DNA of 60,345 bases, the filler included, from Fonticula-like sp. SCN 57-25 (taxonomy: Eukaryota), in assembly GCA_001724245.1 (NCBI GenBank). It is 3 parts of 3 records of this genome, joined end to end, with 100 filler letters (N's around TTAATTAATTAA, not from the genome) between each part and the next. Parts side by side here need not be neighbours in the genome. Positions count along the whole stretch, not along the records: positions 1 to 22,815 come from MEDX01000179.1; 2 more parts are not named here. The stretch is one strand, 5' to 3'. Shown here in pieces: positions 1 to 60,345 of this stretch. The notes beneath the pieces were generated by a model. That model had not been told where the DNA came from and did no database searches. It was given only the letters and a program-made list of their open reading frames with translations. Position numbers and translations under genes: made by a program. Within the stretch, counting starts at the first letter, position 1, and each line of letters starts with the position of its first letter.

Positions 1-2
1 CT

Positions 3-191
3 ACGCTGCACGGGTTGCGAAGTTCATTTCGAGATTGGGCCGGCGACGAAACACAGCATCCGAGAGAGGTTGCCGAGCAAGCCTTGGCGCACGTTGTGCA
101 GGGTGTTGAGGCTGCCTACAGGAGAAAAGACGCCCTCGCAAAGAGACGATCGCTCATGAATGACTGGGCGGCCTTCTGCTCCCCGGAGTAG
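3..191 (+). CDS. int: Tyrosine integrase, P4-like family (3' end only, truncated by window start)
   Basis: Frame 3 translates TLHGLRSSFRDWAGDETQHPREVAEQALAHVVQGVEAAYRRKDALAKRRSLMNDWAAFC*, containing the HxxR box, the LAH His and the catalytic Tyr (AAY) of tyrosine recombinases. Not in the ORF track. Confidence 0.93.
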   Translation, partial: TLHGLRSSFRDWAGDETQHPREVAEQALAHVVQGVEAAYRRKDALAKRRSLMNDWAAFCSPE

Positions 192-286
192 CGAGTTTTT
201 TATTCATAACCCGCAGAACGCATATTTACGCATGTAGGTGTATCGCGGTTCGCTTGTTGCCTTCACTGATTTTGGAGGCAGAAACC

Positions 287-502
287 GTGAATGCATCGAA
301 CGATAACTTCCGCCCTGCGCTGATCTCCCTCAACGAGATTTGCGCCACCCTGACTGTCAGTCGCACCGCGGTAAACATCCTGCGTGCAGCTGGAGACTTC
401 CCGCAGCCGGTAGAGCTCGGCGAGCGACGTATAGCCTTCGTCCGCGACGAGTTCGACGCTTGGCTGCAGGCCCGTATCAAGGCAAGGGCGAAGGCCGCCT
501 AG
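287..502 (+). CDS. alpA: AlpA-family phage regulator/excisionase
   Basis: ISLNEICATLTVSRTAVNILRAAGDFPQPVELGERRIAFVRDEFDAWL is the AlpA wHTH pattern; GGAGG RBS before GTG 287; directly after the integrase. Confidence 0.88.
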   Translation: MNASNDNFRPALISLNEICATLTVSRTAVNILRAAGDFPQPVELGERRIAFVRDEFDAWLQARIKARAKAA

Positions 503-537
503 CCCCCCCTACCCCATCATCCCACAAGGAGTCCGCG

Positions 538-801
538 ATGCGGATCGTAAGAATTGATCCGGTGGTCGATCCGTCGACCGCCGGCGGCGTTGTCGCGCAC
601 GTCGACGCTCAGATCGGCGGAGTCCGGCTGAAACGCATGATCCTCAAGCGCAATATGTCGGGCGAGTACCGAATATACCCGCCCAAGATGCGGGGTCTGT
701 GCGTTGCAGACATCGACAAAGGACTTGCGGCGCACATCACTGACGCCGCGGTGCGAGCTCTTACCGGAGGGCGATTTGCCCATGGCGTCGACCACGACTG
801 A
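538..801 (+). CDS. Small hypothetical phage protein, possibly SpoVG/ssDNA-binding-like
   Basis: AAGGAG RBS before ATG 538; beta-rich N-terminus then a helix; overlaps the rep start. Confidence 0.55.
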   Translation: MRIVRIDPVVDPSTAGGVVAHVDAQIGGVRLKRMILKRNMSGEYRIYPPKMRGLCVADIDKGLAAHITDAAVRALTGGRFAHGVDHD

Positions 802-1915
802 GAAGCAGCCTAAGTCAGCGCCTGGCGATCCGGTACCGCAGCTGAACTTGTTGGTTATGGCGACAGTCGACGATCGGCTTAGCCGAGGCGACTTAGGAAT
901 CCTCGGTCGCCTCATCAAGCGTTTCAAGAAGTCGAAGGGAAATGCCTGGGCGACGCACGAACTGCTCGCCGAGCAAGCGCATCTCAGTGATCGGCAGGTC
1001 ATTCGGTCGCTGCAGCGCCTCACAGCGCTCGGTTACGTCCAAGTTCTCAGCAAGGGTGTTCGCGGCCGCGGTAGTGTGTACCTCCCCTCTTTCCACCTAG
1101 TTTTAGGTGACATTGGTGTCACGGAAACGACCCAGAATATGGGTGACATCGCGGTCACCCCATCAGTCACTTTCCCTGACATCGAAGGCACCGATTCAGC
1201 CAAAAGGGATGACATGGGCGTCACCCCCACTCACTTACGTCTCGCACCTACAGGTGCGCAGACGTTGAGTGAGTCTCCCTTGGAGTCCCCCACGTCTGCA
1301 CCACCCCACGCCCCTGCCGGGGCGGAGGTGGATGCCGTGGGGTTTGATAGGGTTTGGGAGGCGTATGGCGTTCGAACAAAGAGGGCGCAGGCCAAAGCCA
1401 CCTTCGCCGGCCTGAGTGACGTAGCCAATATCCTTGGCGAGATCGTCGCTGCAGCGACCCGCTGGCACGAGCACTACGAAGCGCAGGGAACGCCCGCCAG
1501 GTACCGAAAGCAGTTGCACACGTGGTTGAAGGGGGAATGCTACCTGGAGGACCCGCCGTCCTGGAAAGCACCCCTATCCGCGAAGACCGCGGCGCCGGAG
1601 CCTACCCCTCCACCCAAGGCCGAGGCCGCTCCCCAGCACTGCCGCATTGTATCAGCGACGGTGAGCGACGGCGATGAGGGAAGCGTGCTGAGCCTCACCC
1701 TGCAACCGGTAACCGGCGGCGCACGGATTGTGCGGAACCTGCGGCACCAAACATGGGAAGCGGCAGAAGTTGACGCGCTGCTGTCGGCCACGGGCTTGAA
1801 GGCAGGCGACGACAGCGACGAGCTCGAAGGGCGCGAGGTGCTGGTTGATGGCCGGTGGTATCTGCCAGTGCCGGCCAACGACAACGGCGAGGCGGCAACA
1901 GCCGCCTCTGCCTAG
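782..1915 (+). CDS. Replication initiator-like protein with N-terminal winged HTH
   Basis: AWATHELLAEQAHLSDRQVIRSLQRLTALGYV HTH; central FDRVWEAYG...KAQAKATF...YRKQLHTWL motif typical of phage replisome organisers; internal iterons. Confidence 0.75.
   Translation: MASTTTEKQPKSAPGDPVPQLNLLVMATVDDRLSRGDLGILGRLIKRFKKSKGNAWATHELLAEQAHLSDRQVIRSLQRLTALGYVQVLSKGVRGRGSVYLPSFHLVLGDIGVTETTQNMGDIAVTPSVTFPDIEGTDSAKRDDMGVTPTHLRLAPTGAQTLSESPLESPTSAPPHAPAGAEVDAVGFDRVWEAYGVRTKRAQAKATFAGLSDVANILGEIVAAATRWHEHYEAQGTPARYRKQLHTWLKGECYLEDPPSWKAPLSAKTAAPEPTPPPKAEAAPQHCRIVSATVSDGDEGSVLSLTLQPVTGGARIVRNLRHQTWEAAEVDALLSATGLKAGDDSDELEGREVLVDGRWYLPVPANDNGEAATAASA
1107..1224. repeat. Four palindromic iterons TGACAT-N4-G(T/G)CAC inside rep (putative replication origin)
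   Basis: Copies start at 1108, 1144, 1177 and 1210 (spacing 36, 33, 33 bp). Confidence 0.7.
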
Positions 1916-1919
1916 CCTC

Positions 1920-2345
1920 TTACCGGCCCAGCGTGAGTGTGTTGCCTCGGCCGTATCGCCGGCCGAGATCCATCAGAGTGTTGCCCTGCGGCGCAGCCGG
2001 CCTTGCCATCAAAGCCCGGATAACCGCGGCTTGGCTGCCGAGCTCGTGATATCCTTGGCACTTCGCGAGGAACTGCAGCATAGCTCGCTGCTCGCCGCCG
2101 GATACGCAGTACGTCTTAGCGGCGTGGTCGATTACCACTAGCAGATCATCGTCGAGCAACCCCGCACCTATGCGGAGCTGGTCATGGTTCGACCTGGCGT
2201 CGCCGGGCGCGATGAACACGGCCCCACTGGTCGGCTCATCCCAGATTGACGATGTGATGCGGGAAAGCGTCGACGTAAGGCCGGCCCAGCGATCGGAGTA
2301 GGACGGCAGGTTGTGACCTGTAAGTCTGAACATCAGAGTTTTCAT
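1920..2345 (-). CDS. Hypothetical protein
   Basis: 141-aa ORF filling the gap between rep and the next plus-strand gene, with a LexA box upstream; no family recognised. Confidence 0.55.
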   Translation of the reverse strand: MKTLMFRLTGHNLPSYSDRWAGLTSTLSRITSSIWDEPTSGAVFIAPGDARSNHDQLRIGAGLLDDDLLVVIDHAAKTYCVSGGEQRAMLQFLAKCQGYHELGSQAAVIRALMARPAAPQGNTLMDLGRRYGRGNTLTLGR

Positions 2346-2476
2346 TCGGGTGGTCCTTTCTGGACACGGGACAGCATGAAGGCACGTTTGCGTGCCCGGC
2401 CCTCCCTGGATGAGCGCAAATACCGCGCCTCCGACCGAACGATTCGTACTCTAGCGCATCTTGGCGCCGCTGTCGT

Positions 2477-2491
2477 GTTCCTTGTTCGTTC
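2477..2491. promoter_or_regulatory. Alphaproteobacterial LexA (SOS) box
   Basis: GTTC-CTTGTTC-GTTC matches GTTC-N7-GTTC exactly, in the divergent intergenic region between ORFs 1920-2345 and 2601-3638. Confidence 0.7.
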
Positions 2492-2600
2492 TCCACAAAG
2501 AAGGAGATACGAACAAAATAGCGACGGCAACTGACTTGCCCCATGTAGGTGTATCGGGGTTCGCTTTTCCCCAAGCTGCACCCCAGCCTGGGAAATCACC

Positions 2601-3638
2601 ATGACCGCCAACTTTGCCGCCATCCGAGCCAACGACTTCGGCAACCTCGCCGAACGGCGGGAATGGCTTGCCAGTCTGCCAATTCCCAAGAACGATTCCG
2701 ACATCGATCCAGTGCTCGGTTGCCCGACGTTGGCGAGGCTGACGAACGCTGGCGATACGGCACGCGCGGCGGCATTAGCCACGTGGGTTGCGCGGATGCG
2801 TCCACAACCAATGCCAATGTCGCTGAGCGCGGCAAACGACAACCAGCCGACCTATGATGGCTGGGAGCGGGCGGTGTGGGCCGAGCCAGGTGAACGCAAG
2901 GAAGAGTTTAGTCAGGAGCGCGAGTTCGATATCCGCCCCACCGTCAACGAGCTCGTAGCTGCGACCGGCCGTGTGTCGGTTGTCAAAACGAGACGGGCGA
3001 ACGGGACCTGGAGCGAGCCAGAGCGGCGGGAGACGCAACTGGTTGTCGGAAAACACCGCGGCAGGAGTCGCCGCGCCGTGATGCCGAGCGAAATTGTCGG
3101 ATGGCACGATCGCAACGGCGTAGAACGTCGAGCCCGCGTGGCTCTGGGCTTGCCCAAAGGCGGCGGTAAGAAGCGCAGGGCGACCCAAGACGTCAGTCGG
3201 TACCTGAATCGTCCCGGCACCCCGTTCCCCCCACAGTGGCTTGCGCGTGGCGGGGGGCGCTACTGGGAAAAGACAGCCCAATCCAAATTGGCCCAGATCG
3301 CGCTCAATGAGGCCATCGCCAACACCGAAACCCTGCCGCCGATTACCAGATGCCCGACCGTCATCGCCAAGGGCGCTCACTGGTTAGGTGGTGTGGTCGG
3401 CCGCAGCGGCAAAGCAGGTGGCCGTGATGCGTCCTCGGCGGAGGCACTGATGGCTCGAGCTCACGACGCAGTGCGACTTCGCCGCGATCTTGGCGCCCAA
3501 CGAGCCAAAATCCTTGATCTAGCCACGACCAGAATGTCGGCCAGGCAAATCGGCGTCGAGTTCGGCTACAGCGACAAATATGCCGAACGGTGGGCGGTCG
3601 CAGCGATCAACGAAGCGCTGGATCGGGTCGCCGCGTGA
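2601..3638 (+). CDS. Phage protein with C-terminal HTH, possible late-gene regulator
   Basis: C-terminal AKILDLATTRMSARQIGVEFGYSDKYAERW resembles a sigma region-4/LuxR HTH; precedes the packaging genes. Confidence 0.6.
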   Translation: MTANFAAIRANDFGNLAERREWLASLPIPKNDSDIDPVLGCPTLARLTNAGDTARAAALATWVARMRPQPMPMSLSAANDNQPTYDGWERAVWAEPGERKEEFSQEREFDIRPTVNELVAATGRVSVVKTRRANGTWSEPERRETQLVVGKHRGRSRRAVMPSEIVGWHDRNGVERRARVALGLPKGGGKKRRATQDVSRYLNRPGTPFPPQWLARGGGRYWEKTAQSKLAQIALNEAIANTETLPPITRCPTVIAKGAHWLGGVVGRSGKAGGRDASSAEALMARAHDAVRLRRDLGAQRAKILDLATTRMSARQIGVEFGYSDKYAERWAVAAINEALDRVAA

Positions 3639-3755
3639 TCTTTGTACCCCTCAGGGGGTGGTGGCAGCGTAGTCAATTGAGAGGGGTGCTCCGCAGCGGC
3701 ACCATTCTCCCGCTCGTTTGGCAAAGGCGAGCGTAGCCGCACTCGACGCCTGCTC

Positions 3756-4295
3756 GTGCGTTGGGTGCGGCTTTTCTCATCCCTTAGTTCGCGATTTTCG
3801 CAAACCGCCGGAAGGCGGCAGCGGCGTGTAGCGCACGGCCATAGTGGTGGCGGCCGCCATGCGTTCCGCCGCGACCCATTCGAGGAAGCAGGCGACCGGT
3901 GTTCGCGTGGGTCGCGTTACGCATGCGGCCAGACAAACTTTCAGCAGGCTGGCGTGCTGCCGGTGGCTATCGGCGCAACGCGTTACCGACTCCGACCTTC
4001 GCAACTGGCAAGGTTGGTTGTGGCATCGGTGCTCGATGTGCCGCTTCGAACGGTCGCCGATGCAGCGCTCGAGGTGTGCCAGTTGCCGGATGCAGCGGGC
4101 AGAACATTCGGCGACGCACTAGCCGCGGCACTGGACCACCGGCAACACGCCCCACTGACCGTCGATCTGGACCGCCGCTTCGCGACTTTCGGCGACGCGG
4201 TGTTCGGCAAGGTTCCGGCTTCAACCTCGATCTGTCGCCGCTGCCAGATCCCCACCGAGGTCACGCGAGAAGTTATCCGGCGGCTAGACCGCTGA
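3756..4295 (+). CDS. Hypothetical protein (start uncertain, probably further downstream)
   Basis: Longest plus-strand ORF in the gap, ending 19 bp before the next gene; the C-terminal two-thirds looks protein-like. Confidence 0.4.
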   Translation: MRWVRLFSSLSSRFSQTAGRRQRRVAHGHSGGGRHAFRRDPFEEAGDRCSRGSRYACGQTNFQQAGVLPVAIGATRYRLRPSQLARLVVASVLDVPLRTVADAALEVCQLPDAAGRTFGDALAAALDHRQHAPLTVDLDRRFATFGDAVFGKVPASTSICRRCQIPTEVTREVIRRLDR

Positions 4296-4314
4296 AAATC
4301 CAAAGGACTGAAAA

Positions 4315-4917
4315 TTGAAATTCCCGCACCCCCGTGAGTTCGCCCCCGAGCTCGATGAACTATGCGCCAAGGAAGCCGAACTCTCTGAGCAAGCTGCGCC
4401 ACGGCGCGCCGATCGCCTGACGCTTATTTCCAAGCTGCGCGATCGCGACCCGGCCGAAGAAGTTCCGCCGCCCAACCCGCAGACCGTGCGTGTCGCCGGA
4501 CTCTTAGGGCGCGATGCGCCGGCGGGGACGGCGTCGACACGGGAACGCCTCAACCAGGTGGAACGCGAGCTGGCCGACATCGACGCGGCCCTGTCGTTGC
4601 TTGGTAGGGATATTGCCGCGGCGCACAGAACCGCCTCGGTGAAGGCGCGCGCGCAAGCGGATGGCGAATATCGCAAACGGGTTGCGGCCGTAGCCACGGC
4701 GCTGACCGCGGCGCACGACGCCAACCACGCGTTGCGGGCGTTCGTTGAGGGATTCGAGGACGCTGGATTCAGCTCCTCCGGCTGGTCGCAGTTGTTCCCC
4801 GGCCTACTGGGCGGGCACACCGATCCAAATTCGCCGCTCGCCTACTACCTTCGCGAGTGCGTTGAGGCCGGCGTGATCGCCGCGGGCGATATTCCCCCGG
4901 AGCTGCGTCATGCGTAG
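4315..4917 (+). CDS. Hypothetical coiled-coil protein
   Basis: AAGGA RBS, TTG start, helical heptad character, overlaps the protease start. Confidence 0.6.
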   Translation: MKFPHPREFAPELDELCAKEAELSEQAAPRRADRLTLISKLRDRDPAEEVPPPNPQTVRVAGLLGRDAPAGTASTRERLNQVERELADIDAALSLLGRDIAAAHRTASVKARAQADGEYRKRVAAVATALTAAHDANHALRAFVEGFEDAGFSSSGWSQLFPGLLGGHTDPNSPLAYYLRECVEAGVIAAGDIPPELRHA

Positions 4918-5638
4918 GTCCGAACCGATTGCCACGTTGAGCGGCCAGGCCATTGTCGCGCCGCGCGCCGTGGCAGCATGGCGAGCTCGGTGCGAGCGCA
5001 TTGCGGGGCGAGACGATCGAGCAAAGCGAACCGCGCCAACCGCTACGACTCCTGCATCATCGCAGATGACCGAACCAGGTCTGCAGGGCTATGCGTGTGT
5101 GTACGGGCGCCCGTTCATCAAGGCCGGCAAGATCATGATGTTCGAAGCGGGCTGCTTTGCCGGCTCAGTGTACATCGGCCCCTCCAAGTCTGTGCTGTTC
5201 GATCATGATGATCGGGATGTCATAGGCACGACAGCGGACGGGCTGGAGTTCGCCGGTGCCAACGACGGGTTGGTCTATCGACTCCCACTGAAGGGCAACC
5301 GACGCGCTGCCGAGGTTGAGCGCGGCATCCGGTCCGGCGAGAAGGGCTGCGCCTCTGTGGGCTGTGAAATACACGAGGCGCAGCAGATGGAGTCGGCCGG
5401 CGTGCCGTACACGCTGATCACCAAGGCGACTCTCTACGAGGTATCGCTTGTACCGCAAGGCGCTGTATCCGGAACTTCTGCGAGTATCGTCGACCTGGCA
5501 GACGAGCCGCGAGACCTGCGCTCCGCTGCGCGCAGTGCCAGCTTCAAGCTGGATCAGATCGCCTCCAACACGGCCACCAGCGGCCGCCGGTTGATGGACC
5601 GACTCGAGCGGCTCGACAGGTTGCTGCGGCAGGCGTGA
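4910..5638 (+). CDS. HK97-family prohead protease (peptidase S78-like)
   Basis: LQGYACVYG, FEAGCF, LFDHD (His), GCASVG (Ser) and LYEVSLVPQGA motifs. Confidence 0.85.
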   Translation: MRRSEPIATLSGQAIVAPRAVAAWRARCERIAGRDDRAKRTAPTATTPASSQMTEPGLQGYACVYGRPFIKAGKIMMFEAGCFAGSVYIGPSKSVLFDHDDRDVIGTTADGLEFAGANDGLVYRLPLKGNRRAAEVERGIRSGEKGCASVGCEIHEAQQMESAGVPYTLITKATLYEVSLVPQGAVSGTSASIVDLADEPRDLRSAARSASFKLDQIASNTATSGRRLMDRLERLDRLLRQA

Positions 5639-5639
5639 C

Positions 5640-5720
5640 TTGCATAGGGGGGTATGCAAATCCCTAGAACCCTGTCCACCCCCGACCGCGCCCGGCCATT
5701 CGTGCGCATTTTTCCAATTC
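5640..5720 (+). other. Putative cos/packaging site upstream of terS
   Basis: TTGCATA-GGGGGG-TATGCAA palindrome, then AAATCCCT...GACCGCGCCC...CGTGCGCATTTTTCC, the layout seen just upstream of small-terminase genes of HK97-like cos phages (recognised by eye). Confidence 0.5.
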
Positions 5721-5738
5721 AAAACCCAGGGGTGGATC

Positions 5739-6083
5739 TTGCCACGTCCTAAGACGCCATATGCGAAGGCATTCGCCCTGGGAGCGGTCGAAAAGCACCG
5801 AGAGCGCTACAAACCGCTGCCACCTACGAACCTTCCGAACCTCGGGCCCTTGGGCGATCCGCCGGAATGGCTGAAGCCAGGGCAACTCGAGTTCTGGAAC
5901 GAGATCGCGGCGGATATCCCGTGGCTGACATTCTCGCATCGCGGCATCGCCGCCATCGCCTCGATTGCCGCTGACAAGTGGCGCGCCAGCGAGGGGACAA
6001 ACATTAAGGCGGGGAACCTACTCCGCCTTTGTCTTCAATCGATGGGCGCAACGCCAGCCACCGAGCACTTTGCCGGCAGGTAA
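5739..6083 (+). CDS. terS: Terminase small subunit-like protein (P27 family)
   Basis: MPRPKTP...LGDPPEWL...FWNEI...IPWLT...LQSMGATPA pattern; TTG start after GGGGTGG. Confidence 0.7.
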   Translation: MPRPKTPYAKAFALGAVEKHRERYKPLPPTNLPNLGPLGDPPEWLKPGQLEFWNEIAADIPWLTFSHRGIAAIASIAADKWRASEGTNIKAGNLLRLCLQSMGATPATEHFAGR

Positions 6084-6107
6084 GCCCCGACAACAAGGAG
6101 GCCACCC

Positions 6108-6470
6108 TTGGCCGATTTTCCAGTCCCGATCCCAACTGGAGCGGGCAATCTTCGCTATCGACTCGCGTTCGACCAGCGCATCCAGCAGGACGATGGGTTT
6201 GGGAACATCGTCGGCGACTGGCAGGAACAGTTCATTACTGCGGCTGGCATGATCCCAATGACCGGCGGCGAAGCGGCGCGCGCATCCCGTCTCGAAGGGA
6301 TTCAGCCGTACACCGTCAGTATCCGCAACAACCCGCAGACCGCGAGGATCACGCCCGATTGGCGATGCCGTGACCTACGCACCGGACAGGAGTTCGCGAT
6401 CCGCACCGTGGTGACGCGCCCGACCCGATCATATCGGGACCTGGTTGTCGTGCAGGGTGAGGCTGCTTAG
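6108..6470 (+). CDS. Phage head-closure/head-tail adaptor (SPP1 gp16-like)
   Basis: AGNLRYRLAF...DDGFGN..GDW...GGEAARASRLEG...ITPDWR motifs; AAGGAGG RBS. Confidence 0.85.
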   Translation: MADFPVPIPTGAGNLRYRLAFDQRIQQDDGFGNIVGDWQEQFITAAGMIPMTGGEAARASRLEGIQPYTVSIRNNPQTARITPDWRCRDLRTGQEFAIRTVVTRPTRSYRDLVVVQGEAA

Positions 6471-6493
6471 GCCAATTGAGGGCGAGCGGAAAG

Positions 6494-6815
6494 AAAGTGC
6501 AGGCTTCTGTTGCCAGGTGCCTGCGAACCCCGCCTGTCGGACTGCTAGGCCCGGAGGACTTCTAGTTCAGGTGCCAGCGCCGCATTAAGCAGCGAGAGCA
6601 ACCTTAGCATAGTTGTTGTTGGCAACTATCAGGATGGCCCGATATCGGTGGTACCATGCCGGGCAAAAGTCTAACCTTTAAGCCCCTGTCGATCCTGTTT
6701 CATCCCCATGCAACCCCGCCAACAACGGGGCCAAGTGTGGTGGAGACGCCGGGCACTGCCCCCGGGTCCAATGGGTTTATTACGCAAGCCGTTTATCGCC
6801 ATAGCCGTTACCGGC
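6494..6815 (-). ncRNA. ssrA: Two-piece (circularly permuted) alphaproteobacterial tmRNA gene
   Basis: Minus strand: acceptor piece ends GACCCGGGGGCAGTGCCCGGCGTCTCCACCA (CCA at 6738); 30-nt intervening segment; coding piece starts GGGGATGAAACAGGATCGAC (6707); acceptor stem has G3-U70; ATAGTT precedes the resume codon; tag frame 6623-6585 reads ANNNYAKVALAA*. Outer ends approximate. Confidence 0.95.
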
Positions 6816-6821
6816 GCATGT

Positions 6822-6851
6822 AGTATAGGTCTGCGCCGTGGCTAATGTAAA
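6822..6851 (-). promoter_or_regulatory. Sigma70-type promoter of the tmRNA gene
   Basis: Minus strand TTTACA/TTACAT, 17-18 nt spacer, TATACT, about 7 nt before the acceptor piece. Confidence 0.65.
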
Positions 6852-6964
6852 TGCGATGCGCTATTAGGCAGGGGAAACGGTCTATGAACACTCGATGGAG
6901 GCTTGGCCTTGCGCGCGGGTTAAGGTTTGCGTTACAGGCGTGGCTGAAATGTCGCATGAGCCTA

Positions 6965-6992
6965 TTGCAATGTGTTTAGCTATAACTTAACT
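6965..6992 (+). promoter_or_regulatory. Putative TA promoter with imperfect palindromic operator
   Basis: TTGCAA at 6965; GTTTAGCTATAACTTAAC (6974-6991) is a 14/18 palindrome directly upstream of the toxin start. Confidence 0.45.
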
Positions 6993-7002
6993 CCTAGGAC
7001 GC

Positions 7003-7407
7003 ATGATGAGCCGATCTGGCGCGCCACAAAAGGTTGCGACTGACCGTGAACGCGTAGCCACCGATGGCTACGCGGACGTTTGGCTAATTGGCGAAGCACT
7101 AACCGCGTGGAAAGCCCTGTGCAGCAGGAAAGACGAGAACAGCCGCCGGGCCGCGCAGCGCATCGGACGGTATTTCCCGCGCTTCGCCCAGCACGGGGAA
7201 TCGGCGTTTACCGACGAGATGTTCAAGCGCGGGAACGAGCACATGATTTACGAGTTCAAGGCTCATCAGTTCCGCCTCTACGGTGTCATTCGCACCTATG
7301 AGGGGAAGCGGAGTTTTGTCGGGACGGCCTGCGATCCGGCCAAGAAGAACAATAAAGCCGATCCCGCAATACTAAGAAGAGCCGCGGATGCGGCCGACAA
7401 AATTTGA
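7003..7407 (+). CDS. higB: RelE/HigB-like toxin of a toxin-antitoxin-chaperone system
   Basis: IYEFKAHQFRLYG...F...KK motif of RelE/Gp49-type RNases; toxin-first order; TGATG coupling to the HTH gene. Confidence 0.72.
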   Translation: MMSRSGAPQKVATDRERVATDGYADVWLIGEALTAWKALCSRKDENSRRAAQRIGRYFPRFAQHGESAFTDEMFKRGNEHMIYEFKAHQFRLYGVIRTYEGKRSFVGTACDPAKKNNKADPAILRRAADAADKI

Positions 7408-7835
7408 TGGAGAGTGGAATGGCTGCGAAGAAAAACCATGACTGGGTCGCAATCGAGGAGAATGCGCTTCTGGATTTTCAGTTCGCCGTGATTGACGCGA
7501 TGGCGGCCGCCGGCGTTACGAAGGCTGAACTCGCGGACAGGTTGGGAGTGTCGCGTGCTCGTGTGTCTCAGATGCTCGATTCTGAGGCAAACCCGACTAT
7601 CCGAGTAATCGCCAGGGCGATGGCCGTGCTGGGTCGCGAAGTCAAGTTTGACGTGTGTGACGCAAGCACCGAAGCGGTGGATGTGGCTGACGAACAGGTT
7701 GAGGACAACCTTGAAGTCGAAGAGACCTTCACCTTTTTGCGCGCTGCAGACTCTGGTTGGGAAGTTCAGCAGCGACGGAGTGCCCCTGCGAATGAGAACC
7801 GATACGCCCGATATGCCGGAAAGGTTGCCGCCTGA
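7407..7835 (+). CDS. higA: HigA-like Xre-HTH antitoxin with C-terminal chaperone-addiction-like extension
   Basis: GVTKAELADRLGVSRARVSQMLDSEANPTIRVIARAMAVLG HTH; about 60-aa acidic/aromatic tail ending PANENRYARYAGKVAA. Confidence 0.8.
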   Translation: MESGMAAKKNHDWVAIEENALLDFQFAVIDAMAAAGVTKAELADRLGVSRARVSQMLDSEANPTIRVIARAMAVLGREVKFDVCDASTEAVDVADEQVEDNLEVEETFTFLRAADSGWEVQQRRSAPANENRYARYAGKVAA

Positions 7836-8344
7836 TGTCTAAGGAGATGGTTTCGGTGGATGAGGCGACGGCTACCCCGGCCGCTGATGCCTCGTCTGCC
7901 GAGGCTCTCGAGGCATACAACGCTGTGGTTAGAGATGCTGACTTGCAAGCTGTTCAGCTTCTTGATCTTTCCTTCAATGTCGACCCGGCATTTTTTGGTG
8001 ATCGATCCAAGCGAAAATTCGATCTGAATATCGAGCAAGGCGCGAACGAGTTTGATTCCTCGAAGGGCGCAGCCTTTTCGTTCATCAACATCGTTGTGAG
8101 CGTGAAAAGAGCCAGGAAAAATACCCTGCTGTGCAGAGCGAAGTACGTCGTAGTCTATGAGAACCTGAATGGCTGTGAAGAGGATGCGGTGAAGGCGTTT
8201 CTTGACAGAGTAGCCCCATTCGCTTGCTACCCATATTTTCGATCCGTCTTTGCGACCTTGGATTGGGCGGCGGGGACGATGTTGCCACCACTTCCAATTC
8301 ACAAGGAGAAGTCGCGCGTTGAGAAGGCCGGCTCGCCCTTCTGA
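7835..8344 (+). CDS. SecB-like chaperone (TAC third component)
   Basis: LQAVQLLDLSF beta strand and APFACYPYFRSVFATL...LPPLP C-terminal signature of the SecB fold; TGATG coupling. Confidence 0.8.
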   Translation: MSKEMVSVDEATATPAADASSAEALEAYNAVVRDADLQAVQLLDLSFNVDPAFFGDRSKRKFDLNIEQGANEFDSSKGAAFSFINIVVSVKRARKNTLLCRAKYVVVYENLNGCEEDAVKAFLDRVAPFACYPYFRSVFATLDWAAGTMLPPLPIHKEKSRVEKAGSPF

Positions 8345-8353
8345 AGCCTTGAT

Positions 8354-8376
8354 AGCCGCCTCCGGGCGGCTTTTTC
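8354..8376 (+). terminator. Intrinsic terminator of the TAC operon
   Basis: AGCCGCC-TCCG-GGCGGCT followed by TTTT. Confidence 0.8.
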
Positions 8377-8690
8377 TTATCCGAGCCCCATCAACGCCGC
8401 GAGCAGCGCTCCGACCTTGAACAGGATGCCGCCGAGCAGTTTTGGCACGGCGAAGGCCAGCGCTGTTGCGAGCCACTTCGGCAGCAGTGGCGGTTTAGGG
8501 GTGGTTCTGGGGACACGGCGCTTAGCCAAGGGCGAAGTCCTTCATTGAGAAAAATCTCAATGCGGATCCCGCTTCGCTTTTGTGCGCCAGATTCGGTTGC
8601 CACTGCAAACAGATTAAGGCGCTCGCCCACGCCTTCAATGGTGCGCGCGCGTTCTCCACACCCACCAGCACATTTTTCTTGGAATCCAAA

Positions 8691-9086
8691 ATGCTCCATG
8701 ACTCCGTCTCCGCCCGCTTCGGCGGCCGAGACTTCACGCTCAAAATCAGCCGAGCCGACTTGCCGGCTTTCGAGGCCGCTACCGGCGACTCGGCGTTCGC
8801 AGTGTTGAAGGCAATACACGCCGGCACCTGGACGGTGCGTCAGTTGAAATCCGTCGTTGGCTTCGCCATGGCGGCGCCCGAGCAACTCCGGTTGGCTCGG
8901 GCGATGGCTCGAGCATCCCAGCACGGAATGGCCGGCTTGGAGCCTACCGCGACGCACGTTGAGCGCGTTTTAGCAACTCGCCCGCCGGCGATCTATGCAC
9001 CCCTCGCCGAGGCCATCTTAGGGGCCGCGCTTTTTGGCATCACCGCCGAGGAAGCTACTTTCACGGATGAGCCAGATGGCGCGTGA
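8691..9086 (+). CDS. Tail assembly chaperone, GTA-gp10-like
   Basis: FGGRDFTLKI...FEAATG...GTWTVRQL...LAEAILGAALFG pattern; sits before gp10 and the tape measure. Confidence 0.65.
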   Translation: MLHDSVSARFGGRDFTLKISRADLPAFEAATGDSAFAVLKAIHAGTWTVRQLKSVVGFAMAAPEQLRLARAMARASQHGMAGLEPTATHVERVLATRPPAIYAPLAEAILGAALFGITAEEATFTDEPDGA

Positions 9087-9483
9087 CGCCAGCGTCCGCG
9101 ACTTCGCTCGCCGCCTGGCTCGAGTGCCGGTGTCCATCCGCGCCGCCACAAATAAGGCAATCGCCAAGAATGCGGAAGAATGGGTGCGGGTCTCGCGCGC
9201 CACGGCGCCAAAAGATACCGAGGACGGTACGCCGCTGCATGACAGCATCCGGCGCCACACCACCGAAAGCGGCGGACAGGTTGTGCGTGCCGGCGGACCG
9301 CCCACCACGAAGCCGAGCGCTGGCGGACAGGTCGACTATGCCATTTCCCAGGAGTTTGGCACCGCCGCAATGACGGCTAGCCCATTCTTCTGGCCGGTCT
9401 ATCGATCCTTCAAAAAGCGATGGGCGACCCGGCGCCGCTCCGCAATGAACAAGGCCTTCAAGGAATTCAACAATGGCGGGTGA
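9076..9483 (+). CDS. HK97 gp10-family tail-component protein
   Basis: APKDTEDGTPLHDSI...YAISQEFGTAAMTASPFFWPVY signature. Confidence 0.85.
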   Translation: MARDASVRDFARRLARVPVSIRAATNKAIAKNAEEWVRVSRATAPKDTEDGTPLHDSIRRHTTESGGQVVRAGGPPTTKPSAGGQVDYAISQEFGTAAMTASPFFWPVYRSFKKRWATRRRSAMNKAFKEFNNGG

Positions 9484-10969
9484 ACCGACCCTCTACGCGC
9501 GCATGGAGTTGCGCCTCAACGACTTCGAACGGAAGCTCGCCAGGGCAACGAAGTCCGCAGACGGCGCCATGTCGAAGATCGAGCGCCGTAGCGATCGCAT
9601 GGCGTCGCGGATAGCGAGCGTCGGCGCCGGTGCCTTCAGCGGTCTAGCCAAAGGCGCGGCCGGCGTGCTGCTGCCTCTGCTCACGGCCAGCGCCGCAATT
9701 GATGGCACGAAGGCCGCGCTCGAGGCGTTCGGGGCCGTAGCGGACAATTCGGCCGCAGCAGGACTCGACGCGGAATTTTGGCAGTCTCTGGCGTACCAGG
9801 CGAGCCTGGGTGGCGTGGCGATCGACCAACTATCCGGCGCCTTGTCCACATTCGCCAAGAACAGTGGTCTCGCCGCTGAGGGCAAGGGGAGGATGGTCAC
9901 CAGCCTCAAGGCGCTAGACCCCGTCCTGCTCGAGAACATTCGGAAGGCGACCACACAAGAGGCCCGCATCCGACTTGTGGCCGACGCGCTCGCCAAAGAA
10001 ACCGACGCGAGCCGAAAAGCTGCCATTGCTACTGCGGCGTTCGGCGATGCCGGCCTGAAGCTCGCCAACGTCTTCTCGGGTGGCGCGGCGCAGATTGACG
10101 CTATGGCAGCGAAGGCCCGCGACCTCGGTTTGATCGTCGACCGCGACGTAATCGCCAAGGCCGACGCGATCGGCGACTCGTTCGACACAACGAGTCAGAT
10201 TCTCGACCTGAAGGTCAAAACGGCGCTGGTGAACCTCGGCCCGCTGCTCGTGTGGCTTACCGGCCTAACTGGCGACTTGGCTGCCGCTGCCGGCACCGTG
10301 TTCGACAGCTTCAACGGGATCGGCGATCGAGCCACCAGCACGTTGGAGGCGCAACTTACGGCCCTGCGTGACTCGATGTCGAAGCCGATTGGCTTTGGCG
10401 GCACCCTGCAGGGCATGTTCGACCCGGCCGCGGTTAGGGCCGAAATCGCCAAGATCGAGGCCGAGATATTCCGGCGCGCGGACCAGGGCAGCGTGGTGAA
10501 GCTGAAGGGCATTGCGCCGACAGCGCCCGACCTTCCGACGCTCGATGAAATCGAGACGCGCAACTCCGCCGCAGCCGCGACGCTTCGCCAGGCCGAAGCG
10601 GTCAAGGCGTTGATTGCCGACCTTGAATTCGAGCAGTCGCTACTTGGGAAGTCAGAGACACAGCAGGCTGTGGACACGGCATTACGCCAGGCTGGCGCCG
10701 CAGCAACCGCCGAGCAGCGAGCCAAGATCGAGCAACTGACTGTGGCGATCGCCGAGCAGCGGGCAGAGATCGAGGCCAACCAGCAGGCAATGGCCGAGTT
10801 CGGTGAAATCGCCCGATCGGCGACGCGATCGATGATCGATGACCTTGTAGCCGGGAAAACTGCCGCGGAAGCGTTCGGCAACGTGTTGTCGGACATCGGC
10901 AGCAGACTGGTCGATTTGGGACTTACCGCGCCAGTTGGCGGCGTTTTCACATTGGAGTTGGCTGCGTGA
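9473..10969 (+). CDS. Short tail tape-measure-like protein
   Basis: N-terminal ELRLNDFERKLARA, Ala-rich helical body, KARDLGLIVD motif; 498 aa; follows gp10. Confidence 0.75.
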   Translation: MAGEPTLYARMELRLNDFERKLARATKSADGAMSKIERRSDRMASRIASVGAGAFSGLAKGAAGVLLPLLTASAAIDGTKAALEAFGAVADNSAAAGLDAEFWQSLAYQASLGGVAIDQLSGALSTFAKNSGLAAEGKGRMVTSLKALDPVLLENIRKATTQEARIRLVADALAKETDASRKAAIATAAFGDAGLKLANVFSGGAAQIDAMAAKARDLGLIVDRDVIAKADAIGDSFDTTSQILDLKVKTALVNLGPLLVWLTGLTGDLAAAAGTVFDSFNGIGDRATSTLEAQLTALRDSMSKPIGFGGTLQGMFDPAAVRAEIAKIEAEIFRRADQGSVVKLKGIAPTAPDLPTLDEIETRNSAAAATLRQAEAVKALIADLEFEQSLLGKSETQQAVDTALRQAGAAATAEQRAKIEQLTVAIAEQRAEIEANQQAMAEFGEIARSATRSMIDDLVAGKTAAEAFGNVLSDIGSRLVDLGLTAPVGGVFTLELAA

Positions 10970-11700
10970 CAGCGTTCCTGTCTTTCCCATATCCCGACCG
11001 CATTGAGCTCTTTGCCGACGGCGCGACCTGCCTGCCAAACGGCCTGCTGATTGCCGCTACCGACAAGATCGTCGTTTCGCGCCAAGTGCCATTGGCCGTG
11101 GTCGGGCGCGGCAATCACGGCGACCTGGTGAAGATGACCGATGCGATCCTCAAGCTAACGGCCTGCGGTTCGATCGACGACACGCTCGAGCAACTCGCCG
11201 GCGCTCTTGATGACGTTCGCGTCGATCCGGGCGAGCCGCCTGGTCAGCATTTCGAGCTTGTCATCGCCGCATACTCAGAGACGCACGGTCCGTGCCACTT
11301 CGTGCTGAACAGTTATGGCGGTCCCGAACTACCTGCCTGGACCCTCATCGACCGCTCTGGCGAGATGATCGGCGGCGGCAACGTGCCTAGTCCGGCGGAT
11401 GTCGAGGCGGCTGGGCTGAATGCAGAGACGTTCGCCAACGGCGCCGCGGTGGGCGGGCTGGCGCTGATGGAGATGATGCGCCGGCTGCCAGGCAAGGACG
11501 AAACCCGTGAGGGCGCTACGCACGGCTTCTGGATCGGCTGTCACGTCGACCATGCGGTTATCAGCGCGGCGGGGGTGAGCGTGATCCGGCTTCACACTTG
11601 GCCGGACCAGCTGTTCAAGCCAATCGAGCCCTACCGCGACTTGTCGGCCGGCGATCCCGCTGCCGGTCCCAACGGACCGGTGAGTTCATCGAGCGTGTAA
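10966..11700 (+). CDS. Ntn-hydrolase fold, proteasome-beta/HslV-like protein
   Basis: After Met removal: Thr1, Asp17, Lys33, Gly46/48; later ELVIAAYS..GPCHF and IGCHVDHAVISAAG segments echo beta-subunit strands; GGAG RBS and GTGA overlap with the tape measure. Confidence 0.6.
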   Translation: MTAFLSFPYPDRIELFADGATCLPNGLLIAATDKIVVSRQVPLAVVGRGNHGDLVKMTDAILKLTACGSIDDTLEQLAGALDDVRVDPGEPPGQHFELVIAAYSETHGPCHFVLNSYGGPELPAWTLIDRSGEMIGGGNVPSPADVEAAGLNAETFANGAAVGGLALMEMMRRLPGKDETREGATHGFWIGCHVDHAVISAAGVSVIRLHTWPDQLFKPIEPYRDLSAGDPAAGPNGPVSSSSV

Positions 11701-11843
11701 GCGCGGCCAGACGTGTCGTGGATCATGATCCGCCCAGCGCCGGCACTCTTTAGCTCGTGATACTGCACGACCGCCGCCTCTGGCGTCGCTGCTTCACGTT
11801 GCCATGTCCCGGTCAACATTGAGTAGGTGATGATGAAAGCCAT
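11631..11843 (-). CDS. Small hypothetical protein
   Basis: MAFIITYSMLTGTWQRE...; GGAG upstream of ATG. Confidence 0.5.
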   Translation of the reverse strand: MAFIITYSMLTGTWQREAATPEAAVVQYHELKSAGAGRIMIHDTSGRAYTLDELTGPLGPAAGSPADKSR

Positions 11844-11944
11844 GACCGCTCTTTCTCCGCACGTGGGCAACGTGCGCATGAGAAACGGGCGGTGGCATTC
11901 CCTGAGTTTCACTTATCAGAGTCCGCACACCGGCGGCAACCTGG

Positions 11945-12058
11945 CTAGCCTCTAGGGGTCGCCATAAGCCCCACCAACACGATTCCGGCGGCGATCAGAA
12001 CGACGATCGCCAGCCACGCAACGATCATCCAACCGTACCCGTAACGCCCCCTAAGCAC
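11945..12058 (-). CDS. 37-aa single-pass membrane peptide
   Basis: MLRGRYGYGWMIVAWLAIVVLIAAGIVLVGLMATPRG; GGAGGA RBS at 12063-12068. Confidence 0.5.
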   Translation of the reverse strand: MLRGRYGYGWMIVAWLAIVVLIAAGIVLVGLMATPRG

Positions 12059-12320
12059 GTCGTCCTCCCAAGGGCCGCTGGAGTGAACACTCTGCCCTGG
12101 CCCGACGGGCATCAGGTGCAATCATAGTCTGTCCCGTACACGCTTCAATAGCGGCAACGGCGGCCAACCTCAGGAAACCCCCATGACCACCACGCCGCGC
12201 CCCCAGCGCGAAAACATCAACACGTCCGAAAACCGCAGGCTCATCGCCGCCGACGTCGCTCGCATCGTTGCAGCCGACGAAGCCAAGGCGGCATCGCGCA
12301 TCAAGCCGGAGATCCGCTAA

Positions 12321-14333
12321 TTGCCCCTGCCGACCATTTACAACACCGGCACCGCGTCGGTTGCCAACGGCGCTACGACCATCACTATCGTCGGTGCGGT
12401 GTCCAACGCCATCTATGCCGGCGATTTCTTCATGGACCCGGCGCAGCCGCTCGTGCCGCCGCAGCGCATCGCGTCGGTCACCGGCGGCGGCGTTTACGAG
12501 CTCGCGGTCGGCTGGCCTGGCGCGGCGATGACGTCTGACCCGTACGAGGTGCGGTTCACGCACGATGGTGTTCGCACCTCGGAGCGCACGCGCCAACTCA
12601 TTGAAAAGATGTCCGTCGTCGAGGCTAATGGTCGCGGTCTGTTCTATCTTTTTGCCACGGCGACGTCCGACGCCGACCCCGGCGCCGGCTACCTGCGGCT
12701 CAACAATGCCACGCCGGGCAGCGCAACGGCCGCTTACCTCGACAACTCGGATGCCAACGGCGCACCCGTTCAGACCATCCTCGACACTTGGGACGACAAT
12801 GGCGCCACCGGCGGCCGCGGCCAATTGTGGGTGCGCTCGGTCGCCTCACCGGCCACGTTCCATGCCTACACTGTCACGGGCTCTGTGGTCGACGGCACCG
12901 GCTACCGCAAGCTGACTCTGTCCTATGTCGGCGGCTCCGGCTCGCTCGTGGCGGACGACGAGTTGATGGTTGATTTTGTGTCGGTTGGCCCGGCCGGCGC
13001 GCCTGGCGCAGCTGGCACCAATGGCACCAACGGAACAAATGGCACCAATGGCACCGACGGCAAGTTCAGCGGCACCGAGGTCATCAAGACCGCCGCGTAC
13101 ACTGCGCTCGCGGCCGATGTCGGCAAGACAATCATCCTGAACAAGGCGACGGCAGACACGCTGTCGTTCGCTGCCGCAGCCACCCTTGGCTCAACTTGGA
13201 TGGTGATGGTTAAGAACATCGGCACCGGCACGTGGTCCCTGGATCCGAATGGCGCTGAGACGATCGATGGCCTATCGACCATCTCGCTGGCACAGGGTGA
13301 GAGTATTGTTGTTTCGTCCAACGCGACGGCGTTGCGGAGCTTCTTTCGTGGGTCTGCGGCGTTCACTCAGTTCACGGCGGCGACCTCTTCGTCTCCGGCG
13401 CAACTCGACCTGGCCGAGCAAACGACCAACGGCACTAACAAGGTATCGCTGAAAGCACCGGCCTCGCTGACAGCCGACCGTGTGCAAACTCTGCCGGACG
13501 CGGCTGGAACGTTCATACTGGGGGCGACCGGTGCCATCGACAATCGCTTGCTCCGCAGTGACGGTTCGGGCGGCTCAACGCTTCAGGCCTCTGGCGTAAC
13601 GCTGGCAGACACCGATGACATGACGATACCGGGCGTTTTGGTAGTCGGAGACAACGGCAAATTCTCGTTCTATGATAACGCGACAGATGCGATCTTTCAG
13701 GTCAACGGTGCATCGAGCAATTTCAACATTTATCACTCTGGCCTTGGCGCAACTATACTGAACTATAGCCAAGCAGACAGCCGCTGGACCACGCGCGGTG
13801 AACTTCGCCCTAGTGCGGACAACACATACACCCTTGGTGCATCAGGCGCACGCTGGAGTCAGGTATGGGCGGCGACGGCGACCATCAACACCTCCGATGC
13901 CAGGACTAAGGCGGACATCGAGGACAGTCATCTGGGGCTCGATTTCATTCTGCAGCTACGGCCAGTGAGCTACCGCTTTTGTGTAGGCGGCAACCGCTGG
14001 CAGGACACCGGTGCCACCGAAGAGTATTTGGAGCCGCAACCCGATGGTACTACGGAAGTCAGAACCCGTGCGCTACAGGAACTTGTGCCGGTGCCCGGCC
14101 AGCGGAGACACTTCGGCTTGATCGCTCAGGAGGTCAAGGATGCGTTGGACCTCGCCGAGTGCGCGGATTTTGGCGGATGGGTTCTGACCGATAAAGACGA
14201 TTTGAATAGCGAACAGGGACTTAGATACGAGGAGTTCATCGCGCCGCTGGTCAAAGCAATACAGGAGCAGCAAGAGCAGATCGAATCTTTGCGAGCTGCG
14301 CTTCAAGGGTGGGATGACGTAACGGCGGTCTAA
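12321..14333 (+). CDS. Tail fibre protein with collagen-like repeats and C-terminal intramolecular chaperone (peptidase S74-like)
   Basis: YNTGTASVANG N-terminus; GPAGAPGAA(GTN)4; SDARTK...LRPVSY...GLIAQEV...LRYEEFIAPLVKAIQE. Confidence 0.88.
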   Translation: MPLPTIYNTGTASVANGATTITIVGAVSNAIYAGDFFMDPAQPLVPPQRIASVTGGGVYELAVGWPGAAMTSDPYEVRFTHDGVRTSERTRQLIEKMSVVEANGRGLFYLFATATSDADPGAGYLRLNNATPGSATAAYLDNSDANGAPVQTILDTWDDNGATGGRGQLWVRSVASPATFHAYTVTGSVVDGTGYRKLTLSYVGGSGSLVADDELMVDFVSVGPAGAPGAAGTNGTNGTNGTNGTDGKFSGTEVIKTAAYTALAADVGKTIILNKATADTLSFAAAATLGSTWMVMVKNIGTGTWSLDPNGAETIDGLSTISLAQGESIVVSSNATALRSFFRGSAAFTQFTAATSSSPAQLDLAEQTTNGTNKVSLKAPASLTADRVQTLPDAAGTFILGATGAIDNRLLRSDGSGGSTLQASGVTLADTDDMTIPGVLVVGDNGKFSFYDNATDAIFQVNGASSNFNIYHSGLGATILNYSQADSRWTTRGELRPSADNTYTLGASGARWSQVWAATATINTSDARTKADIEDSHLGLDFILQLRPVSYRFCVGGNRWQDTGATEEYLEPQPDGTTEVRTRALQELVPVPGQRRHFGLIAQEVKDALDLAECADFGGWVLTDKDDLNSEQGLRYEEFIAPLVKAIQEQQEQIESLRAALQGWDDVTAV

Positions 14334-14548
14334 CGCCCCACCGCGCCACATGTGACCGTCCGAATCCTTTTCCCTGGAGGAGCGGCGGACCTGCAGCCGG
14401 CGTCTTGCCCCGGACGTCGGCTGCTTACACCTTTTGGTGAGTGGACCGGCGCTGGCGAATGCCTTTTATTTTCTAGGCCCTAGCCTTCTGCGTCCACACC
14501 GACGGCTGGGGTGGCGGATGCCAAGGCCCCCCGCGGCATCCGCCTCTT

Positions 14549-14563
14549 GTTCTCTTTTCGTTC
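14549..14563. promoter_or_regulatory. Alphaproteobacterial LexA (SOS) box
   Basis: GTTC-TCTTTTC-GTTC overlapping a TTGTTC...TATCCT promoter, about 43 bp upstream of ATG 14606. Confidence 0.75.
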
Positions 14564-14605
14564 ACGGTGCTATCCTCAGGCCCTTCACTGGCAATGGAGG
14601 ACAGA

Positions 14606-14893
14606 ATGTACCGCCAACCCCTCACAACGCCCGGCAAGGCACCGGAACCCAAGGCCCAGAAAACCAAGCTGATCGTGCTGCTCGCGTTCGATCGCGGCGA
14701 AGACGGCGAGTTGCTGCCGTCGTTCGAACCTCGCGAGATGCCGGACGAACGCCGCGCCGTTCAGACAGCCAGGGAGATGGCGACGCGGCATCCGGGTGTC
14801 ATCACCTGGTCGCGTGACGCCGACTTGAAGGCTGGCGAGTTCGGACCACCGGTGGTGCTGTTTCAGGCGGGCGACGTGCCGGAGCTCGAGTGA
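14606..14893 (+). CDS. Hypothetical protein (putatively SOS-regulated)
   Basis: GGAGG RBS; LIVLLAFDRGEDGEL...GVITWSR...GEFGPPVVLF; LexA box upstream. Confidence 0.7.
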   Translation: MYRQPLTTPGKAPEPKAQKTKLIVLLAFDRGEDGELLPSFEPREMPDERRAVQTAREMATRHPGVITWSRDADLKAGEFGPPVVLFQAGDVPELE

Positions 14894-15207
14894 TGGGCAG
14901 GTTCCCCAAGACAGTCCGAGAGTTCATCGAAGCCGGCCGGCAGGTCATTCAGGAATGCGAGGCCTGCCGGCGTAAGGCGCCTATGGACCTCTCCATGCTG
15001 GAGCTCACTTTCGGCGGTGACTTCGACCTTTTCGCCAGCATGCGCGAAATGCGCGACCGGCTGAGTTGCCCTGCTTGTGGCCACCCGCGGCCGTTGATCG
15101 AGTTCTACAATCCGACGGCGACGCACTTCCGCGATGTGGGCTTTGACGAGTCGGTGACGTCGGCGTTGGAGTTCAGCGCGTATAACCGGGCGCGGAAGGC
15201 GAGCTAG
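14890..15207 (+). CDS. Small zinc-ribbon protein
   Basis: CEAC and CPAC pairs; coupled to the upstream gene. Confidence 0.65.
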   Translation: MMGRFPKTVREFIEAGRQVIQECEACRRKAPMDLSMLELTFGGDFDLFASMREMRDRLSCPACGHPRPLIEFYNPTATHFRDVGFDESVTSALEFSAYNRARKAS

Positions 15208-15590
15208 CGTCGCTTTCCCCGCCGTCGCGGCCGGGTGACGGCTTTTGCCTTTTCTGACAAGCTTTCCAGGATGCTCGCCTGTTCTTCCGCGCGGATCTCG
15301 ATGTACGCCTCGCGGACGTCACGATCTATGTCGACGATCGCCTGCTCCTCTTGGACCTCCTCGACTAGGAGCATCCACCACGACAACGTTCGGTTGTCAT
15401 CCCGGAAGAAGTGTCGACTGATCACTTTCACAGGACCGAAAGTGCCGAGGTCGCTGAGGCCGTTCAGCATGTCGCCGACGGCTGGAAGCGTTCCAAATCG
15501 ATTGATGGCAAACTCGCAGCAAGCGTCCACGACGTCGGGCGCGGAACGCATGACGATCTGAACGGTTGGCAGAACGATCAAATCGCTCAT
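15204..15590 (-). CDS. Hypothetical protein
   Basis: 128-aa ORF starting 12 bp downstream of the xis-like gene on the same strand. Confidence 0.55.
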   Translation of the reverse strand: MSDLIVLPTVQIVMRSAPDVVDACCEFAINRFGTLPAVGDMLNGLSDLGTFGPVKVISRHFFRDDNRTLSWWMLLVEEVQEEQAIVDIDRDVREAYIEIRAEEQASILESLSEKAKAVTRPRRRGKRR

Positions 15591-15602
15591 CGCGTCAGCT
15601 AA

Positions 15603-16106
15603 CTAGGTCCACGAACGGGCGGCTTCGCGGGCGAGCTCTCGCCCCGCGTCCGTCAACGATAGTGTATCCCCGTCGTCGAGGATGAAACCTCGCCTAGCCA
15701 AGCTGGCGCGCGATTGTGGGCCTGCACCCTCTAACGTTTCCGGGGCAGCAGGAGCGCCGCGCCGATAGAGCGACAGCAGTAGGCGGCGCTCCCACGGGGT
15801 GAGCTCGCGTGCCTTGCGTAGCTCGGCTTGCGCCGGCGTCCCCAGCGAGAAGTCCCACTCGTCGTCTTCCTGCTCATCCTCGGCGCCGCCAGGCAGACGG
15901 GCGAATGCCTGCTCGATTTCGATGCGCGACCACACCCGCCGCGTGTCGATCTGCTTCGGCTTCGGCATGCGGCCATCTTTCACCATCTCGTCGAACTTCG
16001 TCGGCGAGACATCAATGTAGGCGGCCGCCACTTCGCGGCTCAATCCCAACGGCGGCAGCGACGGCGGCAGGATGTCCTGGCGTTTAGGTTTGCGCCCTTC
16101 GGTCAC
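15603..16106 (-). CDS. Excisionase/AlpA-like HTH fused to a second winged-helix-like domain
   Basis: PLGLSREVAAAYIDVSPTKFDEMVKDGRMPKPKQIDTRRVW; acidic linker; LARRGFI...LSLTDAGRELA wing motif. Confidence 0.7.
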   Translation of the reverse strand: MTEGRKPKRQDILPPSLPPLGLSREVAAAYIDVSPTKFDEMVKDGRMPKPKQIDTRRVWSRIEIEQAFARLPGGAEDEQEDDEWDFSLGTPAQAELRKARELTPWERRLLLSLYRRGAPAAPETLEGAGPQSRASLARRGFILDDGDTLSLTDAGRELAREAARSWT

Positions 16107-16219
16107 TGGAACCACTCAGTCTCGGCGTCCGCCAGCGGGGTTGTCAGCGAGGCCACCACAGTTGCCGCGACGACTAGGCCGCCAACCAGGGCTAATGCGA
16201 CGACCACGAAGCGGGTCAT
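16103..16219 (-). CDS. 38-aa hydrophobic peptide
   Basis: MTRFVVVALALVGGLVVAATVVASLTTPLADAETEWFQ; GTGA overlap with the xis-like gene. Confidence 0.4.
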   Translation of the reverse strand: MTRFVVVALALVGGLVVAATVVASLTTPLADAETEWFQ

Positions 16220-17178
16220 TCTCCCCGCGGCTGCCGCTTGTGGACGGGCAAGAACAATTGTCGGACCGGATGACATCTCAACGCAACCTATAGTTTAGGC
16301 GCGTATTTGATCACAACAGACGCGTTGGAGTCGAGTCCATCTGCCGACGCATATTATCGCATATTCTATAATCGATATGCGAATACATGCATGCGCCCCT
16401 CCTCCGACGTCGATAAACAATCGTGTCAACAATTAAATACAACAAGACCACCGCCCCCAGAGGGGTGTGGCTACTTGTTTTTCGCATGAATCAGCACAGG
16501 GTGCCTAGCGGAGCGTGACAACTCCCGCGATTAGGGCCGCCAAGCCCGGTTCGCACCCAGAGCGACGACCTATCCCGCCAAGGATTTGCCGTCGAAGAGA
16601 CCGCGCCAACACTTCGTCGGCGCGACCGGCATCCTTATGCCGGGAGTCCGACCGCCATGCAATAGCCTCTCGGAGGTAAAAGCGGCCGGGCATGTTCTCT
16701 GGACATGTTGTCACCCTCCCGGTGCGCGGCCGACCTGCGCATGGCCGTGACAAGCCAAATCCGGAGCCACAATCAAAATGACCATCACCACCCCTGCCCC
16801 CACCCTGGCCGAGATCGAACGCCTGATGCAGATCGCATGCGGTGAGCTTGTGCTCATGCGCGGCAGGATTCGAATGGAAGCCACCGGCACCGAGACTGCC
16901 GTCGAGTTTTACCTACCAGCGCGCCATGGTGGAAAAGCTTGATGCGAAATTCGACAGCCAACACCAACAAAGCTCTTTATTGGGGCCCGAACACCGGATG
17001 GACCGGTGGCAAGGAGAAATCTAAATGACAAATGATCTAGAAAGATTCATCGGTTGGCACAGCGATTTGGCGTCGATCCTGAATACTAGGAAGGCCGCCT
17101 AGCCCCTAGGTGCGCCGTTAGGATGGCGGTTATGACATCGTCAATAACCGCCAAATACCTCAACACAATCAATAGGTT

Positions 17179-17268
17179 TGGCGGGTAGGGAGGGATTCGA
17201 ACCCCCGGAACGCTTTCACGTTCGCCGGTTTTCAAGACCGGAGCAATCAACCGCTCTGCCACCTACCC
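17179..17268 (-). tRNA. tRNA-Ser (anticodon TGA), 90 nt
   Basis: GGGTAGG...CCGGTCTTGAAAACCGG, long variable arm, GGTTCGAATCC T-loop, encoded CCA. Confidence 0.97.
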
Positions 17269-17298
17269 GACGGCCACGCGTTTAGCGGCAGCCGCGGC

Positions 17299-18270
17299 TC
17301 ACGGCAAGAGCAGCGTCGAGCCTGTGGTCTCGCGGGCTTCCAGCGCCGCATGCGCCTTGGCGGCATCGGCCAGCGGAAAGGTCTGGTCGATGGCGATCTT
17401 CACCTTGCCCAGCGAGATCATATTGAACAGCGCCTCTGCCGCCAGCCGCAGGTCGTCGGCAGTCCTGATGTACCCACCTGTGGTGGGGCGAGTGAGGAAC
17501 AGCGAGCCCTTCTCCGCCAGGATCGTCAGCCTGGGAATGGAGACCGGGCCAGAGGCGTTACCGAAGCTTACCATCAGGCCACGCGGCCTGAGGCAATCGA
17601 GCGATGGCTCGAAGGTCGCAGCGCCGACGCCGTCATAGACGACGTCGACCCCCTTGCCGCCGGTGAACTGCTTCACACGCTCGACAAAGTTGTCGGTCCG
17701 GTAGTTGATCGTCAGGTCGGCGCCGTTCTTTTCGGCAATGGCGCATTTATCGTCGGAGCCGGCCGTGGCGATCACGGTCGCACCGATCGCCTTGGCCCAT
17801 TGCGTCAGGATCTGCCCGGTGCCACCGGCAGCGGCGTGGATGAGGATGGTCTCACCGGCCTTCAGCGGATGAGTCCAGTGCAGCAGGTAAAAGGCCGTCA
17901 AACCTTTGAGAATCGCCGCCGCCGCCACCTCGTAGCTGATGCCATCGGGGATGCGCGCCACCCGGTCGGCCGGCAGCAGGCGCTCCTCGGCATAGGCACC
18001 GACAGAACCCTGGTACGCGACACGGTCGCCGACCCGCCACTGGGTGACATCGGGCCCGACCGCGATCACCTCGCCGGCGCCTTCATTGCCAGCGACGAAC
18101 GGCAACGCCACCTTGTAGAGCCCGGTACGCTGGTAGGTATCGATGAAGTTGAGCCCGATGGCGCGGCTTCGGATCTTGATCTGGCCCGCACCTGGCGAAG
18201 GAACGTCGATCTGCTCCAGGGTCAGCTTTTCCGGGCCGCCAAGTTCGTGGACGACGATCGCGCGGGGCAT
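17299..18270 (-). CDS. qor: NADPH:quinone oxidoreductase (zeta-crystallin/MDR family)
   Basis: GLNFIDTYQRTGLY, HAAAGGTG and GKGVDVVYDGVG motifs. Confidence 0.95.
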   Translation of the reverse strand: MPRAIVVHELGGPEKLTLEQIDVPSPGAGQIKIRSRAIGLNFIDTYQRTGLYKVALPFVAGNEGAGEVIAVGPDVTQWRVGDRVAYQGSVGAYAEERLLPADRVARIPDGISYEVAAAAILKGLTAFYLLHWTHPLKAGETILIHAAAGGTGQILTQWAKAIGATVIATAGSDDKCAIAEKNGADLTINYRTDNFVERVKQFTGGKGVDVVYDGVGAATFEPSLDCLRPRGLMVSFGNASGPVSIPRLTILAEKGSLFLTRPTTGGYIRTADDLRLAAEALFNMISLGKVKIAIDQTFPLADAAKAHAALEARETTGSTLLLP

Positions 18271-18273
18271 GGC

Positions 18274-19776
18274 TTACCTCATGTAGTTCACCAGCGACAG
18301 CTGGCTGAGCAGCGCCGTGGTCTGATAGCTCGCTTCAAGGCGCGTCTTCAGCGCCAGGATTTCCATGGCGATCGTCTCGGTCGGCGCCGCCTCGATCTGC
18401 TCTAGCATGTTTCCGAGCTGGGCGGAGTGCGCGGTATGCCGCTCGGCGATCGCCCCGGTGGTGCTCTGCGCGAGGCCGAGCTCGACGGTGATGGCAGCCA
18501 GCGAGCCGGGCTGGTTGTCCTTGGTGTCGGCCAGCCGGGCGGCGTTGCGCGACATCATCGAGGAGTACCGCTTCTCCGAAGTCGGATCGGCATCAGGGAA
18601 ATCCTGCACGGCGACAGCAGCGAGGGTCTGGATCAGGTTGATGAACCCGGCCTCGTTGGCCTGCACGCCGTAACCGACGGTGGTCCCCTCGCCCACCCGC
18701 GCCGTCACTGTGCTGCGCGGGTCGGCGCTGTCCTCTCCGGTGTACCACAGCATGGTGTTGGCCGAGGTCCCGGCGACGAGCCCGGTGGCCGTGTCGAAGG
18801 GCGGGCCATCGACCCGCATCACCTGCTGGCCCTGACCGTTGAAGAAGTTCTCCGCCGCGGCATAGGCGGACGCCGAAACCAGCGTGGTCTCGGCGAGCTG
18901 CTTGACCGAACCGGTCAACGCCGTCTCGAAGCTGGCGGCGGTCGCATCGGCATCGGCGCCGATCTGGAACTCGCCGTCTCCCGGCGTGCCCGTGGTGGCG
19001 ACGAGGACGATCTGCTCCTCGGTACCGTCAGGCATGGTGAAGCTGACCTGCACCTTGTCGCCGGCATTGGGCAGCGGGGTGCCGAACTTGACGGTCAGCG
19101 CCGGCGGCGGACCGCCGCCGGGCGCGGTGACAGCAATATTGGCCGAAGTGGTGGTGACGCCCGAGAGCTTCATGCCGAACACGGTCGTCTCTTCGGCCAG
19201 CGTCACCGTGTCGGTGACGCGGCTGATGTCCAGCCGACCCAGGTGGTCGGCGCCCAGGTCGGCGAGCTTGCGTTCGCCCGCCACCTGCTTGAAGCCGGCA
19301 CGGGCGCCGACGCCGTTCATCACGTCGGACGGCGTCGCCACCGGCTGGTTGTCGGTGCGGTTACCGCCGAACATGTAGCGGCCGGCGACATCGGTATTGA
19401 GCAGCGTCAGCACCTCGTCGAAGCGCGACTGGGCCAGCGTCGGGGTAGTCTGGAAGTTGATACCGGAGGTACCGCCACCGCCCGAGATCGCAGCGGCACG
19501 GGCATCGGACTCGATGGTATCGAGCCGGCTCATCACCGTATCGAGCACCTCGAGGCGCAGGTTCACCGTGGAAATCGACTGCTGGTAGCCCTCCATCCGA
19601 GCCATGCGCTGGCGCAGCGCCAGGTCGAAATAGCGATCCGACCCCATCTCGGCGAGGGTCGAGGCCTTCTCGCCACTGGCCAGCTGCGTCTGCAGCTGAT
19701 CGTAACGGGCCTTCATGGCGGTGATGTTCTTGATGCCGTTGGCGAGCGGGAACATCGTCTTGCCGACAGAGGTCAT
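18274..19776 (-). CDS. flgL: Flagellar hook-associated protein 3 (FlgL/flagellin-like)
   Basis: QTQLASGEK N-terminus, LNTDVAGRYMFGG, LEASYQTTALLSQLSLVNYM C-terminus; follows flgK. Confidence 0.85.
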   Translation of the reverse strand: MTSVGKTMFPLANGIKNITAMKARYDQLQTQLASGEKASTLAEMGSDRYFDLALRQRMARMEGYQQSISTVNLRLEVLDTVMSRLDTIESDARAAAISGGGGTSGINFQTTPTLAQSRFDEVLTLLNTDVAGRYMFGGNRTDNQPVATPSDVMNGVGARAGFKQVAGERKLADLGADHLGRLDISRVTDTVTLAEETTVFGMKLSGVTTTSANIAVTAPGGGPPPALTVKFGTPLPNAGDKVQVSFTMPDGTEEQIVLVATTGTPGDGEFQIGADADATAASFETALTGSVKQLAETTLVSASAYAAAENFFNGQGQQVMRVDGPPFDTATGLVAGTSANTMLWYTGEDSADPRSTVTARVGEGTTVGYGVQANEAGFINLIQTLAAVAVQDFPDADPTSEKRYSSMMSRNAARLADTKDNQPGSLAAITVELGLAQSTTGAIAERHTAHSAQLGNMLEQIEAAPTETIAMEILALKTRLEASYQTTALLSQLSLVNYMR

Positions 19777-19788
19777 GGTGTTCGCTCC

Positions 19789-21622
19789 TTACAACTGCAT
19801 CAGGGAGTCCATCAGTTCCTGCACCACGCTCATCACCCGCGCGTTGGCGGCGAAGGCGTTCTGCAGTTCCATCAGGCGCGCCATTTCTTCGTCGACATCG
19901 ACGCCATACTCGTTGTCGAGCCGCTGCGTCAGGGCATCGAGCGTCTGCTGCTGCGTCTCGTTGTTGGAGATCGCCGCCTCGGCAACGTTGCCCTGGTAGT
20001 TGAGGGTCTGCGAGATCAGATCGGCGACCGTGCCGCCCAGCCGCGAGCTGGCATTGGTGAGACCCGCCCCCTGCCCGCCCGAAAAGCGCATGTCGTCGAG
20101 ATTGGAGATCAGCTGGTTGAGCCGATCCTGGTCGCCCAGCGGCGTGGTGCCGGTGTACTGCACCAGGAGCTTGTTGTCGGCGACGATCGAGGCGTTGACG
20201 CTGATGCGGCTGGCGAAGCCCAGCTTCTGGCCTGTTGGTGAAATCGGCATTGTTGGTGTCGACGAACAGCGAGAAGCCGAGCGTGCCGTTCTGCAGTCCG
20301 GATGAGGTGGTGCGGGTCGAAAGCGACAGCATGTCGGTCGTCCCGGCGACACCGTCGTCCATGATCCTGAGCGTATTGCCCGAAGGGTTCGAGACGGTGA
20401 GACCGCCCCCCAGCCGGTTCTGCAGCTGCGAGGCGACACCCGCGGTGCCGCCGGAAAAATCGAGCCCGATCACCCGGGCGCCGTTGGCATCGATATAGTC
20501 GAGCGGCAGCTTGGTGGTGTCGTCGACCCGCAGCACGCGAACGGTCTTCTCCGCCCCGCCCTGGGTGTATTTGAAGGTGAACTCGTTGCCGTTCCTGACG
20601 GTCGAGAGGTCGACCTCGTAGCCATTGGACGGGCCCGAGGTGACCTGCGTGCCCTGGGTCACGTTGGTCGACATCGCCTGGGCGACCGAGGCAGCGATCT
20701 CGTCGAGCTGATCCTGGGCCTGCACCAGTTGCTGATCGCGCAACTGGATGAGGCCCGCAAGCTCGCCCGACTGCAGCACGTTCTGCTTGACGAGGTCGAT
20801 TTCCAACCCGGCCGGAGTCATGATGGTGAGCTTGCCGACGCCGCTCACTGCGTCGTTCGGGCTGAAGCGCGAGGCCGCCGACAGCGCTCCGGCGCTTTCG
20901 TAGTTGAACACCGAGGCTTTGACATCGAGGATACCGACGCCGGAACGGGTCATCAGCGACACCGTGCCGTCGCTGCGATAGCTGACGCGCAGATCCATCT
21001 GCTGCGACAGATCCTCGACCAGCCGGTCGCGCTGGTCCATCAGGGTAGCGCGGGAGGTGTCGTCGATGCCCTGGTCGGCGAGCCTGAGGTTCACCTTCTC
21101 CAGCGACTGCAACTGGTTGTTGATGGTGTCGACGCCATTGGAAAGCTTGGCCTCGATCTCCTGCCGCAACGACTGGATATCGGAGCTCAGCCGGTTGAGC
21201 GTCGAGGCCACGGTCTGCGCCTTCTGCACCAGGTCGGCGCGGTTGGCATAGCTGTCGGGGCTGGTGGCGGCGGCCGCGAGTGAACTCTCGAAGGCATTGT
21301 AGGCGCTGTCGATCGAGCCGACCGTGCCGGGCTTGCCGAACAGGGTCTGCACCCGGTCGAGGAAGCTCGCCTGCACGCTGGTGAAGCCGGATTCGGCGGT
21401 GGTCCGCGTGTAGTGCGCCTGCAGCGACTGGTTGAAGGTGCGGCTGAGCTGGCCCTCGCGGGCGTAGGTCGAGTTGACGCCCAACGAGTCGATGACGCTG
21501 ACCGAACGCCGATGATAGCCGGGAGTACCGGCATTGGCGACGTTGTTGGACAGCGTATCGAGCGCGTTCTGGCCGACACGCATGCCCGAAAGCGCATTGC
21601 TGAGGGTAACCGAGAGCCCCAT
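19789..21622 (-). pseudogene. flgK: Flagellar hook-associated protein FlgK, frameshifted near 20233
   Basis: N-terminal SNNVANAGTPGYHR in one frame; C-terminal GVDVDEEMARLMELQNAFAANARV in another; junction TTC ACC AAC A GGC CAG AAG. Confidence 0.85.
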
Positions 21623-21646
21623 ACCACCCTGCTCCAGTTGAGAAAG

Positions 21647-21675
21647 CTCCGGCGCGGGGGCTGCCCGCGCCGGAG
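21647..21675 (-). terminator. GC-rich hairpin between flgE and flgK
   Basis: 12-bp stem CTCCGGCGCGGG/CCCGCGCCGGAG followed by CTTTCT on the minus strand. Confidence 0.45.
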
Positions 21676-21690
21676 AGGTTCAGCTCCGCG

Positions 21691-22815
21691 TCAGCGGATC
21701 ATGTTCAGCGATTCCTGCAGCATCTGGTCGGCCGCCGAAACGATGCGGGTGCCGGCGGCATAGGCCTGCTGGGTGACGATCAGCTTGGTGAACTCCTCGG
21801 AGATGTCGGTATTCGAGGCCTCGACGGCCGAACCGATCACCCCGTCGGTGTCGAGCAGCGGCTCGCCCGATTCCGAAGTCGCCGCGAACACCCCGCCATC
21901 CATGCGCTTAAGCGCATTGACCGCGTTGAAGTTGGCGGTGACCACCTGGGCCACTTCGAGCTGCTGGCCGTTGGTGTAGGAGACGACGACACGACCGTTG
22001 TCGTTGACCGCCACCGACACGAACTCGCCGGCGGCGTAGCCGTTCTGGTTGAGGGTCGTCACTTCGGCGTTGCCGTTCGGATCGGCGAACTGGGTCAGGC
22101 CCGAGGCGCCGTGCTGCAGGCGGATGTCGCCGATGGTGACGCCGTTGACGGTGAGACCGGGCAGCTCGGTGGTCTCGACCGGCGGGTTGGGCGAGCCGTC
22201 GGGCCCGAAGGTGTAATCGTCACCCACCCGGGTCCAGGCCGTACCGGTGCCGGTCGCCTGGGAATTGGTGAGGATGAACAGGTTCCATTTCTCGGCGCCG
22301 CCATTGGCGGTCGAGTTCACCTTGGCCCAGCGCATCTGTACGTTGGCCGGGGCGCCGTTGCCGGCATAGACCGTCACCGCGCCGCCCGAGATCGACTGCG
22401 AGATGAAGGTGTCGGCCTTGTCGGCGCTGATGGTGTTGACGCGCTGCTGCAAGGCGAGCGACGACGAAACGGTCGGGTTGTAAGTGCCGTCGGCGAGGCC
22501 GAGGCCAAGCGACGACGTGCCGGTGGTGTTGTCGGCGATCTGCACCACGTCGGTGGCGTCGGCGCCGGTCACGGTGATCGCGCCGCTCGAGTTGAGCGCG
22601 ATGGTGGGCCGATCGCCGGCCGGCAATGCGCCGTTGATCGCCGTCTGGATGGCCGTCAGCAGGCCACCGACGGTGCCGGCGGCAGTCACGTCGATGTCGG
22701 TACCGCTATTGGGACCGCCCTCGTTGAAGTTGAGCGTGACCGGCGTGCCGTTCACCGTGATGGTCAGGCTGTTGCCGGCGACGGCGAGCGTATTGGCGGC
22801 GGCGCCGCTGGTCGT
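21691..22815 (-). CDS. flgE: Flagellar hook protein FlgE (5' part cut by contig end)
   Basis: EASNTDISEEFTKLIVTQQAYAAGTRIV basal-body/hook C-terminal motif; QNGYAAGE. Confidence 0.9.
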   Translation of the reverse strand, partial: TTSGAAANTLAVAGNSLTITVNGTPVTLNFNEGGPNSGTDIDVTAAGTVGGLLTAIQTAINGALPAGDRPTIALNSSGAITVTGADATDVVQIADNTTGTSSLGLGLADGTYNPTVSSSLALQQRVNTISADKADTFISQSISGGAVTVYAGNGAPANVQMRWAKVNSTANGGAEKWNLFILTNSQATGTGTAWTRVGDDYTFGPDGSPNPPVETTELPGLTVNGVTIGDIRLQHGASGLTQFADPNGNAEVTTLNQNGYAAGEFVSVAVNDNGRVVVSYTNGQQLEVAQVVTANFNAVNALKRMDGGVFAATSESGEPLLDTDGVIGSAVEASNTDISEEFTKLIVTQQAYAAGTRIVSAADQMLQESLNMIR

Positions 22816-22915
22816 NNNNNNNNNNNNNNNNNNNNNNNNNNNNNNNNNNNNNNNNNNNNTTAATTAATTAANNNNNNNNNNNNNNNNNNNNNNNNNNNNN
22901 NNNNNNNNNNNNNNN
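22816..22915. other. Artificial contig linker
   Basis: N44-TTAATTAATTAA-N44, with stop codons in all six frames. Confidence 0.98.
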
Positions 22916-23809
22916 CTCGCCAACGTTGTAGACGACCACCTTATGGAGATCACGCATGTGCTGCGCGGCGAAGAATGGCTTTCTTCCACGCCAAAGCACC
23001 TTTTGCTTTACAAGGCGTTTGGCTGGTCCCCTCCTTCTTTTGCGCACCTCCCCCTTTTACTTGACGAGAATCGCGCCAAGTTGTCCAAGCGCCACCGCGC
23101 GGCCGACGTTGCCGCCCTCGAACAAGACTTTTTGCCCGAAGCCGTCGTCAACTTTGCCGCACAGCTTGGCTGGACGCCGCCCGGCAGCGCCGAAGTGCAG
23201 ACGCCCGACGAGCTCGCTGCCTCGTTCGAAGTGTCGGCGCTCAACAAGGGCGCCTCGATGGTCCAGGCCGTCAAGCTCGAGTGGTTCAACCGGCAGCACA
23301 TCCAGCGCCTCGCGGCCACCGACAGCGGCGTCGAGCGGCTCGTCGGTATCGTCAAGCCGCGCATACTAAAGTTGCTCGAGACGGCCGAGCCAATCCCAGA
23401 GCGCGGGCGCGAGCCCGACGACGCGTACCTGAGGAGTGTCGTGCGTGTCGCCCACGAGCGCATGACGCTCCTCAGCGACGTGGCGGGGCCGCTCGCCTAC
23501 TTTGTCGCGGAGCCAAGGTGGAGCGAGCCGGCTTTGCTCGCGCGCCGCGCAAAGCTGCGGGCCGATGCGCTCGAGCACGTGCGCACGGCACTCCGCGGCG
23601 CGCTCGACGGCGTGAGCGACTGGGAAAATGTCGCCGACATTGGAAAGGCGATTGACGACACATTAAGGAGCGGGCCGGCGCCGTACAAGGACCAGATGCT
23701 GGCCGCGCGGTTTGCGCTCACGGGCGAGCAGGTCGGGCCGAGCCTCGCAAGCATCGCGCACGTCCTCTCCCGGAGCGTCACGCTGCGGCGGCTCGCTATT
23801 GAGCACTGA
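22916..23809 (+). CDS. Glutamyl-tRNA synthetase, bacterial/mitochondrial type (5' truncated)
   Basis: LANVVDDHLMEITHVLRGEEW and KLSKR (KMSKS) motifs; eukaryotic context implies the mitochondrial enzyme. Confidence 0.92.
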   Translation, partial: LANVVDDHLMEITHVLRGEEWLSSTPKHLLLYKAFGWSPPSFAHLPLLLDENRAKLSKRHRAADVAALEQDFLPEAVVNFAAQLGWTPPGSAEVQTPDELAASFEVSALNKGASMVQAVKLEWFNRQHIQRLAATDSGVERLVGIVKPRILKLLETAEPIPERGREPDDAYLRSVVRVAHERMTLLSDVAGPLAYFVAEPRWSEPALLARRAKLRADALEHVRTALRGALDGVSDWENVADIGKAIDDTLRSGPAPYKDQMLAARFALTGEQVGPSLASIAHVLSRSVTLRRLAIEH

Positions 23810-24011
23810 CATTCTTTTTTGTTGGACATCAAAATGTAAATTGTATGTATTTACGGTCAAAGGCTGCATTGGGCGCGGAACGAAAAGACAAAGAACGTAC
23901 AGGGAAATATGCATAAACGAAACAGATGCATAAAGGGAAACCACACAAAACTAATAATGCGAATTCCGCCGTTCCCGGCGACACTAGACGTGTTCTATAA
24001 ACACAACGATG

Positions 24012-27000
24012 CTAAACAAAGATGTCGCTTGCGCGGCGGACCAGCAGCTCAACAGTGACACACTAGACGCATATTTAGCGACATATGCCGGAAAAGAGGG
24101 CGCGTACCTGGGCCTGAAGTGCTCCGATGTCGTCCGTCGGCGAGCGCATCAGCGTGGGGCCAAACACGGCACCCAAATTCTGCGGCAGCATTTTGTTCTC
24201 GTTTGAATGCGCGGCCACACTTTTACCATGCTTAGCGAGAGGATAAACAAGCATATGCTGCGTACCGGTTGAGGTGGGTGATAAAGTAGAGCAGCACGAT
24301 GCGGTTCCTCTTGGGGATCTTTTCAATCGCCGCTTTCAGGCGCGCTATCCTCGTTTCCTCATCCAGCTTTGGCTCGCCTACGCGCCCATATCAGCATTAA
24401 TTTCCTTCATACTTGCAAAAAAGGGTCAGTAGACGTACCGGCAGTGATCCGGGCAAACTCGTTAAAGCTGGCGAATGGGATGACCGGGTCGGGCAGCTCG
24501 CGGAACCACATCTTGACGGCGCCCGTGATGACGTGGACGTCGGGCCACTCGCCTGCCACCGGCAACAGTCAGGCAAAGCAATATAGATAAAAGCGTCGCA
24601 CCTTCGTCGTCAAAGTTGGGGCGGCCGAATGACAGGTGGAGCCGGACGCGCTCAATGTCCTTTTTCACGCCCGAAAGACGGTAGAGGCCCTCAATGTCGA
24701 GTCCGCGGCGCTCGATGGCCGATACGCAGGCGCGGATGATGAGCGGGACTTCGTCGTCCTCACACGGTGCGTGCTCGAGTGGCACGCCAAACGCGTCCGC
24801 TGAAGCCGGGTGAGAAACGGGCAAGGGAATGGGCAGGAAGAAAAATGGATAGATAGATAGAACATATGCGCATATTGACACAAAAGATGAGTAAATGCGT
24901 ACCACCGAGCCTATCCAGGGATTTCGTGATGATACTGTTGGGCCGTCCTTTCAATCTAGATACATTTACGTCAGCAATGCTCATAAATCATTCTTTTTTT
25001 GCGCACTTCTCTTCTTCTGGCGTGCGCTTTCTGCTGAGTGCCGTCTTGACCGCGCGCGTGGCCGACTCAACCATTCCCTTCCTGCTTGTCGGCGACGACC
25101 CGTCCAGGGCCGCGCGCAGCGACGCCATGGATACAAGGCCGCAGTCGGGCGGGATCCGCGGCACGCACCGCTCATGGCACGACGTGTCGCAGTCTACATC
25201 GTCAATGTTAGCGCGGCACAGTAAAAGTGCGGCTTCGCACAGTTGCAGCGGTAGCCGCGGGTGTGAATTGACGTCTGGCAGCTCTTGCACTTTGTTGGGT
25301 GCAGCCAAAAGTTTTCCTCTTTAAACTTGTGCGGGATACAGTGGCTGCGCCTCGCCATGGTCGCTGCTCGGCCACCATTAGAACACAATGAAAAAGGATC
25401 TGATACGCACCCGACTTTAGGCGGCAGGCGTCCTGCAGCCTCGCGCTCCAGTTTGCGAGCTCGTCGGCCGCCACGTCCAGGAGGAATTCGCCGTCGGTTA
25501 CTGTGCGCAGCAGCAGCACGCTCAGCGCCGACGTCAGCGAGTCAAAACCAAAAGTAGAGTCCATGTGAAGGTCGGCGCTCTCGTCGGCATACGACTCGAC
25601 AGTACCGCCCGCCACATTCAGCAGCGCAAACAGCTGAAAAAAAGCATGTTTAGCAAGAGAAATTACAGATATATGCAACTTTATGCCCAAAGGCAAGATT
25701 TATGTACGTACTTGGTCGCTCTTTGTGGTCAACCTGAGGCTCGAGCCGCGCAGAGACGCGCGCACGGGGATCCACTCTGGGCTCATCTTGATTTCTGAGT
25801 ACTCGCCCGGCACAACCACCTTGACGCGCATCGCCGCGCCCACCGCCGCGGCGGACCCCGGCGTCTTTGGCGAGTCGAGGTCAGCGTTGGTGGCGGGCGT
25901 CTTTGGCGAGTCGCCGCGCTCCGCCAAGGGCGACGCCGCAGCGGGCGACCCGCCCGTCGAGCTGGGCCGCCCGCTCGCACTCTCGTCAGCCCCATCGGCC
26001 GAGTTGGACGCCTGCGACGAGCGCCGCATGCTGCTCGCGGTCGGCACGAGCGAAATGGGGATGCCGTACCGCGCCTCGGGGGCGTGCGCCTGGCGCGCGT
26101 GCGGGTGGCGCATCTGCGGCTCGGGAAGAGGCGTCATGGGCGACGCGGCCTCGTGGGCAGAGCGACGGCCGGAAGTGTCGATTGCGACGCGGCCGCTGCT
26201 CGCAACGCGCGTCATCTTGAGAGCGGCGAGCTTGTCCTTGTCCACTTCGCGAAGCAAAAGGTCGTACTTGGCCTGAAGCTCATTAAACTTTGTATTGAGG
26301 TCGACTGTCGGCAAAGGTAAATAAGCAATAGACGCAGAGATAGAGTAAAGAAGGCGTACAGAGAACAGTGTCTTGTGATGAGGACGACTCGAGGCGCTCC
26401 GCTTCCATCGCGTGAACGCGCTCTTGCAGCTCGGCGTACATTGTGCGGAATTCCTCCACGGCTGCGTTGTGCTGCAGGCGCAGGCGCTCATTCGTGGACT
26501 GCATGTCGTCGAGCTCCCCGGTCAGCACCCTGATGGTCTCGAGGTACGCCGGAGTGCTCTCCTTGGCAGCGGCCAGCTGTGATGCGTGAAGCCGGCGCTC
26601 TTCCTCGAGCGTGCGGTCCCGCTGCGCCACCTGCTCCAGTGCCTGCGCCAGCTGCTCGGCCAGCGAAGGTGCTGCGTCTCCGTTGCTCGCGTCGGCGGCG
26701 GCCACTAGGGGGGCAGGGCGCTCGACAGGAGCGGCGAGGCGGTCGGTCGCCTCCTTCAACTGCGCCTTTAGCAAGGCGTTCTCCACCTGCATATTTAAAA
26801 ATGCTGCGTCTCGCTGGCTGGCATCGCCGCCCGCAATGTCCTCGAACGATCCCTCGCGCGAGTCTTTGAGGTCGCTGAGGATGCGGTTCAGGCCGGCCTC
26901 GCGCGACGATACGGCATCAAGCAGCAGCTTTTGCTCATTGAGCTCCTCGCTGCGGTCAAAAAAGAGGTTACGCCAATATAAAATAATCAATTCAATATCT

Positions 27001-27304
27001 TCGAATGGCTCCGCGTCGTCGCCAAACTCGGTTTCGAGAAACATCTGCGGATGCAACGATGAGCATCGCATCTGGCGGGAGAAGGGGGACGTACTTTGCG
27101 AAGCAAATAGCATTCCGAATGCCATTCGCCGGTCCCTTCATTGTAGACATAGTTGCTCTTAATGTGCCTGGCGCACCCAACACACAGCAGCTCCGACGGC
27201 TTGGACACCTCGTCCTCGTCCTCGGTCGCAGCAGCGATCCCTAGTGCCTGGACCTACCCATTCAAGTCAGCGACCGCCACAGGAGAGCCATTGATAAGTA
27301 CCAT
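24012..27304 (-). CDS. Multi-exon RhoGAP with LIM-like N-terminus, coiled coil, PH-like and C1 domains
   Basis: CVGC...WHSECY; HKF...CKSC...HERC...C (C1); FGVPL...RGLDIEGLYRLSG (Arg finger); NKMLPQNLGAVFGPTL; GT-AG introns. Confidence 0.85.
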
Positions 27305-27544
27305 GCGCTGCCCGCCGCTTAGCTGACGCTCTAAACACAAGCAATTCCAATTAGCAAAACCAGGCCTCAGCCGTTGCCAGATCTCCGTACCCATCACGAT
27401 CTCCCACGTCCCTTGGTCACTTGTGATAGGTTGTTAGAAATCCTTGCAAGGAATGTGTATGTTTGTTGTTGATCGAGATTGGAATTTGGATCCTGAACGG
27501 TAAAGTTCACGCGCGGTGCCCCTCAAGAACCGGGCCGTGTTGAC

Positions 27545-28507
27545 ATGTCGCAGATGGCGGGACCGGGCCTTGTGCTCCAGGAGGTGCGGGAAGGGCTGTG
27601 CTTGCATGTATATGGCGGCTAATATGATTGTACGTGGTGCATAGTTTGAAGCTTCTCCGTTTTGTGACAAGATCCGCCGAGTATTGAATTTCAAGGGCCT
27701 CGCCTACGAGAGCAAGGTGCTGCCCCTGATCGGGAAGCGGCCGCGTACGGCATCGCCAATTCAATTTGAGGTGAGCTAACACACGAATTGTTTAAAGCAA
27801 AGCTCCCCGTTTTGGTTCATGGAAGTAAAGTTGTAGCGGACTCGTCAGTCATCGCCCGGTATATCGAAAAGACGTTCCCCGACCGGCGTCGGTGCGTCCC
27901 CGCGCCCCATTTCACGAGGCTAACTAATGCATGCTGCAGACTGATCCCGACTGATCCCGCCGAGGCTGCCCTTGTGCACGTATTCGAGGAATGGTACGCC
28001 ACGTGACGTTTGCGCAGTGGCTCACGCGATGCTCAGGGCGGACGAGAGCCTCTACTATGTCGAGATGCGCATGCGATTCATCGATGGGGATAACGCGCAG
28101 CGGTTTATTCCTCTGCTACTCAAGGACGATTCTTGGTGCGTGCTTTACTTTTCTCTATGTGCCAGTATGCTCACTGTACTCGAAGGGCCACGCGACAGCT
28201 GCCCAATGCGGCGACGCAGGCGTTCATCAGGAAGCAGCTGAACGCCCAGGGAACCGGCCTGCTATCGCCCGAGGACTTTGCCTCGGTGGTTCAGTCCCAC
28301 TTTGAGCACCTCAGCGCCCTCATAGGCCGACTTCCCTGGCTGGTGGGCGACAGGATATCACTCGCCGACATCGCCGTGTTTGTCATGTTTACATGCATCG
28401 TCATGACACCCGAAGGAAGCAAGCTGCTTGCGGCGTACCCCAACATTGCTGCCTACCTCGAACGCGTCGACAAGGCAACCCAGTCAACAGGCAAGGCAAA
28501 GCTTTAG
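27545..28507 (+). CDS. Glutathione S-transferase family protein (multi-exon)
   Basis: Spliced: FEASPFCDKIRRVLNFKGL...KLPVL...ADSSVIARYIE...WADESLY...WLVGDRISLADIAVF. Confidence 0.88.
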
Positions 28508-28696
28508 AGAGGAAACGCTCCGATGGCTTATGTGGGCCAAATAGAATGCGAGGCCTGATGCCTCAAACACAGAGCTGTACAACAATACATTGATAAAATG
28601 AAAGAAATGCGGCAGAATATGGCCCCAAATTGCTAGAAATGCAGTAGAAATGAACCAGTGAACAGATAACCACGCAAAAAAATAGCAAAAAAAAGA

Positions 28697-28768
28697 CTCT
28701 CCGACCGGGAATTGAACCCGGGTCTCCCGCGTGACAGGCGGGGATACTCACCACTATACTATCGAAGA
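28697..28768 (-). tRNA. tRNA-Asp (GTC), copy 1
   Basis: TCTTCGATAGTATAGTGG...CCTGTCACG...GGTTCAATTCC; no encoded CCA; poly-T terminator. Confidence 0.96.
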
Positions 28769-28837
28769 TTTCGTGTCACATGCAGGCTAAAAACATCACA
28801 TGAATGTAACACTCGCTGGTTTTGCGTCAAAAAAATA

Positions 28838-28909
28838 CTCTCCGACCGGGAATTGAACCCGGGTCTCCCGCGTGACAGGCGGGGATACTCACCACTATAC
28901 TATCGAAGA
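28838..28909 (-). tRNA. tRNA-Asp (GTC), copy 2
   Basis: Identical 72-nt copy offset by 141 bp, with its own poly-T terminator. Confidence 0.96.
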
Positions 28910-28966
28910 TTCGTGATATTATCGGTCGGAAAAAGGCTTTTATATGGACTGAATCTTGACCCAGCC

Positions 28967-31326
28967 ATGGCGACCGAGTCGCTGTCGGAGGTGCGCGCCG
29001 CTGTCCCTGAGCGCTTGCACGCCAGCCCGTTCTAACAAGCTGTGCGCATGGTAGGCATGCGTGGTGGTCAGGACGCAGGATACTATACCGGGGGAAAGTT
29101 TAGCATCGGTTTGGGGGTTTCGATCCCTTTTGGATGGCGCCGAGAGCGCCGAAGCACAGGCCGCGCGCTTTGAAACGTTTCAAGAGACGTGGAGATACGT
29201 GCACAATGTGTTCAAGGAGGAAGAGGCGCAGCTCAACTTGCGCGTACGAGACGATCTCACCGAGTTCTTGTGCGAACCGCATCCGCCGCTGAGGCCCGGG
29301 GCTCCCTTCCGCGAGCTGCGCACGGCGCTCGTCAGCGCTGCCGGCGGCAACCAGGAGCAGTTCTTTTCGGATCTTGCTTCCAGCGTGGCCGAGAAAGGCC
29401 GCAATGTGCAAATTGCAGACGTCGACGCGCGCAACTGTTCCGACATTCGTCAGTTTTATATTCGCGTCGTCCGCGCCCTGGCGCGGGACGATGACGAAGA
29501 TTTGGACACCCCCGCGACGCGCGGCAAACGGGCGGTCGCCTCGACGCTAGCTGGCCTGGCGAGCTGGTACGAGCAGCAGCCCGAGGGCACCAGCCTCGTG
29601 CTGTTTGTGCGCGAGTTTGAGTCTCTGGAGCCGAGCGTGTTCGGCGACTTTGTGTTTGCGGTCAGCGAGTGCTACCCCAACATCCCGCTGACGCTCGCGC
29701 TCGGCATCAGCACCAGCCCTGACATTTTGTGGCGCTCGATCCACGGCCAGGCGCACTCGCGTCTCACAAAGCGGCAGTTTGCCCTTGAGCACCCGAGCGT
29801 GGCGCTGGACGCGCTGGTCCGTCGCCTCTTTCTCTCGCCGCGCGGCTCCCTCCGCCTCGCGGCCAAGCCGTACGAGATGATGGTCGAGTACTTTTTGCAA
29901 CTGGACCTGTCGCTGCGCGGCGTCTGCCGCTTGATTGAGTACGTGATTATGGAGCATTATTATGCGAACGCGCTGAGCGTGCTCTGCCCGGCGCCGACGA
30001 TTGTGGGTTCTGATTTCGCCCCTTGGGCAAAGTCCGCCTCTGAGGGCCTCTCGTCTGCCCACGTCGCAGCCCTGCGCCGCCAGCCCAGTTTCCGGTCGTA
30101 CTGCGAATCGCTGGCCCAAAAAGGCGACGCGTCCGAGAGCGCGCTTGTTCGCCGCCTTTTGACAAACGACGATGCCGTGCGTGCGCAGGTCCCCGTGCTC
30201 CTGACGGACCTCTGGTGCTACCACCTGCGGTTCTCCATCGGCCTTTCTGTGCTGCGCGCTGTCGAGCTGGGTGTCATGCGGCGGGCGTCCCCCGAGCGCC
30301 TTTTGTACTTTAGCGGCTTGCAGCAGCGCCTCGTGGACCAGCCGGGCGTACGCCGCGCCGTCGACCTGCTGCCGCGCATGGCGGGAAACGTGCTTCTGCA
30401 CCTCGCCGATCAGATTTTCGACGCGGTCGCACCGCTTCTCCGTGGCGCCAATGAGTGCACCAATACCGCCGACCACGAGGCGGCCGCGGTGCTGCGGGAC
30501 GCTGTCACTGCGCTTCGCGCGCACAGCGAGGCGTTGGCGGCCGAGGGCGGCGACACTGAGAATGACGGCGACGCGATGGCGGACGTTGACAGCACGAGCG
30601 TGCTTGACCTCTGGGCCCAGAACGAGCTTGCGTCGGCCCGCCAGACCTCGCGGAGCCGCCGCGGAGGCGACGTTTTGCCGCGCACCGCCGGCCTCGCGCA
30701 CGGGACTCGCCTCCTCACACGCCGCCCAAAGCGCATCTCAGAGGACGTCACTGCTTTTCAAGAGGCGATCTCGGCCGTGCTCGCGCTCTGCCTCAAGCAC
30801 TACTCTGAGATGCCGCTGCACGAGCTATGGTACTTTTCAAAGAGCGTGACGCTCAGAAAGGCTCTGCACCCGCAGCCGCGCGCATCAATTCAGACGGCGT
30901 TGTCGAATCCGCAGCACTACCTCAACTATGACGCGGTGCCCGAGGACGAGCGGCCCGCCAAGCGCAAGCGCGAGGAGGGAGAGGAGGAAGAGGAGGAGAG
31001 CGATGAGGAGGAAGCAGAAAAGAGCGACCCCGACACGGCCGTGCTGTACCGCCTCTACAGCGAGAGCGGCCGGCTCATCAACCTGTACGATTTATTTGTT
31101 GCTTTCGCTTCGTCCGTGGATAAAAGGCCGACGAAAGAGCTCGAGGAATCGGCCGATTTGCGGTACGCGCACAAAACACTAGGTTTTTATGTAGCTCTAA
31201 CCCATTTACAGTGCTCGTTTCCTTCGCGCGTTGGCCGAGATGCACCTCATCGGGTTCGTCAAGCCGACGCGTCGCAAGGCCGACCACGTGATGAGGTTGG
31301 TGTGGAGCAGCGAGGCTGCCGATTAG
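28967..31326 (+). CDS. ORC3: Origin recognition complex subunit 3
   Basis: MEHYYANALS, MPLHELWYF, PRASIQTALSNPQHYL, LYSESGRLINLYD; spliced end ARFLRALAEMHLIGFVKPTRRKADHV. Confidence 0.92.
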
Positions 31327-31387
31327 TGATCAATATGCATTCTTAATAACTGTAAAACATGGCATTGTAATAGATTCGCTACATTTT

Positions 31388-32484
31388 TTACAAGGTTTCT
31401 GGCCGCCAAATGATTTCGACTTCGTCTGTGCGGAAGCGCTGACTGCACGCCGACTCGCTTATTTCTGTCGTCAGACCCGCACCAAACATAAGAATTCCCG
31501 CCTGCGCAATCATGAGGCCATTGTCAATGCAGTACCTGCGCTCAATGTTAGTCCTGGGAAATAAGAAAAATTAAAACGCACCGCTCGTCAATTGCGTATG
31601 TTTTCCCCCCGCGCTGCTCGACCATGCTCGCCATCATTTCCTGGAGGCGCACATTGCACCCCACGCCACCCACAATTAGCACCTCGTTCGAGTTGACGTG
31701 CGCCATGGCGCGCTCCGTGGTCTCTACAAGCATGGCAAAGATGGTCTCCTGCAGCGAGAAGCAGAGGTCCTCGGGCGACTCGGTCCCCTGGCGAGCCAGC
31801 TGCTCAACATGCGACAAAATACCCGAAAAAGAAACGTCCATCCCCTTCACCACATAAGGAAGCGGAATATACTTCTTGCCCTTCTTGGCCATTTGCTCAA
31901 TGTTGTAGCCGGGCGCGGGATCGTTCGGAAGCTTGAGCACACGCGCGAAACGATCGAGGCAGTTGCCTACGGCAATGTCGAGCGTCTCTCCAAAGATGCG
32001 GAAGCGGCGCTGCGAGTATGCAAGTACCTGCGTATTACCGCCACTTACGTAGAGCACGACAGGGTCTACCGCTCCCGTAATGGCGCGGCCCATTTCAATG
32101 TCTGGGACAACGTCAGCAAGGGATCGCGTGGGCAAGGGCGCGCGTACGTCCGATGCAGTGATTGACGCCAACGAGGGGGCGGTTCCACAGCTGCGCTAGC
32201 GTGCGCGCCACCACCGCCACCGACATGAGCGGGACGGCCATGCCGGGCCCTTGTGTAAAGCACACGCAGTCAATATCGGACGGCGTGAGTTTAGCCTGCT
32301 TGAGCGCCTGGTCGATCAGATCGAGGACATGCTCCCTGTGATGGCGCGCCGTGTCCTTTGGCAAAAAGCCCTGCGCCGGAGGAGGGTTGTATGTGTGTCT
32401 AATGTTGGCCAGAATCTCTCCATCGCGCAGAATCCCGACGCCTAGCTTGTTGGCGCTGCCCTCCAGGCCGATGGCCACCACCAT
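31388..32484 (-). CDS. KAE1: KEOPS t6A transferase Kae1/OSGEP
   Basis: [24 protein letters not shown] (spliced), [29 protein letters not shown]. Confidence 0.96.
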
Positions 32485-32536
32485 GATGATAGATGCCCCT
32501 CAAGTGATGCAAACTGTGCAAACATTGCATGCCGGT

Positions 32537-33658
32537 ATGGCAGGCCGCGATGAGGTGGCAGTGCCCGGCGTGCGTATCGACAGCGGCTTTGAGGTAATAC
32601 CAGGGGCCAGGGCGCTGGGTCCCGCTCCCCTCCCCTACAAGCTATACGAGAGCGCACCGCCCGAGCAGTTTCGTCTGATTTCAAAGCATGCCTCGCTCAT
32701 GTATCTCGTTTCTGGTGTGGCCCAGGTGCTGTTGACGCAGCTGCTGCACTATGAGGGCGCGGCGCGGCGGGATACGATGCTGACCGTGCTGTGCACCTAC
32801 GCGGGCATGCTCATGGTGGGTGTATCTTCCATGGCGAATGACCCGCTGGCGGTCGGCCCCGCCGTGTCGCTCCCGATGGGCCGCCTGGTGTCACTTGCAA
32901 TTGTTGACGTGGCAGCTCACACCATCAACACCGTGGCGCTCCTCCTCGCCGGATCGTCCATCTTTCAAATGGTCAACTCGAGTCTTGTCGTGTTCACAGC
33001 TATATTGGCATTTATCTTTCTGGGTCGCCGACTGCAGCCGATCCAGTACATGGCGGTGGCCGGCATCACGGGCGGCATGCTTGTCGGTGCTATCGGCGTT
33101 GCCGACGGCGGCAGCGGTGTAGCAGAGGCCGGCGACCGCCTGGCTGGCGCGCTTCTGGCCCTGACGGGCACGGCCTGCAGCGCGTCGCTGTATGTGTTGA
33201 ATGAGCGCGTCCTCAAGAATTACAATGTGTCGCCCGAGCGCATGTGTTTCGTCGTCGGGCTGGTCGGCACAGCGCTCAGCCTTGCGTACGTGTGCCTGTA
33301 CACGATGCCACGGTGGGACTTTCTCGTCACCGGCAGCATAGAGGCACACGCCGGGAGCATACCGCGCGTGATGGCGTGCTACGTGGCCCTTTTTATAGCC
33401 AGCTACATCCACAATGTCGCCTACTTTTACATGGTCGGCAAGTCGGGCGCCGTCGCGGCGGGCGTGCTGCAGGCCGGGAGAACCGCTCTCGTCATCATGC
33501 TCTCTGGAATTTTGTTTTGTGGATACGATACTGTTCAATGTTTTACTTTTAATCGCTCGTCGGCCGTCGGCATCATCTGTATCGCTACCCTCGCGTACAG
33601 CATGGCCGACGCGCCGGAGCCGCTGCCGCCTACCCTGCCGACAGTGCACGACGCCTGA
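32537..33658 (+). CDS. SLC35/DMT-family membrane transporter (start uncertain)
   Basis: About 9-10 hydrophobic helices; AGSSIFQMVNSSLVVFTAILAFIFLGRRL EamA-like motif. Confidence 0.75.
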   Translation: MAGRDEVAVPGVRIDSGFEVIPGARALGPAPLPYKLYESAPPEQFRLISKHASLMYLVSGVAQVLLTQLLHYEGAARRDTMLTVLCTYAGMLMVGVSSMANDPLAVGPAVSLPMGRLVSLAIVDVAAHTINTVALLLAGSSIFQMVNSSLVVFTAILAFIFLGRRLQPIQYMAVAGITGGMLVGAIGVADGGSGVAEAGDRLAGALLALTGTACSASLYVLNERVLKNYNVSPERMCFVVGLVGTALSLAYVCLYTMPRWDFLVTGSIEAHAGSIPRVMACYVALFIASYIHNVAYFYMVGKSGAVAAGVLQAGRTALVIMLSGILFCGYDTVQCFTFNRSSAVGIICIATLAYSMADAPEPLPPTLPTVHDA

Positions 33659-33830
33659 TAATTCAAGGAAATATTTTGTACAATTATGCGATTTTAATGG
33701 ATGTTTTACCAGCAATCTGCCCATAGTCTTTTTAGATATCTTTCAATATTTATTCATAAGCTACAGAAACTATATCACCCTGATAGGCGCGACACAAAAA
33801 AAAACATGCGAATGATGTCTAGTATGCAGA

Positions 33831-36800
33831 TTAGGCGCTTCCGTCGAGCTTGCGCATGAGCTCATCGCAGATTTCCAAAAGGCCTGCCTTTTCCTGCTCC
33901 TTGTGCTCGACCTGGGCGGTGAGCGACTTGATCGTCAGCTCGGCCTTTTGAAGCTTGGCGCCCGTGAGGCTCACTTCCTTGTCCAGCGATTCCCGCACGC
34001 GAGAAATCTCTGCATTCGCCCTACAAATCATAGCGAAAAAGGTGTCAGTTTCGGCAAGGAAAAGGTACAAGCAATGACGCACTGCTCAATTTTGCTTTCC
34101 GCATGGGAGCGCAGCGCCTCGAAGCGGCTTGCCGCCTGTACGAGCTCCTCCTTTTGGCGAATCACCGTCTGGCGCAGGGTCTCCTCATTCTGCTTGTACG
34201 CCTCGACGGCCGCGCGCGCCGCCGTGTAGCGCTCGCGCAGCTCCTGATAGGCGCGCTCAGTGTCCTTGAGGTCCGCCGCCATGCGGTTATTGTCCGCGCG
34301 CAGCGCAGCAATCTGCTTGGCGTCGTCCGACTTTTGGCGCTGCGACTGATCCACCACCGACGTCATCGTCGCCTCAAACTCTTCAAGGACCGTCTGCAGC
34401 GACAGGCTGCGCGTCGCCTCGGCCTGCGCAATCTCGCGCGCCTCGGCAAGCTCAGCCTTGAGACGCTCAATCTCCTTGCTCGACTCGGCGCGGAGGCGAC
34501 GCTGCATCTCGGCAAAGTCGCTCTCAGAGTACCGCAGCACGTGCTGCGGGGCAGGCGGGGCCGCAAAGGACGCGTCCAGGAGCGAGCGGGGGGCAGCGGG
34601 GCTCGCAGACTCGGCGGGCGGCGCCGTCTGCGAAGCACCAATCGACCGCTTGGCGTCGGCGGCGGGCGGCGTCGAAAAGCCGCTGAGAAGCCAGTCTTGC
34701 CGCGAGAGCGGGTCAAATTCGGCCGCCTGGCTCGACTCAAACGCCGTGGAAGCAGCAGCAGGAGCAGTAGCAGGGGTGGGAACAGGTACAGGAGCAGGTA
34801 CCGGAGCAGGTACAGGCACAGGCACAGGCTCAGCAACAGGTACTTGTACAGGATCAGCAGCAGGGACAGCAGCAGGGACCGCCTCTGCAAAAGGCGCGCT
34901 TGTCGGCCCAGACAATGCGCCCAGGGTCAGAGGAATATCGCCAAAGGACTGAGACAAGGCGGCGGACTTGGTCGGGCTCGATTCCCGCGACGGACTGGCC
35001 GAGCTCGCCGGCACAACAAGATCGGGGAAAAGGGCGTCAGACGAGCTGGTCGATGGCGCGAACGGCGCCGCTTTCGTCGGCGTCGACTGCGCCTTGGGGG
35101 TGTCGCTCACAACGGATTCAATTGTCGGGCGTTCCTGGGGCTCTGCAACTGCGCTCTTCTTCAATTCCTGGGCAGGCTCCGTCTTGGCCGGAACATCAGC
35201 AGGAGCTTGGGATTCCGTCGTCGCCGCCGCTGCCGCCGCCGCCTCGCGCTCCTTCTTGGGAATGTACTTTACGCTAAGCTTGGGCGGGGGGCGCTTCGGC
35301 GCTTCGGTAAAGTCAAACACCATCAGCTTTTCGTCGTCCTGCGTCGACGCAGGCGCAGCAGCAGGAGCTTCTCCTTCAGGGAACTCGGACGGCGGCGTCC
35401 ATTTCTTGGCATTCACAGGGACATCGTCAAGTGCCGATGACTTGAGTGCCTGTGTCACCTGCTCAACTGCCGGCTCTTCGCCTTCAGGGAATTCTGACGG
35501 CGGCGACCACTTCTTGGCATTGATCGGCACGTCGTCAAAAGCGGATGATTTGATCGGCACAGTCACTTGCTCAGCAACTGGCTCTTCGCCTTCCGGGAAT
35601 TCTGATGGCGGGGTCCACTTCTTTGCGTTCACAGGAACATCATCAAGAGCCGACGACTGAAGGGCCTGCGTCAACTGTTCCACAGCCGGCTCCTCTCCTT
35701 CAGGGAACTCTGACGGCGGGGTCCATTTCTTGGCATTGATCGGAACATCATCAAGAGCAGAGGATTTGATAGGAGCCTGTGTCACCTGCTCCATAACAGG
35801 CTCTTCTCCTTCAGGGAATTCGGACGGAGGGGTCCATTTCTTGGCATTGATCGGAACATCATCAAGAGCAGAGGATTTGATAGGAGCCTGTGTCACCTGC
35901 TCGAGTGCCGACGACTTGATAGGTGCCTGAGTTACTTGCTCCATAACCGGCTCCTCTCCCTCGGGGAATTCTGACGGTGGCGACCACTTCTTGGCATTGA
36001 TCGGCACGTCGTCAAAAGCGGATGACTTGATTGGCACTTGCGTCACTTGTTCCATCACAGGCTCCTCTCCCTCGGGAAATTCTGACGGCGGTGTCCATTT
36101 TTTGGCATTCACGGGAGCATCATCATGCACACTCTTCTCCTGCACAGCCGGAACAGCTGTAGCTGGCTTCTCTGCGGGGGTCTCAGCTACACTGGGGGCG
36201 TCCGCCTTCGAGTCGGCTGAAGAGCCAGCAGCAGCGGCAGCGGCGGCGGCAGCCTCGCGCTCCTTCTTGGGAATGTACTTGACGCTCAGCTTGGGCGGGG
36301 GGCGCCTCGGGGCCTCGGTAAAGTCAAACACCATGCTTTCAGCCGCATTCGACTTTACCGGCTCATCCGCCGGCGCAGGTGCAGACGGCTCGGGAGCGGC
36401 AGTGCTAGCAGTTGATGCAACAGCGGTGTCAGCGGAAGATCCCGCCGCCGCTGCTGCCGCCGCCGCCTCGCGCTCCTTCTTGGGAATATATTTGACACTG
36501 AGCTTGGGCGGGGGGCGCCTTGGGGCTTCAGTAAAGTCAAACACCATCAGCTTGTCATCATCCTGCGTCGAGGCAGGAGCTGCAGCAGGAGCATCACCTT
36601 CAGGGAACTCGGACGGCGGCGTCCATTTCTTGGCATTAACGGGTACGTCGTCCAAAACAGAGGATTTGACAGGAGCCACAGGCGGCTCCTCTCCTTCTGG
36701 ATACTCTGATGGCGGCGACCACTTCTTGGCATTGACCGGAACATCATCAAGAGCAGATGATTTGATCGGCGCTTGCGTCACCTGCTCCACCGGCGGCTCC

Positions 36801-37258
36801 CCCCCTTCCGGGTATTCAGAAGGCGGCGTCCACTTCTTGGCATTCACTGGGATATCGTCAAGAGCCGACGACTTGAGGGCCTGCGTAACCTCCTCCACCG
36901 GCGGCTCCTCACCCTCAGGATACTCTGATGGCGGCGACCACTTCTTGGCATTGATCGGCACATCGTCAAACGCGGACGACTTGAGGGGCGCCTGCATCAC
37001 TTGCTCAATAACAGGCTCCTCTCCTTCGGGAAACTCTGACGGTGGCGTCCACTTTTTCGAGTTGATCGGCATGTCATCGACGGCGCCATTGGCAGACGAG
37101 CCGGCAGCACTGGCCCCGCTCTCCTGCGGCTCCTGTGGCGGCTCATATCCTTCGGGGTACTCTGACGGCGGCTGCCATTTACTCTTGTTCACGGGCTCCT
37201 CATCAAACTCCGCGGCGCTCGACCGCGGCTTGAACGAAATGTCCTCGTCGCTGCTCAT
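33831..37258 (-). CDS. TACC-domain coiled-coil protein with long repetitive N-terminus
   Basis: C-terminus YKQNEETL...RFEALRSHAESKIE/ANAEI...GLLEICDELMRKL matches the TACC domain; one intron near 34021-34083. Confidence 0.85.
35225..37215 (-). repeat. Coding repeats: 13 x DDVP(I/V)NAKKW(T/S)PPSE(F/Y)PEG and 3 x MVFDFTEAP(R/K)RPPPKLSVKYIPKKEREA(n)
   Basis: Counted in the translation of ORF 34028-37507; third positions vary among copies. Confidence 0.92.
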
Positions 37259-37415
37259 CGTTGGCGGCAATGGACGCGGGGACTGCAAGCTCAAATCAAT
37301 TAGACGATTATTGAAAAACGGTCGTCCACGTGGACAATCAGGCTGACGCACCAAACAGCCCGCTCGCCCTGGCCCAGTAGTTTCGCGGCGCAAAGCAGAG
37401 TGGCGGCGTGGCACA

Positions 37416-40400
37416 ATGGGCGGACCTGACGACGGTGCGCACAGCCATACATGGGCGTCTTGGCTTATCATTGTGCGGCGTTGTAGATGCGATTCGTCGG
37501 GACCCATTATATGTCAAGTATGTCGCGGCGTTTGATCGCATGCTCCACAGTTTTGATGGCGTCAGCGAGTGGCAGGACTTTACGGCGTTCCTGCTTCGGT
37601 TCCAAAAGGTACAGAGGCGCCCTTTAGTCGCCGAGCCTGACCAATGCTTTGCAATAGACTCTCCAGACGGGGACGGCGTACCCAATACTGCCATCAAAGG
37701 TAGTGGCTACAAAGCGGCTCGCGCAGTGCCTGAACCCTGCCCTGCCCGCCGGTGTACATCTGAAGGCGCTGGAGGTGTACGATCTCATATTCGAGCGCAT
37801 TGGGGTGCGACACTACCATTAACCAAAGAGCGCTCGCGTCTAACTATGCGCGCGCGTTAATAGCCACAGCGCCTTGCGCACGATCTGCCGCTCTATGCCA
37901 CCGGCATCTTTCCTCTGTTTCAGTATGCCGCCACCAATGTGCGGCCCGTCGTCATTTCGCTGTTAAGCCGGTACTTTCTTCCGCTTGGCCCCCCCTTGCG
38001 TATGTGCTGCAAAGCGTTCCTTTCGTCGGTTCTCCCGGGACTTGAAGAGGATCCCGGCGGCGGTGGCAACGAGGCGAGCGAGGCTGTCCTCGCGCTCGTC
38101 GACGGCCTCCACATGGCCGTCTCCTCCTTTGTCTTTTTCCCTGCGCTTCACCTGGCTTTAATTGAGGCGCCGTCACTGCGCGTGGCCGGCGTCGACTATC
38201 TTCGGAAGCGGTTCCCGACCCTGCTCGCGCGCCAGGAGCTGGAGCATATCGTGGCTGACCCGCAGATGCTCGTGGCCGCCCTCGTCGCGTGCCTGGGCGA
38301 CCAGCAGCTCCTCGTACAGAGAGAGACAATGGAGCTGATCGTGACGGCGTTCCCCTTAAAGGCCACTGTCACGGCTGGGCTGCTGACAACCGACGAGCTC
38401 GTGCTTGTCGCGGGTGCTGCGCTGGGCGCGCTCCTGCGCAGAGAGCTGTCCCTGACGCGCCGCGTGACAACCTGGCTTTTTGGCCAGGAGAGCGAGCGTA
38501 TTGAGCAGGATGTTTGGTTTCCTATTGTGAGCAGCGCGCTCGTGAAACTGCTCAATACCGCGCCGACGGATGTGCAGGCAGCAGCGCGCCCGCTCCGAAT
38601 CATCGTCTCGCTGCTGGACCGCGCCGATGTTGGGTTGGTCGTGTGCGAGCAGTTGCTTGCCAATGTTTTAGAGAGCGCCAAGGCGGCGCGCGACGCGCTC
38701 GGCGAGGAATTCGACGCGAGCATCCAGCTTTTTCTCCGTCACCTCGACGCAAACTATCTGTGGGAGACACTCGCGCGCGGCCTTGCGCGTACCGAGGCGC
38801 CGGCGGCGCCTCTACTGCCCCTGCAGCCGCACCATATCAAGTTTGCGCTGTCTGTCCTGCGGCCCGACGACAGCGAAACGATGCAGCAGATGCTGCCGCA
38901 GCTTGTGTCGGCCGTCGCACAATCGTTGTGCGAGTGGCCGAGCCTGCGCGACACTCCGGCCCGGTTAGCGTCCTTTCACGAGCACGTCCTCTTGCTGCAG
39001 TATGTCTCGCTTTACTACCGCAGCAGTTCCACCGAGGCGAGCCGCAAAATCCCCCAGTCGAGCCTCTCGCGGCTGCTCTCGCGTTGGCTCGAAGAGGCGC
39101 TGGTGTCGGAAAAGTCGACGGCGCAGTCGAACAGGGACGGCGCCGTGACGACGCTGCTCGTGGGAGTTTACCAGCAGCACTGCCACGAAGGAGAAAAGGA
39201 TGCGTCACTGGGAAAGAAGGCGCTCGCGGCGCTGCTGTGCTCGACTCACTTTGGCGTGGCCGAGGCGTGCCTAAAGCTGATGCAGGTCAGCGAAACGGTC
39301 CCTGCGCCAGCGGCCGCCGCCTCGACGGTCGTGCTGCTGTGGGGATTCCTCGCACCGCAGCACACCAATGTTCACCAGTACGTCGTGGACTGCATCACCG
39401 TGCTCGCCAAGATGATTGGCCCCGACGTGCTGGACAAGCTCCTTCCCGTGCCGGCGACCTGCCGCACGGACGGCGCACAAGGAAATGTCCGCGACGAAGA
39501 GGCCGCAGAGAATATCCGGCGGCTAAACGTGCTGTGGATGCACTCAGAGTCGCTGGTGCTCCCGCAGTCCACCTTTGCGGCCATCCAGATGCTGACGCAC
39601 TCGAGCTCGCTCTGCCGCGTTGCTGCCGAAGACTGGTTCAGGAACTCGATGGTGCAGTCGCAGCGCATGGCACTGCCTTTAATTAGACTTTTAATTGACG
39701 CCAAGCGGGACGAGGCGCGCGCCGCCTTTGCCGCTGACCTAATTTCTATCTGCCTGCGCGGCGAGAAGCGCGCGCGGTCCTTTGTGACGATGCTCTCGCT
39801 CCAGTCTATCGATTCCATGACCGAGGCAGAGGGTCTTCTCCCGTCGGCGCTGCATATTGTCAAGCAGTTTGAGGCCAAGGAGGACGCCGAAAAGTGCCCG
39901 CCGCTGGTTTCGCGCGGGTCGCTGACGATGCTCTCGCTCCTGCAGCTGCTGCTGTGGCGCTGCGTGTCGCTCAAGGGTCAGGTTGGGTTTGCGAGCGCGC
40001 AGTGCCTGGACCTGCTGCAGCTGCGCTGCGCTGCGATCCCGCCGAGAAAAGGAATGGCGAGCAACGCCGCATTTGCGTACCTTGCCGCACAGTACGTTTC
40101 ATCGCCCGCCTGCCCACTTGAGTTGCACGGTTCGGCGCTGCGGCTCTACCGCAGCAGCCTGATCAGCGCGCTATCAAACTCTGGCGCGGCGTCGGCAGTG
40201 GAGCGCGGGGCGCTTCAGGCCGCCTTTACGTCGTACCTCGACCGCATGCGCCTGGTCCTGGCGGACCCCGCTGCTTCCCACGTCACGCCCTTTTGGATTG
40301 AGACGCTGTACGCGTCGCTTCCCCACCTGACACCCGAGCTCCAGCAGCTGATCCCGGGCATGCTTCTGCATATTGTGAGGCACCTGCACGGGCTCGCCGA

Positions 40401-43053
40401 CGCCATCCTCGAGCCGGGCTGCAGCGGCGCGTCCGACGCCGAGCCAAGCGTGTTTGCCGCATGGCAGCCAAAGGAAATCACCACCCTCGTCGCTGTCGTG
40501 CTCGAGATATACAACACCATGTGCACGTCGGCGTCTGATAACGATCCCGCGTCGCGCTGGATGCTGCCCGACTTTGTGAAGGACGCCATCGCCGCCGCAG
40601 CCGCCGCAGTAAAGGAGCTCGACCTGGACATTGCGACGCAGCGGCAGCACCACACTGTGCTGCACTCTACGGCACGCGACGCAGTCATGCGACACCTCCC
40701 GGCCTACATCGCCAGCATCGCCGCCATCCTGCGGGCAATGCGCTCGGCGCCGCAAATCATCTCGTCAAACGTGACCGTCTTTTGCCAGGATACACTCTCG
40801 CGCCTACTGAGACTGTTCCCGGACGAGCTCGTCTCTGCCATTATGGAGGTACGCGGCGCTTCTTTTGCTGTTCTGCGGCTCACTTTGCGATAGACGTGGG
40901 CGGCGGCGAATATGGCGCGGATTGTGGCCGAGGAGCCGGCGGTCTCTGCTTATGACAACGCGGCGCTCGTGCTGCTCGATGACCTTGCGCCGCGCATTCC
41001 CATCGGGTCGCTCTTGATCGTGGCCGTTCATCTGCTGCGCGACCTTGAGGAGGGCGGGCGGAGCTCCCGCTCCTTTGTGCAGCGCAAGCACATGTGCGCA
41101 CCTTTGCCTTTCCAATTTCCACGACTCACTCTTGATCTAGAACGACCATTGCCGTGCTTCGCTTTGTGGAAGTTTGCTGCCAGCTGTACGGGAATGACGC
41201 GGCCGTGCCTGTCCTTCCGCCTCTCATGTCGCTCGCCCGCGATCTGTGCACGCTCGCGCACCTCCCCCGGCGCCGCCTGCCGCTCATGCTGCGCGCGCTT
41301 GTCGTGTTGCACGGCACCATATCGTGGACGGCCGAAGAAAACTCGGTTCGACTCCTGCGCGAGCTGCAAGAGGTGTACAGCCGCGTGTGCGAGCTGACCT
41401 GCATGATTACTGGCCGCTTGTTTGAGCACTCTTCGTGGCTGCGTCGCGTGGCGTCGCTCCCGGGCGCTGCCCTGCCGAGCGCCGCGCGCTCCGAGCAGGT
41501 CGTCCGCGAAGACGCAGAAATCCCCGAAGCAATGCTGCTCGCCGTCAATCCCGCGGGCGCCCTCGTCTTTGGCGGTGCGTAGCGTGTTATTACTTAAAAG
41601 GCGACTGATGTTTGTTTGTAGATCAAGCGGTTCGAAGCGGCGCGCTCGTGGCCGAGGAGCGGCGCCAGGCATCTGTTCTGCTGCTACTGAGCGAGTTTTT
41701 GGTTCCCAGCCTGCGGCTCGTGCTTGAAGAGGGCGAGCGCGTGCAGGCGATCCTGACGCACCTTCAGACGCATGTGCTTGTGCCGTACTGGCGAAACGCA
41801 CCGCTACGGCGGACGGCGCACGGCGGCGCCTTCATGAAGCTCATGGAGCGCCTCGTGCGCGTTCCGTCGGCGACGCGGCTATGGCGCAAGGACGCATGGG
41901 AAATGTTCCTTGACGCGTCCTTTTTCCCACTCGGCCGCTTTTCGACGCCGCGCACGTACGCCAACATTGTGCAAGTGGCGTGCGCCGCCGACCGCGATCG
42001 CATGGCGGACCTCCTGGCGCGTATGGCGCCCTCGCAGACCGCCGCGCTATTCACGTCGTCGCGCGAGAGCGAAGCAGAGTCGCGATGCGCGCTGCTCAAG
42101 CGCGTGTCTTTTGTGTTGCTAGGCGGGCAGGTCGACGAGTACGTCAAGCTGCTGCCAATTATCTCGGAAAAGATCGTCGAACTGCTCCGCATCGGGCTCA
42201 TTTGGACGCTCGAGGAGACGCTCAGGTGCCTCTCGGTCATGCTCATAAAGTTTTCGCACAAGCATCTCGTCTCCCAGTGGCCCATCGTCCTGACTGAACT
42301 CGTACGCCATTGATGCTGATTGGCTAGGCTAACGGACCATTTTCAGTATCGGATTTTCTCGCCCGCGTCGTCAAAGGACGCGTCGCCGCCGGCGTCCGTC
42401 CTGTGGGCCGCATGCAAGTTTATCGATCTCGCCGCGACGCTGCGCTGCGAAGGGTTCCAAATGTGCGCTATTTTATTTATTGGACCGACGCACTCACACT
42501 CTTTGCTTTTTGCATAGGTTTCAATGGTACTTTTTCGATGAGGTGCTGATGATTCAAGCGCCGCCCAGCAGCAGGAATGACAGCGAGGTGACCGTTCAGC
42601 CGTTCATTAGCGCACTGTCGACGGCGCTCCGAGGCGAGTCTGCCGACGCGCAGCCGTGCACGACACCCCCCTCGCGCCCGCTGCTGCTCCACATCCACAC
42701 CATCACGGCGCTGGAGCCATGCTTCCAGCTCCTCGAGCACTTTTCCCGTACGACCTCAATGCTTTTCAGCGGCATCGCTGACGCGCCACATAGGTCATAT
42801 TCGCGAGCAGAGGCTCAGCCAGGTGGCGCCCGACATGGCGTACATTGAGGAGCAGCTTTTGGTTTCGTTCACCGCGTCCGAGCAGCGCGTGGACAGCGTC
42901 TCGATCATCATGCATGCCAACACGTCGCCGCCAATGGCGCCCATTGTGGCCGCGACGCCGCCCGCACTTCCGCCGCGCGTGTCGCCACCGCAGCCACAGC
43001 CGCAGCAGCAAGCTCACGTGGAGCGGGTACTAGAGGAAGACGACGCACTGTAA
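37416..43053 (+). CDS. DOP1: Dopey family protein (multi-exon)
   Basis: EWQDF, [64 protein letters not shown]. Confidence 0.93.
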
Positions 43054-43153
43054 TTTGAACCATTATTTATTTCATTGTATTATTGGTAATTAAAGGTAAA
43101 AGATGAAGGGTGATGCAACGGGGAAAATCCACAAAAAATGACTCAAAAGATCT

Positions 43154-44818
43154 CTAGATGAGCTCCATGTAGCGCTTGCGCTCCCAGTCGGTCACTGCGA
43201 GGTTGTACTGGCGGCACTCGTGCAGGCGCGTGGCGGCAAAGTGGTCGACAAAGCTGTCGCCAAAGAGCACACGGGCCACCGAATCCTTTGCGGCCATCCT
43301 AAGCACTAGGTGAGCAACAGGAACAAAAGAAACAAATCATGAATATGCGTACTTTACTGTGGCGTCGTAGAGGTTTGTTGGGAGGCGCGGGATGGCCTTG
43401 TCGCTGATATTGTCTCCCTTTGTCTCGGGCTGCAGCTCGAGCTTGTTCTTGATGCCGTAGAGGCCAGCGGCGAGCGCGCCGGCCATGGCCACGTACGCGT
43501 TAATGTCGGCACCACCCACGCGCGTCTCGATGTGAACGGCCTTTTCGCTGGGGTTGATGACGCGGCACGCCGACGTGCGGTTCTCGACGCCCCAGCTGAG
43601 CACGACGGGCGCCCAGTAGTTTTCGACAAGGCGCTTGTAGCTGTTGATTGTGGGCGCGAGCATGGGCATAATGTACGGCAGGCAGTGCAGCTGCCCCGCC
43701 AAAAAGTGGCGCATCAGCGGGCTCATGAGGAGCGGGTCGCTGCCGTCAAAGAAAAGGTTCTTCTTGCCCTCAAGGTCCCACACAGAGTAGTGCGTGTGGC
43801 CAGAGCAGCCAGGAAGATTCTGGTCAGGCTTGGCCATGAACGACGGGGTGATGTTGTGCGCAATGCCAGCCTGCTTGGCGGCAAGCTTGAACAGCTGCGC
43901 GCGGTCCGCGCCTTCAAGGGCCTCAGAGTACTCAATCGCGACTTCAAAGACGCCGGGGCCGGTCTCGGTGTGAAGGCCCTCGAGCGGGACGCCAATCTCG
44001 CGGCTCCAGTCAAAGAGCTTGTCAAAGAACGCCGCGTTCTGCAGCGGGCGAAGCAGAGAGTAGCCAAACATGCCGGGCGTCAGAGGCTTGAGGCCGACGC
44101 CGCCCTTGGCAGCAAGCGACTGCGGCGTCTCTGCGATTTCATGAGAACAAATAGATCGAGCATGTGAGCGCACCATCAAAGCAGTAAAACTCAAACTCGG
44201 CCGACGAATAGGGCTTGTAGCCGAGCTCGGTGTACTGCGCAATGACGGAGCGGAGCAGCGTGCGGGGGCACACGGGGCAAGGCTCACGCGTCGGGAGCGC
44301 AAAGTCGAGCATGAAAAAGGGGATGTTGTTCTGCCACGGAAGGCGACGGAGCTTGTCTGCCTGCACAACTGCGATAATGTCGCCATAGCCTATGGGGCAG
44401 ATTTCGTGGTTAGCGGGGATCCCGTGCGGGGGGGGACCACGTGTACCCGTGTCGGCGGTCGAAAACTCTGTGTTCTCGTACGTCTTGTCGTGGAGATCCC
44501 AGCCAAAGACAACGCTGCAAAAGCCTATCGCGCGCGCAAAGTATGAGCCAAGCGGTATGCAACAAGATATATAGCGGCAAAGGCGCACCAAAGCCGCGCT
44601 CCCTCAGCGCGCTCTGGAGCTTCTTCTTGGAGATGACCTTGCCGCGGAACACGCCATCAATATCGGTTCCGGCAACTTGGATCTAGCGCCCAAGTTAAGC
44701 ATCCTGCATACAACCGAGTGCCGCATCTCTTCTGGCGCACCTTTTCATCGTCCGCAAGGGCCGCCAAAAGCCTCTCGATCGCCTCCTTCTCCTGCTGCAG
44801 CGCGACTTCGGCCGTCAT
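43154..44818 (-). CDS. Glutamine synthetase type I-like gamma-glutamyl ligase (GlnA4-like; multi-exon)
   Basis: DIDGVFRGK, FCSVVFGWD, GLHTETGPGVFE, FMAKP...GCSGHTH, NSYKRLVENYWAP, ETRVGGADIN, VTDWERKRY. Confidence 0.9.
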
Positions 44819-45011
44819 CGTGCAAAACGCGCAGGGACCTTGGCACACCAACCGGTTTCAGCCAATCAAATTCCTTGGCTGGTCCGGCCGACCAATCACG
44901 TCGGTCTCCTGTCCACTTCAGTGTGAAATTGCGCTAGTTTCACACGTTGTCATCGCGCCACGCTTGGATCCCCCGGTTTTCCAACTTTTGCGAGCAGATT
45001 TCAAAGCGAAT

Positions 45012-45878
45012 ATGGGCCGTCTCGATAACAAGGTTGCCATTATCACTGGCGCTGGCAGCGGCATTGGCCGCGAGGCTACGCTCCTCTTCACGCGCGAAGG
45101 CGCCCAGGTGATCGCCGCTGATCTTAACCTGGAGACCGCTCAGGAGGCCGCCCGCCTCGCCAACGAGCAGGGCGCCGGCAAGGCGATCGCCCTCAAGGTC
45201 GACGTCTCCAAGGAGGCTGACCTCGAGGCCGCCGTCGCGCTCGCTGAGAAGGAGTTTGGCAAGCTCAACGTCATCTTTAACAACGCCGGCATCATGCACC
45301 CGGCCGACGACAACGCCCTCACCACGCCCGAGCACATCTGGGACCTCACCATGAACATCAACGTCAAGGGTGCGCCTTGTTTTTCTCACGCACGCATTTG
45401 GCTCATATTTTCCTTTTTGTTTTTAGGTGTCTGGTTCGGCTGCAAGCACGCTATCCCCGCCATGCGCCGCGCCGGCGGCGGCAGCATCATCAACACCGCC
45501 TCGTTCGTCGCCCACCTTGGCGCCGCCACCCCGCAGCTCGCGTACACCGCGTCCAAGGGCGCCGTCATGTCGATGACGCGCGAGCTCGCCGTCATTCACG
45601 CCCGCGAGAACATTCGCGTGAACGCGATCTGCCCCGGCCCGCTCCGCACTCCCCTCCTCATGGAGTTCCTCGACACCCCCGAGAAGAAGGAGCGCCGCCT
45701 CGTGCACGTGCCCGTCGGCCGCTTCGGCGAGGCCCGCGAGATCGCCTACTCGGCCGTCTTCCTCGCGTCGGACGAGTCGAGCTTCACCACCGGAACCGAC
45801 TTTTCGGTCGATGGCGGCATCCGCGCCGCCTACGTCACGCCCCTCGGCGAGACCACCTCTACCCCGGTCGCCTACTAG
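45012..45878 (+). CDS. Short-chain dehydrogenase/reductase (one intron, about 45370-45426)
   Basis: TGAGSGIG, NNAG, YTASK catalytic motif; ends AAYVTPL. Confidence 0.95.
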   Translation: MGRLDNKVAIITGAGSGIGREATLLFTREGAQVIAADLNLETAQEAARLANEQGAGKAIALKVDVSKEADLEAAVALAEKEFGKLNVIFNNAGIMHPADDNALTTPEHIWDLTMNINVKGAPCFSHARIWLIFSFLFLGVWFGCKHAIPAMRRAGGGSIINTASFVAHLGAATPQLAYTASKGAVMSMTRELAVIHARENIRVNAICPGPLRTPLLMEFLDTPEKKERRLVHVPVGRFGEAREIAYSAVFLASDESSFTTGTDFSVDGGIRAAYVTPLGETTSTPVAY

Positions 45879-45989
45879 AGCGAGCGACTAAAACATACAC
45901 AATTGCAATGAATGTACCCCACTAAAATGGCGCACGTTTTCCCCTTTTTCATTGCCCCTTTCACATTCACTTTAAAACTTAAAACACCA

Positions 45990-47365
45990 CACATATCGAT
46001 CCGAGAACATTTCAGGCAATGAAATCCGAAATTCGAAACTGGAAATCGAAACTAACGTTGTGGAGTTTGCCTGTCCACACGCCATTTGAAGGCCGTTTTA
46101 GGAATGGTTATGATAAGGACACGTCTGCTACGGGCCCCAGTATTCAATTCTTTCATATTCGCGCACTCTCTACGCCATTACAGCCTTTTCAAGCTTGCTA
46201 ACTCGAAAGTGAACATCCAGTTTGCGCCTCATACACTTTCAAACCAACTCAAAAATACAAAGCACCGATCAAAGCGATTTTCAGAACGGATTGTGAATAC
46301 AGTTTGGAGCCCTGCTACGTCGAATCTGAAATTCGAAACTGAAATTCGAAATTATGCTCTGCAAACGCCACTCTGGAGACAGTTTCTGTATTGGTTATGA
46401 TAAGAACACGTCCGCCACAGGCCTCAGTACGTATTTCCCGCACATTTGAGCACTTTCCGGACCATTGCGGCCTCTTCAAGCTTCCGTACTCGAAAGTGAA
46501 CATCACTCGAAAGTGAACATCTGAAGTTCGAAACTAAATTTTGGATTTTGCCTGACCAAACGCCACTTTCAACGCAGTTTAGTAATGGTTATGATAAGAA
46601 CACGTCTGTTACACGTCCCAGTACTCAATTCTCTCACATTTGCGCACTCTCTACGTTATTACAGCCTCTTCAAGCTTCCTTATTCGAAAGTGTACATCCA
46701 GTTTGCTGAAGACCTCGTACACTTTCAGATTCACTTGACCCAGCTCAAAAATGCCATTTATCGATCAAAACGATTTTCAGGAAGGATTGTGAATACAGTT
46801 TCGCGAATCTGAAATTCGAAATCCGAAATTCGAAATTACTTTTGGATTTCTTGCACAAGACGCCACTTTGGCGACAGCTTTAGTACTGGTTGTGACATAA
46901 ATACGTCTGTTGTAGGCCCAGAGACTCAATTGCCTCACATTTGGGCACTTTCCGGACCATTGCGGCCTCTTCAAGCTTCTGTACTCGAAAGTGAACATCT
47001 GAAATCCGAAACTAGTTTTGGATTTTGCCTGTCCAAACGCCACTTTGGTCAAAGTTATAGCATTATTGAGACGTGGGCACGTCTGTTACAGCCACCAATG
47101 CTCAATTCCCGCAAATTTGAGCACTTTCTGAACCTTACAGCCTCTTATTGCTTCTTTACTCGAAAGTGAACATCCAGTTTCAGTTTGCGAAAGACCTCAT
47201 CCACTGAAACCACCTCAAAAATACCATGAATCGATCAAAGTGATTTTCAAAAGGGATTGCGTATGCATGCTACGTCAAATCTGAAATTCGAATCTGAAAT
47301 TCGAATCTGAAATTCAGGGCTGTGCTACGTCAAATCCGAAATTGAAAAAAAAACGAATCTGAAAT
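45990..47365. repeat. AT-rich non-coding higher-order tandem repeat (about 478-bp unit built from about 176-bp monomers)
   Basis: Anchor (C/T)TCGAAAGTG(A/T)ACATC at 46202, 46489, 46506, 46683, 46984 and 47159; recurrent CGCCACT, ACACGTC and GAAATTCGAA motifs. Confidence 0.85.
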
Positions 47366-47413
47366 TTATGATTGGTCAATTTGGTGATGACGTCGGAATC
47401 CAAAATTCCACCC

Positions 47414-47513
47414 NNNNNNNNNNNNNNNNNNNNNNNNNNNNNNNNNNNNNNNNNNNNTTAATTAATTAANNNNNNNNNNNNNNNNNNNNNNNNNNNNNNN
47501 NNNNNNNNNNNNN
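47414..47513. other. Artificial contig linker
   Basis: N44-TTAATTAATTAA-N44. Confidence 0.98.
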
Positions 47514-48688
47514 AGGTCCTCGGCGTCCTTCTTGGCGAGCGCCATGTCGACATTGGGGTTCTCGTCGCGGTTGGCCTGCAGCAGCGACACGAGAAGGCGC
47601 TTAAAGTGGCCCGAGGTCTCGCTCATGACGGCGTCCTCGAGGTTCTTGCCGCGCTTCATGCGGTACGCCTGCTTGATGGCCTTGATTTCGGCGTTGGTGC
47701 GCGTGCTCAGGATCTCAATGAGGCATGCCTCGTTGGTGCCGGCACCGTCCATCGCCTTGAAGAGGCACCACGCGTCATAGTCGGCGGGCGCCTTGAGGCG
47801 GCCGCACACGACCTTGCGGAAGTTGCCGCTGATCTCGCTGCGGAGGTCCTTCTCGAGGTCCTTGCCGTACATCGTCTTGAACTGGAGGCTCACGGCGCGC
47901 AGCTGCTCATTCGTGCGGCTGCCAAAGATCTCAATGATCGGGGCCTCATCCGTGCCAAAGCCCTTCATGGCCTTGCGGAGCACCTCGGCGTCCTTGCCGG
48001 CATCAAAGCCAGGGAACTTGCGGACCGACGGCTTGGGCGGGACGAAAACGGCCGCCGCGGGGGCAGCGCCGTAGCCCTGTTGCGGCGGGGCACCGTAGCC
48101 CTGCTGCGGCGGGGCGCCATACGCCTGCTGAGGCGCGGCGCCATAGGGCTGCGGCGGCGGGGCACCGTAAGGCTGAGCCGGGGGGGCGGCACCATAAGGC
48201 TGCGCCGGGGGGGCGGCACCATAGGGCTGCTGCGGCGGAGCACCGTAAGGCGTGGGCTGCTGCGGCGGGGCACCGTAAGGCGCAGGCTGCTGCGGCGGGG
48301 CGCCGTAGCCGGGCTGGGGGGCGCCGTGGGCCGGGTAGCCCTGCTGCGGAGCGGGGTAGCCCTGAGGGGCGCCATGCGCCGGGTAGCCCTGCTGGGGAGC
48401 CGGGTAACCCTGGGGGGCGCCGTGGGCGGGGTAGCCCTGCTGCGGGTAGCCAGCCGGGGGGGCGTTATAGCCGGGCTGCGGCGGGTACCCAGGCTGCGGG
48501 GGGTAGCCAGGCTGCGGCGGGTAGCCGCCCTGATCCGGCAGGGGCGCGAAGCCAGGGGCAGCCTAGGAAAACGGGGAAGCGTGAGGACAACGGGCAAAGG
48601 AAAGGGCGTGTATAGGTGCAAAATGGGGCGAAAAGGAGGCACGTACGGGGCCCTGGGGGTTCCAGTTGTTGGGCGGGGGGTAGGCCAT
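47514..48688 (-). CDS. Annexin A7/A11-like protein with P/G/Y/Q-rich N-terminus (3' end cut by contig end)
   Basis: [32 protein letters not shown] annexin repeats; QQGYP and YGAPPQQ repeats; intron after [14 protein letters not shown]. Confidence 0.95.
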
Positions 48689-48918
48689 CCTTGAGCAGAC
48701 AGGGAAGGTCAAAGCAAGGAGTGTGAGAAAACGAAATGAAAACACGCTAGTGGGGAACTACGGGTTGACCTGATTGGTCAATCTATGGGTGCTACCTCCA
48801 AAAAAGGAGCGGAATATGGTGGATCAGACCAAATTGGGAGAACGAAGCACCAAATTTGGTAGTTTTCTGACACATCACCGACTCGGAGGTAGGCGGCTTC
48901 CGAGCGCTGCAGGGCGAC

Positions 48919-49984
48919 ATGGGCAACTCCAAGGCGACGCCGTTTTACTTTGGCGGCCTCGCGTCGTGCATGGCCGCCGTCGTGACGCACCCGCTTGACT
49001 TGATCAAGGTTAGGCTGCAGGCGTACAAGGGAGGCGATGGAAAGAAGCCGGGCATGGTCAAGGTGCGCCTGGCTGTTGACGTGGCGGCAGCGTGCATCGC
49101 GTGCTTAACCGATTGCATAGATGGCGACGATGCTTGTGCGCAACGAGGGTTTCATTCACCTGTACGACGGGTTGTCGGCGTCGCTCCTGCGGCAGGCGAC
49201 GTACTCGACTGTGCGCTTTGGAGCGTACGATTTTCTAAAGGCGAACCTCGGCTTCTCCGGCGAGTGTACGAACGCAGCTTTTCCAGTCACCCTTACTGAC
49301 GGCGTACGGTAGCCTCCTTCCTTGTCAAGGTGGTGCTTGCTATGGGAGCCGGTGCCGCGGGCGGCGTTGTGGGAAGCCCCGCTGACCTGACCAATATCCG
49401 CATGCAGAATGACGGCCGCCTGCCGGTGGAGCAGCGGCGAAACTACAAGAACGCTATCGATGGGCTTGTGCGCATCACGCGAGATGAGGGCGTCCTCGCT
49501 CTGTGGCGCGGCGTCGGCGCGAATGTCAACCGCGCCATGCTCATGACCGCTTCGCAAGTCGCGACGTATGATCAGTTCAAGGACCTCCTCGTCGGCACTG
49601 GGTTTGTCTCGCTCGTGCATTTTTCGGTTTTCTAACCTTTATCAACAGCAAGTTTGGCTCGGATACGCTTGTGACCCACTTTAGCGCGAGCTTCCTTGCA
49701 GTACGCCCTTGCGTGCATGTTATCGGCTGATGCTCACCATTGAACAGGGTCTGGTGGCCACCACTGTTTGCTCGCCGGTGGACGTGATCAAGACGCGCGT
49801 CATGAACGACAAGGGTGGCGAATACAAGAGCGCCATTGATTGCTTTACCAAGACTGTGCGCAGCGAGGGCCCCGGCGCGCTCTTCAAGGGGTGGCTCCCC
49901 TCGTACATCCGCCTCGGCCCGCAGACCGTCCTGACCTTTGTCTTTTTGGAACAACTCAAGGCGCTCTACTTCCGGTTCAATTAG
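48919..49984 (+). CDS. DIC1: Mitochondrial dicarboxylate carrier (SLC25A10-like; multi-exon)
   Basis: PFYFGGLASCMAAVVTHPLDLIKVRLQ, GLSASLLRQATYSTVRFG, RMQND, SPVDVIKTR, RLGPQTVLTF. Confidence 0.92.
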
Positions 49985-50394
49985 ACTGCCAAGCCAAGCG
50001 GATTAAAAACCAATTTTGCCGGCTGGCGCACGGAATGTTGCGCGGCCAATGAATTATGGAATGTAAAAGACCCTGCACGTGCAAATATAGAGGCCTCTCA
50101 CTGAACAAAACCTCCCGAAAGCCGGCCCAAAGATAGCAACGGTTTATTACGAATTCTAGGGGGCCATTAGGGGGCGCCGGTATGCGTCAAAGCCGCTTCG
50201 GTTCTGTACCCTATACGGTATAATTGCCGACGAGCCCCGTGTCTAGTACTTTTATCTATTCTCGGCATATGTCGGGCAGGGGATCCGCTCAAATTGGGCA
50301 AATCGGGCAAATTGCAAACTACGAACGATCGGTATAAAAGCAAACTGCAAACTGCAAGGTTCCTCCACGACGATACGGGGGCCTGCGGACCACC

Positions 50395-53300
50395 ATGTCG
50401 AAGGGGCTGCCCAACTTTCTGACGAATGTCATCGAGGTTGCCTTGACGGCCCTCACCTTTGAGCGGAGAAGCGTGGTCGATGCCGACGTTCGAAGGATCC
50501 TCGCTCAGCACTGCGGCGAGTACGTTGCCTTTGCATTTGGATCCGCTCTTTCTGACCGCGTCCAAAAATAGGATCGCCGACTTTCAGACACAATGGACGC
50601 AGTTCATCATGGAGCGCGTGCCGGCCGATCGCGTTCACATCAAGGAAAAGCTGCTCAAGGCGTTCACGTTGATCGAGGAGCAGCGCGAGCCTCTTTTGCA
50701 GCATCTGATGAAGGAAGCCACAAAACCCGCCGAGTACTTTTCCACTTTTATGGGCTTTTTTGACAAGCTTGCCCTCGAGTGCTGCGACGCCTACGACGTT
50801 GGTGTGTGGAGCTTTTCCGCCGAGATCAAAGAGTCAATTTCTGCGCCGCGCGAGCACAGCAAGATGCTCGCCGATGCCAAGACCGATCGGCCAAAGATGC
50901 TCGAGGCTTTCCAGTTGCTGACCGTTTCGATCGTCAAGCTCGCCGAGGCCGTGAAGTGCGCATTTTTACGCCCTTTGCTCTCGTCTTTTTCTAACGCCCC
51001 CTTCCAGCTTTCTTCAGCTTCAGCTTTTTGTGGACCCCGTGACGTCGACGAGCCTCGGATCGAACCACGAGTCGCTGGTCGAGGTCAACAGCTCGCTTGC
51101 CGACACGCTGAACCAGCTGTTTGAGACGACCGAAGGGAGCGCCGAGGAAACCGCCAAAATAGAAGTTCTCGGCGACCTCCAGCGCCAGCTGCTCCTCACG
51201 ATTGCCGATCTTGAAGAATCGAACGAGGCGCGCCTCAAGGCCCAGGGCGATGTGCGCCACCGCGTGTACTATGAAAAGGCGATGGCGGACGCGCGCACCT
51301 TTTCAAAGACGCTCAAGGACGCGCTGGACGACCGCCTCGCCATGATCAAGAGCAACGGCGCCAAGGGCCGCATGGACGCTCTTTTTGCCAAGGAAGGCGG
51401 CGCGCCGACGCCGTCGCAGTCGGCGCTCGCCAACGCGTCGGACGTGATTGACGGGGCGCTGGCCGCCGTGTACTACAACATGTCCATGCGCGAAAATGTT
51501 GGCGAGCTGCGCGGCGCCGTCGAGGAAGCGAGCACTGCGCTGACGACTGTTCCGCAAAACATCACCCAGCTGCTGATTGACGAGACCAAGTCACTCAACG
51601 ACATGGCGGAGCGCACGGCGGTCCTCATTGATGGCTGCGTGGCGTCAATCAACACGGCCTTTGGCGAGCTCACCGGCGGTAACTCCAAGCTCAAGATGCA
51701 AAAGAACCTCGATCAGGCGGTCAAGGTGCTCTGCACGCAGCTTGAGACCGTGCTCGACGCGACGGCCCTGACGATCGACGTGAACCTGTTTGGCGACGAG
51801 GGCACACGGACGATGCGCGAGCTCCTCCGCTCCCGCATGCAGCTTGTGCTCAACCTGGGCACAACGTCGGTCAGCGAAAACATCAACGTTGTCGCGAGCG
51901 TCATGACGGAGCAGGCCGAGAAGCTGGCGCTCTACGCGCAGGAGCTGCGCAAGAAGCCCGAGCTCTGCAGCCAGCTTATCGTCATGATTGCGACCGAGCT
52001 GTCCAACATTGTGTCGAGCAGCAAGCTCAACGTGACGAACGCGATGAACAATCTCATTGTCGGCGGCTTTTCGGGCGGCACCGAGAACGCGCTCATGGTC
52101 GCCGTCGACGGGATTGCCGTCGTGAGCGACGTTTCCAAGGCGCTGCTGCCCGGCCTCGTTGAAAACGAGCCCACGAACGAGCAGGACATTTCGCCGCTGT
52201 ACCTTCAGGCGATCGACCAGCTCAAGCTGCTCGACACGGTGCGCAAGCTGTTCAACGTGCAGGCCAAGCTGCCCGACATGTACGGCAAGACGCGCAAGGA
52301 GGTGGAAGTGGAGCCGATCACGACGAATGTCAAGCTGCGCGAGAGCGCGTCCGAAAACATCAAGCTGCGCGGCCTGCAAATGTTCCAGGCGGCGACGCCC
52401 GCCAAGGTGGAGAAGGCGCCGCCCAAGCGCCTCAGCATGATCACACCGGTCGCGCCTGTTGCCGTTGCCGCGCAGACGTCGGATGACGCCAACATCTGGA
52501 CCGAGAAGGGCTCTGTCAAGATTGTGGGCCACGCCGGCGTGATGAGCGGCCAGGCGAACCAGCTGCTCATCTACCTGACGGCGCCCGGCGGCGCGAGCGA
52601 AGACACTGCGCTCGGCCTCGCGTTCGTCAAGGCCTGCCTGTCGACGTACCACACGTTTATCACGCCTGAGCAGATGCTCGCCAAGCTCATTGAGCGGTTC
52701 CGCGTGCCGCCGCCGGCCAAGGACGCGCCCGACCGCTCGACGTACAAGACGGCCGTCGAGCAGCCGATCCAGCTCAAGGTGAGCAACATGATCAAGCGTC
52801 TGCTGACGATGCGCGGCGACCACGACCTCGCGCGCCTCCCCGAGCTGCGCTTTATGTTTGCCGAGTTTGTCGCGCAGCTCAAGGCGAACCCGACGACGCA
52901 GTTTATCGGCAACAACATTCAAAAGACGCTGTCGGTGCTCGAACAGGACGAGCGCTTCCTGTACCGCCAGCGGATCGCCGGCGGGTGGGTGCCGACGGAC
53001 CTGGCCAACTTTGGCGAAGTCAAGATCCAGTCGGCGGAGCAGTTTGTGCGCCACTTTAACCCGTCGGACCTCGCCAAGCAGATCACGCTGCTCGACGCCG
53101 AAATGTTTACGGCGATTGGCATTGAGGAGCTGCACAACGCGGCCGCGACGCTCACGTTTGACAAGGAAGACGGTCTCGGCCTCATGACGACGTCGGGCTC
53201 GGCCAGCAACTCGCCGGGCGCGCTTCGGCGGTCGTCGTCCGTGTCGTCGACGGCGTCGGGCATCTCGACGATGACGGTTTCGAGCACGGCGACGCCCGCA

Positions 53301-54005
53301 GTGACCATCAAGCCGATCGAGTACTCGCAGCGCAACCTGCGGCACTACGTCGACCACACCAACTCGCTGACGGTGTGGACGGCGGCGGCGGTGCTCCAGG
53401 AGGAGACGGTCGACGACCGGCGAAAGATGTTTGAGCGCATGATTCTGCTGGCTCAGTGTCTGCGCCAGCTCAATAACTTTCACTCGGCCATGGCCGTGCT
53501 CGCGGGCCTCAACACGGCCGGCGTTGCGCGCCTTCGCTTTACCCTCAAGGAGGTCTCGCCAAAGCTGCGCAAGGTGCAGCTCGCGCTCGACGAGGAGCTC
53601 AACAGCGAGCTCAACTATTCCGCGTACCGCGCGGCGCTCAAGAACGCACAGCAGCCGCTCGTGCCGCTTCTGGGTGCCATCGTCGCCGACCTCGTCATGA
53701 TTGAGACGCACGTCCGCGACCGCACAGAGGACGGCGCCGTCGACTGGAACCGCAGGTCGCAGCTCGCGCCGCACTACTCGGACTTTATGCAGTTCCAGCA
53801 GTCGTGCCAGTACCCGGCGCTCAAGCGCGACGATGCCATGTCAAGGAACTTTATTGCGTCGCTCGAGGAGATGCAGGCGCTTCCGTCGTCGCTGCTGCGC
53901 GTTTCGCTCGGCCTCGAGCCAAAGGACGGCATCATCGAGGGCCACACGACTAAGCGGAGCTTTGCCAAGACGCTCAGCAAGTTTAGCACTTTTGTCAAGC
54001 GCTGA
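50395..54005 (+). CDS. Ras guanine-nucleotide exchange factor (REM + CDC25 domains)
   Basis: LSTYHTFITPEQMLAKLIERF (REM); LAKQITLLD, LNNFHSAMAVLAGL, RLRFT, NYSAYR, VPLLG (CDC25); TATAAAAG at 50333; two introns. Confidence 0.9.
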
Positions 54006-54176
54006 GAGAGGCGCGTGGGAGGGGCGAGCAGCACGAGACGTAAATGAATTCGCTGCTTTGCACCCGATTTTCAAAGTTTTCAATATGCTATTTTTGCCAA
54101 AAGGTTTGTAGTTTACAATATGGATAGAATATACACGCGTTTCACTATGGCAACAGTAGAACAAAGAGCTCGCACG

Positions 54177-56572
54177 CTAGTCCATCTCGGCGAGCTAAAA
54201 TGAGTCAGCAAAAGACAAACCGCATGCGATAAGCGTACCAGGTCCTCTGCGTCGTCTCCCTTGCTGCCCTTTTCGGGCTGCGCCTGCTCGCCCGCCGCCT
54301 CGTACACGCGCGCGTCGTCGTGGAACCGCGCAGCGTCCTCGGGCATCACGTCGCTGTCCGCCGCCTCGTCTGCGCTGATCAGCGTGACGCCCTGCTCCTT
54401 CAACTTCTGCCAAAAGTCGTCGCGCGCTCCTCCCTTGAACTCTTGGCGCGCGTCAACGAGGAATGCATTGAATGCTGCTGCTTCATTCTCGACGATGCAG
54501 CCCGCACGAAGGGCAGCGATGCAGTCGAGCGCGCGGCCGTACGACTGCGCGCCAAACGAGCGCGCCACGAGGCTCTTGATAACACGAACGAGCTGCTCGA
54601 TCGCGACACTGACAAGGTCCTGGTCGCGCCGCGAAATCATCTTGTTAAAGTCACCCGCCGGGTCAGTTGTACCGATCTGCGACACGGCGCCGTCGGCGAG
54701 CGCGCGCATCGAAATGTCGGTGGCTGGCCGCTTGGCGGCGGACTCGGCGGCGTCGGCGTCGGTGTCTCTGACCTGCCACGCGCGGATGGCCGTGCGCTTC
54801 TCGGCCGCGGCGCTCTTGTTCAAAGTAAATGCCGCGGCAAATGCGCTGCTCGCGGCCTCAGCGGTGGCCACGAGCGACTCGTTCGGCTGCAGCAACTTGA
54901 GGAGCGTCGCGTTCATCGGCGGCAGCGGCAGCGACGGGTTCAGCGCGCGGTACTTTATAATCTCCTGGATGTGGTGGATGTGCACGTTGGGCACGTTTGA
55001 CGGCTTGAGGTCCTCGAGCGGGTCGCCGTCCGCGTCGCGCGCCGCCGTCGAGAGGTCCATCGCGGCAATGAACGCGTCCGTCGCGTCAAGCTGCGCCTGC
55101 GTCGCTGACTTTTTGGAAAGCGACGCAAAGCCGTACTGCCGCAGGTCGTCGGCAAAGGGGAGCGTCGTCATGAAAAGGCACTCGTAGCCGACGCGGATAT
55201 GCGGCGTCAGCACGCACAGCTTGGGGCCGTACTTGGCTGTGTTCACACGTCAGAAACACAGTATAATACGAAAAGGTGCGCACAATTGAGGCGAATGTAG
55301 CGCGCGATGACGACGCGGTCAACCTCGTGGAGCGCGTGGATGAGCGCCGAGAGCGCCGTCGCGGCCTGCCCGTTGCCAGGCTCGGCCTCGACCGACAGAG
55401 TGTTGCCCATCAGAATGTGCGTCGGCACCTGCGAGCTCGCGCAAAAGCCAATGATGCTCAAGCACTTTTCGTACTGGACGGCGAGCTGCTCCTCGTCCAC
55501 GCGCGCGAACGGGATGAGGCTCTTACCGTACTTGTACGCCTTGACGAGCGCATCGCGGTCGACTTCCGTGCCGAGCTCGTCCGTCCGGCGGTAGGAAAGG
55601 TCGCGCTGTACATTCTGTACGTTACGGTCCTCGTCGGCGAGCGTCCGCTTGAAGGTCGGCGCCTTGGCTTCGGCCGTCTTGCTGTACACGTGAACGGCGA
55701 TCTGGAGGCCGGCGGGGCCGCCAATATCGAGAGGGCCGCGGTAGAGCGGCGTCTGGCGAATATTGCGACCGCGAAAGTAGCTCAGGCGGTCAAGGGCGTC
55801 CGCCATAGGGATGACTTGCATGTCCTTGACAGAGGCCGACATGCGCTGCAGCGTTGCTTCATTGCGCGACTTTGCGGCAGAGCGCGAGGCCGAAGACGTA
55901 GAAGAGGCGTCGGCAAAGTCGACCCCGCTACAGAACATGTTAGGCACAATAATGTAGTCAAAAATGTGGCGTACAAGACCTGAAGGGTGATTTCCTTGTC
56001 GTTGAGCTGCTCAACAATGTTGTCGAGGAGATCATCAGAGGAGGGGGCGCCGACATCCGTCACGAGAATGATGCGCTTGAAAAACTTTTTGCCGTCAGTG
56101 TGGTTGGCAATCATGTCCATCGCAACCACAAGGGCGTCCAAATCTGCAGTATTGTGAGAAACGCAACACATACATGCTTGGTGAGGCGCACAGTCTGCCT
56201 CCACATTCGCGTTGACAAGATCGCTATCAACATAACGGATCATCTCCAGGGTCGGGGTGTCGAGCCCGCGGTACACCTCAATGTTCTGATACCCGCCGCC
56301 ATCTGCAGCAAGATCATTAACTGTATTGGCCGAGCCAAAGACGACAAGGCCAATGTGGTCCGTCTTGCGGCCGTCCATCACCTTTTGCTGGAGAAACTGG
56401 TTCACAGCGGTGCGTGCCTGCTCGATGCGGTTCGGGCTGCCCTCCCACATGCTTCGGCCTACATCAAGGCATACTACTGTCGCCTCCTACATGCACGCAA
56501 GCACAAGAGATAATAAGGGAAAATATGCGTAAGCAAATGGCGCCGTGTGAGCTCCCCACGCACCTTGCTCAT
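54177..56572 (-). CDS. KU80: Ku80 (NHEJ DNA end-binding subunit; multi-exon)
   Basis: MSKEATVVCLDVGRSM vWA start, KAYKYGKSLIP, LPFADDLRQY, PK-binding domain, final DDAEDLLAEMD. Confidence 0.93.
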
Positions 56573-56912
56573 CCTCGCTGATGTTTGGTGACAATTAGGG
56601 GCAGCGGTTCGCAACGGTGTCGACACCTTGCAAACTCGCAGTCAGATTGCATCGCGATTTGATAGCGAACAGCTTATTGGTCAAAATTCTCAGTGCAAGT
56701 TGCTGATTGGCTAAAGTGACAAGTTCTCTTGGACGTGAAAGCTTTAGGCGGATAAAACTCATGCTAATACATAAACATTCATTAAAGTACGTACACATTT
56801 GCAGACTGCTTCAAAAAATAAAATTATATGGATAGATATTCTCTGTGATGTAAAAAAATAGCTAGAGACCGCAAAGAAAATACTCTAGCGGCGCCGCGCT
56901 GGGAGGACCCGC

Positions 56913-58652
56913 CTATATCGTGGCGCACCAGTCGGTGCCCGGGGGAATGCAGTCGATGATCTCGCACCACGAGCAGTGGTTTGTCTCGACGCCGTCGTAG
57001 AAAGTGTAAAAAGCGATGGCGTAGATGCCGAGGAGGAGAATGATCGCCACGATAACGAGGATCTTTTTACGAATGGCGTCCCACTTGCCAAAGTTGATGT
57101 GCGGGACGAAAATGCAGGCCGCCAGGATACCGGCAAGAAAACCACCGACGTGCATGAAATTGTCGATGAAGGGCAGGATGCCGATCGCTAGCAGGAATAT
57201 GATAATGACGATCAGGACGATGAGGTTCTTTACTGGCGAGACGGCGAGCTTCCAGTTAAGGATCAAATCGATAAGCAGGATGGCCAGCAGCGAAAACAGC
57301 GCGCCTGACGGCCCTGTCGAAATGGCGTTTGGCGCCATGATGGCACCAAAGGCGATACCAAAGATGGCCGAGATAAAGTAGATGAGGAACATGCGGATGC
57401 TGCCAATGTCGCGCTCGATGGGCACGCCGCGCCAGATCTGGAAAACAAGGTTGATGGCAAGGTGGAAGAGGCCAGTGTGCAAAAAGATGGGCGTCACAAA
57501 ACGCCAGTACTGGTCGGGGTACTCGCCGCCGAGCCAGCCGCCCATGCCACACCTAAACTCGATAACGTCATAGTACTCGCAGTGCGTCCCGTTAAGCGTG
57601 GGCCCCTCGTAACCCGACGGGCACCGCACAATCGGTGTCGCCTCCTGGCGCCACGGCTCGGCGCGCATGCAGGGCGCCCACTTTGCGCCGAGGTGAAGAA
57701 GAACAAGGTTGGACGGGCCGGCCATGTAGTTGACGCCAAGCGGCTCAATGCCGCCGTTAAGAATGATGGCGACGGCCATCATCACCATCTGGGCAAGCGA
57801 GATGATGAGAATGACAAAAGCAGTGTGCGGCTTGCGCTTGCGGAGCTGCGCCTGCACGGCGGGGTCGTCCGTCACATCCGCGGGCTCCTCAGGCGTCTGC
57901 AACGGAAATTGGGTCAGCAAAAAGGATAAAAAAAGGGGGACGCACCTGGTCAATGCCGACGAATGACTTGAAAGCGCTAACCGTCTTCTGGCGCTTGTTA
58001 AGCGGGGGTGGCGCACTGCCGTTCATCGACTGCTGCGACTTGCTCTTACTTCGTGGGAGATTAGCGACGCAAAGAAAGGAAAAGCGAGCGCGCACGGATT
58101 GTCGACGCGCTGGTAGAAAGACCGGTGCTGCATTTCCTGCTGTGTGCGGAGCGCCTCGGGGTTGGCAACCTGCGGCAGTGAATGAGCATCGAGCCTGACA
58201 CAGAGATCGGCTGCGCACGCCAAAGAACTCTGCCGTGGCAGAGGCGGCGCGCTCCATCTTGCCCGGCTTGGTGCGGCGGAGCAGCTGCGCCCACGCCGTC
58301 GAGTCGGTCTCCTTGAGCTGGCAGGCGAGCGTGACAAACTCGTCAAACTCGATCTGGCCGTTGCCGTTGGCGTCGGCCTGGCGCACGAGCTGCTTGAGCG
58401 TCTCGGGTTCGATCTTGACCTTGAGCGCCTTGAACATGAGAGACAACTCGGACACGGTCACATGGCCGTCGCCGTTGAGATCGAGCTCGGAAAAGTGCTT
58501 GCGCAGGTACTGCGTTTGATCGCGGGCAATTGTGTAAGTTGGGCGAAGCGGCGGCAAGCGGGCAATCGTACCTCGATCTGCTGCTTGGACAGCTGGCTGC
58601 GAGCCTGGGACTGGCCCATCTTGCCCATCTCCATATCACTGCTTTTCGCCAT
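56913..58652 (-). CDS. Rhomboid-family protein with N-terminal EF-hand pair and Cys-rich loop (multi-exon)
   Basis: DLNGDGHVTVSE and DANGNGQIEFDE; QYWRFVTPIFLHTGLFHL, STGPSGALF, DNFMHVGG. Confidence 0.9.
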
Positions 58653-59258
58653 GGTTAAGTGCTGGCAGCGCTAGCAGGGATGTCGAGCAGAGAAAAACCC
58701 TGCATCCACCCCTCGTGCTCTGCGTGTGTGTGTCTGTGTGTGACACTGAAGAGGAAAGGTGGGGTTCCCTGAACTGGGTAGAGAGACTTGCCTAATATGG
58801 ACGACAATCAGGTCCCAGAGCCAATCATCGTTTATGTTTGGTACCATAAACTCACATTGCGGCAGCATTGCCCACACTTACCGAGAGGTGTGGTAAAGTT
58901 GTGCACAGTTGTTCAGCAGGTTGTGCACAGCGGGTTACACGTATCGCGTCATCCGACCTGTGGGGCAACAAACCAACAAACACCGGAAAGAATTCGGGCT
59001 GTTCCCAGCTCTCTGGTAAACGACAAAGGGGAGGGCAGTTTTGTGGTGCTTAAACGCGTTGCGAGTTGAACCGAGAGCCGTCGACTTTACTGTTGACAGC
59101 CTTTTCTTGACTTTTGTGTGGACACCACTTTTGCCCGGTATTTCGTCTTTCCCGCGCAGGATTGTGTGCCGTTTTGCCGCGCAAAAACCGGCGGTAATCG
59201 TATCTTTGCAGGCTTACCAAGCCTGCCGCGCGAGCGTTCTTTACCCGACTCGCTTGTC

Positions 59259-60203
59259 ATGGGCGGCAACGGCAGTCGTCAGCGCCGTCCTGGCAATTAT
59301 CGCTCGTCATTGGACCCTAACGCCCCCCCTTCCGCCGAATTCGGCGCTACTCGCCCCAACGTGATGGGCCGCTGGATCCGCCGGCTTGGGCGGCGACCGC
59401 TGCCGAGCTCGCCTCTAGCTGGTCAGTTGAACAGCGAAGAGCCGCGCCCATCTTCTCGCTCGGCGAGTTTAGTGCGCGCATTCTTGCGGGAGGCCGAGGA
59501 TCGGACGGCATCGGAAGCCCCGCCCCCTCCATCGCCGCTGATTCGTCAGCATGCGAGCGACGCTCTTCTCCGCAATTTGTCGCTCCCAGGCCTCGAGCGC
59601 GCCTCTCTTTCGCCGGACGGTTCCGCCGCCCCGTCGGGTGCGGCGACTCCGAATCCCGATTTCCCTGCGGCGCTGCTCTCGCAAGTTACGGCAATGAACG
59701 GCCGCCTGCAGCCCGGCATCCACATATTCCAGGCCGGGGCGCCCGGCGTGCAATCCAACATGCTCGTGGTGCTGTTTGTGCGGCCAACGCAGAGTGCGAG
59801 CGACGCTTCTTCCGAAAACGGGGAGGTTGACACGGCGGAAACCGGCGCGTCGTGGATCATGTACGTGATCACGACCAACGGTGAAATGCTACCGCAGGGC
59901 GACTCGTACGAGGCGCTGCTCGCGCTCCAGGAGCGACTTGGCCTTGTGAGCCGCGGCGCGTCGGCCGAGATGGTCGGGACGCTGCCAACGTCTATATTTC
60001 AAAAGGGGCTCGCGCTACCACACGAGCTTGCCTGCTGTATCTGCCTGCAAGACTACCAGGACGGCGACGATATTCGCAAACTGCCCTGCGAGCACGGGTT
60101 CCACTGTGAGTGCGTCGACCGCTGGCTCACAGAGACGGTCAACACGTGCCCATTATGCCGCATGGAGGCGGTTCCCCGGAGCTCCCCGATGCAGCAGGCG
60201 TAG
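59259..60203 (+). CDS. RING-H2 E3 ubiquitin ligase
   Basis: SYEALLALQERLG; CCICLQDY...LPCEHGFHCECVDRWL...CPLCR; MGGNGS start resembles a myristoylation motif. Confidence 0.9.
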   Translation: MGGNGSRQRRPGNYRSSLDPNAPPSAEFGATRPNVMGRWIRRLGRRPLPSSPLAGQLNSEEPRPSSRSASLVRAFLREAEDRTASEAPPPPSPLIRQHASDALLRNLSLPGLERASLSPDGSAAPSGAATPNPDFPAALLSQVTAMNGRLQPGIHIFQAGAPGVQSNMLVVLFVRPTQSASDASSENGEVDTAETGASWIMYVITTNGEMLPQGDSYEALLALQERLGLVSRGASAEMVGTLPTSIFQKGLALPHELACCICLQDYQDGDDIRKLPCEHGFHCECVDRWLTETVNTCPLCRMEAVPRSSPMQQA

Positions 60204-60345
60204 TGGGTGAGTCTCGGGAGCATGCGCCCCAAACTCTGTTATGTACATATTTGCAAGCCATATCATCCTCTATATGTTTTCGATAGTCGAACGCTCGTGT
60301 CCGTGATTCTAGCCTGCTCCGAAATATCCCAATTTTGTGGCATTC

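Follow-up and report, generated by a model that had tools for sequence, protein, structure and literature searches.

The 60,345-nucleotide stretch of DNA analyzed here (the window), in which bacterial and eukaryotic DNA are combined, with N runs at the joints, very probably carries a mobile, prophage-borne cassette of four parts, in which an extra and apparently functional ssrA gene with a promoter of its own lies divergently beside a toxin-antitoxin-chaperone (TAC) operon. The cassette appears to be cargo of a degraded and rearranged siphovirus-like prophage or island inserted at a Devosia tRNA-Ser gene, where its tmRNA gene would be neither the ssrA of the host nor an integration target. The preferred explanation as a whole, in which this tmRNA also buffers the action of the toxin, is advanced tentatively, at somewhat less than even chances. 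The features concerned are the following.

6108–6470, plus strand: phage head completion protein, left flank (Pfam PF05521 at 7.3e-14)
6496–6854, minus strand: complete, circularly permuted (two-piece) tmRNA gene (ARAGORN, Rfam; the span includes the upstream promoter segment)
6822–6851, minus strand: tmRNA promoter-like site, sigma-70-like TTTACA-18-TATACT (consensus scan)
6965–7005, plus strand: conserved block immediately before the toxin start codon, putative leader, promoter or operator
7003–7407, plus strand: toxin of predicted RelE/HigB-type fold, 134 aa (predicted structure and Foldseek)
7404–7835, plus strand: antitoxin, 143 aa (XRE-type HTH at residues ~25–80 and a C-terminal extension of ~60 residues)
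7835–8344, plus strand: SecB-like chaperone, 169 aa (weak Pfam SecB, NCBIfam and fold matches)
8354–8381, plus strand: terminator-like hairpin and T-run closing the operon (consensus scan)
8580–9086, plus strand: Phage_TAC_11, GTA-gp10-like tail assembly chaperone, right flank (Pfam, PHROGs)
9034–9483, plus strand: HK97-gp10-like protein, right flank (Pfam/PHROGs, just below cut-off)
9473–10969, plus strand: tape measure protein, right flank (Pfam, PHROGs)
17179–17268, minus strand: tRNA-Ser(tga), right boundary of the inserted element at 1–17178 (ARAGORN)

The permuted tmRNA is placed by ARAGORN at 6494–6834 (minus strand) with the tag ANNNYAKVALAA followed by a stop, while Rfam model RF01849 (alpha_tmRNA) matches 6496–6854 over model positions 1–355 of 355 with 274.7 bits (E 6.4e-79), well above the gathering score of 50, and RF04321 (tmRNA_permuted) gives 139.5 bits against a threshold of 47. 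As aligned with nine other tmRNA genes, the sequence runs from the T-arm to CCACCA, through an intervening segment and on to GGGGAUG, and this permuted order is combined with a tRNA-like acceptor stem, whose G3-U pair was read by eye from the alignment, and with a tag frame having a hydrophobic end and a stop. The promoter-like site agrees with the consensus at 10 of 12 positions, two such sites being observed in the region against 0.9 expected in shuffles, and similarity to host ssrA genes starts at 6815, about the expected +1 of this site. Both the complete permuted gene and its own promoter had been proposed in a first-pass annotation of this DNA, with which these results agree.

The three operon ORFs (7003–7407, 7404–7835 and 7835–8344, all on the plus strand) overlap or abut, diverge from the tmRNA gene across a gap of about 150 nt, and follow the TAC order of toxin, antitoxin and then SecB-like chaperone. 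The block at 6965–7005 is almost identical in all three aligned cassettes described below, while the remaining spacer is not conserved, and the terminator-like hairpin, which has seven pairs (six of them GC), a loop of four and the tail TTTTTCTTATC, is in line with the terminator that the operon had been credited with. As regards the earlier designation of the three genes as higB-higA-secB-like, the TAC anatomy stands, but the names HigB and HigA reflect fold and domain, not family membership.

The window toxin has no sequence match in Pfam, NCBIfam, PHROGs, PADLOC or PDB. None of the 85 members of its family (the toxin and 84 relatives) matches a RelE/HigB-type family of Pfam, where just three chance-level matches to unrelated families were obtained, one member each. 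Its structure model (pLDDT 84.2, pTM 0.79) is predicted to have a RelE-like fold, as the top Foldseek matches are the S. pneumoniae HigB chains 6AF3/6AF4 (probability 1.00, TM 0.55–0.71), every one of the six matches at E<=1e-3 is an S. pneumoniae HigB chain, and RelE, YoeB, ParE and HigB1 follow at probabilities of 0.8–0.98. An in-frame deletion of eight residues after residue 76 is found in the window copy and in no other of the 12 aligned sequences; the deleted residues, which include an Arg retained by 10 of 11 homologs, are kept by all 11, and the window copy may be inactive owing to this loss.

The antitoxin matches HTH_31 (5.8e-8) and HTH_3 (7.8e-7) of Pfam, and its C-terminal extension, which shares a W...ANEN motif with homologs, is a candidate chaperone-addiction region. 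The complex of the chaperone with antitoxin residues 84–143 was predicted weakly, at a score of 0.34, the best of three controls reaching 0.08, although a solved complex like 5MTW may be remembered by the predictor, and scores of 0.60 or less that pass the mark come from only 5 of 78 solved complexes yet from all four passing mismatches (of 180), the mark itself being reached by 51 of these 78 and by two of 108 mismatched pairs. At least 60% of contacts are shared between runs, and the partner pLDDT is 43 or higher. The third protein matches Pfam SecB at E 2.6e-5 (24.6 bits, narrowly below the cut-off of 26), NCBIfam SecB models from 5e-5 and, weakly, PD-T4-9_C of PADLOC (E 0.0088), while the best PDB match of its model (pLDDT 81.1) is 5MTW, the M. 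tuberculosis TAC chaperone Rv1957 (E 3e-8, TM 0.63/0.77).

The same four-part unit is present in two other, unrelated DNA contexts, so that the tmRNA gene and the TAC operon behave as one mobile cassette. The genome G131 (contig C241, locus L125) contains a tmRNA gene at 7013–7347 (minus strand) and, on the plus strand, a toxin (7486–7923), an antitoxin (7907–8341) and a SecB-like protein (8308–8841), which share 62%, 45% and 70% identity (tblastn) with their counterparts in the window; toxin homolog P0010 matches a G131 protein present in this locus. This cassette is located at a prophage end adjoining tRNA-Pro, after tail-fibre-like and peptidoglycan-hydrolase-like ORFs (named by eye), and the genome has a second, canonical-scoring tmRNA on contig C60. 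The same divergent layout is seen in the metagenome contig L130 (identical to L131), with identities of 54%, 42% and 72%, respectively. Canonical ssrA flanks are absent at both cassettes, and orientation and spacing are constant across three wholly different flanks, while identity among the cassettes goes down to 42–47% for the antitoxin and to ~75% for the tmRNA. The linkage is thus known from three independent loci, the window included, which are all Devosiaceae-like, and it may reflect a chance neighbourhood passed on by common descent.

Only a small subclade shows the tmRNA-TAC link. Six operon relatives at a greater distance (L132, L133, L126, L261, L262 and L258) have no adjacent tmRNA, and the toxin search of 243 Devosiaceae genomes returned three matches at E<=1e-3, where only that in G131 is strong (E 1.5e-53) and one of the two weak ones, in G226, is a distant TAC without tmRNA. 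The toxin profile has no match in 401 sampled genomes of the order, a set without a positive control; the SecB-like protein has none in phages and three distant ones in plasmids, all in Sphingobium with other partner genes and no tmRNA. Full-length non-canonical tmRNAs were found only in G131 and G052 among 64 genus and 151 family genomes (overlapping samples), the latter carrying an extra tmRNA without TAC. The apparent second tmRNA of G218 belongs to another locus of canonical type, located on a short contig, and in G027, G051, G080 and G037 the partial second matches come from fragments at contig ends. Literature searches, with supplementary tables outside their scope (such as Table S1 of PMC9004378, on phages with tmRNA), found no published description of the linkage, in keeping with the earlier remark that none was known.

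The three cassette tmRNAs look functional from their sequence features. Their full-length Rfam scores are 274.7, 257.7 and 239.9 bits, they keep 72–77 of 80 consensus pairs against 74–80 in hosts, and double compensatory changes number three in L125 and two in L130, with none in the window copy. T-arm, CCA and 5' acceptor strand are intact, and the tag frames end in LAA and a stop. In a tree that left out L118 (G051), which had no BLAST match at E<=1e-10, the cassette tmRNAs do not form one clade (AU p 0.0005), so that the RNA is not simply co-inherited with the proteins. The window copy falls inside the Devosia host clade, and its 93.7% identity to Devosia host genes suggests gene conversion or re-capture. 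A tag built of toxin-resistant codons was also considered, as A-ending codons are the reported cleavage preference of the M. tuberculosis toxin, and was rejected: such codons are missing from the window tag and equally from host tags, while GCA and ACA occur in the copies of G131 and L130, so there is no consistent avoidance.

As the window tmRNA is without host synteny and lies inside an insertion at tRNA-Ser, it is element-borne and not the canonical ssrA, which upholds what the first-pass annotation had supposed. The host ssrA loci L086–L089 are mutually collinear over ~12–15 kb, and the window matches them only at 6495–6815, the transcribed tmRNA segment, with the conserved neighbourhood lacking on both sides. 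One tmRNA match each, in the collinear locus, was found in G002–G005, with ssrA and qor ~143 kb apart on one contig in G002, while the sole match in G001 is a fragment at a contig end. None of 36 Devosia-group qor/tRNA-Ser loci has a tmRNA within 10 kb, and an ancestral ssrA-tRNA-Ser adjacency was rejected on these loci. All 34 other family tmRNA genes compared have a tag starting with ANDN, from which the window tag differs; the tag start is the binding place of the adaptor SspB in other bacteria.

Relative to the closest Devosia loci (L001 and L002), similarity ends at 17177–17179, the 3' end of the tRNA-Ser, and positions 1–17178 constitute an insertion absent from the two closest Devosia, with an integrase C-terminus and an AlpA-like gene at the window start. 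Searches of the window for a displaced piece of tRNA-Ser gave none, and megablast of 1–17200 returned no phages and, among plasmids, only the 38-bp end of the tmRNA. The head completion gene ends 25 nt from the tmRNA 3' end, and co-oriented virion genes stand on both sides as claimed before, the tail genes and the tape measure on the right. Both flanks derive from one phage type, because the IMG/VR contig L257 encodes a 41% homolog of the head completion protein together with homologs of the gp10-like protein, the tape measure protein and orf10966. The ORFs scanned in 1–17 kb include no capsid, portal, large terminase or major tail family match, and the phage module is incomplete and rearranged. 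The location inside a morphogenesis module, as first described, is true of this rearranged remnant, but not of G131, where the cassette lies at the prophage end.

Ribosome-dependent RelE/HigB toxins and trans-translation meet on the ribosome. The cassette could work as follows, a scheme held with less than even confidence. The toxin would be a ribosome-dependent mRNA endonuclease, set free when the antitoxin is lost, for instance through titration of the chaperone by proteins of an invading phage, by analogy with other TAC systems. The cleaved mRNAs would leave non-stop ribosomes, whose efficient clearing would depend on trans-translation only, while the translated tag frame of tmRNA would itself be a target of such toxins. 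The cassette tmRNA may then serve the lysogen as an extra rescue RNA with an altered tag, which would lower the cost of toxin carriage and support recovery after activation, and which could be kept compatible with SmpB, alanyl-tRNA synthetase and the ribosome of the current host via gene conversion with the resident ssrA or its re-capture. The tmRNA may in this way buffer a ribosome-dependent RNase toxin, or may be the protected target of the toxin. In published accounts of other systems, expression of the M. tuberculosis TAC toxin HigB leads to cleavage of tmRNA within the tag frame (PMC3912914), this toxin cuts A-site codons on the ribosome (PMC9098466), and prophage TACs defend against phages, with the chaperone sensing a phage tail protein (bioRxiv 10.1101/2024.02.24.581848). 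The strongest version, where the tmRNA is a true fourth component of a TAC subclade, is rather unlikely; there, the RNA of the element itself would rescue stalled ribosomes, its altered tag would change the fate of the products, an arrest otherwise lethal or static would be reversible for the lysogen, and conversion would keep the gene host-matched.

The tmRNA and the TAC might instead be independent cargo genes that merely travel together, an alternative that is not improbable, though again on the unlikely side. The tmRNA would serve phage or lysogen by supporting quality control of translation or the development of the phage, roles suggested for other phage tmRNAs, and the TAC would be a separate defence or addiction 'moron'. 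The pair would have entered in a single event, such as an aberrant excision at an ssrA site that already had a toxin-antitoxin module beside it, and would not have been separated since. Phage tmRNAs without a toxin-antitoxin link are known, tmRNA genes being recorded in 402 of 18,146 phage genomes, with 53 of 133 unique forms two-piece (PMC9004378); this TAC is absent from all 80 IMG/VR loci that have a tmRNA T-arm of alphaproteobacterial type, and the extra tmRNA of G052 also stands without it. Toxin-antitoxin modules do land beside ssrA, as a vapBC-like pair lies between canonical ssrA and thyA in L134, and the cassette of G131 is at the very end of its prophage by the att-side tRNA, the place expected for a pickup by aberrant excision. 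However, orientation and spacing have been kept through the three flanks despite the divergence of antitoxin and tmRNA, the tmRNA has apparently kept its place by the operon through replacement or conversion of its sequence, and tmRNA and TAC, both rare in the family, nevertheless coincide.

It is improbable that the tmRNA gene acts as a DNA platform, i.e., a portable homology or att-like site for recombination with host ssrA or for insertion of ssrA-targeting islands or satellites. The 3'-terminal 38 bp of the window tmRNA (6498–6535) have a 100% identical copy on a Sulfitobacter plasmid, which fits use by mobile elements, and recombination with host ssrA seems to occur, since similarity to the host is confined exactly to the gene and the window copy groups with host genes; moreover, the window and G052 each have an element gene whose end is 25–30 nt away from the 3' end of the tmRNA. 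Nevertheless, no displaced tmRNA 3' fragment was found in G052, G131 or the window, where a 23-nt pattern matched full genes only, which likewise led to rejection of an island integrated at the 3' end of the cassette tmRNA. Moreover, all three copies keep the promoter, the tRNA-like domain and the tag frame intact, which a mere att site would not require.

There is a similarly small chance that the left junction, between head gene and tmRNA 3' end and known from this one assembly, is a mis-join through the tmRNA stretch common with the host copy, in which case the cassette would be real but its head-gene flank would not. A host-type gene is identical to the window tmRNA over the last 80 nt of the latter, and the window as a whole is composite DNA. 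When contigs of four read runs were compared with window positions 1–20000, the tmRNA variant positions in the best-matching run were covered, among the matches listed, only by a short host-type contig (depth 16). Against this, the homologs of left and right flank occur together on L257, and contigs from run X1 agree fully with the window over left part, right part and host flank, with depths mostly of 5.1–5.9 and one of 7.5. An ordinary host ssrA used as an integration site and now bearing islands on both sides is very improbable and was rejected: ssrA is a classic island target (PMC4383910), and the integrase C-terminus and AlpA-like gene would fit, but the conserved neighbourhood is absent on both sides, ssrA is far from qor and tRNA-Ser in relatives, G131 has the cassette plus a canonical ssrA, and the window tag lacks the ANDN start.

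A prophage-borne cassette with a buffering tmRNA would have partial likenesses among known systems. The M. tuberculosis TAC (HigB1 Rv1955, HigA1 Rv1956 and SecB-like Rv1957) has the same gene order as the window operon, a RelE/HigB-type toxin (7AWK matches the window toxin model at probability 0.98), an antitoxin with an HTH and a C-terminal extension, and, in Rv1957 (5MTW), the best PDB match of the window chaperone model; its toxin is the one noted above as cleaving tmRNA in the tag frame (PMC3912914). It differs in that the window toxin has no sequence-level family link, and in that its operon is chromosomal, with no adjacent tmRNA gene in the portions of the reports used here. HigBAC and CmdTAC of E. 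coli are likewise TACs carried as prophage accessory genes, where they act in defence, with a chaperone that senses a structural protein of a phage (bioRxiv 10.1101/2024.02.24.581848), but they belong to other hosts and toxin families than the window TAC, and the available account describes no tmRNA partner for them. The tmRNAs of methylophage Melnitz and pelagimyophages are also complete permuted ssrA genes of alphaproteobacterial type on phage-derived elements (PMC9004378). Unlike the window prophage, their carriers are mostly lytic marine phages, the Melnitz gene shares an operon with a transcription coactivator, which it directly precedes, and carries a glutamine riboswitch, and the part of that paper drawn on reports no toxin-antitoxin neighbour (PMC9004378). 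Islands of the Islander/TIGER type and CP4-57 similarly have a tmRNA gene directly beside integrase-bearing mobile DNA, whereas the window tmRNA lies inside the element, off the canonical locus and without a displaced 3' fragment, and the visible boundary of the element is tRNA-Ser.

RelE/HigB toxins and trans-translation have so far been studied only as separate host functions, and a mobile unit that pairs a rescue RNA with a toxin offers a direct genetic handle on whether tmRNA governs the cost, the reversibility or the defence outcome of these systems, on why phages carry tmRNA genes at all, and on how a mobile structured RNA gene stays compatible with changing hosts. If the two merely travel together, the cassette still clearly documents a two-piece tmRNA carried by a prophage in alphaproteobacteria of the soil, while if the tmRNA is a fourth component, the cassette would be the first case of a ribosome-rescue RNA integral to a toxin-antitoxin system.

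The permuted tmRNA gene in the bacterial part of the window (positions 1 to 22,815) is real and complete, as both checks proposed for it confirm: ARAGORN calls it with the tag ANNNYAKVALAA, while the Rfam alpha_tmRNA model is covered end to end with 274.7 bits (6496-6854, - strand) and the Rfam tmRNA_permuted model gives 139.5 bits. The first-pass annotation had further described a promoter of its own, a back-to-back three-gene operon with a terminator and co-oriented virion genes on both sides, all of which agree with the following features:

6108-6470, + strand: phage head completion protein (PF05521), left flank, 25 nt short of the tmRNA 3' end
6494-6834, - strand: permuted tmRNA gene (ARAGORN)
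6851..6822, - strand (tmRNA strand): sigma-70-like site TTTACA-18-TATACT, from a sequence scan
7003 to 8344, + strand: operon of three abutting ORFs, ~150 nt from the tmRNA on the opposite strand
8354-8371, + strand: GC-rich hairpin and T-run closing the three-ORF operon
Right flank, + strand: GTA-gp10-type tail assembly chaperone, HK97-gp10-like protein and tape measure protein
Farther right of the cassette, + strand: tail fibre with S74 chaperone domain

The third operon protein falls narrowly under the Pfam cut-off for SecB (24.6 bits against 26), and the closest PDB structure to its AlphaFold model (pLDDT 81.1) is 5MTW (E 3e-8), the SecB-like chaperone of the M. tuberculosis toxin-antitoxin-chaperone (TAC) system, with E. 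coli SecB ranking lower. The antitoxin (143 aa) contains an XRE-type helix-turn-helix (HTH_31, 5.8e-8) followed by a C-terminal extension of ~60 residues. The predicted complex of chaperone and antitoxin tail scores 0.34, against 0.08 for the best of three controls, with contact agreement of at least 60% and partner pLDDT of at least 43; a like complex has been solved, so the pass may be memory. The mark is reached by 51/78 solved complexes and 2/108 mismatched pairs, while at scores of 0.60 or under, where 0.34 lies, it is reached by 5/78 solved complexes, yet by all 4 passing mismatches (of 180). The toxin has no match in Pfam, NCBIfam, PHROGs or PADLOC, nor in the PDB by sequence, and its family comprises 224 representatives (E<=1e-3), of which 85 members were scanned without any match to a RelE/HigB-type Pfam family. 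Its model (pLDDT 84.2) is most similar to S. pneumoniae HigB (6AF3/6AF4; probability 1.00, TM 0.55-0.71), followed by RelE, YoeB, ParE and M. tuberculosis HigB1. We therefore call the operon a putative TAC, with a toxin of predicted HigB/RelE fold from an uncurated family.

Ten database homologs of the window toxin were found, and among 243 Devosiaceae genomes the toxin is matched at E<=1e-3 in three, strongly only in G131. The suggested survey for a permuted tmRNA beside a TAC triplet bore fruit, as the linkage recurs on contig C241 of G131 (locus L125) and on a metagenome contig (L130). The G131 cassette, which comes after ORFs assigned by eye, on their sequences, as tail-fibre-like and peptidoglycan-hydrolase-like, is arranged as follows:

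7013-7347, - strand: tmRNA, 257.7 bits
7486-7923, + strand: toxin
7907-8341, + strand: antitoxin
8308-8841, + strand: SecB-like protein
9234-9310, - strand: tRNA-Pro

L130 has the identical four-part layout of the window and G131, and was counted once together with L131, because the two are 100% identical. The three cassettes have in common a nearly identical ~40-nt block that directly precedes the toxin start, the remaining spacer not being conserved, and the flanks of G131 and L130 have nothing in common with canonical ssrA loci (the host tmRNA gene in its conserved neighbourhood) or with the window. No tmRNA accompanies the distant operon relatives whose upstream DNA is visible, namely L132, L133 and L126 (toxin identity 50%, 49% and 38%), L261 and L262 (SecB-like protein, 28-30%) and the plasmid locus L258 (32%); L260 was left out of this count, its match touching the contig start. 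The tmRNA-TAC linkage thus characterises a single small subclade, in which it occurs in three independent instances. L133, an IMG/VR viral contig, carries its related TAC at 5929-8162 (49%, 37% and 54% identity) and also holds a gp10-like gene and an AlpA-like gene resembling window 15603-16115.

The cassette tmRNA also stands apart from conserved host ssrA synteny. None of 36 related loci has a tmRNA within 10 kb of the quinone oxidoreductase gene (qor) and tRNA-Ser, and in G002 ssrA and qor share a contig but are ~143 kb apart. The relatives G002-G005 have one full-length tmRNA match each, and G001 a contig-end fragment. Four 20-kb ssrA loci of relatives are collinear with one another, and the window shares 6495-6815 alone with them, so that the window tmRNA was rejected as the host's ordinary ssrA. 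A tmRNA match is present in 58/64 genomes of the genus sample (two matches in 3) and in 144/151 of the family sample; after inspection of both, only G052 and G131 have a full-length tmRNA outside the canonical locus. The second tmRNA of G131, on contig C60, scores 285.3 bits versus 257.7 for the cassette copy. The extra full-length tmRNA of G052 (L116, 9797-10152 of contig C19; 259.8 bits; tag ANDNYARLAVAA) is separated by 27-30 nt from the preceding primase/helicase-like ORF of 1023 aa; no TAC accompanies it, and its closest grouping is with the host gene of G052 itself.

All three cassette tmRNAs retain the T-arm, CCA, 5' acceptor strand and resume region, and their tag frames end in LAA and a stop. 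Of the 80 consensus pairs defined on host genes, 72-77 are intact in them (74-80 in hosts), with three double compensatory changes in the G131 copy, two in L130 and none in the window. The three are ~75% identical to each other and do not form one clade (AU test, p 0.0005), while grouping just the G131 copy with that of L130 is not rejected (p 0.38). The G131 copy is closest to another genome's host gene (78.9%; 73.9% to its own), and the window copy is nested in a well-supported Devosia host group (100/99), with 93.7% identity to the G002 gene; within the intervening segment and tag, 25 alignment columns set it apart from the host copy. Similarity to host genes sets in at 6815, close to the +1 that the promoter-like site predicts, and extends as far as the mature 3' end, with identical bounds in a contig of sequencing run X2. 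We infer gene conversion by, or re-capture of, the resident host ssrA at a conserved position beside the operon. The tag starts with ANDN in all 34 other family tmRNA genes compared, as in the extra copy of G052, and with ANNN, ANSN and ANDY in the cassettes; in E. coli and Caulobacter, the adaptor SspB binds at the tag start. The final 38 bp of the window tmRNA (6498-6535) are 100% identical to a Sulfitobacter plasmid stretch without an annotated gene, which fits the tmRNA end serving mobile elements as an attachment sequence.

The main rival explanation, which we regard as somewhat less likely than a functional coupling of the two, is that tmRNA and TAC serve as independent cargo, picked up jointly and neighbours ever since. 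Aberrant excision at an ssrA site already occupied by a toxin-antitoxin module could account for the joint acquisition, and a vapBC-like pair occupies exactly such a site in L134 (746-1371; contig C18 of G218), between canonical ssrA and thyA. This pair, in which an antitoxin of AbrB/MazE type and a PIN-like toxin were recognised by eye, is divergent from the tmRNA, like the cassette layout. Phage tmRNAs lacking a toxin-antitoxin module are also common enough for this explanation, as 402 of 18,146 phage genomes carry a tmRNA (PMC9004378).

The surroundings of the window cassette bear on its integrity, and involve these further features:

17179-17268: tRNA-Ser(tga)
17299-18270: qor, adjoining tRNA-Ser
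22816-22859 and 22872-22915: 44-N runs, with another pair within 47414-47513

The best loci for qor beside tRNA-Ser are 95% and 92% identical at the protein level, which identifies the host bacterium, on sequence grounds, as Devosia. DNA similarity to the two closest Devosia loci runs from flagellar genes to tRNA-Ser and stops at 17177-17179, so that 1-17178 is DNA inserted at the tRNA-Ser(tga) 3' end. The window opens within a tyrosine integrase, whose final ~60 codons (3-191) are followed by an AlpA-like gene and a replication initiator. This end is 68% identical to the integrase of locus L016, which there directly follows tRNA-Ser on the same strand; in the window, unlike L016, integrase end and tRNA-Ser are 17 kb apart and on opposite strands. 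No displaced tRNA-Ser fragment was found in the window, and the arrangement may reflect an inversion, elements in tandem or another target beyond the window. A 17-nt exact direct repeat (490-506 and 17090-17106) joins the AlpA-like gene end with a site 73 nt from tRNA-Ser, and a 25-nt repeat (96% identical; 231-255 and 2542-2566) precedes a + strand gene at each copy. Capsid, portal, large terminase and major tail families have no match among the ORFs scanned in 1-17 kb, and the gene order differs from that of L257, a related IMG/VR contig (genes for gp10-like and head completion proteins, then ~2 kb with other genes, tape measure, orf10966 homolog); the element therefore represents a degraded, rearranged prophage or satellite-like island. 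As L257 has homologs from both sides of the cassette, both flanks belong to one phage type, which argues against a mis-join at the tmRNA. The left junction (head gene and tmRNA 3' end) has its support from this assembly only, and the final 80 nt of the window tmRNA are identical to a host-type gene. Devosia DNA ends at ~22807, where similarity to locus L002 stops, and Pfam assigns the ORFs beyond 22915 to eukaryotic proteins (ORC3, Dopey, RasGEF, annexin, Ku80-like); the window is a composite, and the record probably a eukaryote assembly carrying a bacterial contig.

The window toxin has lost 8 residues in frame after residue 76 (codon 76/77, 7228-7231), alone among 12 aligned sequences; these residues are kept in 11/11 aligned homologs, one of them 99% identical elsewhere, and this strain's toxin may lack activity. 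From soil-metagenome run X3, one contig matches 7100-7228 exactly and then departs from the window precisely at the deletion point, which hints at an undeleted allele in that sample.

Each ingredient has precedents: tmRNAs in phages, TACs in prophages and islands that target ssrA. Full-text literature searches, with sources available mostly at abstract level, found no description of a conserved tmRNA-TAC cassette, in line with the earlier supposition that this linkage was undescribed. Ribosomes are rescued by tmRNA after RelE cleavage, and recovery is then faster. In M. tuberculosis, TAC toxin expression leads to cleavage of tmRNA inside the tag frame (PMC3912914), and the toxin cuts A-site codons after the second base, on the ribosome (PMC9098466). 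Prophage-encoded TACs give E. coli protection against phages, with the lambda major tail protein titrating the chaperone HigC (bioRxiv 10.1101/2024.02.24.581848). Because of this cleavage of tmRNA and A-site codons, of prophage TAC defence and of tmRNA rescue, the most likely working model, though held tentatively, is that the cassette tmRNA would offset toxin damage to translation and to tmRNA itself.

What the first reader, a model, noticed from the sequence alone, without database searches (positions are those of the whole stretch)
10966..11700. Element-encoded proteasome-beta/HslV-like Ntn protein coupled to the tape-measure gene
Seen: after Met removal the protein reads T1-AFLSFPYPDRIELFA-D17-GATCLPNGLLIAATD-K33-I...VVG46RG48. 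Established: Thr1, Asp/Glu17, Lys33 and Gly47 are the catalytic positions of 20S beta subunits and HslV. Later segments (ELVIAAYS-GPCHF, IGGG, IGCHVDHAVISAAG) parallel the beta-subunit strand order. Inference: an uncharacterised Thr-protease or transpeptidase expressed with tail genes, perhaps processing the tape measure or removing host or defence proteins.
Basis: partly seen in the sequence, partly recalled or inferred. Interest (0 to 1): 0.75.

Follow-up and report, generated by a model that had tools for sequence, protein, structure and literature searches.

The report
Proteasome-like peptidase replacing tape-measure tip end
A small phage-parasite element carries an unnamed enzyme built like a proteasome catalytic subunit, placed exactly where the tip-binding end of its tail tape-measure protein should be, which points to an undescribed way of cutting into, and taking over, a helper phage's tail.

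Summary
ORF 10966-11700 gives T1, D17, K33, G48 after Met removal. Its model has the proteasome-beta fold (pLDDT 93; Z 17.2). Among 147 aligned relatives D17, K33 and G48 are almost invariant, but residue 1 is mostly Ser (117 Ser, 29 Thr). No Pfam or NCBIfam family names it. The coupling is real: 34 of 56 full-length genes in Hyphomicrobiales loci directly follow a tape-measure (TMP) gene, in small satellite-like elements without a distal tail gene. New here: none of 35 coupled TMPs keeps the far C-terminal domain that 37 of 39 control TMPs have, yet one close pair shows purifying selection. Most other copies follow a short hydrophobic frame like the start of the tail hub. Best reading (0.4): a tail-hijack peptidase that cuts TMP so the element's N-terminal piece is used with the helper's tip-bound piece. 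Bold reading (0.1): it ligates them, like connectase. No activity or substrate is shown. This scan noted the same coupling earlier on other DNA (e1-5201416, e1-7450303).

The parts
10966..11700 (+). Proteasome-beta-fold Ntn peptidase (T1-D17-K33, G48; family-specific R171, G190, W211, D213); last ~20 residues low confidence
10954..10969 (+). Ribosome-binding site (GGAG) and GTGA start/stop overlap with the TMP gene
   Evidence: read
9473..10969 (+). Short tape-measure protein (498 aa); homology to full-length TMPs stops at position 33 of a 171-position C-terminal model; the 8 closest controls run on for 98-164 residues
10925..10969 (+). Novel 14-residue end of the TMP, kept at protein level with synonymous changes in L004 and similar in L103
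9034..9483 (+). HK97 gp10-like tail completion protein
8691..9086 (+). Tail assembly chaperone (Phage_TAC_11, GTA-gp10-like); scanned as 8580-9083, start 8691 from my gene caller
12321..14333 (+). Tail fibre/spike with S74 intramolecular chaperone
6108..6470 (+). Head closure protein
5640..6083 (+). Small-terminase-like protein (weak: phrog_83 E 0.08; a cluster relative scores E 3e-11)
4910..5638 (+). Prohead protease (Peptidase_S78)
704..1915 (+). Replication initiator
254..502 (+). Excisionase/AlpA-like regulator; the frame ending near 190 reads by eye as the end of an integrase cut by the contig start (not tested)
6496..6854 (-). Permuted alphaproteobacterial tmRNA gene lying between the head and tail genes; the only one found in G000
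17179..17268 (-). tRNA-Ser(TGA), probable right boundary; no second att copy found

Best explanation
The gene encodes an active N-terminal Ser/Thr peptidase of the proteasome-beta family (fold and residues shown; activity inferred). It is part of a tail-hijack module of small phage satellites of Hyphomicrobiales (context shown; satellite life style inferred). The element makes its own tape-measure protein without the C-terminal domain that anchors a TMP in the tail tip, and encodes no tip (shown). It must therefore use a helper's tip and the helper's tip-bound TMP end (inferred). The co-translated peptidase makes the cut that allows this: most likely in the helper's full-length TMP near the Gly-rich junction before the C-terminal domain, so that the element's N-terminal piece, with its own chaperone and completion protein, fills the tube in place of the helper's (inferred). 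This both weakens the helper and gives the element its own DNA-delivery protein.
For: Fold: best structural matches are proteasome beta chains (E 3e-8, Z 17.2, rmsd 3.5 over 188 residues). Triad kept across a family as diverse as 22-30% identity. 34 of 56 full-length genes directly follow a TMP gene; 32 of 56 sit at -4 behind a frame of 380 codons or more, against 20 of 1223 other genes in the same loci; the coupling is spread over the whole tree. 0 of 35 coupled TMPs match the C-terminal model beyond position 93 of 171 (scores there at most 3.7), against 37 of 39 cross-validated controls and 6 of 9 uncoupled TMPs in the same loci. Break points differ (32-93), and no C-terminal remnant lies elsewhere in coupled loci. 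dN/dS of the short TMP 0.054 and of the peptidase 0.089 in L106/L107. No Dit match in 35 coupled loci; tube gene in 2 of 35. Precedents: TMP cleavage with the C-terminal piece kept in the tip (T5, DT57C; passages); satellites swapping in their own TMP and chaperone (PLE11; passages).
Against: No substrate, activity or virion data. 22 of 56 full-length copies are not coupled to a TMP. How a TMP without its anchor enters a tail is not shown, and PLE11's TMP comes with its own hub protein, which this element lacks. Only 13 of the 35 coupled TMPs match the start of the control model, so for the other 22 'truncated' may only mean another TMP family. The -4 overlap is partly automatic, since ATG plus a Ser(AGY)/Thr codon always makes TGA (53 of 56). 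Peptidase and TMP N-terminus co-vary only weakly (rho 0.12). The Ser129-like helper position is Pro in 73 of 147 (mapping from recalled numbering). The window's own element lacks capsid, portal, large terminase and tube, is interrupted by a tmRNA gene and may be decayed or two islands.
Confidence: 0.4

Rival explanations
1. Sabotage rather than hijack: the short TMP (or hub N-terminal peptide) is a decoy that enters or jams tail assembly or DNA entry, and the peptidase destroys the tail protein it meets. The module protects the host against phages, like Rta.
For: Partners are always N-terminal fragments of tail proteins that cannot anchor on their own. Several elements keep TMP-peptidase with little else, including two plasmids without annotated head genes. 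Rta blocks helper tails through the TMP.
Against: The pair lies in the late structural operon with chaperone and completion genes; no PADLOC match for five family members; long TMPs of 390-1100 aa are kept where a short decoy would do.
Confidence: 0.2
2. Protein ligase: the enzyme removes the short end of the element's TMP and joins the N-terminal piece to the C-terminal piece of the helper's TMP (or hub or fibre), making chimeric tail proteins after translation.
For: Connectase is a proteasome-beta homolog with Thr1 or Ser1 that swaps protein ends (passages). The novel TMP end is kept at protein level. In intact prophage L130 the central fibre stops at a repeat, overlaps a peptidase-knob fusion, and two free knob genes begin with the same repeat.
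Against: The model has H1/H2 and lacks connectase's two-helix insert (paper sections). No shared recognition motif is visible between TMP ends and full-length TMPs. DNA recombination would leave the same L130 pattern.
Confidence: 0.1
3. The peptidase only matures the element's own TMP (removes the short end), as in lambda or T5 TMP processing.
For: Translational coupling; the TMP end is closer to that of the nearest peptidase neighbour in 18 and to that of the nearest TMP neighbour in 8 of 28 loci.
Against: That split is not significant, the global test was flat (rho 0.008), and the coupled TMP already lacks the piece that is normally cut off.
Confidence: 0.12
4. A virion-borne enzyme of the tail tip, delivered to the next cell or acting on its envelope; the TMP link is only gene order left after deletion of the tip genes.
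For: A distant member follows the central fibre gene and is fused to a knob-like domain in L130; fibre genes often lie next to the peptidase.
Against: No intact prophage among 40 control TMP loci had it within about 4.5 kb downstream (controls were chosen away from known hits); no match in INPHARED phages with four family members beyond two unrelated E 0.01 rows; stand-alone copies have no attachment domain.
Confidence: 0.12
5. A hitch-hiking cassette: the peptidase has an unrelated job and merely broke the TMP gene.
For: Stops or frame breaks inside several matches; the overlap is partly automatic.
Against: Broken-off TMPs stay open for 386-1107 codons in 35 divergent loci and show low dN/dS.
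Confidence: 0.06

Closest known systems
20S proteasome beta subunits (best match 6e5b_K), HslV (1m4y), Anbu (5loy), BPH (5ovs)
   Same: Ntn beta-sandwich, N-terminal nucleophile with Asp17 and Lys33, oxyanion-hole Gly; Z 17.2, 14.2, 14.5, 11.0
   Different: 9-19% identity; no propeptide, no alpha subunit or AAA+ gene beside it; mostly Ser1; short helix where H3 is expected, about 14 extra residues after H4, conserved WxD..G..IxP tail; lies in phage-satellite tail operons
Phage-borne proteasome homologs PPH, AAH and the proteobacterial RPC, DPH, PMI groups (Fuchs, Alva, Lupas 2021, PMC8665760; abstract, sections 2-4 up to Table 1, passages and supplement text read)
   Same: Uncharacterised proteasome-like peptidases on phages and prophages, Thr1/Ser1
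   Different: PPH/RPC lack H2 and PPH has about 140 residues; this family has H2 and about 225. The paper reports no telling gene context. Identity with AAH, DPH or a PMI group could not be tested
Connectase (PMC7980362; passages read)
   Same: Proteasome-beta homolog, Ser1 or Thr1, no unfoldase partner; Z 9.5
   Different: Lacks H1/H2, has a two-helix specificity insert, archaeal, known ligase
PLE11 chimeric-tail module and Rta (PMC12987554; passages read)
   Same: Satellite-encoded TMP and tail assembly chaperone; interference aimed at the helper TMP; tmp genes also noted in some cf-PICIs
   Different: PLE11 also encodes a hub protein and Rta has no recognisable family; no C-terminally short TMP or coupled peptidase appears in the passages read; myophage helper in Vibrio

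Membership tests
Proteasome-like Ntn family (Fuchs 2021 definition) | Conserved beta-sheet core of the proteasome fold | tested here: met
Proteasome-like Ntn family (Fuchs 2021 definition) | Thr1/Ser1, Asp17, Lys33 triad | tested here: met
   S/T 146, D 145, K 145 of 147
Proteasome-like Ntn family (Fuchs 2021 definition) | Gly47 oxyanion hole | tested here: met
   G48 in 144 of 147, at the end of strand 42-48
Proteasome-like Ntn family (Fuchs 2021 definition) | [quoted passage not shown] | tested here: inconclusive
   H50-66, H69-85, H160-171 clear; only a 6-residue helix (142-147) where H3 is expected
Proteasome-like Ntn family (Fuchs 2021 definition) | Peptidase or transpeptidase activity | not testable with these tools
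   needs an assay
20S proteasome beta subunit | Match to Pfam Proteasome; alpha-subunit partner; propeptide | tested here: not met
   0 of 148 members match; profile reaches beta chains only at E 0.35; no propeptide; no such partner among recurring neighbours
20S proteasome beta subunit | Ring assembly | not tested
HslV | Curated family match and adjacent HslU | tested here: not met
   0 of 148 in NCBIfam; no recurring AAA+ neighbour
Anbu / BPH | Sequence-family match | tested here: not met
   no Pfam or NCBIfam match; neither appears in the PDB profile search; fold similarity only
Connectase | H1/H2 missing; two-helix insert between S3 and S4 | tested here: not met
   against paper section
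PPH / RPC | H2 missing (PPH about 140 residues) | tested here: not met
   H69-85 present; length about 225
AAH / DPH / PMI groups | Clustering with the published alignments | tested here: inconclusive
   alignments are in an outside repository not held; accessions shown for 10 members do not include the paper's representatives
PLE-type chimeric-tail module | Satellite TMP plus tail assembly chaperone | tested here: met
PLE-type chimeric-tail module | Satellite baseplate hub protein | tested here: not met
   none in the window; one weak partial hit among 35 coupled loci
cf-PICI | Own capsid, portal and large terminase | tested here: inconclusive
   not seen in window 1-17200, but the contig is cut at the left; in 35 coupled loci capsid/protease 25, TerL 7, portal 5

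The most novel reading that the evidence does not exclude
The enzyme is a phage protein ligase. Its gene always follows the N-terminal piece of a split tail protein (TMP, hub or central fibre), and it joins that piece to the C-terminal piece of a helper's protein, so that satellites build chimeric tails by splicing proteins rather than genes and can plug into many helper tips.
Probability: 0.1. Interest if true: 0.93.

Novelty: new variant of a known kind. Interest (0 to 1): 0.68.

Why it matters
Proteasome homologs on phages are known, but none has a function or a telling gene context (PMC8665760). Here one family has a strict context that names a candidate substrate. Satellites that change helper tails were described only in 2026, and Rta's mechanism is open (PMC12987554); this module offers an enzymatic route and a C-terminally short TMP not found in my searches. 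TMP cleavage in tail assembly is old (lambda, T5); that its protease is mostly unknown is my recollection, not a call result. The pair sits on plasmid p3META1 of the laboratory strain Methylorubrum extorquens AM1, so it can be tested. If it ligates, it is a second sequence-specific ligase of this fold.

Tried and rejected
Library names: none in Pfam, PHROGs, NCBIfam or PADLOC for the window protein; no PDB sequence match. Frameshift fusion TMP-peptidase: rejected; the peptidase frame closes within a few codons upstream in many loci and slippery heptamers are scattered. In-frame fusions: none among 7999 longer candidates (weak evidence). ClpX-like 'AA' end on coupled TMPs: 8 of 35 against 19 of 155 other -4 genes, not pursued. 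Complex of the peptidase with the last 71 TMP residues: no verdict (0.22; alignments not used). Co-variation of the TMP end with the peptidase: flat overall. PHROGs gave nothing for 13 hub-like short frames. ESM Atlas gave nothing for the L130 fusion. Metagenome pattern scan found no relative; viral contigs gave one. att copies of the tRNA-Ser ends and the tmRNA acceptor end: single hits only. No promoter between TMP and peptidase by consensus scan. Literature searches without a describing paper: (listings only); subscription journals are not covered. The Mendeley alignments and figures of PMC8665760, and Extended Data Fig. 10 of PMC12987554 (legend only), could not be seen and bear on novelty.

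Full report
Observation. The ORF at 10966-11700 (+) starts at GTG, overlaps the stop of a 498-aa gene by four bases and has GGAG eight bases upstream. After Met removal it reads T1, D17, K33, G46-R47-G48. It is the only copy in G000, on contig C179; the window is several contigs joined by N.

The protein. The word search gave 11 close relatives, the full search 298 clusters at E<=1e-3, of which 150 were listed. In the 148-row alignment A2 residue 1 is Ser in 117, Thr in 29 and Gly in 1 of 147; D17 145, K33 145, G48 144, R171 147. AlphaFold2 on A2 gave pLDDT 93, pTM 0.88. Foldseek's best matches are proteasome chains (E 3e-8); VIA ranks beta subunits first (Z 17.2), then Anbu 14.5, HslV 14.2, BPH 11.0, connectase 9.5. 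The ESM Atlas model agrees (TM 0.61-0.65 to proteasome clusters). No member matches Pfam Proteasome or a relevant NCBIfam model. Mapping by secondary structure and recalled proteasome numbering, the Ser129 place is mostly Pro, H3 is short and about 14 residues are added after H4, so a ring cannot be assumed.

The element. Window 1-17200 holds an excisionase-like gene, replication initiator, prohead protease, small-terminase-like gene, head closure, tail chaperone, gp10-like completion protein, TMP, the peptidase and a fibre, but no capsid, portal, large terminase, tube or tip gene. It ends near tRNA-Ser. A complete permuted tmRNA, the only one in G000, and a toxin-antitoxin-SecB-like operon lie in the middle, so one element with an insert and two neighbouring islands are both possible; gene order in relatives such as L085, L105, L109 and L128 favours one.

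Relatives. Profile A2 hits 10 of 401 genomes of the order of G001 (a Hyphomicrobiales bin), 19 of 243 and 25 of 301 in two families, and 3 of 401 in the class. I read 62 loci of up to 20 kb plus the window with a home-made gene caller. They hold 56 full-length genes in 53 loci; 34 directly follow a TMP gene. TMP is the commonest neighbour (45 loci). Of 35 coupled TMPs (one with the peptidase cut by a contig end) 33 overlap by four bases. The overlap itself is cheap, because ATG followed by a Ser(AGY) or Thr codon makes TGA; but 32 of 56 follow a frame of 380 codons or more, against 20 of 1223 other genes. In the 35 coupled loci: capsid or head protease 25, integrase 18, TerL 7, portal 5, tube 2, no Dit match (loci are cut at 10 kb or contig ends). 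The pair is also on two small plasmids, M. extorquens AM1 p3META1 and Methylobacterium pAMS5c, and was not found in INPHARED phages.

The TMP is cut short. As controls I took 40 of the top-scoring TMP places that were not peptidase loci; one at a contig end was dropped. A model of their last 170 residues aligns to position 130 or beyond in 37 of 39 under five-fold cross-validation, and in 6 of 9 uncoupled TMPs in peptidase loci, but in 0 of 35 coupled TMPs. Thirteen coupled TMPs match the first part and break at positions 32-93; the window's breaks at 33, and its closest controls go on for 98-164 residues. The other 22 give no match and may belong to TMP families that the controls do not cover. 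Median lengths are 571 and 745. No remnant lies nearby. The short TMP is not a relic: dN/dS is 0.054 in L106/L107 (two copies in one genome) and 0.28 between the window and L004, near saturation; the new 14-residue end keeps its residues through synonymous changes. Peptidase and TMP N-terminus co-vary weakly (rho 0.12, p 0.02), so the cassette has moved among TMP types.

A second partner. Of 19 other upstream frames that end in the overlap, 13 are hydrophobic, against 42 of 297 background frames, and 5 score 5 bits or more on a model of hub/central-fibre N-termini, against 0 of 297. PHROGs did not recognise them, so this is moderate evidence. In intact prophage L130 a distant member with the same T1-D17-K33-G48 spacing follows the central fibre and is fused to a knob-like domain. 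The rule that fits most copies: the peptidase gene follows the N-terminal piece of a tail protein.

Mechanism. In T5 and DT57C the TMP is cleaved in assembly; the C-terminal piece plugs the tip and the N-terminus meets the DNA (10.1101/2022.09.20.507954 and PMC10713586, passages). PLE11 swaps its own TMP and chaperone into helper tails while Rta blocks the helper TMP (PMC12987554, passages). An element with no tip and a TMP without the tip-binding end needs the helper's piece. I infer that the peptidase makes the enabling cut (0.4). Sabotage (0.2), self-maturation (0.12), virion enzyme (0.12), ligation (0.1) and hitch-hiking (0.06) remain. No frameshift or fused form was found.

Known and new. 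[quoted passage not shown] Whether it equals AAH, DPH or a PMI group of PMC8665760 could not be tested; that paper found no telling context. Five literature searches found no description of the pair. Earlier notes of this scan reached the coupling on other DNA; I wrote my reading before seeing them, and they are not independent support. Their few lines do not mention the lost C-terminal domain or the hub-fragment partner. Verdict: new variant of a known kind, interest 0.68.

Noticed in passing
window 6496-6854 (-): Complete permuted tmRNA (274.7 bits), the only one in G000, lies between head-closure and tail genes: a captured host gene or a boundary between two islands.
   Followed up: partly
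window 7003-8344 (+): Three-gene operon: unnamed 134-aa protein (RelE/HigB-like by eye), HTH protein, SecB-like protein, i.e. a toxin-antitoxin-chaperone-like system; the SecB-like gene weakly matches PD-T4-9_C (E 0.009).
   Followed up: partly
L130:8452-12879 (-): Intact prophage: 907-aa central fibre ends at a repeat, overlaps a peptidase-knob fusion, and two free knob genes start with the same repeat; looks like exchangeable receptor-binding ends.
   Followed up: partly
L025:9688-11245 (+): Peptidase gene followed by only the C-terminal half of a TMP, the reverse of the usual layout.
   Followed up: no
L024, L029, L085, L105, L109: Elements with two peptidase paralogs; in L024, L029 and L105 one follows a TMP and the other a hub-like fragment.
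   Followed up: partly
L026:9157-9636, L102:9190-9609: Peptidase followed by only the N-terminal part of a central fibre J-like protein (phrog_31 positions 114-225 for L026).
   Followed up: no
phrog_13702: Labelled 'terminase large subunit' but matches a family member over 207 of 218 positions (E 4e-9): probably a mislabelled proteasome-like family.
   Followed up: no
window 704-1915, 2601-3638 and many control TMPs: ANDN-like motifs, resembling the start of the tmRNA tag, recur in proteins of these elements.
   Followed up: no
window 231-255 and 2542-2566: 25-base direct repeat (96%) upstream of the excisionase-like gene and of the 345-aa gene; possible shared regulatory site.
   Followed up: no
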